A DNA stretch of 57,449 nt from a bacterium (GTDB taxonomy: Bacteria; SZUA-79; Acidulodesulfobacterales; Acidulodesulfobacteraceae). The DNA lies in the NCBI GenBank assembly GCA_021828445.1, contig JAJZJD010000001.1, positions 1-57,449 on the forward strand, in the 5' to 3' direction. The notes beneath the pieces were generated by a model. It was not told the origin of the DNA. It worked only from the letters and a program-made list of their open reading frames with translations, and made no database searches. The position numbers were made by a program, and so were the translations under genes. Positions 1 to 57,449 of the stretch are shown piece by piece. Each line of letters opens with the position of its first letter. The first letter of the stretch is position 1.

Positions 1-1332
1 TCTACTAACGACGTTTATCATGTATATACGGTCGATGCCCATTCTTTAAACGGTATATTTTATCTTGAAAATATGGCAAATTTTAAAATAAATAACGAAC
101 TTAAAGAAGTATTTGAAGATTTAAGTCCGGAAGATATGCTTATTTTAAATTTTTCGCTTCTTCTTCACGATATCGGCAAAGGATATTCCGCCCATCACGA
201 GTCTATAGGCTCTAAAATAGCGGTTAAAATCGCAAAAAGAATAGGTTTCGGTTCAAATGTTTCCGATACCGTAGAATTTTTGATTTTAAATCATTTCGTT
301 CTTCCGCTGACTTCCGAAAGAAGAGATATTCACGATCCGGCTACTATTAAATACGTTGCCGGTATCGTTAAAGACGTAGAGCGCTTAAAGCTTCTTTTTA
401 TCGTGAGTATCTGCGATTCTATGGCGGTTTCTAAAACAAGGTTTAATTCATGGAGGAAGATGCTTTTGGTCGAACTTTACCAAAGAACGCTGTCGTATTT
501 AAAAAACACGGAAGAATATTTTAAAGACGACGGTTACCATATAAATGCGGTATATGAATACGCAGAAACGCTAAGAGGAAAAAAAGGATTTAAATTTCTT
601 GAAAATATTAAGGATTTAAAAGAATTTATATCGGATTTTATTAATAAATTTTACTCTCCCGGCAAGTACTTGGCAAGAGAAAGCAAAGAAAATATTTTGC
701 TGCACTTAAAATTGTTTTCTAAAATAACCGAGTCCCATAGATTTAATTTTGTAGCAAAAATGCACGAAACGGAAGATTATTACGAAATAGTAATTTGCGG
801 AGAAGACAGCAAAGCAATATTTTCGAATATAACGGGAGTTTTATCGTATTTTGATTTTAATATATTAAGCGCCGATATAAACACAAGAAAAGACGGTAAA
901 TTTGTAGATACTTTTTTTGTAAACCATATATACAAAAAAGTTGACGGAGATATCGACTGGCATAAACTAAGAAAAACTTTCTTTAACGTTTTTAACGGAA
1001 CGGAAAAATTGGAGGAAAAGTTAAAAAATAAAAGAAAAAGCGAAAGTTTATACGCAAAGAGCGGACCCAGAGTTATAACTTCCGCAGAGATTTACAATAA
1101 TATGAGCGGCGAATTTACCGTGATAGAAATACAGGCTTTAGACAGAAAAGGACTTTTGCACGATATAGGAAAAATTTTTAATTCGTTCAATATTGACATT
1201 TTTGTTTCTAAAATTACGACGCAGGGGAATAAAGCCTATGATACGTTTTATGTTAAAAATTATCAAGGCGGCAAAATAAGGAATTTACTTTTAATGAAAA
1301 AAATAAAACAAACCGTTATAGATATGCTTTAA
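1..1332 (+). CDS. glnD: [protein-PII] uridylyltransferase / uridylyl-removing enzyme, C-terminal part (5' end outside window)
   Basis: Frame 1 is open from nt 1: STNDVYHVYTVDAHSL precedes the first ATG at 73. HD-domain motif LLLHDIGK. Two C-terminal ACT-like repeats (e.g. TVIEIQALDRKGLLHDIGKIF). Confidence 0.8.
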   Translation, partial: STNDVYHVYTVDAHSLNGIFYLENMANFKINNELKEVFEDLSPEDMLILNFSLLLHDIGKGYSAHHESIGSKIAVKIAKRIGFGSNVSDTVEFLILNHFVLPLTSERRDIHDPATIKYVAGIVKDVERLKLLFIVSICDSMAVSKTRFNSWRKMLLVELYQRTLSYLKNTEEYFKDDGYHINAVYEYAETLRGKKGFKFLENIKDLKEFISDFINKFYSPGKYLARESKENILLHLKLFSKITESHRFNFVAKMHETEDYYEIVICGEDSKAIFSNITGVLSYFDFNILSADINTRKDGKFVDTFFVNHIYKKVDGDIDWHKLRKTFFNVFNGTEKLEEKLKNKRKSESLYAKSGPRVITSAEIYNNMSGEFTVIEIQALDRKGLLHDIGKIFNSFNIDIFVSKITTQGNKAYDTFYVKNYQGGKIRNLLLMKKIKQTVIDML

Positions 1333-1371
1333 AACACCTCGTTTAATTTTCTTGACTAAAAGCATTATATT

Positions 1372-1650
1372 GTGATAAAAATATTAATTATGGCTGCCGA
1401 ACCGAAAACAAAAACATTTGCGGAAATTTATGAATCGCAGGGACATTATTTAGAAGCATTGAATATTTATATAGACCTTCTAAAAGAAAATCCTTTCGAC
1501 GAAGAATCTTTGGGTAGTATAAAAAGGCTTCAAGGCTTAATTAAAACAGATAAAGAAAACGACAATAAAAAACGTCAAAACGTAATATCTGCTTTAGAAA
1601 ATTTTCTGCAGAAAACTTACGCCTACAAAAAAAGTTCCTCACTGCTCTGA
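1372..1650 (+). CDS. small hypothetical protein with one TPR-like helix pair (start may be the ATG at 1390)
   Basis: 92-aa ORF in the glnD-peptidase gap. FAEIYESQGHYLEALNIYIDLLKENP resembles a TPR repeat. No further support. Confidence 0.35.
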   Translation: MIKILIMAAEPKTKTFAEIYESQGHYLEALNIYIDLLKENPFDEESLGSIKRLQGLIKTDKENDNKKRQNVISALENFLQKTYAYKKSSSLL

Positions 1651-1689
1651 GTAAATATAAAAGTAAATAAAAGGATATAAAAATAATCC

Positions 1690-2796
1690 ATGCTTAATTT
1701 GCAGGAACTTGCTTCAAATATAGTCGAAAAAAAAGCTTCCGGAATTTTAATAAAAAAACCGGCAAATATCTTTTTCGTCTCTAATTTTTCAGGCAGCGGA
1801 TATTTGTATTTTTCGGTTTCAGGAGAAATTATTCTTTATACCGATGCCAGATATTCAGAAAGAGCCGCTAAAGAATGTTTTAAAAATGTTAAGATAATCG
1901 AAATAAAAGAAGCATTCAAGAATATAGCCTCCGATATATCGCTGAGAGCCGGCTTAAGCGGTTTTTCTTCTATACTGTTTGAATCAGATTATATTACTTA
2001 CGACGAATATGAATCGTTTGCCAAAGAATTTGGAAATAAGTTAAATTTTATTCCGGCAGGCGCTTTTTTGTCTAAAATCAGAACAATTAAAGACAAAAAA
2101 GAACTTGATTATATAATGCAGGCGGTTTCAGTATCAGAAAAAGCCGTTATAGACATGCTCATGAAAATTGTCTGCAGTAACGAATCGGAATGTATTTCCG
2201 AGAAAAAAGCTTCTTTAATTTATAAAAAAAATCTTTTAGATTTTTATTCCGCGGAATCTTTTGAAACGATAGTGCTTTCCGGCAGAAATTCAAGTATTCC
2301 GCACGGCTTGCCTTCGGCGGATAAAATTATTTCAAAGAGCGGCGTTTTATTATGCGACTTTGGAGCGGAAATTAACGGATATAAGAGCGACGAGACGTTT
2401 ACGGTTCATCTCGGAAAACCGGACAAGAAATTTTTAGACGTTTACGACGCGGTTTATACGGCGCAGCAGAAGGCTATTTCAAAAATAAAACCGGGCGTAA
2501 AATTCGGCAGTTTAGACAAAACGGCGCGCGATTATATAGAAAAACGAGGTTACGGAAAATATTTTACTCATTCTTTGGGACACGGCGTAGGATTAGACAT
2601 ACATGAATATCCGTACGTCGGCAAAAAAAACTTGGATACGGTTAAGGAAGGAATGGTGTTTACCGTGGAGCCGGGCGTTTATTTAGAGGGTGAATTCGGC
2701 GTAAGAATAGAAGATATGTGTTATGTGGAACGCGAAGGGGCAAGGATTATAACCGGCATTAAAAAAAATAAGCATTGCGTAGAAGGTTTGCTATAG
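1690..2796 (+). CDS. M24-family Xaa-Pro aminopeptidase/dipeptidase
   Basis: Metal-ligand motifs of the pita-bread fold: LLCDFGAEINGYKSD, HSLGHGVGLDIHEYP, FTVEPGVY, RIEDM. Position upstream of efp is common. Confidence 0.85.
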   Translation: MLNLQELASNIVEKKASGILIKKPANIFFVSNFSGSGYLYFSVSGEIILYTDARYSERAAKECFKNVKIIEIKEAFKNIASDISLRAGLSGFSSILFESDYITYDEYESFAKEFGNKLNFIPAGAFLSKIRTIKDKKELDYIMQAVSVSEKAVIDMLMKIVCSNESECISEKKASLIYKKNLLDFYSAESFETIVLSGRNSSIPHGLPSADKIISKSGVLLCDFGAEINGYKSDETFTVHLGKPDKKFLDVYDAVYTAQQKAISKIKPGVKFGSLDKTARDYIEKRGYGKYFTHSLGHGVGLDIHEYPYVGKKNLDTVKEGMVFTVEPGVYLEGEFGVRIEDMCYVEREGARIITGIKKNKHCVEGLL

Positions 2797-2948
2797 ATTT
2801 AAAATTAATGTTAAATTTAATAGTTGATTTTTATTCCGCTTTGTTTTAAATTAATTAATGCGTTGAAAGTAAAAACAATTCGCAAACATAAATAATAAAT
2901 ATTAGTATATTAAAATTAAAATATTACATATAACGGAGGTTTTTCTAA

Positions 2949-3518
2949 GTGTATTCTACTACGGATTTTAAAAAAGGGCTTAAGATAGAAATGGATAAGG
3001 AGCCGTACGAAATAATCGACTTTCAGCATGTGAAGCCCGGCAAAGGCGGAGCGTTCGTCAGGACAAAACTGAAGAGCCTTATTTCGGGGAAAGTAATCGA
3101 CAGAACTTTAAGGGCGGGAGAAAAGGTTGAAACGCCTGATATAGAAGAAAAAAATGTGCAGTATCTTTACAGCGAGGGCAGCGATTTTATTTTTATGGAC
3201 AACGAAACGTATGACCAAGTCCATATAGACAAAGGAGCCTGCGCAGAAAGCGCCGGATTTTTGCTTGAAAATATAAACGTTAAAGTACTGTATTATAACG
3301 GCAAACCGATAAATATAGAAACGCCTAATTTTATAGACGTTAAAATAACTCAAACAGAACCGGGTCTTAGAGGCGATACCGTTTCAGGAGCTACCAAACC
3401 TGCAACTTTAGAAACGGGATTAGTTATAAGCGTGCCGTTATTTTTAAACGAAGGCGATTTAATAAAAGTCGATACCAGGACTAAGTCTTATATAGAAAGA
3501 ATAAGCGCAAAACAGTAA
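2949..3518 (+). CDS. efp: translation elongation factor P
   Basis: N-terminus FKKGLKIEMDKEPYEIIDFQHVKPGKGGAFVRTKLKSL is the canonical EF-P signature. GTG start preceded by GGAGG. Confidence 0.95.
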   Translation: MYSTTDFKKGLKIEMDKEPYEIIDFQHVKPGKGGAFVRTKLKSLISGKVIDRTLRAGEKVETPDIEEKNVQYLYSEGSDFIFMDNETYDQVHIDKGACAESAGFLLENINVKVLYYNGKPINIETPNFIDVKITQTEPGLRGDTVSGATKPATLETGLVISVPLFLNEGDLIKVDTRTKSYIERISAKQ

Positions 3519-3582
3519 AATATCGGCTGCTTGATTTTGATTCTATGAAAATATATCGTCTTGCCGTGTGAAAGGAGAAAAT

Positions 3583-4098
3583 ATGAATATAAAAGACATT
3601 AAAGATTTGGTAAAATTCATTAAATCGAACAAAATTAAAGAGTTTTACTATAAAAAAGGCGACGAAGAGTTTAAAGTTACTCTTGATTCAGATGAATTTT
3701 ATAAAGGCGGACACAGAAATGCATTAATTGAAAAAAAAGCAGAGCGCGGCGCTCAAATTTCCGATTACGAACAAGCCGAACTTGTTAATTTTGCTATAAG
3801 CAGGGCTAACATAGCGGCGGAAGCCGATGCAGCGGCGGCTAAAGTTAAAAATGAACGCCTTAAGGAGATAGTTTCTCCTTTCGTCGGCTCGTTTTATAGG
3901 TCGTCTTCTCCCGATAAACCGTCTTTCGTCGAGGTCGATTCCATAGTCGAAAAAGGAAGTCCGGTTTGTATAGTCGAGGCTATGAAAATTATGAACGAAA
4001 TAGAAGTCGATATGAAATGCAGGATAGTATCCATTCTTGCAGAGAACGGACAATTGGTCGAATTCGGACAGCCATTGTTTTTGGTAGAACCTCTTTAA
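3583..4098 (+). CDS. accB: acetyl-CoA carboxylase biotin carboxyl carrier protein
   Basis: Biotinylation motif CIVEAMKIMNEIE near the C-terminus. The ATG at 3583 follows AAGGAG, and the ORF-track GTG at 3568 overlaps that RBS. Followed by accC. Confidence 0.9.
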   Translation: MNIKDIKDLVKFIKSNKIKEFYYKKGDEEFKVTLDSDEFYKGGHRNALIEKKAERGAQISDYEQAELVNFAISRANIAAEADAAAAKVKNERLKEIVSPFVGSFYRSSSPDKPSFVEVDSIVEKGSPVCIVEAMKIMNEIEVDMKCRIVSILAENGQLVEFGQPLFLVEPL

Positions 4099-4174
4099 TA
4101 AAATTTAGGGAATATAAAACTTTATATAAGTTATATAAAATAGGCTTAAAAACAGAAAATAAAAAAAATAAAAT

Positions 4175-5515
4175 ATGTTTAGAAAAATTTTAATTGCCAA
4201 CAGAGGAGAAATTGCGGTCAGAATTATAAGGGCTTGCAAAGAACTGGGCATAAAAACGGTTGCGGTATATTCAACTGCCGACAGGGACAGTCTTCACGTA
4301 AAATATGCCGACCAGAGTATATGCATAGGACCTCCGCCTTCGTCTAAAAGTTATCTTAATATATCTTCTATTATATCTGCGGCGGAAATAACCGACAGCG
4401 AAGCTATACATCCCGGATACGGTTTTTTATCGGAAAATGCAAATTTTGCCGAAATTTGCGAGAATTGCGGCATCAAATTTATCGGGCCTACCTCTTCAAA
4501 TATGAATTCGCTTGGAAATAAGCGAAACGCAAGAAAATTAGTCAAGAGCCTCGGCATTCCGGTTTTGCCCGGCAGCGACGATATAGGCGATAATGAAGAA
4601 GAGATTAAAAAGGCAGCCGAAAAAATAGGATATCCGTTAATACTTAAGGCTTCTATGGGCGGCGGCGGAAGAGGCATCAAGATGGTTTTGACGCCGGCTC
4701 ATTTATCTCAGGCTTATCATCAGGCAAGACAGGAAGCCCAGTCTTTTTTCGGCGACCAGGACGTTTATTTAGAAAAATTTTGCGAAAATCCAAGACATGT
4801 AGAATTTCAGGTGCTTGCTGACAAATACGGCAATGCCGTTTATCTCGGCGAAAGGGATTGTTCTATTCAGAGAAGGCATCAAAAAATTATAGAAGAAGCT
4901 CCGTCTCTTGCCGTGAAATCCGCCGCAAGAAAAAAAATGGGTGCATTAATATTAAAAGTCGTTAAAGAAATAAATTACGTAAATGCTGCAACTTTCGAAT
5001 TTTTATTAGATAAAAACGATGATTTTTATTTTATGGAAGTAAATACCCGCGTCCAGGTCGAACATCCCGTTACCGAGTTTGTTACCGGTATCGATATCAT
5101 TAAGGAACAGATAAGAATAGCAAACGGAGACAGGCTTAAAATAAAACAGGAAGACGTTAAAATTAAAGGACACAGTATAGAGCTTAGGATTAACGCCGAA
5201 GATCCTATAAATTTTAAACCGTCGCCGGGTTTGATAACTAATTATATAAAACCGGGCGGATTCAACGTCAGGGTAGACGATTTGGGATATTGCGGATATA
5301 GCGTACAGCCTTATTACGATTCGTTAATAGCAAAACTTATAGTCTACGATACGAACAGGCTTGGAGCCATAAATAAGGCTAAAAACGCTCTTAACGAATT
5401 TGAAATAGGCGGCATCGAAACCAATATTCCTTTCCTTAAAAGAATATTAAACGACAGCGATTTCATTTCCGGAAAAGTCGATATAGGTTACGTACAGAGA
5501 TTTATCGAAAGATAA
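4175..5515 (+). CDS. accC: acetyl-CoA carboxylase biotin carboxylase subunit
   Basis: MFRKILIANRGEIAVRIIRACKELGI, the GGGGRGI ATP-grasp loop and YFMEVNTRVQVEHPVTE are textbook AccC motifs. Confidence 0.95.
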   Translation: MFRKILIANRGEIAVRIIRACKELGIKTVAVYSTADRDSLHVKYADQSICIGPPPSSKSYLNISSIISAAEITDSEAIHPGYGFLSENANFAEICENCGIKFIGPTSSNMNSLGNKRNARKLVKSLGIPVLPGSDDIGDNEEEIKKAAEKIGYPLILKASMGGGGRGIKMVLTPAHLSQAYHQARQEAQSFFGDQDVYLEKFCENPRHVEFQVLADKYGNAVYLGERDCSIQRRHQKIIEEAPSLAVKSAARKKMGALILKVVKEINYVNAATFEFLLDKNDDFYFMEVNTRVQVEHPVTEFVTGIDIIKEQIRIANGDRLKIKQEDVKIKGHSIELRINAEDPINFKPSPGLITNYIKPGGFNVRVDDLGYCGYSVQPYYDSLIAKLIVYDTNRLGAINKAKNALNEFEIGGIETNIPFLKRILNDSDFISGKVDIGYVQRFIER

Positions 5516-5719
5516 AAAATAATTAAAATTTATTTAAATTATATAAATTTTATGTTGCAAATATTTTAATAAAATTATTAAATAAAATATATATCGTAAA
5601 TTATATATATTAAATACCGCATAATTTACGCGTTGCAGTTATTATATGCTGTAAGCAAAAAAGGCATTAATAAATATAATCATCTAAATAATAATAACAG
5701 GGATAGCAAAGGGGGAATT

Positions 5720-6103
5720 ATGGATTTTCCAAAAGGCTTAAAATATAATTCGGAACATATCTGGGTCAAAGTAACCGGCGATAACGCTTTAATAGGAGTG
5801 ACGGACTATGCTCAGGATCAGCTCGGAGACATTATATACGTCGATCTGCCTGAGGCAGGTTATGAACTTGAGCAAAACGAATCTTTCGGCACTATAGAAT
5901 CGGCTAAATCCGTTTCCGAACTTTACGCGCCTGTAAGCGGACACGTGATCAGCGTAAACGACTCCTTGAAAGACGAACCGGAATTAGTAAACGAAGAACC
6001 TTACGATGCCGGATGGCTTCTTAAAGTTAAACTGACTAACGAAGACGAGCTTAACGACCTTATGGATCAGGCGGCATACGAAGAATATTTAAAAAATTCT
6101 TAA
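5720..6103 (+). CDS. gcvH: glycine cleavage system H protein
   Basis: YNSEHIWVKV...IGVTDYAQDQLGDIIYVDLP...ESAKSVSELYAPVSG contains the lipoyl-lysine (ESAK). The ATG at 5720 follows AAAGGGGGA, and the upstream 29 codons of the ORF track look non-coding. Confidence 0.9.
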   Translation: MDFPKGLKYNSEHIWVKVTGDNALIGVTDYAQDQLGDIIYVDLPEAGYELEQNESFGTIESAKSVSELYAPVSGHVISVNDSLKDEPELVNEEPYDAGWLLKVKLTNEDELNDLMDQAAYEEYLKNS

Positions 6104-6894
6104 TGAGTTTTAATCTTATAATTTCAGGCGGACATTCCGGCAGTTTTAACATGTCCGCCGACCTTTTTTTATTAAACAAGTATAAAACGGCGGATGCTTT
6201 TTCCGCAAATCCAACCTTAAGGATTTATTATTTTAATCCTCCTGCGTTATCGTTAGGTTTTTTTCAAAAAGATAAGAATACAGACGATAAAATTATCGAA
6301 AAAGCTAAAAACAAGGGTTTCGACGTTGTTTCGAGACCGACCGGCGGCAGGGCGGTTCTTCATAAATCGGAAATAACCTATTCTGTAACCGCATCTTACA
6401 AAAACGGAATTTTTGCCGGAAAGCTTATCGAAACGTATAAAAAAATAAGCGAGTTCCTTTATCTTTTTTTTATCAAACTCGGATTAAAACCGGATAACGG
6501 GGATTATCCGAGTAAAAATATGCATCGCGGTAAAAATAATTTTAATTGTTTTCTTAAAGCCCATTCTTACGAAATAACGTTCGGCGGAAGAAAAATTTGC
6601 GGTAATTCTCAGAGAAGAAACGATTTTGCGTTTCTGCAGCACGGTTCTATTTACATAGATTACAAACCGGAGGAGCATATTGAAATATTCGATAACGAAG
6701 GCGGCGGAAATCATAACGAATATTTTAATAACATTACGGGTATCCGGCAGGAAATCGAAAGAAGTGCAGAATTAAATGAACCAAATAAACAAATTGCCGG
6801 AGAATTAACCTTTAATTATCTTTCCGAAATTTTAGCGGCGTCATTTTCCGAAGCCTATAATTTAAAGCCTCTTATTATTCAAGAAAATATTTGA
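6103..6894 (+). CDS. lipoate-protein ligase / octanoyltransferase family protein (BPL_LplA_LipB fold)
   Basis: RPTGGRAVLH and GGRKICGNSQRR motifs. The start overlaps the gcvH stop by 1 nt (TAATG), which fits lipoylation of GcvH. Confidence 0.7.
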   Translation: MSFNLIISGGHSGSFNMSADLFLLNKYKTADAFSANPTLRIYYFNPPALSLGFFQKDKNTDDKIIEKAKNKGFDVVSRPTGGRAVLHKSEITYSVTASYKNGIFAGKLIETYKKISEFLYLFFIKLGLKPDNGDYPSKNMHRGKNNFNCFLKAHSYEITFGGRKICGNSQRRNDFAFLQHGSIYIDYKPEEHIEIFDNEGGGNHNEYFNNITGIRQEIERSAELNEPNKQIAGELTFNYLSEILAASFSEAYNLKPLIIQENI

Positions 6895-7081
6895 AAAAAT
6901 ATTTTTTGCCTAAATTTTAACCAATAATTTATATATATTAAAAACTGCCTAATTTTTAATCATATAAATCCTGCTTTTATTTAATCTTTAAACTTATAAT
7001 AGTTTTCATTTTTTTTGTTTAATCAAGGCATTCCGCTGTTTTAAGCATTACAAATTTAATAAATTACATAATTGAAACGTT

Positions 7082-7097
7082 TGGCATAAAACTTGCT
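7082..7097 (+). promoter_or_regulatory. sigma-54 (-24/-12) type promoter TGGCAT-N5-TTGCT
   Basis: TGGCATaaaacTTGCT has correct GG-N10-GC spacing. It lies about 100 nt upstream of the porin-glnK-amtB genes. Confidence 0.6.
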
Positions 7098-7199
7098 AAT
7101 TAAAAAGTAAGCCGATTTAAAATGTATTCGAGCTAAGGCAGTTAAATTTATCAAGTATACATAAAAAAAAGAAAAAATAAAAATTTAAGGGGAGAAATC

Positions 7200-8672
7200 A
7201 TGAGATTGAAATTCAGAGGATTAATTTTAAGCGCTGTTTTTTTTATTGCGGCATTATTTTTATTAATGTTTGCGGTACATAAAAAGGCCTATGCGGCAAA
7301 TGCCGTTTCTAACGTTGGAAGCGGAAGCGGAAGCGGAAGTTTAAAAATAGGAACAAACGCAAAAATAAAAAAAATAGAAAGAAAATTAGACAAGGCTTTA
7401 ATGGAAATTCAATCTATTAAAAAAGAAAACAAAGCGCAAAATTCCGGAAACTATTTTTCAAACATTCAACTTCTGGGTACGCTGATAGCTTCTTATACCT
7501 ATAACCTTGCAAAACCTGAAGCGGTTAATACCCCTTCTTCTTTCGAGGGAAACGGCAACTACGGAGATAACTGGCAGCCTGACGGATTTGCGGTAAATAA
7601 CGCAGACATAACTATAAGGCGTTCTCCGGGAACTTCTTCCGATCCTTACGGCGTCGGTTTTCATATTTCATTAGATTTTGGGCAGAATATTCAGTTTTAT
7701 AAATCTTATTACGGCGATACGTCATATTTTACAACGCCTTTTGAAGGCAGAACTCCTTACGATATAAGAAAGGCATATATAAATATAAACCTTCCCGTAG
7801 GAAGCGGTCTTGATATTCATATCGGAAAGGAAAACGAACTTCTGGGATTCGAGGCGTTTAATCCGATAAGAAACTGGAACGATACGTATTCGCTGCTGGA
7901 TGCCGCGGAACCGGCAACTTTGACCGGCGTGTTTTTAACGTACAACTTTATACCGGCTCTTACTTCTACACTTGGAATAGCAAATACTTATAACTCCGCA
8001 GTTCCTATAGACAACCTGCCGGTTATAGAACTTAACGAAAGTTACGCCGCAACGGGTATGCTGACATTTAACGGGGGATTTATTTACGGAGAAAACAGCT
8101 ATCTTGTAGGAAACGGCACCGGCGGAAGCACAAGCGGACAACTTTACGAAGACAACCTCAATAAAAGCTTTTACGGCTATATCGACGGCGTATTAAGTCC
8201 TAATCCCGACTGGTCTTTCGTTTTAGACTACGAACTAGGTTTGGGCGGCGGAATAAACGACTCGGTGCTTAACGATAACGGAATTACCGCAAGTAATTTT
8301 AACGGCTATCCGGCTTTAGTCCAAACCTCAAGCAATACATACGATAAATCCCGTTTTTACGGCATAGCGGGCTATATTCACCACCAGCATAATTACGGCT
8401 TTGGACAGGTGGCGGAAACATTAAGGGAAACGGCCGCATACGACCAGAACGGCTTGTGGGAGATGACGAGCACTCCGGGAACAGGCGATGTATATATAGA
8501 TTCAACCCTGACATTTGCTTATCAACCGTCTTTTAAAAATTTTAAAGATGTGCAGCTCAGGCTTGAACTTGAACATCAGGGTTCAAACCATAACGTATAT
8601 TTAGATTCAAACGGATCAGCGACGCACTCTCAGCAGAACACCGTAAACCTGATGATTCTATACAGTTTTTAA
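7200..8672 (+). CDS. putative outer-membrane beta-barrel porin (signal peptide, N-terminal coiled-coil, C-terminal Phe)
   Basis: Signal peptide ending AYA-A, a short coiled-coil (KKIERKLDKALMEIQSIKKEN), alternating aromatic/Gly-rich strands and a terminal LMILYSF. Family not recognised. Confidence 0.55.
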   Translation: MRLKFRGLILSAVFFIAALFLLMFAVHKKAYAANAVSNVGSGSGSGSLKIGTNAKIKKIERKLDKALMEIQSIKKENKAQNSGNYFSNIQLLGTLIASYTYNLAKPEAVNTPSSFEGNGNYGDNWQPDGFAVNNADITIRRSPGTSSDPYGVGFHISLDFGQNIQFYKSYYGDTSYFTTPFEGRTPYDIRKAYININLPVGSGLDIHIGKENELLGFEAFNPIRNWNDTYSLLDAAEPATLTGVFLTYNFIPALTSTLGIANTYNSAVPIDNLPVIELNESYAATGMLTFNGGFIYGENSYLVGNGTGGSTSGQLYEDNLNKSFYGYIDGVLSPNPDWSFVLDYELGLGGGINDSVLNDNGITASNFNGYPALVQTSSNTYDKSRFYGIAGYIHHQHNYGFGQVAETLRETAAYDQNGLWEMTSTPGTGDVYIDSTLTFAYQPSFKNFKDVQLRLELEHQGSNHNVYLDSNGSATHSQQNTVNLMILYSF

Positions 8673-8702
8673 AGGTGTCAGATTTATTTATTTGTTTACT
8701 CT
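8666..8702 (+). repeat. 37-nt repeat copy 1 (TTTTTAAAGGTGTCAGATTTATTTATTTGTTTACTCT)
   Basis: 36/37 identical to 31508-31544. Spans the porin stop codon and the start of the porin-glnK spacer. Confidence 0.8.
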
Positions 8703-8743
8703 TGGCAAGGTTTGCGAGATTGAACAGACTCAAAAAATAATAA

Positions 8744-9103
<360 letters not shown>

Positions 9104-9236
9104 TCAATGTCGCCGTAAAATGTAAAATGATTAAATTTTTAGCATATCTATATCAATATAGATAATGAATATAGATAATGCGCAGTATTTTAAAAACAGT
9201 ATATTAAAAATAAATATTAAGGAGGAATGGGAAATT

Positions 9237-10595
9237 ATGAATCTCATTAAAAAATTAAAAAATTTTAAAATACCTTTGATATACGGCTGGTCTTTATTAG
9301 GCGGACTAATGCTGGTAATGTTTTCCTGGGTAAGCCCCGTATTTGCGGCTGCCTCGAAGATTCCTGCGTTTAACAGCGGAGATATAGCCTGGGTGCTTGC
9401 CTCGTCCGCATTGGTTTTAATAATGACGCCGGGACTTGGTTTTTATTACGGCGGCATGGTAAGAAGAAAAAACGTTTTAAATACGATTTCGCTTAGTTTT
9501 ATCGCTATTTGCACGGTAAGCATTATATGGATTCTATGGGGATATTCATTGGCATTCGGCCCCGATTCTTTTGGGGGAATAATAGGCAGTCTTAAATATA
9601 TAGGCTTATTTGCGATGAAGGAAACGCAGCATTCAAGATACGACGGCAAGATTCCTTCTTATATTTACGTTATGTTTCAGTTGATGTTTGCAATTATAAC
9701 CGTCGCTCTTGTCAGCGGTTCATTAGTTGAAAGAATTAAATTTTCTTCTTGGGTAATATTTACCATAGTATGGCTTACGGTTGTTTATGCTCCGGTTGCT
9801 CAAGCTGTATGGGGTATCGGAGGGTTGTTTAATAAAATGGGAGCGCTCGATTTTGCCGGCGGAACGGTAGTCCATATTAATTCCGGCGTCGCGGGTCTTG
9901 CAGGGGCATTAGTCCTTGGAAAAAGAAAAGGCTATATGAAAGAAAATATAGTTCAGCCCAATCAGTTAGGTTATACAATACTGGGAGGCGCTCTTTTATG
10001 GTTCGGATGGTTCGGATTTAACGCGGGAAGCGCCTTAGAGGCAAATCCTTTAGCAACGTCGGCATTTTTGGTGACAAATACCGCTACGGCAGCCGCCGCT
10101 ATAGGCTGGATGATAGCCGAATGGATCAGAAGCGGAAAACCGACGACTCTCGGTATGGTTTCCGGCGCCGTTGCCGGACTTGTAGCTATAACTCCCGCAT
10201 CGGGTTTCGTAAATCCGATAGATTCTATTATTATAGGTTTCGTAGCAGGGGTAATTTGTTATTCTATGGTAGTTTTCGTTAAACCGAAATTAGGCTACGA
10301 CGATGCACTCGATGCCTTTAACGTTCATGCGATAGGCGGTGCATGGGGAGCACTTGCAACCGGTTTGTTTGCCGACCCGCTGATTAATTCGGCAGGAAGA
10401 GGTTTGTTTTACGGCAATCCAGGTCAAATGTGGATTCAGCTGTTGACCGTAGTTTGCGTTGCGGCGTATTCGTTTACGATGAGTTATATAATCTTTAAAG
10501 TAATAGACAAAGTTATGGGCCTTCGCGTCGATAAAGAAACCGAGGCAATGGGTTTGGATATTACGCAGCATGACGAAGCGGGTTATAATTTCTAA
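9237..10595 (+). CDS. amtB: ammonium transporter
   Basis: Amt signatures DFAGGTVVHINSGVAGL and FGWFGFNAGS, multiple TM helices. ATG at 9237 follows AAGGAGG, so the longer ORF-track start is unlikely. Confidence 0.93.
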   Translation: MNLIKKLKNFKIPLIYGWSLLGGLMLVMFSWVSPVFAAASKIPAFNSGDIAWVLASSALVLIMTPGLGFYYGGMVRRKNVLNTISLSFIAICTVSIIWILWGYSLAFGPDSFGGIIGSLKYIGLFAMKETQHSRYDGKIPSYIYVMFQLMFAIITVALVSGSLVERIKFSSWVIFTIVWLTVVYAPVAQAVWGIGGLFNKMGALDFAGGTVVHINSGVAGLAGALVLGKRKGYMKENIVQPNQLGYTILGGALLWFGWFGFNAGSALEANPLATSAFLVTNTATAAAAIGWMIAEWIRSGKPTTLGMVSGAVAGLVAITPASGFVNPIDSIIIGFVAGVICYSMVVFVKPKLGYDDALDAFNVHAIGGAWGALATGLFADPLINSAGRGLFYGNPGQMWIQLLTVVCVAAYSFTMSYIIFKVIDKVMGLRVDKETEAMGLDITQHDEAGYNF

Positions 10596-10610
10596 TTATT
10601 AATATAAAAA

Positions 10611-10634
10611 CGGGACGAATTTAAATTCGTCCCG
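10611..10634. terminator. bidirectional intrinsic terminator between convergent amtB and gspE-like gene
   Basis: Perfect 24-nt palindrome CGGGACGAATTTAAATTCGTCCCG, flanked by an A-run upstream and a T-run downstream. Confidence 0.7.
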
Positions 10635-10676
10635 TTTTTATATATTTAATGTTTTTAAGTTTTTCCTTTCTATACT

Positions 10677-12470
10677 TCATACTTCCCTTTTATTGCTTTT
10701 AATATACGGCAATATTTCTTCCAAAGAAGTAACGCCGCTTAAAAATTTTTCTTTTGCAGAATCCGAAAGAGTTTTCATGCCGTTTTTTATTGCCGACTTT
10801 TCTATTTCGGATTCCGCCGCATTACCGTTTATCAGCTCTCTTATTTCATCGTTTATTTCAAGCATTTCGTATATCGGTATTCTGCCTTTATATCCGGTAT
10901 TATTGCATGTCGGACATCCTTTTGCTTTAGCTTTATAAAGTTTAAAATAATTATTTTTATTTTGCCGGTAATTATCGCTATCGGTGTATGCGGCGGATAT
11001 TCCGAGTTTTTTTACGGCAGATTCGTCAAGTTCTTCTTTGCATTCTAAACAGAGTTTTCTTATAAGCCTTTGCGCTATAATAAGGTTTAAACTCGATGAA
11101 ATTAAAAAAGGTTCGATATTCATATTAATTAATCTTGTTACGGTAGCCGAAGCATTGTTCGTATGAATAGTCGAAAGAACCAGATGCCCCGTCAGTGCAG
11201 CCTGAATGGCTATAGAAGACGTTTCGTAATCCCTGATTTCCCCTACCATAATTATATCAGGATCCTGTCTTAAGAAAGATCTGAGAACCTCGGCAAAATT
11301 TAAAGTTGCGCCGGTCTTAGAATTTTTAAGCGTTTCGTCTATCTGTATCTGATTTATCCCTGAAAAATCATATTCTATCGGATCTTCCGCCGTCGATATA
11401 TTTATAGATTCGTTTTTATTTAGTTCGCTTAATATGGAATAAAGCGTCGTAGTTTTTCCGGAACCGGTAGGACCGGTAACGAGTATCATGCCGAAAGGCT
11501 TATTTATTGCAGATTTTAGTATGTTTAAATGAGCCGGAGAAAACCCCACCCTGTTTATATCGAAAATCAGAGACGATTTATTCAATATCCTCATGACTAT
11601 TTTTTCGCCGAAAAGTGTCGGCGCCAAGGATACTCTTAAATCAATTTCTTGTCCGGAAACCGATGTAGAAATTCTTCCGTCCTGAGGAAATCGTTTTTCC
11701 GATATATCTAAATTAGGCTCGCACTTTATTTTTATCACGGATACTATATTCGATTTTGCGGTTGAAGAAATATTGGCATATCCGATAAGTTTCCCGTCTA
11801 TCCTGAATCTTATCCTTGAAAACTTTCTATAATTTTCTATATGTATATCGCTTGCTCCGCGTTCTACGGCATCGCTTATAACTTTATTTATGAATTTTTC
11901 TACCGCGCTTTCGCTGATTTTATCTTTTGTTATGTCGCTTATTTCGCTGTCTTCCGCAATCGTTTGCGCTGAATTTTCATCGTTTTTAAATTTGTCGAGC
12001 AGGAAAGAAGCGTTGTAGTATTTAGACATTGCGTTTATTATCTGCGAATAAGAGGATATCGAATATAATGCCGGAAATCCGGTAATAAATCCTATATCGT
12101 CGGCAACGTCCATTCTTGACGGATCGTATGCAGCTAAATAAAGGTTTCCGTTTTCTATTTTATAAGGTATAACGCGGCATTTTAAAGCTTTATCGGGCGG
12201 AATTATGTTGATAACATTTTTTGGAATATCTACGGCGTTTATATCGACGTATTCTATTTTATAAAATTTAGATAAAAAATCTACAAGTTCGTTTTCTTTT
12301 ATTTTGTTTTCGTCTATAAGAATTTTTAGAAAAGATTTGACAGGTAAATTCTCTTTTTTTAAAGCCGATTCTAAATCCGCTTTTTCTATTAAACCGTTAG
12401 ATACTAAAATTTCTCCGAGTTTCTGCTCTCCGGTATTTTTTTTGGGATAACAGTTTAAATTTGTATCCAT
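10677..12470 (-). CDS. GspE/PilB-family secretion ATPase (type II secretion / type IV pilus)
   Basis: Walker A GPTGSGKTTT, Asp/His boxes (MVGEIRD, LTGHLVLSTIHTN), a tetracysteine CLEC...CPTC motif and an N-terminal T2SSE_N-like domain (KLGEILVSNGLIEKADLESAL). Confidence 0.85.
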   Translation of the reverse strand: MDTNLNCYPKKNTGEQKLGEILVSNGLIEKADLESALKKENLPVKSFLKILIDENKIKENELVDFLSKFYKIEYVDINAVDIPKNVINIIPPDKALKCRVIPYKIENGNLYLAAYDPSRMDVADDIGFITGFPALYSISSYSQIINAMSKYYNASFLLDKFKNDENSAQTIAEDSEISDITKDKISESAVEKFINKVISDAVERGASDIHIENYRKFSRIRFRIDGKLIGYANISSTAKSNIVSVIKIKCEPNLDISEKRFPQDGRISTSVSGQEIDLRVSLAPTLFGEKIVMRILNKSSLIFDINRVGFSPAHLNILKSAINKPFGMILVTGPTGSGKTTTLYSILSELNKNESINISTAEDPIEYDFSGINQIQIDETLKNSKTGATLNFAEVLRSFLRQDPDIIMVGEIRDYETSSIAIQAALTGHLVLSTIHTNNASATVTRLINMNIEPFLISSSLNLIIAQRLIRKLCLECKEELDESAVKKLGISAAYTDSDNYRQNKNNYFKLYKAKAKGCPTCNNTGYKGRIPIYEMLEINDEIRELINGNAAESEIEKSAIKNGMKTLSDSAKEKFLSGVTSLEEILPYIKSNKREV

Positions 12471-12695
12471 TTTTATATCTTATATTATTTCGATATAATT
12501 AATAAATTTATAATATTTTAATCTTATATTATTAAAATTATAATATGCATTTAAATTAAAAAAAATTATATCATTTAAAAATATTATGGGCAACGTAATA
12601 ATTTAAACGCAATAATTAAATTGACATAAATTCTTTAAATTATATAATAATAAATAATAGTATAATTTGTTATATAAAAAATTAGGAGATACTTT

Positions 12696-14093
12696 ATGTC
12701 TAAACTGCTCGACGTAAAAATTATTCCGCATAGAAGTTACCTAATGGCAGATACACCGGATCAAAAACTTTTTATAGAGTTAAAGCTTCAGGCAAACCGG
12801 AAGACCGATTTTAAACCTAATTTATCTATAGCGTTTATAATAGATACTTCTGGGTCTATGAGGGAGATTGTTGCCGGTTCTCCGGTAAATACGGGGAAAA
12901 TGCAGACTATGGACGGCAGTACTTATAATATAGTAGCCGGAGGCGATTCTAAAATAGGAATTTTAATCGACGGACTGAAAAAATTTGTCGATTCGGCGAA
13001 ATTGAAAAATACCGACAGGGTAAGCCTTATTAAATTTGACGATAAAGCGGATGTTTTATTGCCTTTCGTTAATATAGAGAGTAAAAATAAGGATTTAATA
13101 TTGAATGCAATAGACAGTCTTATAAATTACAGCGGCGGCACGTCAATGGGCGCGGGAATGAAAGAGGCTTTAAATTTAATGTCTAAAGAAACCGGAAACA
13201 GAAAGATTATACTGCTCACCGACGGACAGACCTCCGACGAGGATTTGGTAAAAGAAATGTCGCTGGAACTGGCAAAATTAAATATACCGTTAATAGCCGT
13301 AGGAATCGGCGAAGACTGGAACGAAAATCTTATTTCTTTTATTACCGATAAAACGCAAGGCAAACCTTATTATGCTTCGGTTAACGGCGAAGACGATGCA
13401 TCGGGAATAATTATAAAACCGTCGGATATACCGGGCATTATGATAAAAGAATTAGAACATGCGGTTAATGAAACTCTATCCGGTGTATCTCTTGCGTTAA
13501 ATACGGTAAAAGACGTCGCTATAGACAGGATAACGAAAGTTTATCCAGAAGTTTCCGAGGTCGATATAAATATAAAACCTCATTTTCTCGGCAGTATAAA
13601 TCCCGAAGGAAACAGCGTTTTTATAATAGAATCTACTTTGCCTGAACGCAAACCCCTCAAATCCCGTCTTATGCAGCTAAGTTTAACTTACGATATGCCG
13701 GATGGAAATTACCGCGGAGAAAATCCTCCCGAAGACGTTATAGTCGAGTTTACTATGGACGAATCCAAGGCATCGGTTGTTAATAACGAAGTAATGCAGT
13801 GGGTTCAGCAAAGAAATGTAGGCAGTTTATTGGAAAAAGCAATAAAAGAAGCCGGCGAGGATCCTTCCAACGCCTCTAAAACTTTAGATATGGCAAAGCG
13901 TATGACAGTTAAGCTCGGCAATAGCGCTATGACGAAAATAATAGAGAGGGCGCAGGATGAAATAAAAGAAAATAAAACTATAAGCATCGGTACGTCGAAA
14001 ACTTTAAGGATAGGTTCAAAAACAAAAACAATAAAAATTAGTCCGGAAAGCGAACTTTCCGACGAGCAGATTAGAAAACTTGCCGGAATTTAA
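12696..14093 (+). CDS. von Willebrand factor A (vWA) domain protein
   Basis: MIDAS motif IAFIIDTSGSM, plus later GGTSMG and LLTDGQTSD. About 230-aa C-terminal extension of unknown fold. Confidence 0.8.
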   Translation: MSKLLDVKIIPHRSYLMADTPDQKLFIELKLQANRKTDFKPNLSIAFIIDTSGSMREIVAGSPVNTGKMQTMDGSTYNIVAGGDSKIGILIDGLKKFVDSAKLKNTDRVSLIKFDDKADVLLPFVNIESKNKDLILNAIDSLINYSGGTSMGAGMKEALNLMSKETGNRKIILLTDGQTSDEDLVKEMSLELAKLNIPLIAVGIGEDWNENLISFITDKTQGKPYYASVNGEDDASGIIIKPSDIPGIMIKELEHAVNETLSGVSLALNTVKDVAIDRITKVYPEVSEVDINIKPHFLGSINPEGNSVFIIESTLPERKPLKSRLMQLSLTYDMPDGNYRGENPPEDVIVEFTMDESKASVVNNEVMQWVQQRNVGSLLEKAIKEAGEDPSNASKTLDMAKRMTVKLGNSAMTKIIERAQDEIKENKTISIGTSKTLRIGSKTKTIKISPESELSDEQIRKLAGI

Positions 14094-14160
14094 TTAATTA
14101 ACTTTAACCGTCTGAGCTTTAATTTTTATAAAAATCTAAGAATAATACCAGGAGGATGAA

Positions 14161-14361
14161 ATGAAAATATGTCCGGTATGTAAAAAAAAGTTTACGGACG
14201 ATAAGAAATTTTGTAATATAGACGGTTCCGAATTAATAGATTTTGAAATGCCGGAAGAAAATTTAAGCTTAAACAAACCTTCAATTAATAATATTGAAAG
14301 CTCAAATGAAAACCTATCCGGCGCCGCCGGTAATTTACCTGAAAATATAGAAAAACCGTAA
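14161..14361 (+). CDS. small zinc-ribbon protein
   Basis: CPVC-x11-CNIDG ribbon at the N-terminus. GGAGG RBS. The stop codon abuts the ATG of the FHA gene. Confidence 0.5.
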   Translation: MKICPVCKKKFTDDKKFCNIDGSELIDFEMPEENLSLNKPSINNIESSNENLSGAAGNLPENIEKP

Positions 14362-14715
14362 ATGATTGCGGATTTTAAACCTGCGCGTTTAACATTTAAA
14401 ATAGGCGGCAGTTTAACGGATAAATCTTTTGATTTAAAATCTGATTATTTGATTGCAGGCAGGTTCGATTCGTCTGCCGGTCCAATAGATATCGATTTGT
14501 CCGGATTTTCCGGAGACGAGCACATATCGAGGAAACATGCGAAATTTACTTTTGAAAACGGCAAATGGTTTGTTTCAGACGCAGGTTCCACAAACGGCGT
14601 TTTTGTAAAATCTGCTTCAGCTAACGAATTTTCGTCAAGAATTACCGGACCGGTCGAATTAAATAACGGGGACGAAGTATCGTTAGGCAATATGCTTTTT
14701 ATGTTTAACGTCTAA
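14362..14715 (+). CDS. FHA domain protein
   Basis: GR...ISRKHAKFTFENGKWFVSDAGSTNGVFV...GDEVSLG is the canonical FHA core (Arg, Ser-x-x-His, Asn-Gly). Confidence 0.85.
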   Translation: MIADFKPARLTFKIGGSLTDKSFDLKSDYLIAGRFDSSAGPIDIDLSGFSGDEHISRKHAKFTFENGKWFVSDAGSTNGVFVKSASANEFSSRITGPVELNNGDEVSLGNMLFMFNV

Positions 14716-14790
14716 ATAAATATATTAAATTATTTAACGTCTATTTATACATATTATTATATATATAACGCATAAACCGGCAGTGATTTA

Positions 14791-16419
14791 ATGCATAAAG
14801 AAAAACTTGAAGAAAAAATATATTCGGAACCTTCCGAAACGCAGCTTTTAAAAGAAGGCGATATAATAAACGCCGGCGGCATTGAATTAAAAATCGAAGG
14901 TCCTTTTATACAAGGATGGCATTCGGCTAAAAATAATGCGGGAGAACCGGTTTTGTATTACAGGGGTAATTGCGGTTTATGGAAAGACGTTCTTGGATGT
15001 TCCGCCCTGCCCGATATTTTGCTTTGTACGGATAATGAAATAATAATTTCGGCGCATAACGAATATACAAAATACGAATTTAAAATTCCTTCTTCAAAAA
15101 AAGAAACCGGACTAATAGTAAAATATATTTCCGATTTAGCTGAAATTATCAAGTTTTTTAACGGACAGGGAATATCTGTGCTATATATCAATCCCGATTC
15201 TTTATATGTTTGCGGCGATAAAATTAAATTGAATATACTGCCCGATTTATCGGAAATCGGAAAAAAAATGTTTTCACCGAGAGATTTCGTCGCCCCTGAA
15301 GTTTTAATGCATGATATCGCAACCGGAAAAGAAGGAGTTTACGTACTGGGTCTTATTGCTTACAAGTTTTTAACGGGAGATAATATAAATACTTACAATA
15401 TCGATGTTTCAAATTATATTAACGATATAAAAATACCGGGTTTCCCCCAATTTTTATCCAGAACGCTTTCAAGGCGGGAAGAGAGATTTAATATCGATGA
15501 AGCAATAGGTTATTTAAAAAATATTAACGAAGAAAGAAAAGCGGCGGTAAGATTCGATATAGGAATATCTTCGTCCGTAGGCTTAAATCCGGATAGGCTT
15601 GTAGATGAAGATGCCTGCGGTTACTTTATCGAAAACAATATAAATTTTAGCGAAAAAAACGTCGTGCTAAAAGCATGCCTTGCGGATGGGATGGGCGGAA
15701 TGGCGGCTGGAGAATATGCAAGCAAGGCTGCCGTTAAAGGTTTTTTGAAAAATTCAGAAAACGGCGAAAATTTTTCTAAAGACCTTAACGATCTAGTAAT
15801 GGATTCGGCATGGCAGGCAAATAAAAGCGTATTCGACGAGCTTCGAGGAAAAGACGGCGGCTGTACTTTTATAGGCATTATTTTTAAAAACGAGACGTTT
15901 GCTTTGGCTCATGTCGGGGATTCAAGGGCTTATCTCTGGGTTAATTCGGAATCGGAAGATAAATTAAAAAGGCTGACAAAAGATCATTCTTATGTTTCGC
16001 TTATGGTATCAAGCGGCAATATGTCCGAAGAAGAAGCAAGAATAAGCCCGGACAGAAATAAAATTTTAAAATCCTTGGGAATAGTAAGGAACAGACAGAA
16101 CGAATATTTTGACGATTTACAAAAAACTATAGGAAAAAAAACGGAAGATTTAAATATAGGCGATATTATTCTAATAGTATGCGACGGGATATGGTCGGAG
16201 TTGGAAGAGATAGATATCATGAAGATTTTAAGCAATTCATCCTGCGGCATTGAATACTCTGAAGCTAAAGACGCGGAAGCAAAAGACGACGACTGCGCCG
16301 TTTGCGGCACTATAAATAAATTCGGCGCTCAATATATAGCCGATACGCTTGTTTCTTTCGCAATAGAAAAAGGGGCTCCCGATAATGCGACGGCTCTTGT
16401 TATTAAGCGTATTTCATAG
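14791..16419 (+). CDS. degenerate protein-kinase-like domain fused to a PP2C-family Ser/Thr phosphatase
   Basis: C-terminal half carries PP2C motifs ADGMGGMAAGEYAS, HVGDSRAYL, VCDGIW and DNATALVI. The N-terminal half keeps a kinase C-lobe-like APE segment (DFVAPEV...GLIAYKFLTG) but has INPDSL instead of HRD-K-x-x-N and no DFG. Confidence 0.75.
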   Translation: MHKEKLEEKIYSEPSETQLLKEGDIINAGGIELKIEGPFIQGWHSAKNNAGEPVLYYRGNCGLWKDVLGCSALPDILLCTDNEIIISAHNEYTKYEFKIPSSKKETGLIVKYISDLAEIIKFFNGQGISVLYINPDSLYVCGDKIKLNILPDLSEIGKKMFSPRDFVAPEVLMHDIATGKEGVYVLGLIAYKFLTGDNINTYNIDVSNYINDIKIPGFPQFLSRTLSRREERFNIDEAIGYLKNINEERKAAVRFDIGISSSVGLNPDRLVDEDACGYFIENNINFSEKNVVLKACLADGMGGMAAGEYASKAAVKGFLKNSENGENFSKDLNDLVMDSAWQANKSVFDELRGKDGGCTFIGIIFKNETFALAHVGDSRAYLWVNSESEDKLKRLTKDHSYVSLMVSSGNMSEEEARISPDRNKILKSLGIVRNRQNEYFDDLQKTIGKKTEDLNIGDIILIVCDGIWSELEEIDIMKILSNSSCGIEYSEAKDAEAKDDDCAVCGTINKFGAQYIADTLVSFAIEKGAPDNATALVIKRIS

Positions 16420-16530
16420 TTTCGTCTTAATGCTGCCGTTTCTTTTATATCTTTTTATATTATTAATTTAATCGGGTTACGATATTAAAATTAAGATAAA
16501 AAAACAAAATTAAAACAAAATTAATTTAAT

Positions 16531-18258
16531 ATGACGGATTGTCCTTATTGTTCCTCTCCTATACCTGATAATGCAGTAAAATGTCCGGTTTGCGGAGGAG
16601 ATATATCTGACGCTTTAGGAGAAAGCTCTTCCTGTACTCCGCTCGATAACGGGAGTATTGTTTTTTTAAAATATAAAATAGAAAAAGTCTTAGGGCAGGG
16701 CGGTTTCGGAATAACATATCTTGCTTATGACGAAAAGTTAGAAAGAAAAGTTGCGATAAAAGAATATTTTCCCGACGGTATTGCCGTCAGAACAGGAAGC
16801 AAAGTTACAATTCCGCCAACCCGCGACAACGAAGAAAATATAGAAAATTTTAAAAATGAAGCAAAATCTATAGCAAAATTAAAGAATCCATGGATAGTCG
16901 ATGTTTACGACGTAATCGAAGAAAACGGCACCGTTTATATCGTCATGGAATACATCGAAGGAACGCCCCTGTCCTCTCTTTTAGGGAAAATAAAAGAAAA
17001 TGAAGCCGTTAAATATATAAAACAGATTGTCAAAGCAGTAGGAATAATACATTCCGCCGGCATGCTGCATCAAGATATAAAGCCGGAAAATATTATATTA
17101 AAAAACGGCGAAGAAATTAAAATTATAGATTTTGGTTCTTCCAGAGTATTTACGGCGGATAAAACTAAAACTTACGAAAAAATTTTAACGCCGGGCTATG
17201 CTCCTTTAGAGCAATACGGAGGCAAAGGTAAAAGAGGCGAATATACCGATGTTTATGCAATATGCGCTACACTATACGCTCTTTTAAAAGGATTTCCTCC
17301 TCCGGAAGCTACCGAATTAGCCGGAGGAATAGGCATAGATTTTACGGGAATAAGCGTCGGATTAAAAGATATTTTGAATAAAGGACTAACGGTAAAAATA
17401 CCGGAAAGGATAAAAAATACGGAGGAATTGCTTAAACTTTTAGGCGAATTAGAAAAGCCCGAAGTTTTTGCCGCCGACGAAGGAAATATATCCGAAATTA
17501 AAAATTCGAGCGGTGCCTCCTCCGTCAAATTTAACCAAAGAGAAAATAAGCAGGCAATTACGTTCGGACGACCGGGCGATGCTATCGCCGGAAATATCGG
17601 AGCGGATAAAGCAGAAATACCAAATCCCCCCGGAGTTAAAAACAATATAAATTCAAATTCAAACTATAATTATAATTCGAAAAATACAATAAATTTAATT
17701 ATTGCCGCCGCCGCAATAATACTTCCCTTATTTCTTTTAATTGCGGCAGGTTATTTTTTTTATTTTAGAGATTTTTTCCTTAAAAAAAATATAACCGCCA
17801 ATTCCGGAAATGCGGCAGTTTCAAAAAAAACATTAAACTTAAAACCGTTCTCTAAAAATAATAACAAAAACATTAAAAACAAAAATATTAATAATACTCA
17901 TGTGCAGCAGCCTGCGTTAAATCAAAATACGGCCGCCCGCCATATTACATATCATCGCCGTTACCGCAAACCGGCATTCAGCCCTGCTCCCGCACCCCAA
18001 TTTCAGCCGCAATCCCATACTTCCGTATTTACCGGTCCGGGCTATGAAGATTTCAATATGTCGGGATGTTTTTACTGCCACGTTATATTCGGCAAAGGGA
18101 AACAGGGCGGTTACAGCCTTTCCCATATCGGTTCGCAGTTAAGTTATGCGCAGATAGAAAATCAGATTACGCATCCAAGTTCTTCTATGCCGCCTAACCC
18201 AAATATGCCTGCAGAAGAAGTCGCGCAGATTGCGGGCTGGTTAGAAAGTTTAAAATAA
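16531..18258 (+). CDS. Ser/Thr protein kinase with N-terminal zinc ribbon, one TM helix and a C-terminal extracytoplasmic cytochrome c (CXXCH) domain
   Basis: CPYC-x11-CPVC ribbon. Kinase motifs GQGGFGITY, VAIKE, HQDIKPENI, DFGSS, GYAPLE. TM helix LIIAAAAIILPLFLLIAAGYFFYF. CFYCH at nt 18067-18081, followed by SSMPPNP and an amphipathic C-terminal helix as in class I c-type cytochromes. Confidence 0.8.
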   Translation: MTDCPYCSSPIPDNAVKCPVCGGDISDALGESSSCTPLDNGSIVFLKYKIEKVLGQGGFGITYLAYDEKLERKVAIKEYFPDGIAVRTGSKVTIPPTRDNEENIENFKNEAKSIAKLKNPWIVDVYDVIEENGTVYIVMEYIEGTPLSSLLGKIKENEAVKYIKQIVKAVGIIHSAGMLHQDIKPENIILKNGEEIKIIDFGSSRVFTADKTKTYEKILTPGYAPLEQYGGKGKRGEYTDVYAICATLYALLKGFPPPEATELAGGIGIDFTGISVGLKDILNKGLTVKIPERIKNTEELLKLLGELEKPEVFAADEGNISEIKNSSGASSVKFNQRENKQAITFGRPGDAIAGNIGADKAEIPNPPGVKNNINSNSNYNYNSKNTINLIIAAAAIILPLFLLIAAGYFFYFRDFFLKKNITANSGNAAVSKKTLNLKPFSKNNNKNIKNKNINNTHVQQPALNQNTAARHITYHRRYRKPAFSPAPAPQFQPQSHTSVFTGPGYEDFNMSGCFYCHVIFGKGKQGGYSLSHIGSQLSYAQIENQITHPSSSMPPNPNMPAEEVAQIAGWLESLK

Positions 18259-18300
18259 AACAATCAAACAAATTATAAATCTAAAATAAGGAGCTAAAAA

Positions 18301-18831
18301 ATGAAAATTATTCTTAAAAAAAATTTAATTTTTGCATTGATTGCGGCGGGTATGCTGTTTGCGTTAAATTATATTAACTGCAATAAAGTTTATGCGGCGG
18401 TAGGCGGCACTTTAAAAAATATGCAGTCAAAATACAAAATGCAAAAGATTTCTTTGAAAAAACTTTATATTATACAGCCCGATCTGTCGCAGTATAATTA
18501 TAAAAATTCCGGTATAACGGCATACGAATATAAGATTAACAAAGTTAAATACGAAGCGGTGTTTAATGCCGGCGGAGTATGCTGGCTGGAATTTGCTATT
18601 TCTAATAATTCGGCGGTAATACCGTTAAGTTCTTTGATCGAAAAAAATCTTTACGGTTATCCGATACTATTCAAAACTATAAAATACGTACCTAACGTTT
18701 ACGAAAAATTGCAGTATGGGAGAAACGTAGGAAAAGTGATTTATATAATGCAGTATATTTACGAAAACAATTCCATATTGCAGGAAGCGGTTATGCCTTC
18801 CATGTCTCCGGACGGCAACTACGGAAATTAA
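18301..18831 (+). CDS. secreted hypothetical protein
   Basis: Signal peptide (…NKVYA-AVGG) and a good RBS (AAGGAG). No recognisable domain. Confidence 0.45.
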   Translation: MKIILKKNLIFALIAAGMLFALNYINCNKVYAAVGGTLKNMQSKYKMQKISLKKLYIIQPDLSQYNYKNSGITAYEYKINKVKYEAVFNAGGVCWLEFAISNNSAVIPLSSLIEKNLYGYPILFKTIKYVPNVYEKLQYGRNVGKVIYIMQYIYENNSILQEAVMPSMSPDGNYGN

Positions 18832-18853
18832 AAGAAAAGCCTTAACTTTAACT

Positions 18854-20185
18854 TTACTTAATCAGCGGATTAATAAGCAATCCGCTGATTAGTTTAGGAT
18901 AAAAATATGTAGATTTTTGAGGCATTCTAAGGTTTATAGAAGCTATTTTTATTACGTCCTCTATTTTAGTAGGATTCATAAAGAATACGGCTTCGAGTTC
19001 TCCCTTGTGAACTTTTTCTAAAGCTTTTTTTGCATCTTTTTCATATACGAGATATTTTTGGTTATCGATTTCTTCCTGCGTTATTTCTAAAGCTTTTTTT
19101 AAAATATATTCCTGAAGGATAGATACGTCGAGATTATCCAAAGGGTTTGTCGTTTTTGCGTCCGCGGTTTCTTTTTTAAACGAGAGTATAAAATTTTTTC
19201 CGGATTTATGGGCAAAACCGAAAGAAACGTATTTTTCGCCGATTTTTTTATTTTCATTTATCAGGTCGCCGGCATTCGTTTCTTTAAATATGAAATATTT
19301 GCTTAAAATTTCTATAAAATTTTCAATATCTATATTTTTTCCTTTTATGCCTCTATGCGTAGGTAAAATAACCAATCCTTTCTGTCCTGAAGGCGCAAAA
19401 AACATAAGGCACGAATCGGCGTCGATACCTTTATTATCTAATCCGTTTTTTTTAACGTAGTCCCTGTAATTAAGACATGTTTCGAATCTGTGGTGTCCGT
19501 CCGCGATATAAACTGATTTACCGCTCATCTCATTTTGGATATCGGATATAATTTTTTCATCTTCTACTTCGTAAAGTATGTTTCTAATTTCGCTGTCGTC
19601 TATGAAATCGAACAGTTTTTTAACTTCTTTTTCCGATACCGCCGTTTTTAAAATATTCAAAACTTTTTGATTATTGTCTTCAAATACGGAAAAAATAGGG
19701 CTGAAATTTGCATTTGCGGCTTCCATCAGCTTAAAGCGGTCTTCTTTAGGTTTGGAAAGTGTAGCTTCGTGGCCGTATATAGAGTTATTTTCTTTAGATT
19801 CCGGAAGTTTAAAAAGAGACATAAAGCCGGTTCTTTCGTATGCGGTTCCGTCGATATTAAAAATTTGCGAGTAAACGTAAATCGAGTTTTTTTCTGCTTT
19901 TTTTAAAATGCCCCTGCCCGTCCATTCATCATATAAGCGGGCCGCCCTTGTATATTTATTTTCCTTATCGCCGTCGCCGCCTAATTCCTTTCCGTATTCG
20001 AGCCTTATTATATTGTATTGCGACCTTTCATATAGTTCGCTCTGAAGTTCTTTGCTTATTACGTCATAAGGCGGGGCTGTAAGATTTTTAATTTCTCCGG
20101 ACGAATTAACGTCGTAAATATAAGGCATAAAAGGTTCTATTATTGTTTTAATTTTTTTTTCGTCGATTTTATTCATAGAACTCAA
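18854..20185 (-). CDS. DUF1015-family protein
   Basis: N-terminal APPYDVIS motif, internal IADGHHRFET, and a length of about 440 aa are typical of DUF1015. Confidence 0.65.
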   Translation of the reverse strand: MSSMNKIDEKKIKTIIEPFMPYIYDVNSSGEIKNLTAPPYDVISKELQSELYERSQYNIIRLEYGKELGGDGDKENKYTRAARLYDEWTGRGILKKAEKNSIYVYSQIFNIDGTAYERTGFMSLFKLPESKENNSIYGHEATLSKPKEDRFKLMEAANANFSPIFSVFEDNNQKVLNILKTAVSEKEVKKLFDFIDDSEIRNILYEVEDEKIISDIQNEMSGKSVYIADGHHRFETCLNYRDYVKKNGLDNKGIDADSCLMFFAPSGQKGLVILPTHRGIKGKNIDIENFIEILSKYFIFKETNAGDLINENKKIGEKYVSFGFAHKSGKNFILSFKKETADAKTTNPLDNLDVSILQEYILKKALEITQEEIDNQKYLVYEKDAKKALEKVHKGELEAVFFMNPTKIEDVIKIASINLRMPQKSTYFYPKLISGLLINPLIK

Positions 20186-20261
20186 GAATTTAATAAAATA
20201 AATTAATTATCTTTATTATTTTTACAGATAAAAATGAAATATAAAATATTGCTTAGAACCG

Positions 20262-21176
20262 TTATAAAATAGGAGTCGAACTGGGCGTTGCGTAAGAATG
20301 CAATCCCGGTATTATCAAATCTACGCCGAGATAACAGAATATAACTACCGCAAATCCGATGACGGCGATCCACGCCATTTTTTTACCGCCCCATCCTTTG
20401 GTAAATCTTGCATGAATAAATAAAATGTATGCTATCCACGTTATAAGCGACCATGTTTCTTTAGGATCCCAGCTCCAGTAACCGCCCCAGGCGCTGTCCG
20501 CCCATGCGGCGCCAATTACTATTCCTGCGGTTAAAAAAACGAGCCCGACCGATATCACCTTATAAATAGATTCTTCTATTACTGCAGATTCCGGCAAAAG
20601 CGATAAAAATCGGTTTTGCTTTTTCTGCTTTGTGTTTTCGATATCTTTATTTTTTGATTTGCCGGTTTTTATAAGATAAAGTATTCCAAGACCGAATGAA
20701 GCCGCAAATGCGCCGTATGCGACAAATAAAGTCATAATATGGTATATAAGCCAGTAGCTTTGCAGAGCAGGAATTGTAGGTTCTATTGCGCTTGTCGCAA
20801 GAGGATAAAAAGTTGCGAAAGCAAGAGCCGCCGATGCTATAAACGTAATTATAAAACCAAGGGCATCAAAATCGTAAAAAATTCTTAAAATTATATAACC
20901 GATTTCGATAACGTAAGCAAAGAAAACCATAGAGTCGTATAGATCGACTAACGGCGGCGTATCTATCCCGATTTTATAGGCATATATCCATCTTATAACG
21001 AATGCCGCGGTCTGAATTATAAAACCCGCAATTAGAATAACGAAAGATATTTTTGAAATCATCTTGCTTCCGGTAAATAAAAAAATAAAATAACCTATAA
21101 AAGAAGCGAACACGAAAAGAAGCGAAACCGTAAAATATAAGGAACCGTCAAGTACGGATATATTCGGCGAAATCAT
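20262..21176 (-). CDS. ccsA: cytochrome c biogenesis protein CcsA/ResC (System II heme handling)
   Basis: Trp-rich WWD motif WGGYWSWDPKETWSLITW, polytopic membrane protein, adjacent to a ResB-like gene. Confidence 0.85.
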   Translation of the reverse strand: MISPNISVLDGSLYFTVSLLFVFASFIGYFIFLFTGSKMISKISFVILIAGFIIQTAAFVIRWIYAYKIGIDTPPLVDLYDSMVFFAYVIEIGYIILRIFYDFDALGFIITFIASAALAFATFYPLATSAIEPTIPALQSYWLIYHIMTLFVAYGAFAASFGLGILYLIKTGKSKNKDIENTKQKKQNRFLSLLPESAVIEESIYKVISVGLVFLTAGIVIGAAWADSAWGGYWSWDPKETWSLITWIAYILFIHARFTKGWGGKKMAWIAVIGFAVVIFCYLGVDLIIPGLHSYATPSSTPIL

Positions 21177-21211
21177 AGTTATAACCTCTGATAACTTTTA
21201 ACATATTTAAG

Positions 21212-22567
21212 TTAATGTAAGTATTTTTTTAGTTCGCTAATTTTTTTATCAAATTTCTTGTAAAAAGAATTAAATTTCTTTTTTGGAATAGAAATTATTT
21301 CAATCTTCGTTTTTTTAGCATCATTAATGCCGGATAGCGATACCCACGTCTCTTCGTGATTAAAGAAAAATGAAAAAAATAAAGAAATCACAAGAATTAT
21401 ACATCCTATCCAAACTACAGATACGTAAGTATTTTTAGATATTTCGACGCCGCTGTAATAGTAAGTTTTTAATTGCGGAGTCATTATAAAGCCGATATTT
21501 TTATATCTTGCTATAATAAGCGGGAAATTGTTATTTTTAACCCGTATAACCCTAAAATTTAAAATTTTTTTATTATTTAGTTTAATTATATAAGGGAAAT
21601 AGGGCATTTTACCTTTTCTAACAACCCTGATTAGCATAAATTTAATGTTATTTATTTTAGAATTATAATATTTTCCCGCCGATGCATATATTATTTTTTT
21701 AAAAGATTTAATGTGCCGTAAATTAACTATTAAGATACCGTATTTGTCAGGTTTATAATGTCCGTAGCTTGCCTGGTAGATAGTAATGCCTTTATAAGTT
21801 AAAGGATGGTTTACCTCTATGTTTTTTGTCAAAATTCTTATATGTTCTTCAATTATACTTATAGTGCTAATGTAAGCCTTAGGAATTCCGTCAGAATAAT
21901 AAGTCGTGCGGTATCTGTCGAGCCTTATCGTAAACGGAAGTTTAATCGGTTTGTTGTTTTTTAAAAGGTAAGTAACGTTAGTTTTTTTTCCTACTTTAAT
22001 GTTGGTATAAGACCTGAATCCGTATTTAAAATTAAGCAACACTCCTATAATAATAATTATTACGCTTATGTGGGCAATGTAAGGAGAAAATCTGAAAATA
22101 GAATTTCGGGAATAGTATAATTCTGCTTTATCGCTGTTTTCGCTTATTTTTTCGTATAACGGCTCCCCGAATTTTTTACCTATAACTTCTTTTAATTCTT
22201 CCGGTTTCTTTTTTGTTTCGATTGCCTCATATACCGCTTTAGGGTTTTTCTTTTCCGATACTTCTTGAAAAGAGGGATAAGGACCGAAAACCGCTTTTAT
22301 AGTACGCGGAAACATATTGATAGATGCGGCTATAAGATTAACTATCAGAAGCAGGGTAAGCGCGATGAAATACCACGAATCGTAAATATTTAAAAAGCCG
22401 AGCCAGTATAATACGTGATAAGCCGCCGGCGAAAAAATAGTTTTATACTGTTTTATCGTATCGCCTTGGTTTATAAACGTACCTATCATTGCAAGAACGG
22501 CGATTGTTATAAAAAGAAAAACGGCGAGTTTAACAGAAGAAATAAATTTATTTAATTTTGACAGCAT
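21212..22567 (-). CDS. ccsB: cytochrome c biogenesis protein CcsB/ResB
   Basis: N-terminus KLAVFLFITIAVLAMIGTFINQG, a large extracytoplasmic loop and a C-terminal TM helix. Immediately upstream of ccsA. Confidence 0.75.
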   Translation of the reverse strand: MLSKLNKFISSVKLAVFLFITIAVLAMIGTFINQGDTIKQYKTIFSPAAYHVLYWLGFLNIYDSWYFIALTLLLIVNLIAASINMFPRTIKAVFGPYPSFQEVSEKKNPKAVYEAIETKKKPEELKEVIGKKFGEPLYEKISENSDKAELYYSRNSIFRFSPYIAHISVIIIIIGVLLNFKYGFRSYTNIKVGKKTNVTYLLKNNKPIKLPFTIRLDRYRTTYYSDGIPKAYISTISIIEEHIRILTKNIEVNHPLTYKGITIYQASYGHYKPDKYGILIVNLRHIKSFKKIIYASAGKYYNSKINNIKFMLIRVVRKGKMPYFPYIIKLNNKKILNFRVIRVKNNNFPLIIARYKNIGFIMTPQLKTYYYSGVEISKNTYVSVVWIGCIILVISLFFSFFFNHEETWVSLSGINDAKKTKIEIISIPKKKFNSFYKKFDKKISELKKYLH

Positions 22568-22713
22568 TTTTATATTCTATGCTTTTATTAAAAATTTGTA
22601 AAGAAAAAAAGTTTTTGTTTTGTCGTTCCGATATAGTTAATAAGCCGATTTTTTAATATAGAATGATATAGAATAAAACTTGACAAAATGTTAAAATATT
22701 GTTTAAATAATAA

Positions 22714-22740
22714 TTAGCACTCTGTATGTTTAAGTGCTAA
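22714..22740 (+). promoter_or_regulatory. CIRCE operator (HrcA binding site)
   Basis: TTAGCACTC-N9-AAGTGCTAA, against consensus TTAGCACTC-N9-GAGTGCTAA. Lies just downstream of a TTGACA -35-like hexamer (22679-22684) and upstream of hrcA. Confidence 0.85.
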
Positions 22741-22812
22741 TCGGCGGTAAATAACTATATATAAATTTTAGTTTAGTTTTTGCCGAATAAGATATATTTA
22801 TTGTAGATTTAT

Positions 22813-23895
22813 ATGAAAAATTTGGAAGAAAAAGCGGAAAAATTTAATTACAGCGATTTAAACGAAAGGAGCAGAGAAATACTTCTCGGCATAGTAGAAG
22901 GGTATTTTGGAACGGCAAGTCCCGTAGGTTCTAAATTTATCGCCGAAAACAGCAAACTTAATTTAAGCTCTGCTTCTATAAGAAATATTATGGCTTTGTT
23001 GGAAGAAGCCGGTTATATTTTTCAGCCGCATTTTTCAGCCGGCAGGATTCCGACGGCTAAAGGATACAAGTTTTATGTCGACAGTTTGATGAAAACCGAA
23101 AAAATTTCCCTTAAAGAAAAAGAGAACATAGAAATAAGATTATCTTCGTCAAACAGGGATTTAAACGGAATATTAAATCAGGTTTCCATACTGCTTTCCG
23201 ATTTGTCTCATTACGCAGGCGTGGTTTTGGCGCCGGATATGTCCGAAGCTAATCTTTTACATATAGAATTTATAAGGATAAAAGAAAAAAATATACTTGC
23301 TATTATAGTGTTTGCAAACGGAATTACGGAAAATAAATCGTTTTATATAACCAAAGATATAAAACAAAACGAACTTACGCGCTATTCTAATAAATTAAAC
23401 GAAATAATCGAAAGGAAGAATTGCAGCTTAGACGATTTAAAAGAAATAATAACCGAAGAAATGCATAGCGATAAGGAAATTTTTTCTTCTATTTTAAATA
23501 AGGAAATTTTTTCTTCCATAGGAAATGTTTCCGGCTATAGGGATTATGAGCATTACGATAACTGTCTTTACGTCGGTCCGGAGGGAGATTTAATAGAAGA
23601 GCCGGAATTTTCCAATAATGAGCAGATAAAATTTCTTATAAAGACAATTTCGGACAAAAAAAATATCATAAAACTTCTCGGACATACTAAAAATTCCAAA
23701 ACAAAACAGATATTCATAGGTTCGGAAGAAGAGTGGTCTGAGATATCCGGTCTTTCCCTTATAACGGCGCCTTATATAAGCGAGGCCAATATGCTTAGGG
23801 GGTCGATAGGAATAATAGGGCCGTTAAGAATGAATTATTCCCACGTTATTCCTATAATAGATTTTGTATCGGAATTTTTAAGCGGCATTATATGA
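22813..23895 (+). CDS. hrcA: heat-inducible transcription repressor HrcA
   Basis: LNERSREILLGIVEGYFGTASPVGSKFI...SSASIRNIMALLEEAGYIFQPHFSAGRIPT. First gene of a CIRCE-controlled hrcA-grpE-dnaK-dnaJ set. Confidence 0.9.
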   Translation: MKNLEEKAEKFNYSDLNERSREILLGIVEGYFGTASPVGSKFIAENSKLNLSSASIRNIMALLEEAGYIFQPHFSAGRIPTAKGYKFYVDSLMKTEKISLKEKENIEIRLSSSNRDLNGILNQVSILLSDLSHYAGVVLAPDMSEANLLHIEFIRIKEKNILAIIVFANGITENKSFYITKDIKQNELTRYSNKLNEIIERKNCSLDDLKEIITEEMHSDKEIFSSILNKEIFSSIGNVSGYRDYEHYDNCLYVGPEGDLIEEPEFSNNEQIKFLIKTISDKKNIIKLLGHTKNSKTKQIFIGSEEEWSEISGLSLITAPYISEANMLRGSIGIIGPLRMNYSHVIPIIDFVSEFLSGII

Positions 23896-23964
23896 ATATA
23901 AATTATTGCATGCATTCAAATTAAATAACGGCATAATAAAAAATAAATAAAGGAGATATATTTA

Positions 23965-24642
23965 ATGCGTTTAGACGAAGAAAATGCGGAATATGAAAGA
24001 ACGAACCGAGATGCCGGCGATTCCGAAATAGAATCCGAATTAGGAAAAAAGATGGAAACGGAACCGCATGGACAGGAGAATATCGTCATCGAAAACGATG
24101 CCGATATCGATATGATTCCCGACCCAAAAAATCTCGTTGAAGCGGAAAAAACTTTAAAATACTTAAAAAACGTACTTAAAAATTTAAAAAAAGAAAACGA
24201 CGAAGCAAATGCAAACTATCTTAAGAGCTTAGCCGAAATGGAAAATTTTAGAAAAAGAAACAACAGAGATAAAGAAGAGGCTCTAAAATATTCCAACGAA
24301 AAAATATTAAGGGATTTGCTTCCCGTTCTCGATTTTTTAGATCTGGCTATAAGTCATTCCGCTGCATATATGGAACAGGACGCTTCCGGAAATTTAAAAT
24401 CTTTCGTTGAAGGCGTTAAATTAGCCTATGACGAATTTATTAAAATTTTAAAAAATTACGGAGCGGAAGTTATAGAAACGGTAGGGAAAAGTTTTGACGC
24501 TAATTTTCACGATGCCGTAGAAATGGTCGAAAATTCCGGAAAACCCGACGGAACTATAATCGAAGAAAAAAGGAAGGGTTATGTTTTTAAAGAAAGGCTT
24601 TTGAGGCCGGCTATGGTTTCTATAGCCAAATCTAAAAATTAA
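23965..24642 (+). CDS. grpE: nucleotide exchange factor GrpE
   Basis: AEMENFRKRNNRDKEEALKYSNEKILRDLLPVLD and FDANFHDAV...RLLRPAMV match GrpE. Confidence 0.9.
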   Translation: MRLDEENAEYERTNRDAGDSEIESELGKKMETEPHGQENIVIENDADIDMIPDPKNLVEAEKTLKYLKNVLKNLKKENDEANANYLKSLAEMENFRKRNNRDKEEALKYSNEKILRDLLPVLDFLDLAISHSAAYMEQDASGNLKSFVEGVKLAYDEFIKILKNYGAEVIETVGKSFDANFHDAVEMVENSGKPDGTIIEEKRKGYVFKERLLRPAMVSIAKSKN

Positions 24643-24753
24643 ATTTTATAAATTTACATTTATATTTATTTATTGTTTAAATATACGATATAATAAGAAA
24701 TAGAAAATAGATAAAAAATAAAAAAATCATATAGATTTAAGGAGAATTTAATC

Positions 24754-26679
24754 ATGGGAAAAGTTATAGGAATCGACTTAGGAACTACAAACTCTTGCGT
24801 TGCAGTTATGGAAGGCAAAGAACCTACGGTAATAGCAAATTCTGAAGGAGCAAGGACTACGCCTTCGGTAGTTTCTTTTACCGACAGCGGAGAAAGGTTA
24901 GTGGGGCAGGCGGCAAAAAGGCAGGCCGTCACGAATCCCGAAAATACCGTTTACGCAGTAAAAAGACTTATCGGAAGAAAATATGATTCGCCTGAAGTTC
25001 AGGCTTTCAAAAAGGTATGTCCTTATAAAATAGTGCCGAGCGAAAACGGCGATGCATGGGTTGAAATTAAAGGAAGGAAGTATTCACCCGCAGAAATATC
25101 TTCTATTATTTTAACTAAGATGAAAAAAACTGCAGAAGATTATCTTGGGGAACCGGTAACCGAAGCGGTTATTACAGTTCCGGCCTATTTTAACGATTCG
25201 CAAAGACAGGCCACAAAAGATGCCGGTAAAATAGCGGGATTGGATGTTTTAAGGATTATTAACGAGCCTACGGCATCGTCCCTTTCTTACGGATTAGACA
25301 AAAAGAAAGAAGAAAAAATAGCCGTTTACGATTTAGGCGGAGGAACTTTCGATATATCGATACTGGAACTCGGAGAAGGAGTATTCGAAGTAAAATCTAC
25401 TAACGGAGACACTTTTTTGGGCGGTGAAGATTTCGACCAGAAGGTAATTGACTATATAGCCGATGAATTCAAAAAAGACCAGGGCATAGATTTAAGAAAA
25501 GACAAGATGGCGCTTCAAAGATTAAAAGAAGCGGCGGAAAAAGCAAAAATAGAACTTTCGTCTTCTCTTGAAACGGATATAAATTTACCGTTTATTACTG
25601 CGGACGCAAGCGGTCCTAAACATCTTAATATGAAACTGTCCCGGGCAAAATTAGAGCAGCTTACCGGTGAATTAATCGAAAGGTCTATGTCGCCCGTAAA
25701 AACTGCATTAAAGGATGCGGGTTTAAATACGTCTCAGGTTGACGAAGTAGTGCTTGTCGGCGGACAGACCAGAATGCCGAAAGTTCAGCAGGCGGTTAAG
25801 GAATTTTTCGGAAAGGAACCGCATAAAGGAGTTAATCCTGATGAAGTAGTCGCAGTAGGAGCCGCAATTCAGGGCGCCGTTCTCAAAGGAGACGTTAAAG
25901 ACGTTTTACTGCTTGACGTTACGCCTCTGTCTCTTGGAATAGAAACGCTCGGCGGAGTAAGCACTAAATTAATAGAAAAAAATACGACCATTCCTACTAG
26001 AAAAAGCCAGATATTTTCTACGGCGGCAGACAGCCAGCCTGCAGTTACTATAAACGTTCTGCAGGGCGAAAGAGAAATGGCGTCCGATAATAAGAGTTTG
26101 GGAAGGTTTGAATTGACCGGTATCCCGCCGGCTCCGAGAGGAGTTCCGCAGATAGAAGTTACGTTCGATATAGACGCAAACGGTATAGTGCATGTTTCCG
26201 CAAAAGATCTTGGAACGGGCAAAGAACAGTCTATTAAGATAACCGCTTCAAGCGGATTGTCTAAGGAAGAAATAGACAGAATGATAAAAGAAGCAGAGCT
26301 TCATAAAGACGAAGATTCAAGAAAAAAAGAATTGATAGAAGTGAGGAATCATTTAGACGGATTGGTATATTCCGTAGAAAAAACTTTGAAAGATTCGGGC
26401 GATAAAATCGAATCTTCCGAAAAAATGGCGGCGGAAGAAAAAATAGCCGAGGCCAAGAAAGCTTTAGAAGGAGATAATATAGAATCTATAAAAAGCATAA
26501 CGGAAGAGCTGGAAAAATTGTCGCATAGCATAGCAGAATCAATTTATAAGAAAACTGCGGCGGAAACCGGAACTGCGGGAACGGGAGCAGGCGCAGGAGA
26601 AGAACAGCAATCTAAACCTGCCGACGACAATGTAGTAGAAGCAGAATACGAAGAAGTAAAAGACAAAAAGAATGAATAA
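24754..26679 (+). CDS. dnaK: molecular chaperone DnaK (Hsp70)
   Basis: [37 protein letters not shown] and the rest of the sequence are unmistakably Hsp70. Confidence 0.98.
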
Positions 26680-26707
26680 TTTAGACAAAAGATAAACTTT
26701 AATGCAG

Positions 26708-26744
26708 CCTCCTTTGCTACTCAAAATAAAGCAGGGGAGGTTTT
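26708..26744 (+). terminator. stem-loop plus T-run between dnaK and dnaJ (possible attenuating terminator)
   Basis: CCTCCTTTGCT / AGCAGGGGAGG forms an 11-bp stem (two G-U pairs) with an 11-nt loop, followed by TTTT. Confidence 0.45.
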
Positions 26745-26781
26745 CCTAAATACTTATAAATTTATTTAAACTAAATAAAAT

Positions 26782-27882
26782 ATGGCATATAAAAGAGATT
26801 ATTACGAAATTTTAGAAATAGACAGAAACGCAAACGCAGACGAAATAAAAAAGGCTTACAGAAAGTTGGCCCAAAAATATCATCCCGATAAAAACAGAGG
26901 CGACGGAGATTCTGAAGAAAAATTCAAAGAAATAAACGAGGCATACAGTATTTTATGCGACGAAGAAAAAAGAGCTGCATACGATAGGTTTGGACATGAA
27001 GGCGTCGGCGCATTTGCTTCGGGCGGCGGAGGCGGTTTCGGCTTCGGCGATATATTCGGCGATTTTTTCGGCGATATTTTTTCGCAGTCAAATAAAAAAA
27101 CGAAACGTAAACGGGGAGAAGATCTAAGATACGGAGTAAGAATAAAATTTGAAGAATCCTTATTCGGTGTGTCTAAGCAGATAAAATACAACAGATATGA
27201 AACATGCTCTACATGCGGAGGAACCGGCGCCAAAAAAGGTACAAACAGAGTTACTTGTCCGGTGTGTCACGGCACCGGTGAAATAAGACAGCAGCAGGGC
27301 TTCTTCTCTATTGCAAGGACATGTTATAAGTGCGGGGGAGAAGGCGAAATAATAGAAAATCCATGTCCTGTATGCAAGGGTGAAGGCAGGGTAATAAAAG
27401 AGCGCAAACTCGATATCAAAATACCCGCAGGTATCGACGACGGAAACAGGCTTAAGGTATCTGGGGAAGGCTCGTCAGGACTTTTCGGCGGTCCAAACGG
27501 AGACTTGTACGTCGATATCACGGTTGAACCTCACGCTTTATTTAAAAGGCAGGGCAGCGATATTTTTATTTCTATGCCTATAAGTTTTTCGCAGGCTGCG
27601 CTTGGAAGCGAAATAGAAGTTCCTACGGTTGACGACGGAAAATCGACTATAAAAATAACGCCCGGAACTCAAAGCGGGACGCAGTTTACCCTTAAAGGAA
27701 AAGGGGCTCCTAAAATCAGCGGAGGACAGAGGGGAAACCAATATATTAACATAGTCGTGGAAACGCCTACTAATCTTACCCAAAAACAAAAAAAACTTTT
27801 TGAGGAGCTTGCCGCAGAAAATAAAGAAGAAACGCATCCGCTTAAAAAATCTTTCTTAGACAAGATAAAATCTATAATATAA
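26782..27882 (+). CDS. dnaJ: molecular chaperone DnaJ
   Basis: J-domain with HPD (KYHPDKN), G/F-rich linker and four CxxCxGxG zinc-finger repeats. Confidence 0.95.
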   Translation: MAYKRDYYEILEIDRNANADEIKKAYRKLAQKYHPDKNRGDGDSEEKFKEINEAYSILCDEEKRAAYDRFGHEGVGAFASGGGGGFGFGDIFGDFFGDIFSQSNKKTKRKRGEDLRYGVRIKFEESLFGVSKQIKYNRYETCSTCGGTGAKKGTNRVTCPVCHGTGEIRQQQGFFSIARTCYKCGGEGEIIENPCPVCKGEGRVIKERKLDIKIPAGIDDGNRLKVSGEGSSGLFGGPNGDLYVDITVEPHALFKRQGSDIFISMPISFSQAALGSEIEVPTVDDGKSTIKITPGTQSGTQFTLKGKGAPKISGGQRGNQYINIVVETPTNLTQKQKKLFEELAAENKEETHPLKKSFLDKIKSII

Positions 27883-27906
27883 AAATATAATAATTAACTT
27901 AAAGAA

Positions 27907-28233
27907 TTATTTATTTACGAACCGGATGTCTTTAATTTTTATCGTCTTGTCTAATTGCAAACCGTTTATTTCGGACGAGAAAAATTCATTGATTTTTTTT
28001 ATAAATTCATCTTTTATAAATCCAAGTTCAAATATTAATACAGGATTTTCGACGCTTACGGTTAAAACGTTTTTATATAAAGATTTAGGTTTAGTTTTTT
28101 TGCTTATTTCCTTTCCGCAAATAGATTCCCATTTCTCATATAATAAGAGTGCGCAATAGTCCGATGAGTTCAATTTGCTTTTTAATGCGGCCAGCAGGAC
28201 TTCTTTTAAATTTAATTGTTGATTTAATTTCAT
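27907..28233 (-). CDS. DUF721 (DciA-like) protein
   Basis: Size and WESICGKEISKKTKP..YKNVLTVSVENPVLIFELGF pattern resemble DUF721. Confidence 0.5.
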   Translation of the reverse strand: MKLNQQLNLKEVLLAALKSKLNSSDYCALLLYEKWESICGKEISKKTKPKSLYKNVLTVSVENPVLIFELGFIKDEFIKKINEFFSSEINGLQLDKTIKIKDIRFVNK

Positions 28234-28303
28234 TATTGTAATATTATTGCTTATAATACAAAAAAATTCAATAAATTTAAATTTAAATTGAAGCCGGTGT
28301 TAT

Positions 28304-28897
28304 ATGGATATTAATTGTCCCTATTGCGGAACGCATTACGAATTAAACGAATCGCTTATTCCGGAAGGCGATATTAAGGTAAAATGCAGGGTTTGTTCTA
28401 ACGTTTTTACGCTTAATAAAAAAACGGGAGTCCTTAAAGATAATACTGCCGTGTTTTCAAGCGGCGCAGACGAAAAAACAGATAAACCTTTTAATAAAAC
28501 GTTTACGGCAGCCGACGGCGCTGAAAGCTCATCAAATAATACTAATGCCGCATCTGAAAAAGACGAAACTCAGACTAACAGCAAAAATCTTTCCGATATG
28601 CCGGAAGATTTTATGAAGTCGATTATATCGGAGATAAACAGCGCGGTAGCGGAAGAGTCCGCCAAACCGGATATAGTTAAAGACGTAAGCGGAGACAAGA
28701 AAAAATCGAGCGAAAAAAGGCCGTATGAAAAAGGAAAAGCTAAAGAAAAAAAAGGCGCTTCCCCGTTCCAGATTTCAATGGTAATACTATTGGGAATAGT
28801 GTTTTTAATCGCGGTATTTTCGCTTCTCGTTCATTACGGCGTAATTAATGCCGGTTTTCTTCCGCCGGTCGTATCTGAAATATTATCGTCCTTTTAA
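28304..28897 (+). CDS. MJ0042-type zinc-ribbon protein with C-terminal TM anchor
   Basis: CPYCGTHYEL...VKCRVCSNVF ribbon, a low-complexity acidic/basic linker, and the TM helix ISMVILLGIVFLIAVFSLLV. Confidence 0.55.
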   Translation: MDINCPYCGTHYELNESLIPEGDIKVKCRVCSNVFTLNKKTGVLKDNTAVFSSGADEKTDKPFNKTFTAADGAESSSNNTNAASEKDETQTNSKNLSDMPEDFMKSIISEINSAVAEESAKPDIVKDVSGDKKKSSEKRPYEKGKAKEKKGASPFQISMVILLGIVFLIAVFSLLVHYGVINAGFLPPVVSEILSSF

Positions 28898-29036
28898 CTG
28901 AATAAACAATTCTTCCCATTTTTGTTTTTATTGATTTAAATTCTTTTATGAGCGCGATATAACAATTTTTTATCTTTTTAAGGTTGAATATATAAATTAA
29001 TAACCTTGAAAAAATTCATTATTAATTATACGGCAA

Positions 29037-30338
29037 ATGTCCCCAAGCATAGCGATAGGTATATTCGGCATTATTATAGTCATCGGCTTCATAGGCGAAA
29101 TACTTTTTGAATACACAAAAATTCCTTCTATTCTTTTTTTAATGGCGGCCGGTCTTTTGCTTGGACCGGTTGACCATATATTTAATCAGGGCGTTTTTCT
29201 TTCCTTTGCGCCTTATTTAAGCACATTAGTTTTAGTTTTAATAATGTTTCAGGGCGGTATAGAGCTTGATTTTTTAACAGTTTTTAAATCGTCCTATCTT
29301 TCCATGATATTGATAATAATAGGACTTTTGCTTTCTATTATATTGGTAGGGGGAGCGTTTTACGTAACGGGCGGCGGAGATTTGATGCAGTCTTTGATGC
29401 TGGGCGTGATAGTTTCCTGTTCAAGCTCTACGGTCATAATGCCTTTATTGCCGAATATCGATGCAACCGAAAAAAGCAAGACGGTAATAGCTATAGAATC
29501 CACGTTCAACGACGCTTTTGCAATAATTATTTTGATAGTTTTAATAGAAATAGCAAAAAATTCTTCCGCTAGTTTTAACGTCGGAGGCATTGCTCTGCAG
29601 ACGCTTTATTCTTTCGCCGTATCGGCGTTAGTTGCGGTTATTGCGGGAATAATATGGTATCCGCTTTTAAAATTTTTAACCAATACAAAGTTTGCATATT
29701 CCGTTACTTTCGCCGCAATGCTGGTTATAGTCCTTATTATGCATTATATTCACGGAAACGGAGCTATAGCCATACTAGTTTTCGGCATAATGATGGGCAA
29801 CGAAGATCTTTTAACCAAACTAAAGTTAAATTTTTTTAAAATGAGCATAAAAAATTCCGTCATAAAAAAATTTAACCATGAATTTTCTTTTTTAATCCGT
29901 ACGGTTTTTTTCGTGTTTCTTGGAGTGGTGGTAGAATTGACGGATGTCGGAGTAGAATTTTTTATAAGGCTTTTTGTAATAATCTTACTTATAATAATTT
30001 CGAGATATATAGCCGTATCGGCTATTTTTAAAATGCAGAATTTCAAAAAAGATACCGCCTCGGTACCAAACCGGTCTTCTGTTCCTACCGATAACGTTGA
30101 AGACGTTAAAAAAGAAAAATTTTTTATGCTATCCATGATAGGCAGGGCGCTTGCTACGGCTATTATGGCATATATGCCTTTAAACGCAGGTATCCCCGGA
30201 ACGTCTAAATTTCCCGAATATGCGTTTACCGTAATTATAGCAACGAATGTTCTTTTAACCGCCGGCGTGTGGTACGGTTCGCACAAATTTAAAAATAAAA
30301 CTGCGGAAACGGTAACTGCAAACGAAGCGGGCCATTAA
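29037..30338 (+). CDS. cation:proton antiporter (Na+/H+ exchanger family)
   Basis: About 11-12 TM helices, with N-terminal GEILFEYTKIPSILFLMAAGLLLGP typical of the CPA1/CPA2 fold. Confidence 0.7.
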   Translation: MSPSIAIGIFGIIIVIGFIGEILFEYTKIPSILFLMAAGLLLGPVDHIFNQGVFLSFAPYLSTLVLVLIMFQGGIELDFLTVFKSSYLSMILIIIGLLLSIILVGGAFYVTGGGDLMQSLMLGVIVSCSSSTVIMPLLPNIDATEKSKTVIAIESTFNDAFAIIILIVLIEIAKNSSASFNVGGIALQTLYSFAVSALVAVIAGIIWYPLLKFLTNTKFAYSVTFAAMLVIVLIMHYIHGNGAIAILVFGIMMGNEDLLTKLKLNFFKMSIKNSVIKKFNHEFSFLIRTVFFVFLGVVVELTDVGVEFFIRLFVIILLIIISRYIAVSAIFKMQNFKKDTASVPNRSSVPTDNVEDVKKEKFFMLSMIGRALATAIMAYMPLNAGIPGTSKFPEYAFTVIIATNVLLTAGVWYGSHKFKNKTAETVTANEAGH

Positions 30339-30460
30339 TCAGGTAATAGAAATTTATAAATTTAGAAATTTTCAATTAAAAAGAAAAAGTTGTATAATAA
30401 TACATCAAAACTATAAAGTGAAATTATATTTAATTAATGTGAATTAATGGAGGCAAAACA

Positions 30461-30880
30461 ATGGATTATGCGGTAATCGATACGGAGTATCAAAAATTAC
30501 AATCGGAGGCAAACAGCGTCGGCGATAAAATACAAAATTTGGCGGCTAAATTACAAAAATTACAGTCTTCCGGAAATCAGGATGCCCGCGAATGGCTTTT
30601 AGACCTTAAAGATATAGCTCTTTCCGTTCAGAGCGAGCAAAATCAGATGTTTTCTTTTTTGCAGACTTTACATCAAAATATTCCTCAAGTTAACGATCAG
30701 TGCTTTACTCAGCCGGTTCAAAATCAAGGTTATGCTAATCAGCAGCCGCAGCAATATCAGCAGCAACCGCAGCAAAAAAAAGGATTTTTCAGTTCACTCT
30801 TAGGCAGCGGATTCGGACAGGCGATTGAAATGGGCGCAGGTTTTGGAATAGGAGACGATTTAATTAACAGTATTTTTTAA
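30461..30880 (+). CDS. hypothetical Q-rich protein with glycine-zipper-like tail
   Basis: Good RBS (GGAGG). Coiled-coil-like N-terminus, a Q-rich tract (QNQGYANQQPQQYQQQPQQ) and a GFFSSLLGSGFGQAIEMGAGFGIG tail. Confidence 0.4.
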   Translation: MDYAVIDTEYQKLQSEANSVGDKIQNLAAKLQKLQSSGNQDAREWLLDLKDIALSVQSEQNQMFSFLQTLHQNIPQVNDQCFTQPVQNQGYANQQPQQYQQQPQQKKGFFSSLLGSGFGQAIEMGAGFGIGDDLINSIF

Positions 30881-31024
30881 TAAGAGTTAACAAAGAATAA
30901 TAAGAGGCGCCGATTTATTTTATAACTTAGTTAGTGCATTTGCAATTGTTGAAAGTTTTTAAATTAATGAAGCCGGCACCTCTTATTTATTCGTTATTAG
31001 TTTATTCTGCCATTATAGTTTAGG

Positions 31025-31363
31025 TTATATTCGTTTCTCTAATTCTTTAATCAGATTATATATAAATCTATTCGCTACGGCTATAAATACGGCTGCGGCA
31101 AAAACTCCCAAGCTTATTAGGAAATAGGATAAATATATGCCGTCCTGATGAGTCATAAAAAAGAAAGCACCTGCTCCTTCGGAAACAATAAATAAAAACA
31201 TGCAAAGCCACAAAATTTCTAACCATTTTCCCGTAAATCCGCCGGGAATATTTGGCCGCAAAATAATAGTCAAAACTAAATTGAAAATTATTATAAGGGC
31301 TCCAATTCCTACGATGACATAAAAAAGGTTTTTCATAGAAAATAAAGATAAGAGCGGAATCAT
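31025..31363 (-). CDS. small integral membrane protein (3-4 TM)
   Basis: Hydrophobic 112-aa ORF with an AAGGAGG RBS. TTGACA-N17-GATAAT promoter-like sequence on the minus strand around 31449-31477. Confidence 0.5.
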   Translation of the reverse strand: MIPLLSLFSMKNLFYVIVGIGALIIIFNLVLTIILRPNIPGGFTGKWLEILWLCMFLFIVSEGAGAFFFMTHQDGIYLSYFLISLGVFAAAVFIAVANRFIYNLIKELEKRI

Positions 31364-31507
31364 TCCAACCTCCTTAACAATTAATTAATAATAAAAATAA
31401 TAATAAAAATATGACAAAATTTGTTTAATTATCTAAGAGTATTTTTTATTATTATCTTAATTAATTGCAGAATTGTCAATGCCGAAAAAATTTTAATTTT
31501 AAAGGTG

Positions 31508-31544
31508 TTTTTAAAGGTGTCAGATTTATTTATTTGCTTACTCT
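31508..31544 (+). repeat. 37-nt repeat copy 2 (TTTTTAAAGGTGTCAGATTTATTTATTTGCTTACTCT)
   Basis: 36/37 identical to 8666-8702. Its 5' part lies within a tandem 12-mer duplication TTTTAAAGGTGT x2 (31497-31520). Confidence 0.8.
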
Positions 31545-31595
31545 CTATAGGGTTTACCGGTTATAGGCAAAATCATGAAGGAAAAGATTGCTGAA

Positions 31596-32735
31596 TTATT
31601 TTAATTTCTGTTTATATAAAAATAACAGTTCGTTATCGGTCAGGCATCTTTTTAAAATAGAAGATTCTTCTTTTATGATGGACAGCATACTTGCGGCATC
31701 TTCATCGGTTATTTTAATTCCATGTTTATTTAGATTATATTTTATTGCGGCTGAACCGCCGTGTTTTCCTATAAGCAGTTTTCTTTTTGAGCCTGTTAAT
31801 TCGGGAGGATATGCTTCATAATTAAGCGGATTTTTTAATATTCCGTCCGTATGGATCCCTGCTTCGTGATAAAAAATATTTCTGCCGAATATCGGCTTAT
31901 ATACCGGAATTCTTCTCTTTGTTATTTTTGCTACAAATTTTGCCAGTTTTTTTGCTTTTATAAAATCAAATTTTATTTTTCGGTTTTCTATAAAATTAAG
32001 ATAAGCTGCGACCTCTTCAAGAGCACAGTTTCCGGCTCTTTCGCCTATTCCGGAAATACTTCCCGATACGGAATCCGCACCCGCTTTTAATGCCGCGATT
32101 GAATTTGCGGCAGCCATTCCAAAGTCGTTATGAGTGTGAATTTCAAGCATTATATTTTTAAATTTTCCGCCGTTTTTGATTTTTAATATATCTTCGTATA
32201 TCTTAAGAGGATTTAATATGCCTACCGTATCTGAGTAACGGAATTTATATGCCCCTTCGTTTTCGGCAATTTTTATAATTTCGGCTATCGTTTTCAAATC
32301 TGTCCTGGAAGAGTCTTCTCCTCCTACCGAATATTTTACCTCTTCTTTGCTTAATATTTTTAATATATTTATAAGGTTATTTTTAACGTATTCAAAATTT
32401 TTCTTAAGTTTGTATTCTATATGGATTTTTGATATCGGAACCGATACATGTATAAATTTAAGCCCGATATCTAAGGACGCATAAATGTCTTCGGTCTTTG
32501 CCCTGTTCCATCCGATTATTTTTGCATTAAGCCCTAATTCGTTTATTTTTTTTACGGCGTTTTTTTCATCGCCTCCCATAATCGGTATTCCCGCTTCTAT
32601 CTCATTAAGGCCGGTTTCGTCGAGCATTTTAGCTATAAGCAGTTTTTCGTCTGCCGAAAAAACAATACCGGCAGTTTGTTCCCCGTCTCTTAGTGTCGTA
32701 TCGTTTATAATTAAATCGTTCTTTATATTATTCAT
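31596..32735 (-). CDS. nifV: homocitrate synthase (NifV-like; HMGL-family without LeuA regulatory domain)
   Basis: TTLRDGEQ near the N-terminus, HTHNDFGMAAANS, 379 aa. Divergent from nifH. Confidence 0.75.
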   Translation of the reverse strand: MNNIKNDLIINDTTLRDGEQTAGIVFSADEKLLIAKMLDETGLNEIEAGIPIMGGDEKNAVKKINELGLNAKIIGWNRAKTEDIYASLDIGLKFIHVSVPISKIHIEYKLKKNFEYVKNNLINILKILSKEEVKYSVGGEDSSRTDLKTIAEIIKIAENEGAYKFRYSDTVGILNPLKIYEDILKIKNGGKFKNIMLEIHTHNDFGMAAANSIAALKAGADSVSGSISGIGERAGNCALEEVAAYLNFIENRKIKFDFIKAKKLAKFVAKITKRRIPVYKPIFGRNIFYHEAGIHTDGILKNPLNYEAYPPELTGSKRKLLIGKHGGSAAIKYNLNKHGIKITDEDAASMLSIIKEESSILKRCLTDNELLFLYKQKLK

Positions 32736-32747
32736 AATTTTTATACA

Positions 32748-32763
32748 AGCATAATTTATGCCA
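32748..32763 (-). promoter_or_regulatory. sigma-54-type promoter-like element TGGCAT-N5-ATGCT (minus strand), 13 nt upstream of the nifV ATG
   Basis: Minus strand reads TGGCATaaattATGCTtgtataaaaattATG. GG-N10-GC spacing is correct, and the -12 element has A instead of T at the first position. Confidence 0.4.
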
Positions 32764-32985
32764 TAATTTAAGTCATCTTTTTAAAATAAATATATCCATC
32801 CCTTCTTATTTTTTTAGAGTCGGTTTTAATCCCAAAACAGTTTTTTGCTTAAGTTTGCTCTTTATTTAATCAATAGTGTTTATATATTAAGCAAATTAAT
32901 TTTGAAATTATTTTTTATTTCATTTTAAATTAATTAAAAAGTTTATAAAGTTAGAAATTATAGGAATGAGATTAAAAATAAACTT

Positions 32986-33001
32986 TGGCATGAATATTGC
33001 A
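32986..33001 (+). promoter_or_regulatory. sigma-54 (-24/-12) promoter TGGCAT-N5-TTGCA for the nifH operon
   Basis: TGGCATgaataTTGCA has correct spacing. It lies about 260 nt upstream of the nifH ATG. Confidence 0.65.
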
Positions 33002-33112
33002 AGATATTAAATTAAAGAAAAAATTAAAGAAAAAAATTTAAATGATTATCCAAGGAGTTAGTTATTAAATGAAATAAATATTCAATTTATATCTATTTTA
33101 AATATTAAATAA

Positions 33113-33146
33113 AGCGCAAATGGGCGCTTGCGGCAATGACGCCGCA
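33113..33146 (+). promoter_or_regulatory. two tandem hexaloop hairpins in the nifH leader (candidate ANTAR-binding antiterminator)
   Basis: P1 is AGCGC[AAATGG]GCGCT (33113-33128). P2 is TGCGGC[AATGAC]GCCGCA (33129-33146). The P2 loop has A1/G4 as in described ANTAR targets, and the P1 loop has A1 but T4. Confidence 0.5.
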
Positions 33147-33221
33147 ATTAAAGAGAGTTAAACTACTTAAAGTATTTGTTAAGTTTTTATATTCTCCTTA
33201 GTTGCGGCGTTTTTGTTTTTT
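33139..33221 (+). terminator. intrinsic terminator in the nifH leader, mutually exclusive with hairpin P2
   Basis: 33139-33158 pairs with 33191-33210 over about 20 bp, with one A/C mismatch and two G-U pairs. The core is ACGCCGCAA/TTGCGGCGT. It is followed by TTTTGTTTTTT, and its 5' strand includes the loop and 3' arm of P2. Confidence 0.65.
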
Positions 33222-33223
33222 AA

Positions 33224-34120
<897 letters not shown>

Positions 34121-34138
34121 TTTTAAGGAAACCAATAT

Positions 34139-35074
34139 ATGAATAACTATATAAATAATATAAATAAAGATAATAGCATGAAAAATCATTTTACGGCGGA
34201 AATTTCAAAACATCCTTGTTTTAATAAGGAAGCGTCGAAAAATTACGGCAGAGTTCATTTGCCGGTTGCAAAATCATGCAATATTTCTTGCAACTACTGC
34301 CACAGGGATTACGACTGCCAGAACGAATCCAGGCCTGGCGTAACGTCAAGCCTGCTTTCGCCGGAAGAAGCGGTAAACAGGATATATGAAGTAAAAAGAT
34401 TTTTAGGCGATATAAGCGTAGCAGCCGTTGCAGGTCCGGGCGACAGCTTAGCCGAGCCTTTGAATACTATGAAGACGTTTGAACTTGTAAAAAAAGAGTT
34501 TCCTGATATTATTCTATGCATGAGTACGAACGGTCTTAATTTAAGCGATAATTTAGAAGAACTCCTTGATACCGGAGTAAGGTTTATTACTGTAACTCTA
34601 AATGCTATAGACGTTTCCGTTGCACGCAATATTTACAGATACGTTGATTATAAAAATATTATTTATACGGATAAAGAAGCGGCTGAAATATTGCTTGAAA
34701 AACAGATTAAAGGAATAGAAAGAGCGGTTAAAACGGGTTTTACTATAAAAATTAATTCCGTGCTTATACCCGGTATAAACGATTTTCATATAAAAGATAT
34801 AGCAGAACAAGCAAAAAAACTTGGAGTATATCTTTTTAACGTTATGCCGATGATACCGGCAAAAAACTCTTATTTTGAAAAAATAGGGGTAAAAGGCGCC
34901 GTTAGAAAAGACGTTACGGATATAACTAAAGGCATTGAAGGCATAAATATAATGGAGCATTGCAGACAGTGCCGATCCGACGCTGCGGGACTTTTAGGCG
35001 AAGACTTAAGCGGCAAACTAATTTCTGAGAAAGGAGGTTTAAAATGCGAATGCAGCAAGAAGATGCGGTTTTAG
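34139..35074 (+). CDS. nifB: radical SAM FeMo-cofactor biosynthesis protein NifB (radical-SAM core only, no NifX-like C-terminal domain)
   Basis: HPCFNKEASKNYGRVHLPVAKSCNISCNYCHRDYDCQNESRPGVTS is the NifB signature (CxxxCxxC plus ESRPG). Confidence 0.85.
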   Translation: MNNYINNINKDNSMKNHFTAEISKHPCFNKEASKNYGRVHLPVAKSCNISCNYCHRDYDCQNESRPGVTSSLLSPEEAVNRIYEVKRFLGDISVAAVAGPGDSLAEPLNTMKTFELVKKEFPDIILCMSTNGLNLSDNLEELLDTGVRFITVTLNAIDVSVARNIYRYVDYKNIIYTDKEAAEILLEKQIKGIERAVKTGFTIKINSVLIPGINDFHIKDIAEQAKKLGVYLFNVMPMIPAKNSYFEKIGVKGAVRKDVTDITKGIEGINIMEHCRQCRSDAAGLLGEDLSGKLISEKGGLKCECSKKMRF

Positions 35075-35823
35075 GGTGCAAACTGTCAAAAAGTTTGAGT
35101 TTTTCTCAGGATGAAGAGCTTTATATCGCCACGAGCGATACTAAAATCAAAATGATAGAGGACTATGCGCCGTTTGTCGACAAAATTTTAAACGATATTT
35201 CTTATATTCCGAGAAATATTTTAGATTTAGGATGCGGTCCGGGTTATATAGCAAGAAGATTGAGCGAAGTTTTGCCGAATGCTACGGTTTTTGGGGTTGA
35301 TAAATCGCATGTCATGATAAATCATGCGAATAAAGCTATAAATGAATCGTTAAGAAATAATTACATTTTTCGTTCAGAATTTGAAACAGACGGCGGACCG
35401 CTTGAAATGTTTGGAAAAGAGCCGGATTATTTGCATTATTATGAGCCGAGGCTTAAATATATGATTGCCGACAGCGCCAATCTTCCGTTTTGTAATTTAA
35501 AATTTGATTTAATTTTATTAAAAGGAACGTATAAATGTTTAGAAAATAAGATAGATTCCCTCAAAGAGATGTATCGGGTTTTAAGCCACGGCGGTAAAAT
35601 TTTTATATACGAGTTCAGAAAAGATATTCCGGAAGATGAATTCGCCTTACTGACTAAACATATGAAGCCGCAAAAAGTAAAATCGCTAAGGCGTAAATTG
35701 AACTGCTCGTTAGATATAGAAGAATACAAAAATTATTTATACGAAGCGGGATTAGCTAAATTTTCCCTGATAGAAAACGACGGACTCGATTTAAAAATAA
35801 CTATAAAAAAACTGCATTTATAA
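35044..35823 (+). CDS. class I SAM-dependent methyltransferase
   Basis: Motif I ILDLGCGPGYIARRL, post-I FGVDKS, and later GGKIFIYEF. GGAGG RBS. Overlaps the nifB 3' end by 31 nt. Confidence 0.8.
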   Translation: MRMQQEDAVLGCKLSKSLSFSQDEELYIATSDTKIKMIEDYAPFVDKILNDISYIPRNILDLGCGPGYIARRLSEVLPNATVFGVDKSHVMINHANKAINESLRNNYIFRSEFETDGGPLEMFGKEPDYLHYYEPRLKYMIADSANLPFCNLKFDLILLKGTYKCLENKIDSLKEMYRVLSHGGKIFIYEFRKDIPEDEFALLTKHMKPQKVKSLRRKLNCSLDIEEYKNYLYEAGLAKFSLIENDGLDLKITIKKLHL

Positions 35824-35878
35824 AATTTATAAAGATGAAGTATGCATATAAAAAGCATAAAAAAGGAGGAAAAAAAAT

Positions 35879-36178
35879 ATGAGTATTATGGACGGCTTCT
35901 CCGGAGAAATAGATAATTACATAAGCGCTCCGCGGCGTTCCGGAGTAAAATGGGTTCCGCATTTTTTGATAGAATTCGATCAAGCTAATTGCATATCTTG
36001 CGGAAGATGCATAAAGGTCTGTCCCGGTGGTGTTTACGTTTTTGAAGACGACGGAGATAAAATGATAGTTAAGATAGATAATTTAGATAATTGCATAGGC
36101 GATACCTGCTGTGAAAAAGTGTGTCCTAAGAACAAGACGATGCATCTGCATAGATTTTCGCCGCTTGCGAAAAATTAG
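35879..36178 (+). CDS. small 4Fe-4S ferredoxin-like protein
   Basis: CISCGRCIKVCP (CxxCxxCxxxCP) plus an atypical second motif CIGDTCCEKVCP. Strong RBS. Confidence 0.7.
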   Translation: MSIMDGFSGEIDNYISAPRRSGVKWVPHFLIEFDQANCISCGRCIKVCPGGVYVFEDDGDKMIVKIDNLDNCIGDTCCEKVCPKNKTMHLHRFSPLAKN

Positions 36179-36239
36179 GATTAAAGAATGATATTTATAT
36201 CTAAATATGAATGTGAACTAATAAAAAAAGGAGTTTAAA

Positions 36240-37676
36240 ATGGCGGTTAATTTTAAAGAGCAAGAAAGTATAGTAGAAGATATTCTCAGCGTTTATTCCG
36301 AAAGAGCAAAGAAAAACAGAAAAGAACATATCGGCATTAACGATAAAGAGGCTTGCGGTTCATGCGTTGCAAAATCAAACGTAAAATCTCTTCCGGGCGT
36401 TATGACTCCGAGAGGCTGTGCATATGCCGGTTCTAAGGGTGTCGTCTGGGGACCGGTTAAGGACGTTATCAATATAAGCCACGGTCCTATAGGATGCGGC
36501 CATTACAGTTGGGGAACCAGAAGAAATTTAGCGGAAGGCGAGCCTGCGGTCGAAAATTTCGTTCCTTTTCAATTTACGACCGATTTTAAGGAAAGAGATA
36601 TAGTTTTCGGCGGGGATAAAAAATTGGAACAGGCAATAAAAGAGTTGCACGAGCTTTTTCCTACTGCGAAAGGAATAATTATAGAATCAGAATGCCCTAT
36701 AGGATTAATAGGCGACGATATTGAGGCCGTCGCAAAAAAAATGACGGACGAAATAGGTATTCCTATTATTCCGGTAAGATGTGAAGGATTCAGGGGAGTC
36801 AGCCAGTCTCTCGGACATCATATAGCAAACGATTCCATAAGGGATTTTGTAGTAGGAAAAGGCGAAATCGATAACGGCAAAAAAACGCCTTACGATGTTG
36901 CGGTATTAGGAGATTATAATATAGGAGGCGACGTCTGGTCGTCAATGAAAATATTTAAAGAAATGGGCTTAAACGTAGTTGCCCACTGGTCTGGAGACGG
37001 TTCTATAGAGGAAATGAAGATAACTCACGGTGTAAATTATAATCTTCTGCACTGTTACAGGTCTATGAACTATATAGCGACTCATTTTGAAGAAAAATAC
37101 GGTATTCCGTGGATAGAATATAATTTTTTCGGTCCCACCAAAATAAAAGAAAGCATAAGAAAAATAGCAAAATTGTTCGACGAAAACATTCAGGAAAAAT
37201 CCGAAGAAGTTATTAAGGCTTATGAACCGAAAATGCAGGAGGTCATAGATAAATATCGTCCGAGATTGGAGGGCAAAAAGGTAATGCTTTTAGTTGGGGG
37301 CTTGAGACCCCGCCATATAGTCGGCGCGTACGAGGATTTAGGAATGAAAGTCGTTTCTACCGCATACGAATTTGCTCACAACGACGACTATGAAAGAACG
37401 ACGAAAGAAGTTGAAAACGGAACAGTAGTCGCAGACGATATGAACGAGTACGAATTTGTCGAACTCGCAAACAGGCTCAAACCAGATTTAGTCGCTTCCG
37501 GTATAAAAGAAAAATATGTATTTCAAAAAATGGGAATACCGTTCAGGCAGATGCATTCATGGGATTATTCCGGACCGTACCACGGCTACGACGGATTTGA
37601 AATTTTTGCCAGAGATATGGATTTGGCGATAAACAGCCCGTCTTGGAAATTAGTTAAGCCGCTATGGAAAAAATAA
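36240..37676 (+). CDS. nifD: nitrogenase MoFe protein alpha chain
   Basis: [23 protein letters not shown] contains the FeMo-co Cys ligand. [33 protein letters not shown] contains the His ligand. P-cluster Cys motifs are also present ([31 protein letters not shown]). Confidence 0.95.
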
Positions 37677-37745
37677 AATACATAAAATTTATAAAATTAT
37701 TTAGTTAAGCAATTATAATTATAAAATAATACCGGAGGCTTTATT

Positions 37746-39167
37746 ATGGAAAAAGAAGAAATTAAAAAGATAAAAGACTGGATGAATACGGAAGAATATA
37801 AAGAGAAAAATTTTAACAGAAAAGCTATAGTAATAAATCCCGAAAGGGCTTGTCAGCCGCTTGGAGCGGTATTGTGTGCCGCAGGTTTCGAAGGCACTAT
37901 GCCTTTCGTTCACGGCTCACACGGCTGCGTTGCATATTACAGAAACAATTTGTCCCGCCATTTCAGAGAGCCGTTTTCGGCGGTCTGCACCTCTTTGACG
38001 GAAGACGGCGCAGTTTTCGGCGGGCAGGCGAACGGATTTGAAGGCTTTAAAAATGCTGCTGCCCTATATAAGCCTAAAATGTTTGCGATATCTACAACTT
38101 GTATGACTGAAATTATAGGAGACGATCTTGGTTCTATCGTCGGGAATGCAAGGGAAAAGGGCATTTTAACAGAGGATATAGCGGCTCCGTATGCAAATAC
38201 GCCGAGCTTTGCAGGCTCGCATCTCGAAGGATACGACAGTATGCTTAACGCAATAATAGAAACTCTCGGTAAAAAAACCGATGCCGCCAAAACCGATACT
38301 ATCAATATAATTCCCGGTTTTGAAACTACAATCGGCAACATAAACGAAGTCAAAAGAATTTTAAAAATTTTCGGAATTAATTTTCTTGTTCTTGCAGATT
38401 ATTCGAACACTTTAGACAGTCCGTTAAACGGCGAGTATAAAATGTATCCCGACGGCGCTACTAAACTTGAAGACGTTAAAAATTGCCTGAATAATAAGGC
38501 TACCGTCGTTTTGCAAAAATATTCTACAAAAAAGACCTCTGCAACGCTTTCAGAGAAACTAAAGCAGGACGTAAGGATAGTTAAAAGCCCCATAGGAATT
38601 AATGCCACAGATGAATTTTTAATGACGCTTTCAGAAATATCGGGAAAAGAAGTTCCTAAAGAATTAGAGGATGAAAGAGGAAAAGCGATAGATTCTATGA
38701 CAGATGCTCAGCAGTATATCCACGGCAAAAAATTTGCTATATTCGGCGACCCCGATATGCTTGTAGGACTTACGAGCTATCTATTGGAAATGGGAGGGAT
38801 ACCGAAATACGTTTTATGTTCAAACGGTAACGAAGATTTTAAAAAAGAGATTGAAGATTTATTTTCGTCTTATTCGGAAAGCGAAGGCGAAGTTTATATA
38901 GATAAAGATTTGTGGCACTTAAGGTCTTTAGTTATGACTTCTCCGGTGGATATGTTTATAGGTCCTTCGCACGGCAAGTTTGCGGCAAGAGATGCAAAAG
39001 TTCCTCATATAAGAATAGGATATCCAATATTTGACAGGGTTAATATCCACAGGTATCCGATTTACGGTTATAGCGGGGTAATAAATTTAACGACATGGAT
39101 AGTAAATAAATTCTTGGATATATTGGACGATACTTGCGACGATGCTCATTTTGAGCTTATGAGGTAA
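37746..39167 (+). CDS. nifK: nitrogenase MoFe protein beta chain
   Basis: ACQPLGAVLCAAGFEGTMPFVHGSHGCVAYYR and TTCMTEIIGDD match NifK P-cluster regions. Confidence 0.93.
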   Translation: MEKEEIKKIKDWMNTEEYKEKNFNRKAIVINPERACQPLGAVLCAAGFEGTMPFVHGSHGCVAYYRNNLSRHFREPFSAVCTSLTEDGAVFGGQANGFEGFKNAAALYKPKMFAISTTCMTEIIGDDLGSIVGNAREKGILTEDIAAPYANTPSFAGSHLEGYDSMLNAIIETLGKKTDAAKTDTINIIPGFETTIGNINEVKRILKIFGINFLVLADYSNTLDSPLNGEYKMYPDGATKLEDVKNCLNNKATVVLQKYSTKKTSATLSEKLKQDVRIVKSPIGINATDEFLMTLSEISGKEVPKELEDERGKAIDSMTDAQQYIHGKKFAIFGDPDMLVGLTSYLLEMGGIPKYVLCSNGNEDFKKEIEDLFSSYSESEGEVYIDKDLWHLRSLVMTSPVDMFIGPSHGKFAARDAKVPHIRIGYPIFDRVNIHRYPIYGYSGVINLTTWIVNKFLDILDDTCDDAHFELMR

Positions 39168-39230
39168 GTTTGCTATAAAAATAATAAAAAAATTTGATAG
39201 CATCATAAAATTAAAAGGAAGTGATATAAA

Positions 39231-40589
39231 ATGGGTTTAGCGTTAAAGGAAGAATTTTTCGACGAACCGTCTTGCGAGCATAACGGAGCGGCAAAAGAGA
39301 AGAAAGCATGCAAAACTGCAGTGCCGGGGTCATCTACGGGAGGATGCGCGCTTGACGGGGCATATATAGTTTTAAGCCCTATAAAAGACGCTTTAAATAT
39401 AGTGCATGCGCCTATAAACTGTCTGGGGAACAGTTATAACCAGAGAACGTCTAAAGCGGAAAAAGGGAAGAATTACTATATGTACGGTTTCACGACCGCG
39501 ATTAACGAAAACGACCTTATTTTCGGTTCCGAAGAAAAATTAAGGCAGGGTATAATTTATACTAACGACAGATATAAACCCAAAGGAATATTCGTTTATA
39601 ATACGTGCGTTCCGGCGCTTACCGGCGAAGATATCGAGGGAGTTTCAAAAGAACTTTCCGTCAAACTTAAAATACCAGTCGTTCCGGTATTATCTCAAGG
39701 ATTTTCAGGAAATAAAAATTTAGGAAATAAGATTGCGGGCGACGCTCTTTTTACGCATTTGATAGGGAAAAAAGAGCCGAAAATAGATTTGATGGGAGAA
39801 TTTAACATCAATTTAATCGGCGAATATAACATAAAAGGAGAGCTGTTTTTAGTTAAAAAAGCTTTGAAATCTATCGGAATAAACGTTCTTTCTACTATTA
39901 CGGGCGATTCCACCGTAGAGGAGATAATGTATTCGCATAAAGCGGAACTTAACGTCGTAATATGTTCTAAAGCATTAGTTTATCTGGCTAGAAAAATGAA
40001 AGAAAAATTTGGAATTCCTTACATAGAAGAATCGTTTTTCGGCATGACCTCAACCAATAAGGCGATAACGGATATAGTAAATGCTATCGGCAATATGGAA
40101 CTGATAAAAAAGACGAAAGATTATATTAAAATCATGACGAAAAAAACCGAAGAGAAAACTTATGAGTATAAAAAATTTTTGACAGGCAAAAAAGTTCTTT
40201 TATATACAGGCGGAGTCAAGAGCTGGTCTATGATTTCTGCTCTTAACGACTTAGGCTTGAAGGTTATAGCTACGGGTATTAAAAAAAGTACCGATGAAGA
40301 TAAATTAAGGATAATTAAGGAATTCGATAAAAACGGAAATATAATTATGCTCGATAACGGCAATCCGGTAAATCTGATTAAAATAGCAAGGGAAAATAAT
40401 GCCGACATCATACTTGCCGGAGGCAGAAACCAATATACGGCAATAAAATCACTTATTCCTTTTTTAGACGTAAATCAGGAAAGACTGCAGCCGTATGTAT
40501 CTTATGAAGGCATTGAATGTATGGCAAAGATTATTTATTCGGAAATTAAAAGTCCGCTTTTTAAATTATTAAAAGAATCGATTGGATGA
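39231..40589 (+). CDS. nifE: FeMo-cofactor biosynthesis scaffold NifE
   Basis: GCALDGAYIVLSPIKDALNIVHAPINC and YNTCVPALTGEDIEG are NifD-like, and the position after nifK fits NifE. Confidence 0.88.
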   Translation: MGLALKEEFFDEPSCEHNGAAKEKKACKTAVPGSSTGGCALDGAYIVLSPIKDALNIVHAPINCLGNSYNQRTSKAEKGKNYYMYGFTTAINENDLIFGSEEKLRQGIIYTNDRYKPKGIFVYNTCVPALTGEDIEGVSKELSVKLKIPVVPVLSQGFSGNKNLGNKIAGDALFTHLIGKKEPKIDLMGEFNINLIGEYNIKGELFLVKKALKSIGINVLSTITGDSTVEEIMYSHKAELNVVICSKALVYLARKMKEKFGIPYIEESFFGMTSTNKAITDIVNAIGNMELIKKTKDYIKIMTKKTEEKTYEYKKFLTGKKVLLYTGGVKSWSMISALNDLGLKVIATGIKKSTDEDKLRIIKEFDKNGNIIMLDNGNPVNLIKIARENNADIILAGGRNQYTAIKSLIPFLDVNQERLQPYVSYEGIECMAKIIYSEIKSPLFKLLKESIG

Positions 40590-40649
40590 GCAATAATTAG
40601 ATTTGGTCAGAGAAATGAAAAAAGGCTGTTTTATTTTTCGATCAGCAGT

Positions 40650-40756
40650 CGTCATTGTGAGCGAAGCGGACGCAGTCCGGCGAAGCGAAGCAATCTTTTG
40701 GTAGTTTGCAAAATAAAATGCGAGATTGCTTCGTCGCTTTGCTCCTCGCAATGACG
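40650..40756. repeat. imperfect palindromic (REP/MITE-like) element in the nifE-nifN spacer
   Basis: CGTCATTGTGAGCGAAGCG...CGAAGCAATCT // AGATTGCTTCGTCGCTTTGCTCCTCGCAATGACG. When translated it gives the VIARSKATKQS / LRFAHNDD-type pseudo-peptides that I recall from spurious ORF calls on similar palindromic repeats in other genomes. Confidence 0.7.
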
Positions 40757-40831
40757 TAAAAAACGAAAAAGTCAGATTTATTTTTTGATAAGGTTTTATG
40801 CAGCTTTATATTAAAAGCAAGGGATAAAATT

Positions 40832-42166
40832 ATGGTAAACAGCATGGTAAATAGACTTAAAAATATCGAAATTAATCCGTTAAAAACAAGTTCGTCGCTT
40901 GGCGCGGCAGTATTTTTTCTAGGATTAAAAAATGCGGTCGTCCTGATGCACGGAGCCGTAGGCTGCGCAAGTTTCGACAAGGTCACGCTCACTAAGCACT
41001 TCAGGGAAAATATTCCCATAGTTACGACCGCTTTAAACGAGACCGGCGCAATACTTGGAGGAAAAGATTTTTTAATATCCGGAATTAACAATGTTTATGA
41101 AAAAATGAAGCCTGATTTTATCGGCGTAACTTCTTCCGGTCTTACCGAAACGCAAGGCGAAGATATCTCAGGGATTATTAAAGAATTTAAAAATTTTAAA
41201 AACGCTCAAAATATTCCTTTTGCTAAAGTAATTTATGCAAGCACTCCGGATTATAAAGACGGCTTTGAAGAAGGCTATTTAGCGGCAATGCTGTCTCTTC
41301 TGACGGAAGCGGTAGGTAAAAACAAAGAAGGCGGTTCTTATAAAAAATCAAATAGAACTAAAGCTAAAAATAAAAAAAGCGTAAATGTGTTTTGTCCGCC
41401 TTCGTTTACACCGCAAGACTTTTTAGAACTTCGCGAAACTTTAGACGATTTTAATTTAAAGCCTATTATGATACCGGATTTAGGTCTGTCTTTAGACGGT
41501 CATCTGGACGAAAGAGGTTATCTGCAGACTACGCCGGGCGGCTTAGATGCAAAAGATTTAACCGATATTTTTGACGGCGAATTTAATTTAATAATAGGTT
41601 TGAGCCTTAAAGACGCGGTAAAAAATATCGAAGGTTTAACCGGTTTAAAGACATATTATTTTTCAAATTTATGCGGACTGAAAAACAGCGATGATTTTTT
41701 TAATCTTCTTTCTAAAGCAACCGGCAAAGAAATTCCGGAAAAATATAAAAGACGCAGAAGCCGTCTTATGGATGCGTATCTAGATGCTCATTTTTATTTT
41801 TCAGGAAAAGAAATAGCGCTGGCCCTAGGAATAGATCTTTTAGATTCTTTTTCCGCTATTTATTCGGAAATCGGCGCAAATTTAAAACTGGGAATAACGA
41901 CAAAAGCAATAGACGGTATTGATATTGAATACGGATTTTTAAATTTGTCGGAAGGCGATTTGGATTTACTTGATAATTGCGGAAACCTAGATATGATAGT
42001 TTCAAATTCAAACGCAAAATTTTATGCCGAAAATTTAGGCATTCCTTTGCTTAAAGCAGGGTTCCCTATAATAGACGAAATAGGACATAATTATAAGCAT
42101 TATATATTGTATGACGGCGCTATAAATCTTGTTATCGAAAGCGCAAATTTACTTTTTACCGAGTAA
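40832..42166 (+). CDS. nifN: FeMo-cofactor biosynthesis scaffold NifN
   Basis: NPLKTSSSLGAAVFFLGLKNAVVLMHGAVGCASF and TSSGLTETQGEDI are NifK-like, and the position after nifE fits NifN. Confidence 0.85.
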   Translation: MVNSMVNRLKNIEINPLKTSSSLGAAVFFLGLKNAVVLMHGAVGCASFDKVTLTKHFRENIPIVTTALNETGAILGGKDFLISGINNVYEKMKPDFIGVTSSGLTETQGEDISGIIKEFKNFKNAQNIPFAKVIYASTPDYKDGFEEGYLAAMLSLLTEAVGKNKEGGSYKKSNRTKAKNKKSVNVFCPPSFTPQDFLELRETLDDFNLKPIMIPDLGLSLDGHLDERGYLQTTPGGLDAKDLTDIFDGEFNLIIGLSLKDAVKNIEGLTGLKTYYFSNLCGLKNSDDFFNLLSKATGKEIPEKYKRRRSRLMDAYLDAHFYFSGKEIALALGIDLLDSFSAIYSEIGANLKLGITTKAIDGIDIEYGFLNLSEGDLDLLDNCGNLDMIVSNSNAKFYAENLGIPLLKAGFPIIDEIGHNYKHYILYDGAINLVIESANLLFTE

Positions 42167-42299
42167 GAAAACGATAATTTAACTAATAATAAACAATTAA
42201 TAAACAATAAAATTTTAAGTTAAGTTAAATTCAGTTAAGTTAAGTTTAAGCATAAACATTAGAGCAATTTAAATTTAATAAAAATCGGGAGGGATTAAA

Positions 42300-42698
42300 A
42301 TGAAAGTAGGTTTTGCGACAAATGATAATATTTTAATCAATGACCACTTTGGATGGGCTAAAAATTTTGCAATTTATGAAATAAATATGGATGGATTTAA
42401 ATTTTTGGAAAACAGATATTTTGAAGAAGAGGTTGAAGAACTTAATAAAATTGATAGAAAAATTGAAAAATTGCGCGACGTTAAGATTATCTTCATAGAA
42501 AGCATAGGCGGCACGGCGGCTGCAAGAGTAGTAAAATCGGGTATATATCCGGTAGTTAAAAAGGGGATCGGAGCAAAGCCGGCACCTTTAAGGATTGACG
42601 AGGTCATCGAAGAACTGCGGGATGTTTTGTCTAAGAATCCTCCTCCGTGGTTAAAAAAGATTATTTTAAAAGAAAAAGAAAGCAAGCAAGTTGCATAA
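42300..42698 (+). CDS. nifX: NifX-family FeMo-cofactor carrier protein
   Basis: MKVGFATNDNILINDHFGWAKNFAIYEI closely follows the NifX N-terminal pattern (MKVAFAT..HFG.A..F.IY). Confidence 0.8.
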   Translation: MKVGFATNDNILINDHFGWAKNFAIYEINMDGFKFLENRYFEEEVEELNKIDRKIEKLRDVKIIFIESIGGTAAARVVKSGIYPVVKKGIGAKPAPLRIDEVIEELRDVLSKNPPPWLKKIILKEKESKQVA

Positions 42699-42724
42699 AA
42701 ATTAAAATTACGGATTTGGCACCA

Positions 42725-42740
42725 TGGCACAAAAATTGCA
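42725..42740 (+). promoter_or_regulatory. consensus sigma-54 promoter TGGCAC-N5-TTGCA, 13 nt upstream of the ANTAR regulator ATG
   Basis: TGGCACaaaaaTTGCAacttaataaatcATG. A second overlapping TGGCAC lies at 42717-42722. Confidence 0.55.
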
Positions 42741-42752
42741 ACTTAATAAATC

Positions 42753-43361
42753 ATGGAAGATGAAAAAGGTTTAAATTTAAATATAAAAGTTTTAGTCGTG
42801 GACGATTTAAAGGAAAGAAGAGAAGAGCTTAAGCTTATTTTAAATTCGGTCACGGCTGATATATGCGAAGCCGACAACGGCGCGGCGGCGGTAGTAGCGG
42901 CAGAAGAGCTTAAGCCGGATATTATATTCATGGACATAAAGATGCCGTCTATGGACGGAATTACCGCATGCAAAAAGATTATGGAGAAAACGCCGGTTCC
43001 GATTATTTTTTTAACAGCCGGAGCAGGCGATATAGAAGATTACGATTATTATACCGAATCTTTAAAGGGTTCGGGAGCATTCTCATACATAACAAAGCCG
43101 GCGAAAAAAAGCGAAATTTTAGCCCAGACTATAATAGCTATAGAAAATTTTAAAAAGTTTCTGGATATTAAAAAAGAAAACGAAAATTTAAAACAATATA
43201 TAGAAGGCAGGAAATTAATAGGCAAAGCAAAAAATATACTTATGGAAAAAGAAGATATTTCGGAAAAAGAAGCGCATAACAGATTGCAAAAGTTAAGCAT
43301 GAACAGCGGCCGACCTATAGAAGAGATAGCAAGGGCGATTATTTTAACCGACGGGCAATAA
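42753..43361 (+). CDS. response regulator with REC receiver and ANTAR RNA-binding output domain
   Basis: REC motifs: VLVVDD, IIFMDIKMPSMDG (acceptor Asp), FLTA, ITKP. ANTAR motifs: LKQYIEGRKLIGKAKNILMEKEDISEKEAHNRLQKLSMNSGRPIEEIARAII. Confidence 0.85.
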   Translation: MEDEKGLNLNIKVLVVDDLKERREELKLILNSVTADICEADNGAAAVVAAEELKPDIIFMDIKMPSMDGITACKKIMEKTPVPIIFLTAGAGDIEDYDYYTESLKGSGAFSYITKPAKKSEILAQTIIAIENFKKFLDIKKENENLKQYIEGRKLIGKAKNILMEKEDISEKEAHNRLQKLSMNSGRPIEEIARAIILTDGQ

Positions 43362-43421
43362 AGTACAAAAATAATTTTAAACTTAATAAATTTAATTTTT
43401 ATTTAAAAAAAGGAGATTTTT

Positions 43422-43739
43422 ATGGAAATGGTAAGAGCTATAATAAGACCGGAAAAAGAAAAAGACGTCCTTAAGGCGCTTGAAGAAAACGGATTTGTTT
43501 CCGTAACCAAAATGCATGTTTTTGGCAGAGGAAAACAAAAAGGAATTAAAGTAGGCGAAGTAGTTTACGATGAACTGCCGAAATTAGAGTTAATGATCGT
43601 AGTAAATAAAGGAGACGCAAACAAGGTTTGCGATATTATTCAGGAAAATGCGGTAACCGGCCACATAGGCGACGGAAAGATTTTTGTAATACCTGTATCG
43701 AATGCTTATACCGTAAGGACCGGTGCCGAAGGTTTGTAA
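43422..43739 (+). CDS. nifI1: P-II-like nitrogenase post-translational regulator NifI1
   Basis: 105-aa P-II fold (MVRAIIRPEKEKDVLKAL...GRGKQKG...TGHIGDGKIFVIPV). Paired with a longer P-II paralog in a nif cluster. Confidence 0.8.
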   Translation: MEMVRAIIRPEKEKDVLKALEENGFVSVTKMHVFGRGKQKGIKVGEVVYDELPKLELMIVVNKGDANKVCDIIQENAVTGHIGDGKIFVIPVSNAYTVRTGAEGL

Positions 43740-43860
43740 TAATTTTATCTTATATCGGCGAGACTATATTTAAACCGGATATTTATTATTTATTTATTAG
43801 CTGAATTGTTTATCTTATTTATTTAATTTTATTTAATTTAATTAAATCAAAGAGGTTTTT

Positions 43861-44268
43861 ATGGAATCGAAATTTCAGGAAAACGTAGTAGAAATTATAG
43901 CTATAATAAGGCGGCACAAGGTCCAGGAAACAAAAGAGGCTTTAAGCAACGAAGGTTTCGACCAGATAACTTTTTATTCTATACACGGGAGAGGCAAGCA
44001 AAAAGGCAAAGGAGGACTCGCCAACGAATTAGACCCCGGTTTAAATTTAATAAACAATAAGGACAACATACCTGATAACGATTACGGTTTTCTTCCAAAA
44101 AGAATGCTGTCTTTAGCTATCAAAGAAGCCGATCGGGACAGAGCCGTAAAAACTATAATACAGGTAAATAAAACGGGGCATTACGGCGACGGGAAAATAT
44201 TCGTTCTTCCGGTGAGTCTTGTCGAAAGAATAAGAACGGCGGAAGAAGGACTTTATGCGATAAGCTGA
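43861..44268 (+). CDS. nifI2: P-II-like nitrogenase post-translational regulator NifI2 (extended T-loop)
   Basis: 135-aa P-II fold with a long insertion in the T-loop region (GRGKQKGKGGLANELDPGLNLINNKDNIPDNDYGFLPKR) and TGHYGDGKIFVLPV. Confidence 0.8.
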   Translation: MESKFQENVVEIIAIIRRHKVQETKEALSNEGFDQITFYSIHGRGKQKGKGGLANELDPGLNLINNKDNIPDNDYGFLPKRMLSLAIKEADRDRAVKTIIQVNKTGHYGDGKIFVLPVSLVERIRTAEEGLYAIS

Positions 44269-44282
44269 GGATGGAGGGAGGG

Positions 44283-44309
44283 AGGGATGCTATTTCCGAA
44301 TCCCTTTTT
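44283..44309 (+). terminator. weak stem-loop plus T-run after nifI2
   Basis: AGGGAT / ATCCCT stem with an 11-nt loop, followed by TTTT. Confidence 0.35.
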
Positions 44310-44451
44310 CCCTTGTTTTAAACAATACTTCCAAAGTTCCCGTTATATTCAATCCTTTTTCCACGGCATTTTTTCCGGCTAATTTATCGTCCGGAATTAT
44401 CAAATAAGCTTCCGGTTCTTTTAAGTTTGTTCGGAAAAGATATAAAAAAAC
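44290..44451 (-). pseudogene. C-terminal remnant of a DUF3368 (PIN-like) gene, no start codon
   Basis: Minus-strand translation ...EPEAYLIIPDDKLAGKNAVEKGLNITGTLEVLFKTREKGIRK* resembles the D-x-x-G-x-x-A-x-x-x-GL-x-x-x-GTLGVL-x-x-AK-x-x-G C-terminus of DUF3368 proteins. The frame is closed by a stop about 10 codons upstream of the similar segment. Confidence 0.35.
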
Positions 44452-45342
44452 TTACGAAATAGCTTTGAATTTCCCTACGAATTTTTCGGTTATTTCTACA
44501 AAAGCCTTAGCCGATAAAGAAAGGTTATCTAAAGATTGTGCCGCTAACGCAATCTTTCTTTTTATTTCCGGTTTTATAGGAACAGAACATATTCCGCTGT
44601 AATTAAGCGGGATTGCAAGATTGGGAATAACGGCAGCTCCGATGCCTTCTCTGACCATTTCAATAATAGTGCCTATGTTACGCGCCTCTATATTTTTAAT
44701 TTCATCTGTTTTCTTTATAGAATTTATTAAATTAGATGCTACCAGCATTCCGCAGCTTGACCCCTTGAAAGTTAAAAGCGGCTCGCGTGCAAGTTCTTTT
44801 ATGCCTATGCTTTTTTTGCAGCATAACGGATGTTTTTCGTTAAAAACTCCGAACATTTTGTCTTCCAGAAGCGGAACAACTTCCAGTCCTTCTGCCGGAA
44901 GCACCACAAAGCCCAAATCGACGGCGCCTTTTAACAGCCAATCCGCTACTTCCAAATCCGTTCCTTCAAACCATGAAACTTCTATTCCCGGATATTTGCG
45001 TTTGAATTCTTTTAAAATTCCGGGCAAAATTCTTATTGAAACGCTTTGAAAACAGCCTATCTTAAGACTGCCGGTCTGCAGATTTTTTAATGCCGATATA
45101 TCTTCTTTTAACCTGTCCATATCGGTTAAGATATTTTTTGCATGATTATAAACTTTTTCTCCGGCTTCGGTAAGGGAAACGGTCTTTTTGTCGCTTTTAA
45201 CTAACTTTATTTCAAGTTCGTTTTCAAGCGATGCCATGGAGTGGCTCACTGCTGACTGCGATATATAAAGAGCTTCCGCCGCTTTTGTGAAACTTTCGGT
45301 TTCTGCGAGGGTTTTTAAAATATTCAATTGAGTCAACGTCAT
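44452..45342 (-). CDS. LysR-family transcriptional regulator
   Basis: N-terminal wHTH MTLTQLNILKTLAETESFTKAAEALYISQSAVSHSMASLE and a substrate-binding domain about 200 aa long. Confidence 0.9.
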   Translation of the reverse strand: MTLTQLNILKTLAETESFTKAAEALYISQSAVSHSMASLENELEIKLVKSDKKTVSLTEAGEKVYNHAKNILTDMDRLKEDISALKNLQTGSLKIGCFQSVSIRILPGILKEFKRKYPGIEVSWFEGTDLEVADWLLKGAVDLGFVVLPAEGLEVVPLLEDKMFGVFNEKHPLCCKKSIGIKELAREPLLTFKGSSCGMLVASNLINSIKKTDEIKNIEARNIGTIIEMVREGIGAAVIPNLAIPLNYSGICSVPIKPEIKRKIALAAQSLDNLSLSAKAFVEITEKFVGKFKAIS

Positions 45343-45376
45343 GAGTAAATAATCACTTTAATTATAAAAATTATTC

Positions 45377-45399
45377 ATTTGATTCATTATAAATCAAAT
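45377..45399. promoter_or_regulatory. 8-bp inverted repeat ATTTGATT-N7-AATCAAAT in the divergent LysR / methyltransferase intergenic region (candidate LysR box)
   Basis: Perfect inverted repeat containing a T-N11-A core. Located between the divergent regulator and operon. Confidence 0.35.
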
Positions 45400-45552
45400 C
45401 TTATAATATATTCAAGAACATAGTTTATACCGCTTATAATATGCCGGGGCATATTTTTTTATAGCTAATAAGTAGTCAAACAGCTGACGCTATTATATAT
45501 TTTATATTGATAATAATTCCATTATTAAGATGTAAAAAAGGGAGGTGTAACA

Positions 45553-46344
45553 ATGAAGCATAATTGGAATGCCGAAGATTATGCAAAAAATTCTCAATGC
45601 CAGCTACAATTAGGCGAAGAACTTATCGAAAAACTTTCTTTAACCGGCAATGAATCCTTACTTGATATAGGCTGCGGAGACGGAAAAATAACCGCGAAGT
45701 TATCGACAATTTTAAAAAAAGGAGAGGTGGTAGGTATAGATGCTTCAGAAAATATGATAAATTTAGCGTCAAAAGAATTTCCTAATGATAAATTTCAGAA
45801 TCTTACATTTTACCAAATGGATGCATGCGCGATTAACTTCTCAAAAAAATTCGATATTGCTTTTTCCAACGCCTGTCTTCACTGGATTAAAGACCATAGC
45901 GGCGTTCTTGAAAAAGTTCATACATGCCTTAAACCTAAAGGAAGGATTATATTTCAGATGGGCGGACGCGGCAATGTAGCCGAAGTCTTAAATGCCGTTA
46001 AATTAGTTATGGGCAAACCGGATTGGAGCAAATATTTCGATAATTTCGTTACGCCGTATTATTTCTACGATATAAAAGACTATGAGGTATGGCTTTCGGA
46101 AAATGATTTTAAGCCGGTACGATTAGAACTGATTATAAAGGATATAAAATATGCTGGGGAAGAAAGTTTTAAAGGATGGCTAAGGACTACATGGTTTCCA
46201 TTTACGGACCGCTTGCCGGAATCATTAAAGGAAACTTTTCTTGACGAAGTGTCGGAAACTTATAAAATTAGCCATCCGGCCGATGAATCGGGTAATATTA
46301 ATGTAAAGATGGTTCGATTGGAGGTCGAAGCGTATGCCGTATAA
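45553..46344 (+). CDS. class I SAM-dependent methyltransferase (Tam-like)
   Basis: WNAEDYAKNSQCQ...LLDIGCGDGKITAKL...VVGIDASENM...FSNACLHW. Confidence 0.8.
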   Translation: MKHNWNAEDYAKNSQCQLQLGEELIEKLSLTGNESLLDIGCGDGKITAKLSTILKKGEVVGIDASENMINLASKEFPNDKFQNLTFYQMDACAINFSKKFDIAFSNACLHWIKDHSGVLEKVHTCLKPKGRIIFQMGGRGNVAEVLNAVKLVMGKPDWSKYFDNFVTPYYFYDIKDYEVWLSENDFKPVRLELIIKDIKYAGEESFKGWLRTTWFPFTDRLPESLKETFLDEVSETYKISHPADESGNINVKMVRLEVEAYAV

Positions 46345-46846
46345 ATCTAGTTCAGATATTCTGATTAGAAATCTTTTGCCCGACGATATATCGATAATAA
46401 CAGACTGGCCTTCTTATCAGGCATGCTTTAAGGAACTTGATTATGCCTTAAGAAAAAGGGGCTGGCTTTCGGAGTACTTTGGGAAACCCGATACCAAGTG
46501 TTATGCCGCCGAACATTCAGGCGAACTTATTGGATTTGCGATACTGTTTAAAACGTCTAAAACGGAAGCCGAATTTAGAATCGCCTTAAAACCGGACAAA
46601 ACAGGCAGTGGATATGGAAAAATAATCACGTCAATGGTTCTTAACGATGGATTTATTAATATGAAAATTAACAGAATTCATCTTATAGTAAGGGAAAATA
46701 ATCCAATGGCAATCCGTTTATACAAAAGCATCGGGTTTGCCGAAAGAGGCAAATGTGTTAAGGAAATAAACGGTAAGGCGGTGGATTTTTTAGTTATGGA
46801 TATTTTATATAAACAATACTTCCAAAAATCAAAGGAGAAATTATGA
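46334..46846 (+). CDS. GNAT-family N-acetyltransferase
   Basis: TGSGYGKIITSMVLNDGF...RIHLIVRENNPMAIRLYKSIGF is the acetyl-CoA binding motif A region. Confidence 0.8.
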   Translation: MPYKSSSDILIRNLLPDDISIITDWPSYQACFKELDYALRKRGWLSEYFGKPDTKCYAAEHSGELIGFAILFKTSKTEAEFRIALKPDKTGSGYGKIITSMVLNDGFINMKINRIHLIVRENNPMAIRLYKSIGFAERGKCVKEINGKAVDFLVMDILYKQYFQKSKEKL

Positions 46847-47385
46847 AACGCGCTCTAATCGTTATAGATGTCCAGAATGAATATTTTACTGGTAAACTGC
46901 CGGTATCTCATCCTTCAGGCAGTTTTAACAATATCCTTAGAATTATGGATGCCGCAACGGAAAATAAAATAACTACGGCGGTTATCCGAAATTCTGCCAT
47001 ATCTCCCGAATCGCCCGTTTTCAGGAAGGGAAGCTATGAATGGGAACTTCACCCGGAAATTGCAAAACGGCACAGGGATATTTTGATTGAAAAAAACTTT
47101 CCCGACAGTTTTAAAGATACGATATTAGATAAATGGCTTAAGGGCATAAACGCGGATACAGTTGCGATAATCGGATATATGACCCAGAACTGCTGCGATT
47201 CTACGGCAAGGAGCGCATTTCACCGCGGTTACGGCGTAGAGTTTTTGTCAGACGCTACCGGAACTCTTTCTATGACAAATTACGCCGGTTCCGTTACTGC
47301 CGAAGAACTGCACAGGGCTATATTGGTAACTCAGGTGCGGTTCGGCAGGGTAATAGGAACGGATGAATGGATCTCACTATTTTGA
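46843..47385 (+). CDS. isochorismatase-family cysteine hydrolase
   Basis: ALIVIDVQNEYF, and IIGYMTQNCCDSTARSA containing the catalytic Cys. ATGA start/stop overlap with the GNAT gene. Confidence 0.8.
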   Translation: MKRALIVIDVQNEYFTGKLPVSHPSGSFNNILRIMDAATENKITTAVIRNSAISPESPVFRKGSYEWELHPEIAKRHRDILIEKNFPDSFKDTILDKWLKGINADTVAIIGYMTQNCCDSTARSAFHRGYGVEFLSDATGTLSMTNYAGSVTAEELHRAILVTQVRFGRVIGTDEWISLF

Positions 47386-47467
47386 CATATAAGATTTAAT
47401 TTTTTTTATCGTTTTTTTGCAATTTATAAATTGACATGTTATTAACTTTCTGCGATACTATTGTTAT

Positions 47468-47755
47468 ATGATAGCGTCCTTTAAAAACAACGAAACAAAA
47501 TTAATATGGGAAGGACGATTTTCTAAGAAGATAAAGATTTCTTCCGATTTGCAGAATATAGCAAGACGAAAATTAAGAATGCTTGCTGCTGCGAATACTA
47601 TTCAAACTTTAAAAATTCCGCCCAACAATAAACTTGAATCATTAAAAGGCGACAGAGAAGGGCAGTGGAGCATCAGGATAAACGATCAATGGCGTATTTG
47701 TTTTATATGGAAAGATTCCAACGCTTATGAAGTTGAAATAACCGACTATCATTAA
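47468..47755 (+). CDS. higB: type II toxin HigB (RelE/ParE superfamily, 'killer protein')
   Basis: FKNNETKLIWEG...ARRKLRMLAAANTIQTLKIPPNNKLESLKGDREGQWSIRINDQWRICF is the classic HigB pattern. Confidence 0.85.
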   Translation: MIASFKNNETKLIWEGRFSKKIKISSDLQNIARRKLRMLAAANTIQTLKIPPNNKLESLKGDREGQWSIRINDQWRICFIWKDSNAYEVEITDYH

Positions 47756-47770
47756 TTAAAAGGTGAAAAT

Positions 47771-48079
47771 ATGGAAAAATTAAAAAATATTCATCCGGGC
47801 GAAGTTCTTGCAAGGGAATTCTTAGAACCTATGCATATATCGGCATATAAGTTGTCAAAGGAAACCGGTCTTTCTCAAACAAGATTAAGCCAGATAATTG
47901 CAGGGAAAAGAAGCGTTACTGCCGAAACTGCGTTAAAACTCGGTAAATTTTTCAATATTCCGGCTGAATTCTGGATGAATTTGCAGACGCTTTACGATAT
48001 TGAAGAAAGTCTTAAGCTGCACGATAAAGAATTAAAATTAATTACTCCTTATAGCAGTCTTAATAATGAAGTTGCTTAA
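47771..48079 (+). CDS. higA: type II antitoxin HigA (XRE HTH)
   Basis: HPGEVLAREFLEPMHISAYKLSKETGLSQTRLSQIIAGKRSVTAETALKLGKFF. Confidence 0.85.
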   Translation: MEKLKNIHPGEVLAREFLEPMHISAYKLSKETGLSQTRLSQIIAGKRSVTAETALKLGKFFNIPAEFWMNLQTLYDIEESLKLHDKELKLITPYSSLNNEVA

Positions 48080-48170
48080 AGCGATGAGTGGAAAATGGAA
48101 AAGTCGGCAATATTTCTATAGCACTTTAAATTCTTACAAAATAATCTTTATAGGTTAATGTCTTTAAAGC

Positions 48171-48257
48171 CTTATTTACTGCGGTTTTAATTGGTTGCGG
48201 GAGCAGGATTAGCTATGCTGGACTTCGTCCGAACCTGCGACCTTTGGGTTATGAGCC
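48171..48257 (-). repeat. degenerate duplicate of the 3' half of tRNA-fMet plus 21 nt of its 3' flank (distal att remnant), interrupted by a 19-nt insertion
   Basis: 48171-48210 and 48230-48257 align to 52284-52350 with 3 substitutions. 48211-48229 (AGCTATGCTGGACTTCGTC) is extra. Confidence 0.8.
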
Positions 48258-48377
48258 ATAAAACCTGCATTATAAGCTATTAATATTATTATGTTTTTAA
48301 AGAGATTTAATTTTAGTATAGTAAATATATAGTAAAACGCGGTATTATGTTAAATTATAAAATTAAAGGCGCCAGAC

Positions 48378-48749
48378 TTATTTAATATCTTTAATCATTT
48401 TTTCAATCGTTTTTGCCAGACGGGGAATTTCTATATCGCATACCTGAAACACGGCCTCGGCATCTATGTCAAAATACTGATGGCTAATAATATTTCTCAT
48501 ACCTATAGCTTTTTTCCATTCAATTTCGGAATATTTTTTAAAAAGCTCGCCTTCCGTGATTTTATCAAGTTTCTTGAGTGATTCGCCTATTGCTATAAGC
48601 GGCATACAGATAGAATCCAATTTTTCCATGCCTGCCGGCGAATCGGTAAAGTCTGAAACATTCTTGACGGGTTCAAACCGGAATAAAATTGTTTCCGTTA
48701 ATTTATGAATCTGGATTAATGTTTCAAGAAGCAGCTCTTTATCATACAT
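48378..48749 (-). CDS. hepT: HepT-like (DUF86) toxin
   Basis: R-x4-H-x-Y motif in GMRNIISHQYFDID. About 120 aa. Overlaps the upstream MNT gene by 8 nt. Confidence 0.8.
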   Translation of the reverse strand: MYDKELLLETLIQIHKLTETILFRFEPVKNVSDFTDSPAGMEKLDSICMPLIAIGESLKKLDKITEGELFKKYSEIEWKKAIGMRNIISHQYFDIDAEAVFQVCDIEIPRLAKTIEKMIKDIK

Positions 48750-49050
48750 ATATGGCTTCCTTATCTATTCGTTTTTTTAAAAAACTGTTCATATTTTCGC
48801 GGTATCTGATTATATCGACAGGCATGTCGAATATCTCTTCCAGGTCAAGCTTAATTCCCGACATTACAAATAAATCCGGCGTCTTTAATTTTATTACCAC
48901 GTCTATGTCGCTGTCCGGTTTTATTTCCTGCCTTGCTGCCGAACCGAATATGCCTAAATCTATAAGCCCTAAATCTTTTTCGTGCTCGTTTTTATATTTT
49001 TTAAGCGTATCTATTATCTTACTTTGATTTAATTTATTTTTCACAGGCAT
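48742..49050 (-). CDS. mntA: MNT-type nucleotidyltransferase antitoxin
   Basis: GIFGSAARQEIKPDSDIDVVI (G-S-x-x-R-G-like plus DxD). The ATG at 49050 follows GGGGTG, and the longer ORF-track start (49107) would overlap the next gene. Confidence 0.8.
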   Translation of the reverse strand: MPVKNKLNQSKIIDTLKKYKNEHEKDLGLIDLGIFGSAARQEIKPDSDIDVVIKLKTPDLFVMSGIKLDLEEIFDMPVDIIRYRENMNSFLKKRIDKEAIYV

Positions 49051-49069
49051 ATTTTTCACCCCGTCTTTT

Positions 49070-49795
49070 TTATTTATTATAGCATATATTTTTATTATAA
49101 TTTTCAAACTCGTGCATAGCTAAACCGATTGCAAAAAATTGAAGATTTTCGCTGAATTTTTCCTGGTCTATTTCCTGATTGGTTTCTAATAATATTTTTA
49201 TAAAATCGTTTGGGTCAAGATAGGTTAGAAATTCATTTGCATATTGAATTATTTTTACAGCATTAGAAAAAGTTGCGGCTATATGGTGTTTTTCATATAG
49301 TTTTCTTAAAATATCCTTTTGTTCCTCGGTCATTTTAATTTTTGTTCTAAAATCGGTTTTAATTTCAACTTTGTGCCTTTTTAATATTTTTCTCATGCCC
49401 GATATATCAAGTCCTGCGCCGGAGCCGTCCCAATCTAAGGCGGAAATAAGAGTTTTTTTTACGCCTGCGCTAAGAAGGCTTATTATATCTTCGGTAAGAT
49501 TGATATCCTCGTGTTTTACCTTACGATTTTCAAAAATTTTATTAGGGTTTAACCCTGCGAGCTTTGCAAATTGCATTACTCTTGCAAGACCGTAAGATTT
49601 AGGAAAATTACAGATATGTTCCATTAGGTCAGGGGCTATCATGTAATCGTTGTAAGATGCAGGTTTTTTTGGAGCTTCAATTCCGTCCAAAATTCTATTA
49701 AGCCTCATTTTGGATATTCCGTAGTGCTTTATTATATTTGCTTTCTTTAATCCCGCCCTATAACAAGCAATTATATCGTCTTCATTAGCCAGCAT
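49070..49795 (-). CDS. hypothetical protein with N-terminal HTH-like segment
   Basis: 241-aa ORF. IIACYRAGLKKANIIKHYGISKMRLNRIL resembles a small HTH. No recombinase motifs. Confidence 0.4.
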   Translation of the reverse strand: MLANEDDIIACYRAGLKKANIIKHYGISKMRLNRILDGIEAPKKPASYNDYMIAPDLMEHICNFPKSYGLARVMQFAKLAGLNPNKIFENRKVKHEDINLTEDIISLLSAGVKKTLISALDWDGSGAGLDISGMRKILKRHKVEIKTDFRTKIKMTEEQKDILRKLYEKHHIAATFSNAVKIIQYANEFLTYLDPNDFIKILLETNQEIDQEKFSENLQFFAIGLAMHEFENYNKNICYNK

Positions 49796-49913
49796 ATATG
49801 CTCCATTAAAATCACATAAACATAAATAATTATATCAAATTTTTTTTAAAAAAATAAAAAGGTATCGAATGTCCTCCTGTTTTTTAAAAAAGATATCATA
49901 AAATATTTTTATT

Positions 49914-50123
49914 ATGAAAGAAAAAGAATTTACCGAAAAACAAATTAACGGACTTTTAACAATGCGGCAAGCCGGAAAATATCTCGGAGTATGCTATAGA
50001 ACAATACAGAGGCTAGTATATGAGCGGAAAATAGGATTTGTAAAAATGTATTCTGAATACAGGTTTAGAATTGAGGACTTAGAGAAATTCGTTGAGAAAA
50101 ATTACATCAAACCGGTGAAATAA
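49914..50123 (+). CDS. excisionase-family (MerR-like) DNA-binding protein
   Basis: LLTMRQAGKYLGVCYRTIQRLVYERKIGFVKMYSEYRFRIEDLEKFV follows the excisionase-family HTH pattern. Confidence 0.65.
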   Translation: MKEKEFTEKQINGLLTMRQAGKYLGVCYRTIQRLVYERKIGFVKMYSEYRFRIEDLEKFVEKNYIKPVK

Positions 50124-50177
50124 TTTTTCAATAAAGAATATAGAAATAATAAAAACTGTAAAAATGGAGGTAAAATT

Positions 50178-50609
50178 ATGGAAGTTAGAGAAAAAACAAA
50201 TATTAAACTTTTTTTGGGAGACGAAACGGAGAATTATTATATATTGTCAAATTGTAGCGTTTTCGATTACGGTAATCCTGACCCCGATATCGAACCGGAC
50301 GGGTATAGTTATATACTGCCCAAACGAAAGTCTTGTTTTAAGTTTAAAGGTCAGGACCAAGAACTGCTCGTTTTCGTAGAAAGAGTAGATGTACAGAGAA
50401 AACAGGTTTACGTTTCTCAAACTCATTGGCTATTTATGCGAAACGTAATAGAAAATAGGCTCGGGTTGCACGTTAAGATAATTAAACGATATCCTGGCAA
50501 AGTTACCGTAGCGAGTCTTAGGATGCCTGAACAAAAAGTAAATAAAATAGCATTGAAAACTTTAGCCGAAGAAATGCAAGAAAAAATCTATATAAAACCC
50601 GCAAAATAA
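50178..50609 (+). CDS. hypothetical protein
   Basis: 143-aa ORF preceded by GGAGG (50167-50171). No recognisable domain. Confidence 0.4.
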   Translation: MEVREKTNIKLFLGDETENYYILSNCSVFDYGNPDPDIEPDGYSYILPKRKSCFKFKGQDQELLVFVERVDVQRKQVYVSQTHWLFMRNVIENRLGLHVKIIKRYPGKVTVASLRMPEQKVNKIALKTLAEEMQEKIYIKPAK

Positions 50610-50778
50610 AGCGCACTATGCGACAAACTATTTAAACGAATGCCGGTAATAACGCTTCTATAAACCCCCTGCGGTCAAGCTGGCATCAGCTTGCGGGTTC
50701 GGGCGATATAAACGCATGCCGTTTATGCCGATATAATGCCCTTAGATTGTTTTCTTCACCGTAGTTTGATCTGTCTAA

Positions 50779-51426
50779 AACTTTTATATAGCAAAGGCAC
50801 AATGCATTTTAAGCGAAGATTTCAGAACAGAATCGCTCACAGATGAAGACTTAGTAAAAATTGCTCCTGCAGGTTTTGTGCATCTTGAATTAATCGGTAA
50901 TGTCACTTATTTAGCAGCGGTTGCTGAAGATACGGTATTTGACGATGAAGTATGTGCAAAACGCATTGCGACTCGTATTTCAGATTTTAAGAAACAGTAT
51001 GAACTCCCGACAGCACTTTCAAATGCCGTTGATTTAGTGGGGTATTTAAATATGGTGCGTGAAAATAATACGTCAATAACCGCCTCTTATCTTAACTCAA
51101 GTAGCTATGCCGATTTGACAGACATAACTGCAGCAGATCGGGCGATCACAAAATTACGGCAGAAGAGCGGCCCATGGATAGATGCATCTCTTCGCTTTCC
51201 TATAGATTCCACTTGCAACGGCATTATCATAAAAAGGAGTGACAGGTTTGGACTTCTTGTTGAGATTGAAAAAGATGTTGCGGGTATCCTACATAAATCT
51301 AAACTCCCACTCGACTATTTGTCCGATGACTTGTTTTTAGTTGGCAAGTCCATTGTGGTAAAAATTCTATATTTCGACCCTATTAATATGAAATTGCATC
51401 TTGAATGTGCGCAAAATTCCCTTTGA
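50779..51426 (+). pseudogene. 5'-truncated gene ending in an S1-like RNA-binding domain
   Basis: The frame is open from 50779 with no ATG, and the ORF track begins at GTG 50878. The C-terminus GIIIKRSDRFGLLVEIEKDVAGILHKSKL...VGKSIVVKILYFDPINMKLHLE looks like an S1/OB fold. Confidence 0.4.
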
Positions 51427-51451
51427 TAGCACCTTGATAGAAGAAAGCTGT

Positions 51452-51772
51452 TTAGGCTACCTTGAGGCATCCCCTGCGGCACGACTTTTTGGAAAAAGAA
51501 ATCATAATGCCGGTGTTAAGTGATTGAGCCAGTTTTAAGAGAGTCTCCAGCGTAAGATTGCTTTCCCCTCTTTCTATCTGAGAAATAAATTGCTGGGAAA
51601 CATTCATTCTTTCCGCAAGTTCGGATTGAGTTAGATTATGCTCATCTCTCGTTTCGGCTATCTTCTGGGCAAGGGCGACTTTAACCCTTTCAAGCTCATA
51701 AATTCCTCTGAATTCTGGATTTTTCAGTTTTTCATTAAGATGTTTTTCCGCTTTTTCTAATCTATTTTTCAT
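51452..51772 (-). CDS. XRE-family HTH antitoxin
   Basis: LAQKIAETRDEHNLTQSELAERMNVSQQFISQIERGESNLTLETLLKLAQSL. Overlaps the upstream toxin gene by 11 nt. Confidence 0.8.
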   Translation of the reverse strand: MKNRLEKAEKHLNEKLKNPEFRGIYELERVKVALAQKIAETRDEHNLTQSELAERMNVSQQFISQIERGESNLTLETLLKLAQSLNTGIMISFSKKSCRRGCLKVA

Positions 51773-52121
51773 CGTATTCCTCTTTAAGCATATTCATCCT
51801 GTATTTTTCTATGTATTTTTTTCTTTTAAGAGATAACGCAATATCTTTTTCCGGTATCTCGTTCGTCTTCTTCTTTATGGCATGGACGAAGACAACACTT
51901 TCTTTTAAAAAAAAGAAGTAAAACAACCTGTTCGACTTTGGACGAAGCTCGTAAATCCCGTCTTTCACGTAATCGGCCAATGGGCGCCGGAGATTATGTC
52001 CCTGTTTCCCCAGCTCGTCAATATATGCAAACACTTTTGCCTGTTCGTCTAAGGATAGTCCATCTATAAATTCCCTGACAGGGGAGCGTCCCCTTTCATC
52101 TACAAAATACCAAATATCCAT
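51762..52121 (-). CDS. Gp49-like (DUF891) RelE/HigB-superfamily toxin
   Basis: SPVREFIDGLSLDEQAKVFAYIDELGKQGHNLRRPLADYVKDGIYELRPKSNRLFYFFF is typical of Gp49-type toxins. Confidence 0.75.
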   Translation of the reverse strand: MDIWYFVDERGRSPVREFIDGLSLDEQAKVFAYIDELGKQGHNLRRPLADYVKDGIYELRPKSNRLFYFFFLKESVVFVHAIKKKTNEIPEKDIALSLKRKKYIEKYRMNMLKEEYDEK

Positions 52122-52143
52122 CGGCTTCCTACATAATAAGTTT

Positions 52144-52159
52144 ACAAGTTATAACTTGT
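52144..52159. promoter_or_regulatory. perfect 16-bp palindrome ACAAGTTATAACTTGT inside the promoter spacer of the Gp49/XRE TA operon (candidate autoregulatory operator)
   Basis: The minus strand reads TTGACA-acACAAGTTATAACTTGtaaact. The palindrome lies between the -35-like and -10-like hexamers. Confidence 0.5.
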
Positions 52160-52304
52160 GTTGTCAAGAAATATTTTTACTACAGGGTAGGGCTATTTCA
52201 TCTTCCGCACATCGTTAACAGGGTTTTTAAATATTTATACATTTCTTTGCATACCGGCGTCAAGAGGGAAATATAAGGAAATGCTTATTTACCGCGGTTT
52301 TCAT

Positions 52305-52381
<77 letters not shown>

Positions 52382-52563
52382 ATATTTTATTAGCAGAATA
52401 ATCATTATATAATTTATTTAGCCGGATTGCAAGTTTATTTATGGTTTATTTATCGGCAATTTAGAAATATATCTGCTTAATCTGCTAATATGGCTTGATT
52501 TATCTATGTTATTTTATTTATTTTATTGATGAGTTGAGTACATAATATGATATATTATATATT

Positions 52564-53913
52564 ATGTATCATGGAAGCCATATAATAATAACGGCGATAA
52601 TTTTGCTTTCTATAGCGTCGGCAGGAGGAATTTTAACGAGATATTTTAAAATTCCTTATGCTTCTATGCTTGTTATTATAGGGCTTTTTGTAGGGATATT
52701 TCACATTTTTCCAAGTTTAAAGATCACTCCTTATCTTATATATTATGTTTTTTTACCGGTTGTTATTTTTGAAGGCGCCGTCGGAATTAAACTGCGTCCG
52801 CTAATTTCTAACGCACTTCCTATAGGCGCATTATCTATTTTTGGAACTATAATTTCCGCTATATTTACAGGCACTATTTTTCATTTTGTTTTGGATTTTC
52901 CGTTAAAACAATCTTTAATTTTCGGCGCTATAATAACCCCTACGGATCCTATAACTATACTATCTATGCTGAAAAACGGCGCAATGAAATATAAAAACGA
53001 AAAAGAAAATATAAAAAATAAAGAAAATAAAGAAGACATAGAGACTCTTCTTGCCGGCGAAAGTCTTTTTAACGACGGGATAAGCCTTGTTCTATACGAG
53101 GTTTTCTTAAACCTGAATCTTCATAAGGCTGCCCATATTTTTTCGGACGGTATGCGCTTTAGTTTAAGCTCCCTGCATAGTTCTTTATATCATTTGTATA
53201 ATATGTTTTATTATATTTTAGGAATAATACAGTCTTCAACGGTTCAATTTTTATACGAATCTATCGGAGGGTCGATATTAGGAATAATTCTTGGGTATTT
53301 AGTATCGCTTGTTTTATCGCTTGCGACGGATTTTTTAACCGAAATTATGATTTCTCTGCTGCTTGCTTATGCGTCTTTGATTGCGGCATATTATCTGCAT
53401 ATGTCGTTTATAATGGCGGTAATTTTTAGCGGAATAACGCTTGCGAATTACGGTTTTAAGAATAAAGTGACGGGCAGGACGCTTGAAGTTTTTCCGATAG
53501 TGGTGGAATATATAACTTTTATAATAAATTCTATTTTATTTTTGATAATAGGAATTGAGATAAATCTTTTTAAAATTTTCGATATATGGCTTATATCTCT
53601 GTTTATAATAGCCCTCGTACTTTTTTCGCGTTTTCTGGGAGTTTATATCATTTCGCCGATAGTCAATTTAATAAAAAACAGATTTAAAATATTTTCAAGC
53701 GGATTGACTTTAAATAAACGGTATAAACGTTTTTTGGTTTTCGGGGGATTAAAAGGCGCACTGCCTATTGCGATGGCGTTATCTCTGCCTTTAAATATGC
53801 ATTTAAGGAATGAAATTATCACTTATGTTTTTATAGCAGTTCTGTTTTCATTGACTATTCAGGCTATATCTTTTGACATTTTTATGAAAAAAGGCTATAA
53901 AAATAGTATATAA
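52564..53913 (+). CDS. Na+/H+ antiporter (CPA1/NhaP-type)
   Basis: Polytopic membrane protein. IITPTDPITILSML and LAGESLFNDGISLVLYEVF are CPA1 signature segments. Confidence 0.8.
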   Translation: MYHGSHIIITAIILLSIASAGGILTRYFKIPYASMLVIIGLFVGIFHIFPSLKITPYLIYYVFLPVVIFEGAVGIKLRPLISNALPIGALSIFGTIISAIFTGTIFHFVLDFPLKQSLIFGAIITPTDPITILSMLKNGAMKYKNEKENIKNKENKEDIETLLAGESLFNDGISLVLYEVFLNLNLHKAAHIFSDGMRFSLSSLHSSLYHLYNMFYYILGIIQSSTVQFLYESIGGSILGIILGYLVSLVLSLATDFLTEIMISLLLAYASLIAAYYLHMSFIMAVIFSGITLANYGFKNKVTGRTLEVFPIVVEYITFIINSILFLIIGIEINLFKIFDIWLISLFIIALVLFSRFLGVYIISPIVNLIKNRFKIFSSGLTLNKRYKRFLVFGGLKGALPIAMALSLPLNMHLRNEIITYVFIAVLFSLTIQAISFDIFMKKGYKNSI

Positions 53914-54045
53914 TATATATTTAGATAGCCGATTTTAAATAAAAAGATAAATCTTTACAATATTTAATAAGTAATAATGTAATAGTTAAAAATTTAATCA
54001 ATTATAGATTTAATTAATTATAATTCAAGGAGGTCGAATTTATAA

Positions 54046-54909
54046 ATGAATTATTTTAAGACTTTTCTTTTAATGCTGGTTTTAACGGGAATATTAATCG
54101 TTGCCGGCGGAGCTATCGGCGGGGAGCAGGGAATGGTGATAGCTTTAATATTTGCCGCCGTAATGAATCTCGGAACATACTGGTTCAGCGACAAAGTAGT
54201 TTTATCTATGTATCATGCAACTCCGGTTACGGAAGCCGAATACCCTGAACTTTATTCCATAGTAAGAAATCTTGCGGCGAGAGGCAATATTCCAATGCCT
54301 AAAGTTTATATAGTGGACGAAGAAACGCCTAACGCTTTTGCGACCGGCAGAAATCCAAACCATGCCGCCGTATGCGTCACGACCGGTATTATGAAAATTT
54401 TAAATGCAAACGAACTTTCAGGAGTTATAGGGCATGAGCTTACGCATGTAAAAAACAGGGATATTCTTATAAGCTCTATAGCCGCCACCGTTGCCGGCGC
54501 AATAAGCATGCTTGCATGGATGGCGGAATGGGGGGCTATGTTCGGCGGTTTTGGCGGAAGAAGCGACGACAGGGAAGGAAATATTGTCGGTATAATCGCT
54601 ATGGCTATAATAGCTCCGCTTATAGCCACCATGATACAGCTTGCTATATCGAGACAGCGGGAATATGCGGCGGATAAAGGCGGCGCGATGCTGAGCGGAA
54701 ATCCTATGTATCTTGCAAGTGCTTTAAATAAATTGGAAGCCGGAAACGAGGAAGAACCTATGCAGGCTAATCAGATGACTCATGCAACCGCCCATATGTT
54801 TATAGTCAACCCTTTACGCGGAGGTGTATTTAAGAGCTTGTTCAGCACCCATCCTTCTACGGAAGACAGGATAGAAAGACTTAAAGAGATGGCGGGAGGC
54901 GGCATATAG
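54046..54909 (+). CDS. htpX: M48-family zinc metalloprotease HtpX
   Basis: [10 protein letters not shown] (HExxH), [29 protein letters not shown], four TM segments. Confidence 0.9.
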
Positions 54910-55044
54910 TAATAAAATGCTTAATAATAAATTGTAATAAATTATAAATTGATAATTCATAAAAATTAAAATAAAATAAATTAAAATAAAACCAAGCAAA
55001 ATAGCAATTAAAAAAAATCAAAAAACGAACGGGAGAAAATTATA

Positions 55045-55473
55045 ATGACTCTGCACGAAAAAATAAAGGCTGATTATCTAAACGCCAGAAAAAGCAACGA
55101 TAATTCCAAAAAAAATATTTTAACGATGGTTTTAAGCGATGCGCTAAAACTAACTAAGGAAAAAAATCACGGCGATACCGTAAGCGACGACGATATGACT
55201 AAGATTATAAAATCATGGATAAAAAAAACCGACCAGTCTATAGAAATTTTAACGGCTAATAAAAAAGATATTTCGGAACTGTCGGCGGAAAAAGAGATAC
55301 TTTTATCTTATATTCCAAAAACGTGGTCTTTTGATGAGACTAAAGCTTATATAGAAAAAATTTCCAAAGAAAAAAACACTAAAGAAATCGGACAAATAAT
55401 GAAAGAATTAAAAACTAATTATAACGGCTTATTCGATAATAAAATTGCTTCGGAGATAATAAAAGGTTTATAA
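55045..55473 (+). CDS. GatB/YqeY domain protein
   Basis: IKADYLNARKSNDNSKKNILTMVLSD...IGQIMKELK pattern and a size of about 140 aa. Confidence 0.7.
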   Translation: MTLHEKIKADYLNARKSNDNSKKNILTMVLSDALKLTKEKNHGDTVSDDDMTKIIKSWIKKTDQSIEILTANKKDISELSAEKEILLSYIPKTWSFDETKAYIEKISKEKNTKEIGQIMKELKTNYNGLFDNKIASEIIKGL

Positions 55474-55542
55474 TTTTAATATTAAATATTAATAATGAAG
55501 AATCGGCAAAATTTAAAAAAAATGAAGAAAGGAGGACGTAAA

Positions 55543-56331
55543 ATGATTAAAAAATTTAATATTTCTAATCTTTTGTTGTCGTTTTTTATAATTTTAAGCT
55601 TAGCTTATTTTGTTTTTTCAGGTATTCCCGTAAAAAAAGTTTATGCCTCAGGAATGCTCGGACTTGAAGTTAAAGGCGGCGCATACTTTCAAAACCTTAC
55701 GGGGCATTTAGCCGTCGGAAACGGCGGAAACGTCATAACCCCTTCTCTTTTAGGACTGCAAACGACAAAGACGGAGCCCATGTTAAAAGTAGCTTTTTAT
55801 GTATTATACGACAACAGAATTTCTTTTACATACGTGCCGTATTTATACAGCGGTTCTACGACTTTATCGCAGAACGTTTATTTTAACGGTCAGAACTACA
55901 GTATAAATACTCCGGTAACTTCCAAAATTAATCTATACAGTTACAAAATGTTTTATGATCATAATTTCGAGATAAACAGATATGCTTCCGTCGGGCTTGG
56001 TATCGGAGTGGACGTTATTACGGCTAAAGCTGAATTGGATTCGCCGTATGTTTCGGATACTAAAAACGTCAGTCTGCCTATTCCTATAATCGGAGGAAGA
56101 ATAAAAATAACGCCGATAAACGATTTTTCTTTCATAGGTAAAATTCAAGGGTTGTCGGTAGGTTCAGACGGATATTATTATCATATTAATGCAGGTGTCA
56201 ACTATAAAGCGGTAGGCCCTCTTTCTATTTTTGCGGATTACATTTACGACAAAGTGCACGTGGACACAAACAATGTTGACGGCAGTTTAGAATTCGACGG
56301 GCCGGAAGCCGGCGTCAGGCTGAGATTTTAA
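55543..56331 (+). CDS. putative outer-membrane beta-barrel protein
   Basis: ATG at 55543 after AAAGGAGG. Signal peptide ending VYA-SG, alternating hydrophobic strands and a terminal GVRLRF. Confidence 0.5.
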   Translation: MIKKFNISNLLLSFFIILSLAYFVFSGIPVKKVYASGMLGLEVKGGAYFQNLTGHLAVGNGGNVITPSLLGLQTTKTEPMLKVAFYVLYDNRISFTYVPYLYSGSTTLSQNVYFNGQNYSINTPVTSKINLYSYKMFYDHNFEINRYASVGLGIGVDVITAKAELDSPYVSDTKNVSLPIPIIGGRIKITPINDFSFIGKIQGLSVGSDGYYYHINAGVNYKAVGPLSIFADYIYDKVHVDTNNVDGSLEFDGPEAGVRLRF

Positions 56332-56367
56332 AAGGCTGAGACGGAATATTATATAATAATATTCGTT

Positions 56368-57318
56368 TTATTTTTTATTAAAAGCGGATAAAATATTTTC
56401 AATAAACGCAGGCGTAAATTTATAAGATTCAAGATAAATTTGCGCCTGCGATTTTTTATCGCCTATGACGCAATTGATATTTTTTACGTTTATATTTATG
56501 TTTTTATTTAAATTATGCGATTCGTTTAAACCGTTCCCGCCGCAATCGGCATCGGTAATTTGATAATCCGGTAAGAACATAGTCTCATCGGTTATATCGT
56601 CCCCCATGTTTACCCTTAAGATATTAAACCCCCTCTTAACTTTAATTTCTCTTTTTATTATTATTTTTTTTAAAAACTCTTTTAAAATATAATCGCATGC
56701 CCGTCCTTTATTCCAATCTATCTTCGGCCTTATTTCAATAATTTTTTTACCCCTTGTAATATGCAGATATTTTTTAAAATCAGGATCTTCCGAAAATAAA
56801 TTTTTAACGTATTTTTTTAAAATTTTGGTTTCATCGGAATTTAACATCCTGTAATGCATGCTTATAGAAAATTTTTTATCCTCTATTATCAAATTTTGCA
56901 ATTCCGTTTTGCGAAATTTATCAATATAACTTAATGCCTGATTAATAAATATTATATATTTTTCGGTATTTTCGACGATAAAATCGATTTGAAAACCGTC
57001 GTAATAGCTTTTTATTTCAAAACCGTGGTTTCCCGAATAAATTATGCCGTCCAAAATGCCGAGCCTGTTTTCAATGTCGCTTAATGCGCGGCCCGTAATT
57101 ATACATACCTTTACACCTTCTATACCGCTTAAATTTTTTAAAAATTTTTTAAGCGTTAACGGAGCATAAACGTCCAAAGGGCTTTTGCGTATTCTCACTA
57201 AAGTTCCGTCAAAATCTAAGCAGAAAAATATAAAATCGGGATGATAAACTTTATTATCGGGAGAAATTAATATATTCGTTTTTATTTCGTTAAATTCCGT
57301 AATTCCGTTTAAATGCAT
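56368..57318 (-). CDS. otsB: trehalose-6-phosphate phosphatase (HAD superfamily)
   Basis: FCLDFDGTL (HAD motif I), ITGRA, GNHGFE, GDDITDETMF. Confidence 0.7.
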   Translation of the reverse strand: MHLNGITEFNEIKTNILISPDNKVYHPDFIFFCLDFDGTLVRIRKSPLDVYAPLTLKKFLKNLSGIEGVKVCIITGRALSDIENRLGILDGIIYSGNHGFEIKSYYDGFQIDFIVENTEKYIIFINQALSYIDKFRKTELQNLIIEDKKFSISMHYRMLNSDETKILKKYVKNLFSEDPDFKKYLHITRGKKIIEIRPKIDWNKGRACDYILKEFLKKIIIKREIKVKRGFNILRVNMGDDITDETMFLPDYQITDADCGGNGLNESHNLNKNININVKNINCVIGDKKSQAQIYLESYKFTPAFIENILSAFNKK

Positions 57319-57449
57319 AATATATTATTATATCATTTCATAAAAAATAATGAAATATTGCAAAAACAATAAAAATATTGTAAAATATTATAAAAATATA
57401 ATTAATTAATTATATTTTTTATTAAATCTTTAATAAATTTATAAATTTT

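Follow-up and report, generated by a model that had tools for sequence, protein, structure and literature searches.

Five adjacent genes in the window, by which we mean the whole 57,449-nt stretch of DNA that was analyzed, probably encode a bacterial phospho-switch of the ArnA/ArnB type, with its own kinase and phosphatase encoded alongside. The reading is built on an ArnB-like vWA protein, an ArnA-like reader whose gene is split in this species, and the recurrence of the cassette across phyla, including a partly characterized operon of Deinococcus radiodurans.

Gene organization of the cassette

The initial annotation had described a five-gene Ser/Thr phospho-signaling cassette, and checking the sequence confirmed five co-directional ORFs at the coordinates it gave, all on the + strand, which encode a vWA protein (12696-14093, 465 aa), a Zn ribbon (14161-14361, 66 aa), an FHA protein (14362-14715, 117 aa), a kinase-like plus PP2C protein (14791-16419, 542 aa), and a kinase (16531-18258, 575 aa). 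Every domain call holds, with HMM searches matching Pfam VWA, FHA, PP2C, and Pkinase, and the idea of a phospho-signaling cassette is correct. Directly after the kinase gene comes a sixth conserved gene, orf176 (18301-18831, + strand, 176 aa). Its product is secreted or periplasmic and has a signal-like hydrophobic stretch at the N-terminus.

The five ORFs probably form one operon. Our search for terminator-like sites on the + strand found none between the cassette genes, and the operon's single weak + strand site is inside orf176 (18612-18626). A putative sigma-70 promoter (TTGACA-16-TATAAT, 12621-12648, + strand), with 12/12 consensus matches, lies 48 nt 5' of the vWA start codon and is the sole perfect sigma-70 consensus match within 10500-20300; its role as a promoter is predicted from the consensus match only. 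The clustering of these genes is not due to chance, since the same set recurs in several phyla. The wider neighbors of the cassette are housekeeping genes (glnK-amtB, ccsA/resB, hrcA-grpE-dnaK, and nif).

A predicted ArnB-like scaffold

The vWA protein (Pfam VWA, 1.4e-19) has the MIDAS residues claimed for it (D50-T-S52-G-S54, T149, and D176, read from the sequence). According to its AF2 model (pLDDT 88, pTM 0.85), it has the three-domain architecture of ArnB, with a vWA domain (approximately residues 43-230), a beta-sandwich (approximately residues 258-353 plus N-terminal strands), and a Thr-rich C-terminal helical bundle (residues 364-443). When this model was used in Foldseek, the best match was 4fx5 over the whole length (2.8e-28, TM 0.74/0.80), followed by 8s05_A from the ArnAB complex (2.3e-25, TM 0.64/0.77), 5a8j (vWA2, 2.5e-20), and then Sec23/24, the matches to 8s05_A and 5a8j spanning all three domains. 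In sequence searches, 8s05_A was the top PDB match of the single protein in phmmer (1.1e-8) and was matched by the vWA family profile with an E value of 7.5e-15, while the profile aligned to 4FX5 across positions 126-413. As a caveat to ArnB homology, this sequence similarity sits mostly in the vWA domain, and identity to ArnB in the structural alignment is only about 19%. Nine Thr/Ser positions of the bundle (T396, T404, T413, T428, S430, T433, T436, T443, and T445) are conserved at ≥87% in a 39-sequence alignment, T404 and T436 being invariant, and are candidate phospho-acceptors.

Kinase and phosphatase

The kinase consists of an N-terminal Zn ribbon (residues 4-22; Pfam Zn_Ribbon_1, 5e-4), a kinase domain (residues 48 to about 310; Pfam Pkinase, 3.8e-40), one TM helix (residues 387-412), a linker rich in Asn and Lys, and, at the C-terminus, a monohaem cytochrome c domain (approximately residues 497-575, with CFYCH at 513). 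The GxGxxG, VAIK, HQD...N, and DFG motifs are present, the HQD catalytic loop being non-RD, and the protein, earlier called an active-looking Hanks-type kinase, is predicted to be a membrane Hanks-type Ser/Thr kinase with intact catalytic residues. The cytochrome c domain matches Pfam Cytochrome_CBB3 (2.2e-5, sub-threshold) and NCBIfam c551 (2.8e-6) and displays invariant CFYCH and SSSMPP motifs; of its 225 homologues, those that were examined proved to be genuine cytochromes c. Across five genomes this domain is conserved, whereas the linker preceding it is not. The initial annotation had coupled the kinase output to a haem sensor. The haem domain is indeed part of the kinase, but it is predicted to face the periplasm and would thus be a kinase input.

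The 542-aa protein fuses a pseudokinase (approximately residues 20-255) to a PP2C domain (approximately residues 262-541; Pfam, 6e-10). A profile of residues 20-262 and homologues matched 1,674 kinase sequences in the PDB (best 2.5e-10), and Pfam Pkinase matches 6/15 family members. With Y-I-N-P-D-S replacing D-L-K-P-E-N and ILPD replacing DFG, the N-terminal domain is a degenerate kinase fold that has lost its catalytic residues, as had been proposed. The PP2C domain looks active, its catalytic residues being intact: D274, D299-G-x-G-G, D465, and D531-N are invariant, and Foldseek matched it to PstP (1txo, 2.7e-17).

A reader gene split by one nonsense change

The ribbon ORF contains a three-Cys plus Asp variant (CPVC...C-N-I-D-G) that is kept in the lineage and is followed by a linker, and the FHA ORF contains a canonical FHA domain (Pfam FHA, 9e-14) with GR, SxxH, and NG motifs. 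As already noticed in the initial annotation, the TAA of the former directly abuts the ATG of the latter (14362), in the same reading frame. Six relatives (L090, L091, L093, L094, L178, and L179) encode one Zn-ribbon–FHA protein of 183-235 aa, with AAA or GAA at the position of the TAA, and the stop requires only one substitution (A to T or G to T); the Met codon at the FHA start is already present in L178, the closest relative. The order Zn ribbon, linker, FHA is that of ArnA (PMC6509490) and is shared by homologues in Deinococcus, cyanobacteria, Acidimicrobiia, and metagenomes, while the FHA ORF has weak ArnA matches in the PDB (5a8i and 8s05_C, E about 4e-3). These comparisons indicate that the two ORFs are one ArnA/FraH-like gene, split recently and only in this species by one nonsense change. 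The 66-aa ribbon, which had been counted as an added component among otherwise real differences from the TerY-P triad, is the N-terminal half of a split gene.

A less likely reading is that the nonsense mutation abolished the function of the reader rather than producing a functional fission, in a cassette partly decaying in this species, with the remaining vWA-kinase-phosphatase core working without the reader. One nucleotide change suffices for the stop, and vWA and kinase genes occur without FHA or PP2C in other phyla (L097, L101, and L103). In L090, an in-frame stop cuts the kinase from its TM and cytochrome c part. The reader may be dispensable or decaying in this clade, because relative L092 has the PP2C gene and has wholly lost the FHA gene, and because no Shine-Dalgarno sequence precedes the FHA ATG. 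Several observations argue against decay. Since the stop sits exactly ahead of an in-frame ATG, termination followed by re-initiation is plausible; the FHA half is free of other stops and of frameshifts; and the split allele is identical in nine places from independent assemblies. The pN/pS against the closest relative is also low (0.033 / 0.224), which is weak evidence because most of the divergence may predate the split.

Distribution and neighbors of the cassette

The set of vWA protein, Zn-ribbon Ser/Thr kinase, Zn-ribbon–FHA protein, and pseudokinase-PP2C is found in at least five bacterial phyla and is syntenic across this lineage, in line with the neighborhood conservation that the initial annotation proposed to check. 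Among vWA-seeded metagenome loci, 7/8 have a Zn-ribbon kinase gene adjoining the vWA gene, as do all PP2C-seeded loci. FHA and pseudokinase-PP2C genes are present in six of the seven same-lineage relatives (all except L092), in L010-L015, L098, L100, and L177, and in D. radiodurans (L176); among vWA-seeded loci outside the lineage, roughly half have neither. In Deinococcus and Nostocales, plasmids and secondary replicons carry copies of the cassette. Toxin-antitoxin and IS elements are close to the cassette in L090-L092.

Two neighbors that had been taken for orphans are in fact conserved beside the cassette across the lineage. Homologues of orf176 directly follow the kinase gene in L090, L092, L093, and L094 (1e-74 to 1e-110), one lies 3.4 kb downstream of it in L091, past an IS/TA insertion, and L178 and L179 carry this 176-aa gene too; orf176 has no matches in Pfam, NCBIfam, PADLOC, or the PDB. 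The second neighbor, divergent from the cassette (10677-12470, - strand), is a PilB-like ATPase of the type that assembles type IV filaments (Pfam T2SSE, 1e-129; c-di-GMP-binding MshEN N-domain, 7e-15). It scores higher with PilB (NCBIfam, 603 bits, cut-off 675) than with GspE (524 bits), the label it had been given. Its gene adjoins the cassette here and in all the relatives but L090 (co-directional in L091), is absent from the cassette in L090, and is absent outside the lineage from L010-L015 and L095-L103 (by phmmer) and from L176 and L177 (by annotation). The PilB-like ATPase and orf176 may belong to the cassette, and the ATPase is a possible functional partner: together with pilin-like genes in two relatives, it is the best lead to the output of the switch. 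Judging by these genomes, the periplasmic cytochrome c domain of the kinase, its HQD loop, and the linkage to the PilB-like ATPase are specific to this phylum-level lineage.

A model for the switch

In ArnAB, the zinc finger attaches to the C-terminal domain together with the beta-sandwich, and the FHA domain is drawn in by the phosphorylated helical bundle (PMC12852372). By analogy, a periplasmic signal, for which redox state or a small haem ligand is the most plausible candidate, would be sensed by the monohaem cytochrome c domain of the membrane kinase, which would dock on the cytoplasmic vWA scaffold and phosphorylate conserved Thr in its helical bundle. The Zn ribbon of the reader would sit on the scaffold constitutively, giving a loose complex, and the FHA domain would clamp the phospho-threonines to make it tight. 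The PP2C phosphatase would reset the switch, recruited to the kinase or the scaffold through its dead kinase-like domain. The nonsense mutation in this species has divided the reader into a separate ribbon peptide and FHA protein, and if the FHA half is still translated by TAA-ATG re-initiation, the two binding modes are no longer tethered to each other.

Comparison with known systems

The initial annotation likened the cassette to the TerY-P triad; as such a triad, it would serve metal or stress sensing or anti-phage defense. This is improbable, even though the composition (vWA, PP2C, and Ser/Thr kinase) is the same, copies lie on plasmids and secondary replicons, and toxin-antitoxin and IS elements are near the cassette in L090-L092. 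The kinase domain matches the PADLOC kinase models mad6 and PD-T4-6, as is expected of any Hanks kinase, whereas PADLOC models match none of the vWA, FHA, and PP2C proteins. As had been remarked, no Ter genes are adjacent, nor are nucleases or restriction genes; the neighbors are housekeeping genes, and synteny is steady across the lineage. In the summary given by PMC11090510 of Anantharaman et al. 2012 and Gao et al. 2020, the triad comprises vWA, PP2C, and a Zn-ribbon Ser/Thr kinase acting as a predicted phosphorylation switch, the kinases having a C-terminal Zn ribbon or OB fold. Here, the ribbon is N-terminal, with a TM helix and cytochrome c at the C-terminus, the vWA protein has a predicted ArnB rather than TerY-like architecture, and there are an extra FHA reader and a pseudokinase.

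It is even harder to credit a generic module gating the envelope, cell division, or secretion, of the PknB/PstP/FhaA-FhaB or PpkA/PppA/Fha1 (type VI secretion) type, since, although kinase, vWA, PP2C, and FHA likewise occur together in PpkA systems (PMC1262709), the NCBIfam likenesses (FHA to FhaB/FipA, PP2C to Stp1, and kinase to PknB) are weak and far under family cut-offs, the PASTA domain is absent, the annotated ~4.8-47.5 kb of the window has no type VI secretion, divisome, or peptidoglycan genes, and the vWA here is a separate cytoplasmic protein, not a periplasmic kinase domain.

The fold of the scaffold has two further parallels. The best whole-length structural match, 4FX5, is a vWA protein of Catenulispora acidiphila from structural genomics. 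The Sec23/Sec24 COPII core resembles it at the level of the fold, in the vWA "trunk", the beta-sandwich, and the helical domain (TMq about 0.5, target-relative TM only about 0.35, Foldseek E 1e-16 to 1e-11), but here the gelsolin domain is missing, as are Sar1 and Sec13/31 partners, and nothing suggests a vesicle coat function. A Sec23/24 parallel, with an associated Zn-finger element, has been noted for ArnAB (title of PDB 8S05; PMC12852372).

The preferred reading, an ArnA/ArnB-type phospho-switch, relates the cassette to the motility-repression module of Sulfolobus acidocaldarius (PDB 5A8I, 5A8J, and 8S05). Shared features are a scaffold with a MIDAS vWA domain, beta-sandwich, and Thr-rich helical bundle, a Zn ribbon-linker-FHA partner (intact in relatives, split here), control by a Hanks-type kinase and a Ser/Thr phosphatase, and, in this lineage only, a nearby type IV filament ATPase gene. 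In the archaeal module, the phosphatase is PP2A and the kinases are unlinked, whereas this cassette is bacterial and encodes in one operon a PP2C with a pseudokinase domain and a kinase that itself bears a Zn ribbon and, in the periplasm, a cytochrome c domain.

The D. radiodurans DRA0331-DRA0334 operon is the same cassette, its four genes being one-to-one orthologous. Identity to Deinococcus is 43% for the full-length vWA protein, 42% for the kinase over ribbon and kinase (DRA0332), and 32% for the full-length pseudokinase-PP2C (DRA0334, E 7e-88), and its Zn-ribbon–FHA protein matches the split reader. A one-to-one match of four genes to a known system exists, but the operon is only partly characterized, in a 2026 preprint (10.64898/2026.01.23.701218) on kinase-phosphatase-FHA interplay, not vWA protein phosphorylation. 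That preprint regards the arrangement as unique to D. radiodurans, which is contradicted by the cassette in other genomes and phyla. The gene orders differ (vWA-kinase-FHA-PP2C in Deinococcus, vWA-(ribbon/FHA)-PP2C-kinase here), as do the kinases: the loop of DRA0332 is HRD, and the preprint gives it three C-terminal TM helices, compared with HQD and one TM helix here; no CxxCH occurs in the Deinococcus cassette kinases examined (L010 and L011). The N-terminal domain of DRA0334 is named "KI-FHA" in the preprint, while the homologous region here has a kinase fold. In vitro, DRA0332 phosphorylates DRA0333, and DRA0334 is a Mn-dependent phosphatase that dephosphorylates DRA0332 (10.64898/2026.01.23.701218); the metal-binding aspartates mutated in that study, D394 and D419, align with D274 and D299 of the phosphatase described here.

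Results

In the window, we confirmed the coordinates that the initial annotation had claimed for five co-directional ORFs, and Pfam confirmed the VWA, FHA, PP2C, and Pkinase domains. These ORFs, all on the + strand, encode a vWA scaffold (12696-14093), a 66-aa Zn ribbon and a 117-aa FHA protein (together 14161-14715), a pseudokinase-PP2C phosphatase (14791-16419), and a Zn-ribbon kinase (16531-18258). They are separated by 67, 0, 75, and 111 nt, in that order, and a sixth ORF, orf176 (18301-18831), starts 42 nt after the kinase gene. Since we found no + strand terminator-like site between the cassette genes (there is one weak site inside orf176), and since a promoter-like TTGACA-16-TATAAT site lies upstream (12621-12648, +), predicted from the consensus only, which it matches perfectly, the cassette genes and orf176 are likely to form a single operon. 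This promoter is contained in an AT-rich divergent intergenic region of 225 nt (12471-12695), where the - strand displays TTGCCC-17-TATAAT with an extended -10 TG, facing a PilB-like ATPase gene (10677-12470, -). From this layout, the cassette and PilB-like transcription units may be co-regulated. The window belongs to a metagenome-assembled genome (GCA_021837065.1). The locus was recovered in nine places, from independent assemblies, and close homologues are labeled Candidatus Acidulodesulfobacterium or Acididesulfobacter.

The vWA protein is the best-conserved component of the cassette, with 40-47% identity over its full length to Deinococcus and Meiothermus proteins. Its AF2 model (pLDDT 88) exhibits a vWA fold, with strands at residues 261-353 and helices at 364-443. 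When this model was searched with Foldseek, the matches ranked in the order 4FX5 (an uncharacterised Catenulispora protein), the ArnAB complex 8S05, vWA2 5A8J, and eukaryotic Sec23/24, and those to 8s05_A and 5a8j span 450-470 columns. Chain A of 8S05 is also the best PDB match by sequence alone; searched with the family profile, it has an E-value of 7.5e-15. 8S05 is the ArnAB complex of S. acidocaldarius, the PDB title of which reads "archaeal ortholog of the Sec23/24 core motif," and 5A8J is vWA2, a paralogue of ArnB. As modeled, the vWA protein has an ArnB-type architecture, a single polypeptide combining a vWA domain with an inserted beta-sandwich and a helical bundle at the C-terminus. 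Its MIDAS is intact (D50-T-S-G-S54, T149, and D176), and across 39 homologues T51, S52, G53, S54, and T149 are invariant while D50 and D176 are nearly invariant. Conserved Thr/Ser residues are found in the helical bundle at positions 396, 404, 413, 428, 430, 433, 436, 443, and 445, two of which are invariant. These candidate phosphorylation sites sit in K-T-x-x-I-G-like repeats and resemble the T-rich segment of ArnB.

The ribbon and FHA ORFs share a reading frame, with only TAA-ATG between them. Relatives including Deinococcus, cyanobacteria, and Acidimicrobiia encode the FHA protein as one polypeptide, with a Zn ribbon at the N-terminus and a linker rich in Pro and Ala. Among relatives from the lineage of the window, those with a reader have one gene encoding 183-235 aa, including the two loci L178 (same metagenome as the window, 89% phosphatase identity) and L179 (85%). 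The split site reads AAA TCG AAA ATG ATT in L178 vs. AAA CCG TAA ATG ATT in the window, so that one base change, AAA to TAA, puts a stop immediately ahead of a Met codon that was already there. An origin by three base changes, derived from a comparison with the same-lineage locus L094, was rejected because L178, the closest relative, shows that a single change is enough. Judged from sequence, these two ORFs are one gene. In comparisons with relatives, pN/pS is low for both halves; most of the underlying divergence may predate the split. The FHA motifs GR, SxxH, and NG are present in the FHA ORF, and the ribbon has three Cys and one Asp. Since the second knuckle of this ribbon, C-N-[IL]-D-G, is common to the whole lineage, the three-Cys plus Asp ribbon is a conserved variant and does not reflect decay. 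The ribbon-linker-FHA layout, interrupted by TAA in the window, is encoded as one protein beside the vWA gene in all the relatives examined except the same-lineage locus L092. There (8544-11560), the vWA gene is followed by the pseudokinase-PP2C gene after a 39-nt gap, with no FHA gene between them and none within 10 kb. Separately, the annotation of a D. radiodurans isolate (DRR11, locus L176, 10178-11121) gives the FHA gene as two CDS that overlap in different frames, one for a "hypothetical protein" containing the ribbon and linker and one for an FHA protein of 88 aa, possibly owing to a frameshift or an assembly error. The reader is presumably linked to FraH, as stated in the Deinococcus preprint; a literature search for details of the FraH domain gave nothing usable.

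In the phosphatase, the metal-binding and catalytic motifs of PP2C (D274, D299-G-x-G-G, D465, and D531-N) are invariant in an alignment of full-length homologues, and the AF2 model matches PstP, tPphA, and Stp1. The matches listed by Foldseek for the whole model are all PP2C structures and uninformative on the N-domain, and the N-terminal 260 residues alone gave no significant Pfam match. A profile built from 15 N-domain homologues produced 1,674 protein-kinase matches among PDB sequences, with titin kinase, PknB, and ULK1 at the top (E ~3e-10), and the alignment spans helix E, the catalytic loop, the APE motif, and helix F. Taken individually, 6 of the 15 family members match Pfam Pkinase. 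At the catalytic positions, Y-I-N-P-D-S replaces D-L-K-P-E-N and ILPD replaces DFG, and neither a Gly-rich loop nor a VAIK lysine is conserved. The secondary structure of the N-domain in the AF2 model is incompatible with an all-beta FHA fold. The earlier description of a degenerate kinase-like domain is therefore correct, since the profile matches are to PDB kinases and the catalytic residues are replaced. By sequence homology and model, the N-domain is a pseudokinase with a kinase fold that has lost the catalytic Asp, the Asn, and DFG. The PP2C domain also has a lineage-variable insertion (residues 484-508; window 16240-16314) with a C-x17-C-x2-C pattern and very low model confidence; a long Asn-rich insertion occupies this position in the phosphatase of the same-lineage locus L091.

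The kinase has an N-terminal Zn ribbon (CxxC...CxxC, residues 4-22) followed by a catalytic domain with GQGGFG, VAIK (motif start 74, with Lys77), H-Q-D182-IKPEN, and DFG (motif start 200). These are the motifs of an active Hanks-type Ser/Thr kinase, which it is predicted to be. Its catalytic loop is non-RD (HQD) throughout this lineage. A single TM helix (residues 387-412) leads to a low-complexity linker and a C-terminal domain with CFYCH and SSSMPP. In five orthologues this domain, unlike the linker before it, is nearly invariant, and both motifs are strictly so. Its Pfam and NCBIfam matches to cytochrome c are both sub-threshold. An exhaustive HMMER search of a library of 1.84 billion proteins gave 225 homologues, of which the ones examined proved to be true c-type cytochromes; a word-indexed protein search found no match, and phmmer against the PDB gave marginal matches only (E 0.11). 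With its CxxCH and distal Met, the C-terminus is a class I cytochrome c domain, predicted to bind heme. Because the kinase domain is cytoplasmic and there is one TM helix, the heme domain must, on this predicted topology, be periplasmic, and it is an input domain of the kinase. When the 10 best matches carrying the domain at their C-terminus were checked with Pfam, two were kinase fusions, both from this lineage, and outside it none of them joined a kinase to a cytochrome c domain of this kind. Two other proteins, P0243 and P0244, combine the same module of TM helix, Asn/Lys-rich linker, and cytochrome c domain (55-62% identical) with an unrelated cytoplasmic domain of ~200 aa without a Pfam match, which lends support to a portable sensor module. 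The same-lineage locus L090 (11883-14039) has an in-frame stop that splits the kinase into a ribbon and kinase part (433 aa) and a TM and cytochrome c part (219 aa), the second split located in a linker in the same cassette. The System II cytochrome c maturation genes ccsA (20262-21176) and resB (21212-22567) lie 2 kb downstream of the window kinase (20262-22567, -). They are also near the heme-domain kinase in L093 and L094, possibly as a coincidence of synteny.

We wondered how widespread the cassette might be. Among the matches listed in a PP2C-motif scan of a genome collection, most were ordinary Stp1-type phosphatases (e.g., in Collinsella), and seven loci (L010-L015 and L018) were relevant. 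The full cassette (vWA, Zn-ribbon kinase, Zn-ribbon-FHA, and pseudokinase-PP2C) was found in PP2C-seeded loci from two Deinococcus species, an uncultured bacterium, a cyanobacterium, and an Acidimicrobiia genome, and three of the four genes, without FHA, in an Isosphaeraceae locus cut by the start of its contig. A vWA-motif scan of metagenomes found nine full-length relatives among 80 loci. In seven of eight vWA-seeded loci the Zn-ribbon kinase adjoins the vWA gene. L098 and L100 have both FHA and PP2C, L099 has FHA before its contig ends, the contigs of L095 and L096 end inside the kinase gene, and FHA and PP2C are both missing from three loci with enough flank to judge. The full gene set is found in L010-L015, L098, L100, and L177. 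Of 14 cassette kinases checked outside the lineage, all have the N-terminal ribbon (CxxC...CxxC), all lack the cytochrome c domain, and 13 have HRD in the catalytic loop (in L012 this motif was not found). Copies of the cassette are found on secondary replicons of Deinococcus and plasmids of Nostocales.

On chromosome II of D. radiodurans, the order is VWA, kinase, FHA, and PP2C (DRA0331-DRA0334). Judging by tblastn and BLASTP against chromosome II, where each gene has full-length similarity, the window holds a cassette of the DRA0331-0334 type. In a 2026 preprint on this operon, DRA0332 phosphorylates DRA0333, DRA0334 has Mn-dependent phosphatase activity, and DRA0333 and DRA0334 are antagonistic (bioRxiv 10.64898/2026.01.23.701218). 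The region of DRA0334 called "KI-FHA" in this preprint (residues 210-368) aligns with the C-lobe of the window pseudokinase. The claim of the preprint that the arrangement is found only in D. radiodurans does not hold, as the cassette was found in other taxa.

For the divergent ATPase, PilB is the top-scoring family (603 bits), followed by GspE, and the protein has an MshEN c-di-GMP motif. Its gene adjoins the cassette in the window, L092, L093, L094, L178, and L179, is co-directional and immediately upstream of the vWA gene in L091, and is absent from L090 and from all the loci examined outside the lineage. orf176, which encodes a secreted or periplasmic-type protein without a match in the PDB, Pfam, NCBIfam, or PADLOC, is kept after the kinase throughout the lineage. 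Prepilin-type genes follow it in L090 and L091; a prepilin motif scan of the 57-kb window found no pilin-like gene, so this pilin linkage is limited to L090 and L091. Since ArnAB controls the archaellum, another type IV filament, the PilB linkage is suggestive, and because it is confined to one lineage it could be inherited synteny. Upstream of the cassette in L091 (1371-4008) and L090 (3674-6090) are genes, absent from the window, for two membrane proteins with cytoplasmic Zn ribbons, 1) a polytopic protein with a C-terminal ribbon and 2) a protein with an N-terminal ribbon, one TM helix, and an outer domain. These are possible further ribbon-tagged partners of the scaffold.

Elsewhere in the window, the PilB-like gene has a glnK-amtB pair (8753-10595) immediately upstream of it. 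A nitrogenase cluster occupies 33245-43361, with a nifH-like gene at 33245-34120 and four Oxidored_nitro genes at 36240-42166, together with genes for a radical SAM protein, a NifX-like protein, two P-II proteins, and an ANTAR response regulator (42753-43361). A single tRNA gene lies at 52308-52381 (-), and a HigB-like toxin gene fragment (~47.4 kb) comes just after an isochorismatase gene.

Discussion

The cassette is real, but it is not a new system and belongs to an already known type. Of the comparisons drawn in the initial annotation, that with the TerY-P triad fails on kinase architecture and seems not to fit the gene context. In TerY-P, the C-terminal end of the kinase carries a Zn ribbon or OB fold (PMC11090510), whereas the ribbon of the window kinase is at residues 4-22 and its C-terminus is a TM helix with a cytochrome c domain. 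The cassette neighbors in the window are housekeeping genes, and the vWA architecture is ArnB-like. A PADLOC scan for TerY-P and other defense families gave generic kinase matches only, and the vWA protein has no TerY-specific match in PADLOC, Pfam, or NCBIfam, libraries that may hold no TerY-specific model. A type VI secretion or PknB-type envelope module has no supporting neighbors, with no type VI secretion genes in the annotated stretches of the window (~4.8-47.5 kb), and the vWA domain of PpkA-type kinases is periplasmic, whereas the window vWA protein is separate and without a signal peptide.

We favor instead, with moderate confidence, an ArnAB-type phospho-switch with its own sensor kinase and phosphatase. 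While the identity and homology of the components are well supported, we infer the direction of phosphotransfer, the binding of FHA to the scaffold, and the role of the ribbons by analogy with archaeal and Deinococcus work. Much further out, and in our estimation improbable, is the idea that this switch (a Sec23/24-like vWA scaffold with a Zn-ribbon-FHA reader) would be an ancient controller of type IV filaments common to bacteria and archaea. In the present lineage, from acid mine drainage, the switch would couple periplasmic redox state, sensed by the cytochrome c domain of the kinase, to a c-di-GMP-binding PilB-type ATPase and its pilins, and Zn ribbons would act as a common docking tag through which the scaffold gathers the kinase, the reader, and perhaps further membrane proteins that carry a ribbon.

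The ArnAB-type reading would unite in one family the well-studied ArnA/ArnB switch of archaea and a bacterial operon on which there has been little work, joining two literatures, with members in Deinococcota, Cyanobacteriota, Planctomycetota, Actinomycetota, and Acidulodesulfobacteriota. The only bacterial study is corrected on two points, the "KI-FHA" N-domain being a pseudokinase and the arrangement described as unique to Deinococcus being widespread. The fusion of cytochrome c to the kinase and the one-base split of the reader offer handles on input sensing and on ribbon-FHA tethering. In Sulfolobus, the zinc finger of ArnA binds the beta-sandwich and C-terminal domain of ArnB, and phosphorylation of the ArnB helical bundle by ArnC recruits the FHA domain of ArnA (PMC6509490 and PMC12852372). 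The window scaffold shares the three-domain layout of ArnB. The bacterial version encodes its own kinase and phosphatase in the same operon, which provides a compact, testable scheme of who phosphorylates what on the scaffold and could help work out the output of ArnAB.

Follow-up and report, generated by a model that had tools for sequence, protein, structure and literature searches.

We characterized a gene that encodes a receptor-type Hanks Ser/Thr kinase with a predicted cytochrome c domain at its C-terminus. The gene is an ORF of 575 aa on the plus strand of a 57,449-nt window, i.e., the whole stretch of DNA that was analyzed, and occupies positions 16531..18258, precisely where an initial annotation of the sequence had placed it. 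That annotation had also proposed the order of domains (a Cys4 ribbon, a kinase, a linker, one TM helix and an outside segment), which Pfam, motif and hydropathy scans bear out. The N-terminal Cys4 zinc ribbon covers aa 1-25 (16531..16605, +). None of its cysteines (C4, C7, C18, and C21) varies among 23 full-length orthologs, which come from independent assemblies and reach down to 41% identity; the Pfam match to Zn_Ribbon_1 is weak (E = 5e-4, 20.1 bits) and under the cut-off of 25. The kinase catalytic domain (aa 46-300; 16666..17430, +) matches Pkinase over aa 48-272 (E = 3.8e-40; 138.4 bits vs. a cut-off of 31.7), and its best NCBIfam kinase match is the Stk1/PknB family (163.8 bits vs. an equivalog cut-off of 450). 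The motifs GQGGFG55, VAIK74-77, HQDIKPEN180-187, DFG200, and APLE224 were located, and the catalytic motifs are invariant across orthologs. The protein is a Hanks-type kinase by these marks, with predicted phosphotransfer activity. The earlier statement that all catalytic motifs are intact is thus right as to their presence, but needs a correction: the catalytic loop reads HQD instead of HRD, invariably so in the orthologs. Since Gln replaces the Arg of HRD, the kinase is of the non-RD type, and control via activation-loop phosphorylation may not apply to it.

The catalytic domain is followed by a cytoplasmic, low-complexity juxtamembrane linker (aa 301-383; 17431..17679, +) that is marked by low identity among orthologs and measures ~83 aa rather than the ~60 residues first estimated. 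A single hydrophobic TM segment comes next (aa 384-414; 17680..17772, +), in agreement with the one helix expected at about 17690-17770. Its best 19-aa window has a mean Kyte-Doolittle value of 2.79, and exactly one hydrophobic region with a mean >1.6 was found in 23/23 orthologs. The outside segment exists as claimed, with a length of 161 aa instead of ~170 aa. It begins with a predicted extracytoplasmic, basic N/K/P-rich linker (aa 415-499; 17773..18027, +) of ~85 aa, whose composition includes 14 K+R and no D+E (pI 11.7) and whose length and sequence are hypervariable among orthologs. It ends in a domain that was assigned, by Pfam, NCBIfam, conservation and predicted fold, to the class I (c551/CcoP-like) monoheme cytochromes c (aa 500-575; 18028..18255, +). 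No Pfam match to a Cache or PAS domain was obtained anywhere in the protein.

The kinase gene belongs to a cluster of genes that all lie on the plus strand. The first encodes a vWA-domain protein of 465 aa (12696..14093; Pfam VWA, E = 1.4e-19) with no Sec-type N-terminus visible in its sequence, and is preceded by a promoter-like site (TTGACA-16-TATAAT; 12621..12648, +) that is a match to the consensus only, at 12/12 positions; overall, sites of this kind are no more numerous in the region than shuffling would lead one to expect. Next come a small zinc-ribbon protein of 66 aa (14161..14361, +), an ORF with weak zinc-ribbon Pfam matches, an FHA-domain protein of 117 aa (14362..14715, +; Pfam FHA, E = 9e-14), which is a putative reader of phospho-threonine, and a PP2C phosphatase of 542 aa (14791..16419, +; Pfam PP2C, E = 6e-10). 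Co-directional vWA, Hanks kinase, FHA, and PP2C genes, as recognized by Pfam, make this a vWA-STPK-FHA-PP2C operon. The last gene of the cluster (18301..18831, +) encodes a predicted secreted protein of 176 aa, recognized by its conservation and a signal-peptide-like N-terminus; it has an invariant C-terminal EAxMPSMSPxG and no Pfam or PADLOC match. Separately, the N-terminal ~260 aa of the PP2C protein are weakly kinase-like in the register of the catalytic loop, and we rejected a pseudokinase reading of this half because the similarity is non-significant (Pkinase, E = 0.1; BLASTP vs. the kinase, E = 0.4).

This arrangement is stable. The vWA gene lies upstream of the kinase in L004, L005, L007-L012, and L014, the FHA gene is present in L004, L005, L008-L012, and L014, and the PP2C gene is kept in L004-L012 and L014 (partial in L006, at a contig end). 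The 66-aa gene was found by tblastn in L004, L008, and L010-L012. Wherever a locus reaches far enough (L004-L008, L011-L014), the kinase gene is immediately followed by the 176-aa gene, with protein identities of 67-95% by tblastn and 40% in L014. From vWA through FHA, PP2C and kinase to the secreted protein, the cluster is kept down to the locus of P0025, the 41%-identical ortholog. These observations bear on whether the cluster might serve in phage defense or conflict, as a kinase-type system in which the cytochrome domain is incidental. The kinase domain does match PD-T4-6 and mad6 in PADLOC and MADS6 in NCBIfam, and neighborhoods of vWA, kinase and PP2C have been discussed among conflict systems in the literature. 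Against this, the matches reflect the generic kinase fold only (MADS6, 106.9 bits vs. a cut-off of 460), the other five cluster proteins are without a PADLOC match, and conservation of the cluster is vertical, with a gene order that stays stable across the lineage rather than a patchy distribution. We therefore rejected the defense reading, which we regard as extremely improbable.

Two System II cytochrome c maturation genes, of the kind needed for heme attachment, had been noted 2.6 kb downstream of the kinase. Both are genuine, ccsA (20262..21176, -) by a match to Cytochrom_C_asm (Pfam, E = 5.7e-48) and resB/ccsB (21212..22567, -) by a match to ResB (Pfam, E = 3.4e-70); they lie at 2.0-3.0 kb, on the opposite strand, and the adjacency is not conserved. 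It occurs only in L004 and L008, which are close relatives; the downstream flanks of three further loci (L007, L011, and L012) lack ccsBA. A functional linkage of the kinase with ccsBA was rejected for this reason; the adjacency is probably coincidental, and the two genes are not part of the cluster. Genes for a type IV pilus or secretion are also found nearby, and an Rfam scan of the window returned a single tRNA.

Predicted heme ligation and fold of the C-terminal domain

The CXXCH motif, CFYCH (aa 513-517; 18067..18081, +), is located where it had been reported and is the only one in the protein. When the last 100 aa were scanned alone, as the annotation had suggested, both Pfam cytochrome cut-offs were passed (Cytochrome_CBB3, 29.0 bits vs. 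27; Cytochrom_C, 25.1 bits vs. 21.3). As the isolated domain scores above these cut-offs, the CXXCH match is not due to chance. In the full-length protein the same two profiles score 25.1 and 18.3 bits, both just under their cut-offs of 27 and 21.3, and several orthologs are without a precomputed cytochrome Pfam call. The best NCBIfam cytochrome matches of the domain are c551/c550. A search of PDB sequences with a profile of the domain family gave c-type cytochromes in all of the best 60 rows (top E = 1.4e-14). With the 80-aa domain as a single sequence, phmmer found nothing significant in the PDB (best E = 0.15), indicating that only the family profile is sensitive enough.

The second axial ligand is predicted to be Met553 (codon 18187..18189, +), the methionine of an SSMPPNP stretch that had been singled out as a possible ligand. 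C513, C516, and H517 are invariant in the 23 orthologs, as is M553-P554-P555, so that the conservation of CXXCH, proposed earlier as a check, holds throughout. In the PDB profile alignment, M553 falls in the column of M292 of Kustd1711, a crystallographically defined distal ligand of the iron, where the M292C mutant has Cys. A second counterpart of M553 by alignment is the methionine in the MPPN motif of c551 from Pseudomonas. An AlphaFold2 model of the domain, built on an alignment of 71 sequences, has a pLDDT of 76.8 and a pTM of 0.69, and the top 50 Foldseek matches of the model in the PDB are all class I cytochromes c (TM ~0.69; probability <=1.0; E only ~0.06). We predict a class I alpha-helical cytochrome c fold with moderate confidence. 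Taken together, the profiles, the conserved ligands and the model support the prediction that the C-terminal 76 aa are a class I cytochrome c domain, as the layout of the region had first suggested.

One feature sets the domain apart from its free relatives. The clade to which the window belongs is without a 17-residue loop just before the Met ligand, whereas the free paralogs carry it, and this loss could alter heme ligation. Such a change would be in keeping with a sensor of small ligands, in which NO, CO, O2 or sulfide displaces a labile Met553 and the change in coordination, rather than electron transfer itself, switches the kinase. Residues 51-60 of the model, which precede the Met, have a mean pLDDT of 68, the lowest outside the N-terminal residues. 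Moreover, heme-c PAS/Cache sensors act by ligand binding or a change of axial ligation (GSU0582/GSU0935; sCache_heme, an NO sensor), and an NO-bound heme-c receptor boosts phosphorylation by its associated Ser/Thr kinase. Against ligand sensing, the predicted fold is no different from that of a common His/Met class I cytochrome, its MPP(N) motif is rigid and occurs in c551 too, and such cytochromes are normally six-coordinate and poor binders of ligands. In addition, the distant ortholog P0025 retains the full loop, like the free electron-carrier paralogs. On balance, we consider displacement of the methionine by a ligand unlikely to be the switch.

Conservation, topology and origin of the fusion

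Selection appears to act on the cytochrome domain as strongly as on the kinase. Its dN/dS (0.07-0.10) is as low as that of the kinase domain (0.04-0.11), while the linkers give 0.25-0.8 (cytoplasmic linker, 0.46-0.82). Mean pairwise identity among orthologs follows the same pattern, at 0.76 for the cytochrome domain, 0.80 for the kinase, and 0.20-0.24 for the linkers (0.20 for the cytoplasmic one). The fusion is kept in every full-length ortholog found. Among the matches listed, it occurs only in Candidatus Acidulodesulfobacteriota-type MAGs; in the survey of architectures that the annotation had called for, full-length, domain-profile and P0025 queries listed no kinase-cytochrome fusion outside the P0001-P0025 family. 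A HMMER search with the domain against 1.84 billion representatives produced 19,257 matches, and ten long ones scanned among the best 150 of 19,257 are cytochrome b-c fusions or multiheme/multidomain cytochromes. A 111-aa protein that is 65% identical (P0121) was considered as a free paralog and rejected. It is the remnant of a deletion by which the 3′ end of the kinase gene was brought into fusion with a truncated vWA gene; the ORF is without a signal peptide, and the kinase is deleted in that lineage.

The position of the domain relative to the membrane was deduced from the architecture. Since there is a single TM segment and the kinase needs cytoplasmic ATP, the C-terminus would lie outside. 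With one TM after a cytoplasmic kinase region of 383 aa, and with homologs that bear Sec signals, the topology is probably compatible with a periplasmic cytochrome. Counts of K+R flanking the TM segment point clearly to neither orientation and the outer segment is basic, so the positive-inside rule gives no support to the C-out orientation that we infer. This ambiguity, the borderline Pfam cytochrome score in the full-length protein and the remnant ORF of P0121 would fit a heme-free relic or a cytoplasmic domain, where no c-type cytochrome is made and the motif serves metal binding or protein contact. Such a reading is very improbable in view of the invariant heme-ligand set (C, C, H, M), a dN/dS of ~0.09, homology to cytochromes that bear signal peptides, and a lone hydrophobic segment which, together with the requirement for ATP, would force the C-terminus outside.

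The closest relatives of the domain suggest where it came from. Among the matches listed, its nearest homologs are ~60 secreted monoheme cytochromes of 111-130 aa that bear signal peptides; next in line are multiheme cytochromes and cytochrome b-c fusion proteins, the latter through their cytochrome c domains. Cytochrome b-c fusions and multiheme cytochromes are respiratory electron-transfer proteins. The free paralogs are 32-43% identical to the domain by BLASTP (mean 44% in the A3 alignment), and secreted paralogs are present in 9/9 of the kinase-bearing MAGs. A likely source of the heme domain is the lineage's own set of secreted monoheme cytochromes.

In cytochrome cy of Rhodobacter, a class I cytochrome c is held at the outer face of the membrane by a long flexible linker and a TM anchor. 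That anchor is only a short N-terminal one, whereas here it follows a zinc-ribbon and kinase region of 383 aa. The outer half of the present protein has the same predicted layout, which raises the possibility that it is simply a tether or docking device: an electron carrier, or a handle by which the kinase is kept beside a respiratory complex, with no gating of the kinase, which would be controlled from the cytoplasm, e.g., by the zinc ribbon, FHA or PP2C. The PDB sequence matches include a chain that fuses CcoP to cytochrome cy (6xkx), electron carriers and cytochrome b-c fusions stand closest to the domain, and a disordered, hypervariable linker of 85 aa would be a poor transmitter of conformational signals. 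Dimerization that depends on ligand or state can nevertheless signal across a flexible linker. Moreover, retention of the fusion in all full-length orthologs and strong purifying selection on both domains speak against a mere tether, as do the free paralogs for electron transport that are already present in the same MAGs. We judge a tether without a signaling function to be quite unlikely.

A proposed redox input to a Hanks kinase

The reading toward which we lean, by a small degree, is that of a single-pass receptor Ser/Thr kinase that senses periplasmic redox poise through a recruited cytochrome c and signals to a vWA/FHA/PP2C output. In general terms, the cell probably converts the redox or ligand state of a covalently attached heme outside into protein phosphorylation inside. 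The zinc ribbon and catalytic domain would reside in the cytoplasm, with the TM segment and the flexible ~85-aa linker carrying the cytochrome into the periplasm. There, CcsBA would join heme covalently to C513 and C516, and H517 and M553 would serve as axial ligands. The heme domain may then exchange electrons with the same periplasmic partners as the free paralogous cytochromes, and the Fe(II)/Fe(III) state of the heme would therefore mirror the redox poise of the pool of cytochromes c in the periplasm. In a microaerobic, acidic habitat rich in iron and sulfur, that poise would express the balance of electron donor vs. O2. A redox-linked change in the conformation or dimerization of the outer domain could pass through the TM helix to the kinase, the route by which other bacterial receptor kinases of the single-pass kind relay their signals. 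The kinase would autophosphorylate or phosphorylate partners on threonine, the co-operonic FHA protein would read the phospho-threonine, PP2C would reset the system, and the vWA protein would be a likely scaffold or target. Against this reading, classic His/Met class I cytochromes are electron carriers, and we found no precedent for one as a signaling input.

A narrower version of this proposal, namely that the receptor kinase is gated by electron transfer into its own covalent heme and thereby reads the periplasmic cytochrome c pool, is possible, though we hold it to be short of probable. If the kinase were gated by electrons, it would report the balance between iron/sulfur oxidation and oxygen in an acidophile, and the signal would go to the vWA/FHA/PP2C module, possibly with the 176-aa protein and the type IV pilus or secretion genes. 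For Hanks kinases this would represent a class of redox input that has yet to be described, and a complete class I cytochrome c fold would, for the first time, have a part in signaling.

The initial annotation knew of no characterized example of such a protein. This stands for the cis fusion: full-text literature searches found no paper describing a Hanks kinase with a cytochrome c domain, and a survey of the domain architectures of prokaryotic Ser/Thr kinases does not mention cytochromes. It has to be qualified for the wider principle, as a description from 2026 concerns a periplasmic heme-c Cache receptor whose signal goes, in trans, through a Ser/Thr kinase associated with it. Heme-c sensors of the Cache/PAS kind, that receptor among them, are the closest precedents. 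GSU0582 and GSU0935 of Geobacter, which are PAS-like, and sCache_heme use an extracytoplasmic, covalent heme c as a signaling input, as is predicted here, and the Cache_heme-HAMP (CHH) receptor binds a Ser/Thr kinase, so that its output is Ser/Thr phosphorylation, as we propose. Those sensors consist of a PAS/Cache fold with an inserted CXXCH and feed MCP, histidine-kinase or GGDEF modules or, via HAMP, a separate kinase, whereas the present protein has a complete predicted class I fold, no Cache, PAS or HAMP, and a kinase fused in cis. The likeness is one of functional analogy only.

Other known proteins share one half of the architecture or the other. In the receptor kinases PknB and PknD, as is predicted here, an N-terminal Hanks kinase in the cytoplasm is connected through a juxtamembrane linker and one TM to an extracytoplasmic sensor. 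Their sensors are PASTA repeats or a beta-propeller, as opposed to a predicted heme-c cytochrome domain, and the kinase described here further differs in being non-RD (HQD) with an N-terminal zinc ribbon. Small class I cytochromes, including Pseudomonas c551/c8, Bacillus pasteurii c553, the caa3 subunit II domain, CcoP and Kustd1711, resemble the domain, as do the secreted ones of the lineage, in having CXXCH near the N-terminus and the Met of MP(P) near the C-terminus. They also share with it the terminal amphipathic helix and the same predicted fold, but exist on their own or within an oxidase or bc complex, whereas here the cytochrome is tethered to a kinase. The heme-regulated eIF2-alpha kinase of animals (HRI) is a Ser/Thr kinase controlled by heme, as is proposed here. 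HRI is cytosolic, binds a non-covalent b-type heme and senses heme availability, with no c-type attachment or membrane topology.

Bacterial Hanks kinases are numerous, and few have an established input signal. A covalent heme outside the membrane would point to the respiratory or redox state of the periplasm as the input of this one. Heme-c sensors known so far are built on PAS/Cache scaffolds, to which the kinase would add a complete class I fold; and the known heme-c outputs (MCP, histidine-kinase, cyclic-di-GMP and one trans Ser/Thr kinase) would be joined by a Hanks kinase fused in cis. The family is small and confined to one lineage, and its functions are deduced, which makes it a good lead rather than a surprise of the first rank. 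The window itself comes from an acid-mine-drainage bacterium. Candidatus Acidulodesulfobacteriota are uncultivated and important in the cycling of iron and sulfur in acid mine drainage, and the lineage has been described with high-affinity terminal oxidases and candidate iron-oxidation cytochromes; two genomic papers on it make no mention of a kinase. For this group the kinase gene offers a possible way into regulation, as a candidate for switching between the electron-donor and the oxygen regime.

With respect to the output module, a vWA-STPK-FHA-PP2C operon has been studied in Deinococcus radiodurans (DRA0331-DRA0334), and kinases of Deinococcus-Thermus are among the closest non-orthologous matches listed for the full-length query. 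Like the cluster described here, that operon combines vWA, a membrane Ser/Thr kinase, FHA, and a PP2C with an extra N-terminal region. Its kinase, DRA0332, differs from the present one in having three C-terminal TM helices and no cytochrome domain. The gene order is also different, and the present cluster adds the small zinc-ribbon protein and the secreted 176-aa protein.

A Hanks kinase fused to a cytochrome domain

The kinase ORF was recovered at exactly 16531-18258 on the + strand (575 aa), as the initial annotation had placed it. Its protein kinase domain (aa 48-272; Pfam, E=3.8e-40) follows an N-terminal zinc ribbon with a weak Pfam match, and each sequence feature of a Hanks kinase is found in it. 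The catalytic motifs had been described as all intact; they are all present (GQGGFG55, VAIK77, HQDIKPEN180-187, DFG200, and APLE224), but the catalytic loop reads HQD instead of HRD (non-RD), a form that is invariant across all relatives. A Kyte-Doolittle scan of the full protein located a strongly hydrophobic stretch at aa 384-414 (nt 17680-17772, +), matching the single TM helix originally claimed, and no second such segment. The heme motif CFYCH, the sole CXXCH of the protein, lies at aa 513-517 (nt 18067-18081, +), also as first reported. The best-supported reading of these sequence features is a receptor kinase in which covalently bound heme would serve as the extracytoplasmic input.

Independent NCBI, JGI, ENA, and Logan assemblies yielded at least 24 full-length or near-full-length relatives of the kinase among the matches listed, with 86% to 41% identity. 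The fusion family comprises 25 clusters at 90% identity, including the window protein and P0025, its most distant ortholog. The database survey that had been proposed for this architecture (three large protein searches and a search of representatives) detected the fusion in this family and no other, among the best 120-150 matches listed per search. Deinococcus-Thermus kinases are among the closest non-orthologous matches listed. In a vWA-STPK-FHA-PP2C operon investigated in Deinococcus radiodurans, the kinase has three TM helices and lacks a cytochrome domain. Cytochromes are absent from the text of a 2005 survey of prokaryotic Ser/Thr kinase architectures, two genomic papers on the lineage mention no kinase, and full-text literature searches found no paper on a cytochrome c domain in a Hanks kinase. 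The initial remark that no characterised example was known thus stands for the cis fusion, but not for the broader principle: in a Cache_heme-HAMP receptor, the associated Ser/Thr kinase phosphorylates the receptor more strongly with NO bound, so that coupling of periplasmic heme c to Ser/Thr phosphorylation has a precedent. In that system, the kinase acts in trans and the fold is different, whereas the window kinase is a cis fusion. From its sequence, we classify the protein as a receptor Hanks kinase with a putative input domain of a previously undescribed kind; the finding is a well-supported lead, restricted to one lineage, and the sensor function is putative.

Family and origin of the cytochrome domain

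Six lines of sequence and model evidence agree in predicting that the C-terminal domain is a class I cytochrome c, as the initial annotation had proposed; the profile, motif, ligand position, and predicted fold of that class are all found. The last 100 aa alone scored above both Pfam cut-offs, with 29.0 bits for Cytochrome_CBB3 (cut-off 27) and 25.1 bits for Cytochrom_C (cut-off 21.3); in a full-length protein scan, the cytochrome scores lie slightly below the cut-offs. The top NCBIfam cytochrome models for the domain were c551 and c550. When a profile of the domain family was compared with the PDB, all of the 60 best matches listed were c-type cytochromes, led by the diheme Kustd1711 (E=1.4e-14). 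The conserved Met aligns with residue 292 of Kustd1711, where the M292C mutant entry has Cys, and the structural paper describes M292 as coordinating the iron on the distal side. Pairwise, the domain aligns with Pseudomonas aeruginosa c551 from end to end; CXXCH falls on C12/C15/H16, and M553 pairs with the Met of an MPPN motif common to both. An AlphaFold2 model of the domain, built from a 71-sequence alignment, has the expected helices (pLDDT 76.8, pTM 0.69), and its 50 best PDB matches are all class I cytochromes c (TM about 0.69), including the caa3 subunit II cytochrome domain, B. pasteurii c553, SorU, and c551.

Conservation follows the same layout. In an alignment of 23 of the 24 relatives, C513, C516, H517, M553, P554, and P555 are invariant, the candidate axial Met and the CXXCH thus being retained throughout, and both linkers are hypervariable in sequence and length. 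Pairwise identity averages 0.80 in the kinase and 0.76 in the cytochrome domain, against 0.20-0.24 in the linkers; dN/dS (Nei-Gojobori, window vs. five related loci) is 0.04-0.11, 0.07-0.10, and 0.25-0.8, respectively.

The closest homologs of the domain in a profile search were at least about 60 proteins of 111-130 aa, among the matches listed. These free cytochromes carry classic Sec signal peptides and have the CXXCH...MP...YLESLK layout in common with the kinase domain, to which they are 32-43% identical by BLASTP (mean 44% in the A3 alignment). Scanning the species genomes of GTDB located the kinase at ten loci in nine MAGs, one of them Candidatus Acidulodesulfobacterium and the others acid-mine-type bins. 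Free cytochromes occur in all nine, and also in group members without a kinase match, such as Ca. Acididesulfobacter diazotrophicus AP1 and SZUA-79. The matches listed from an exhaustive HMMER search add further relatives, namely cytochrome c domains within cytochrome b-c fusions and within multiheme proteins. On these sequence relationships, we conclude that the sensor domain was recruited from a family of periplasmic electron carriers. Those free monoheme cytochromes that resemble it most form a tandem pair at locus L001:7477-8357, also seen at L002 and L003, and adjoin exbB/exbD and a NirD/L-like gene (AsnC-type, possibly siroheme-decarboxylase-like).

Since the nearest relatives are the cell's soluble cytochromes and bc-type domains, and the rigid His/Met and MPP signature is kept, we favour sensing of redox poise. 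The periplasmic cytochrome pool would exchange electrons with the heme domain, and the outer domain would change conformation or association with the redox state of its heme, thereby controlling the kinase. The lineage has been described as microaerobic and as having both high-affinity oxidases and candidate cytochromes of iron oxidation, and would therefore have an obvious use for such a sensor. The sequences establish the architecture, the conservation, and the family assignment, whereas each functional step is inferred. A 17-residue loop ahead of the Met is present in the free cytochromes and P0025 but absent from the window's clade, which has lost it. This deletion, together with lower model confidence around the Met, makes ligand sensing possible, with NO, CO, O2, or sulfide displacing the Met by analogy with heme-c PAS/Cache sensors; we consider it unlikely. 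The window kinase is not itself one of those sensors: it has no Cache or PAS domain, and its predicted fold is a complete cytochrome.

Topology and the conserved gene cluster

A periplasmic-carrier origin, a single TM segment, and the kinase's need of cytoplasmic ATP argue for an outside location (C-out) of the C-terminal domain. The strong basicity of the outer linker (aa 415-499, window 17773-18027, +), with 14 K+R, no D/E, 16% Asn, and a pI of 11.7, is a counter-indication, being unusual for a translocated segment, and comparing K+R on either side of the TM segment gives an ambiguous result. That the domain is instead a heme-free or cytoplasmic relic appears very improbable. Outer linker length and sequence differ widely among orthologs, whose total protein lengths run from 528 to 677 aa. 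That the heme domain serves for tethering or docking in the manner of cytochrome cy, without gating the kinase, is in our view distinctly unlikely.

In a cluster of six co-directional + strand genes, the kinase comes fifth. It is preceded by vWA (12696-14093), a 66-aa zinc-ribbon protein, FHA (14362-14715), and a PP2C phosphatase that has an additional N-terminal half (14791-16419), and followed by a 176-aa protein with a signal-peptide-like N-terminus (18301-18831). A promoter-like TTGACA-16-TATAAT with perfect sigma-70 consensus (12621-12648, +) precedes the vWA start codon by 48 nt, and no convincing + strand terminator was found within the cluster. Its neighbours are a PilB-like ATPase gene, transcribed divergently, and a DUF1015 gene in convergent orientation. 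By tblastn, the cluster is conserved at related loci; the P0025 locus (41% identity) has the same order, vWA-FHA-PP2C-kinase-173 aa. In the reading we favour, FHA would be the reader of phospho-threonine, PP2C its eraser, and vWA a scaffold or target. The idea that the cluster is a defence system has as its sole support generic kinase-fold matches (NCBIfam, PADLOC), and is scarcely credible.

The 176-aa protein, which has no Pfam or PADLOC match, directly follows the kinase at every locus reaching that far (orthologs include L004, L007, L011, L013, and L014). It is more conserved than the kinase taken whole, one Cys and the C-terminal motif EAxMPSMSPxG being invariant, and might act as a partner of the heme domain in the periplasm. 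The N-terminal half of PP2C (14791-15600, about 260 aa) has a faint kinase-like signal in catalytic-loop to APE register, not significant by Pfam Pkinase (E=0.1) or BLASTP against the kinase (E=0.4), and may be a degenerate pseudokinase docking domain. At L013:6724-8237 (MAG WY2.bin12), a truncated vWA gene, ending at aa 395, runs straight up to a 111-aa ORF that is identical to P0121, the counterpart of the kinase's last about 111 aa; FHA, PP2C, and the greater part of the kinase gene seem to have been deleted. P0121 is recorded on 13 contigs, so this remnant is probably real and not a single misassembly. One bin (DBS1-1.bin125) holds two cluster copies, L005 and L007, with kinases 62% and 55% identical to the window's, which could mean that the copies are paralogous or that the bin is mixed. 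In L007, vWA is present as a tandem pair, and FHA gave no tblastn match.

Maturation genes and flanking regions

The cytochrome maturation genes noted downstream were confirmed by Pfam as CcsA (20262-21176) and ResB/CcsB (21212-22567), both on the - strand, and indicate that the organism is able to mature c-type cytochromes. Their adjacency to the cluster is kept only in the two closest relatives, with no ccsBA in the flanks of L007, L011, or L012, and is therefore treated as coincidental. Downstream of ccsBA lies a putative hrcA, named from its sequence and an adjacent grpE-like ORF.

The divergent PilB-like T2SSE ATPase (10677-12470, -) has an MshEN domain and is conserved beside the cluster in L004, L005, and L007-L009; in the Acididesulfobacter-type L011, pseudopilin-like genes with an N-terminal methylation motif (9111-9755, 11226-11948) follow the cluster instead. 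The putative link of the cluster to type IV pilus or secretion genes is loose. The flanks (5633-10595 and 22813-24642) hold housekeeping genes, including gcvH, lipoate-protein ligase, an OmpL-like porin, and glnB (P-II) with amtB, and the single tRNA gene of the window lies at 52308-52381 (-).
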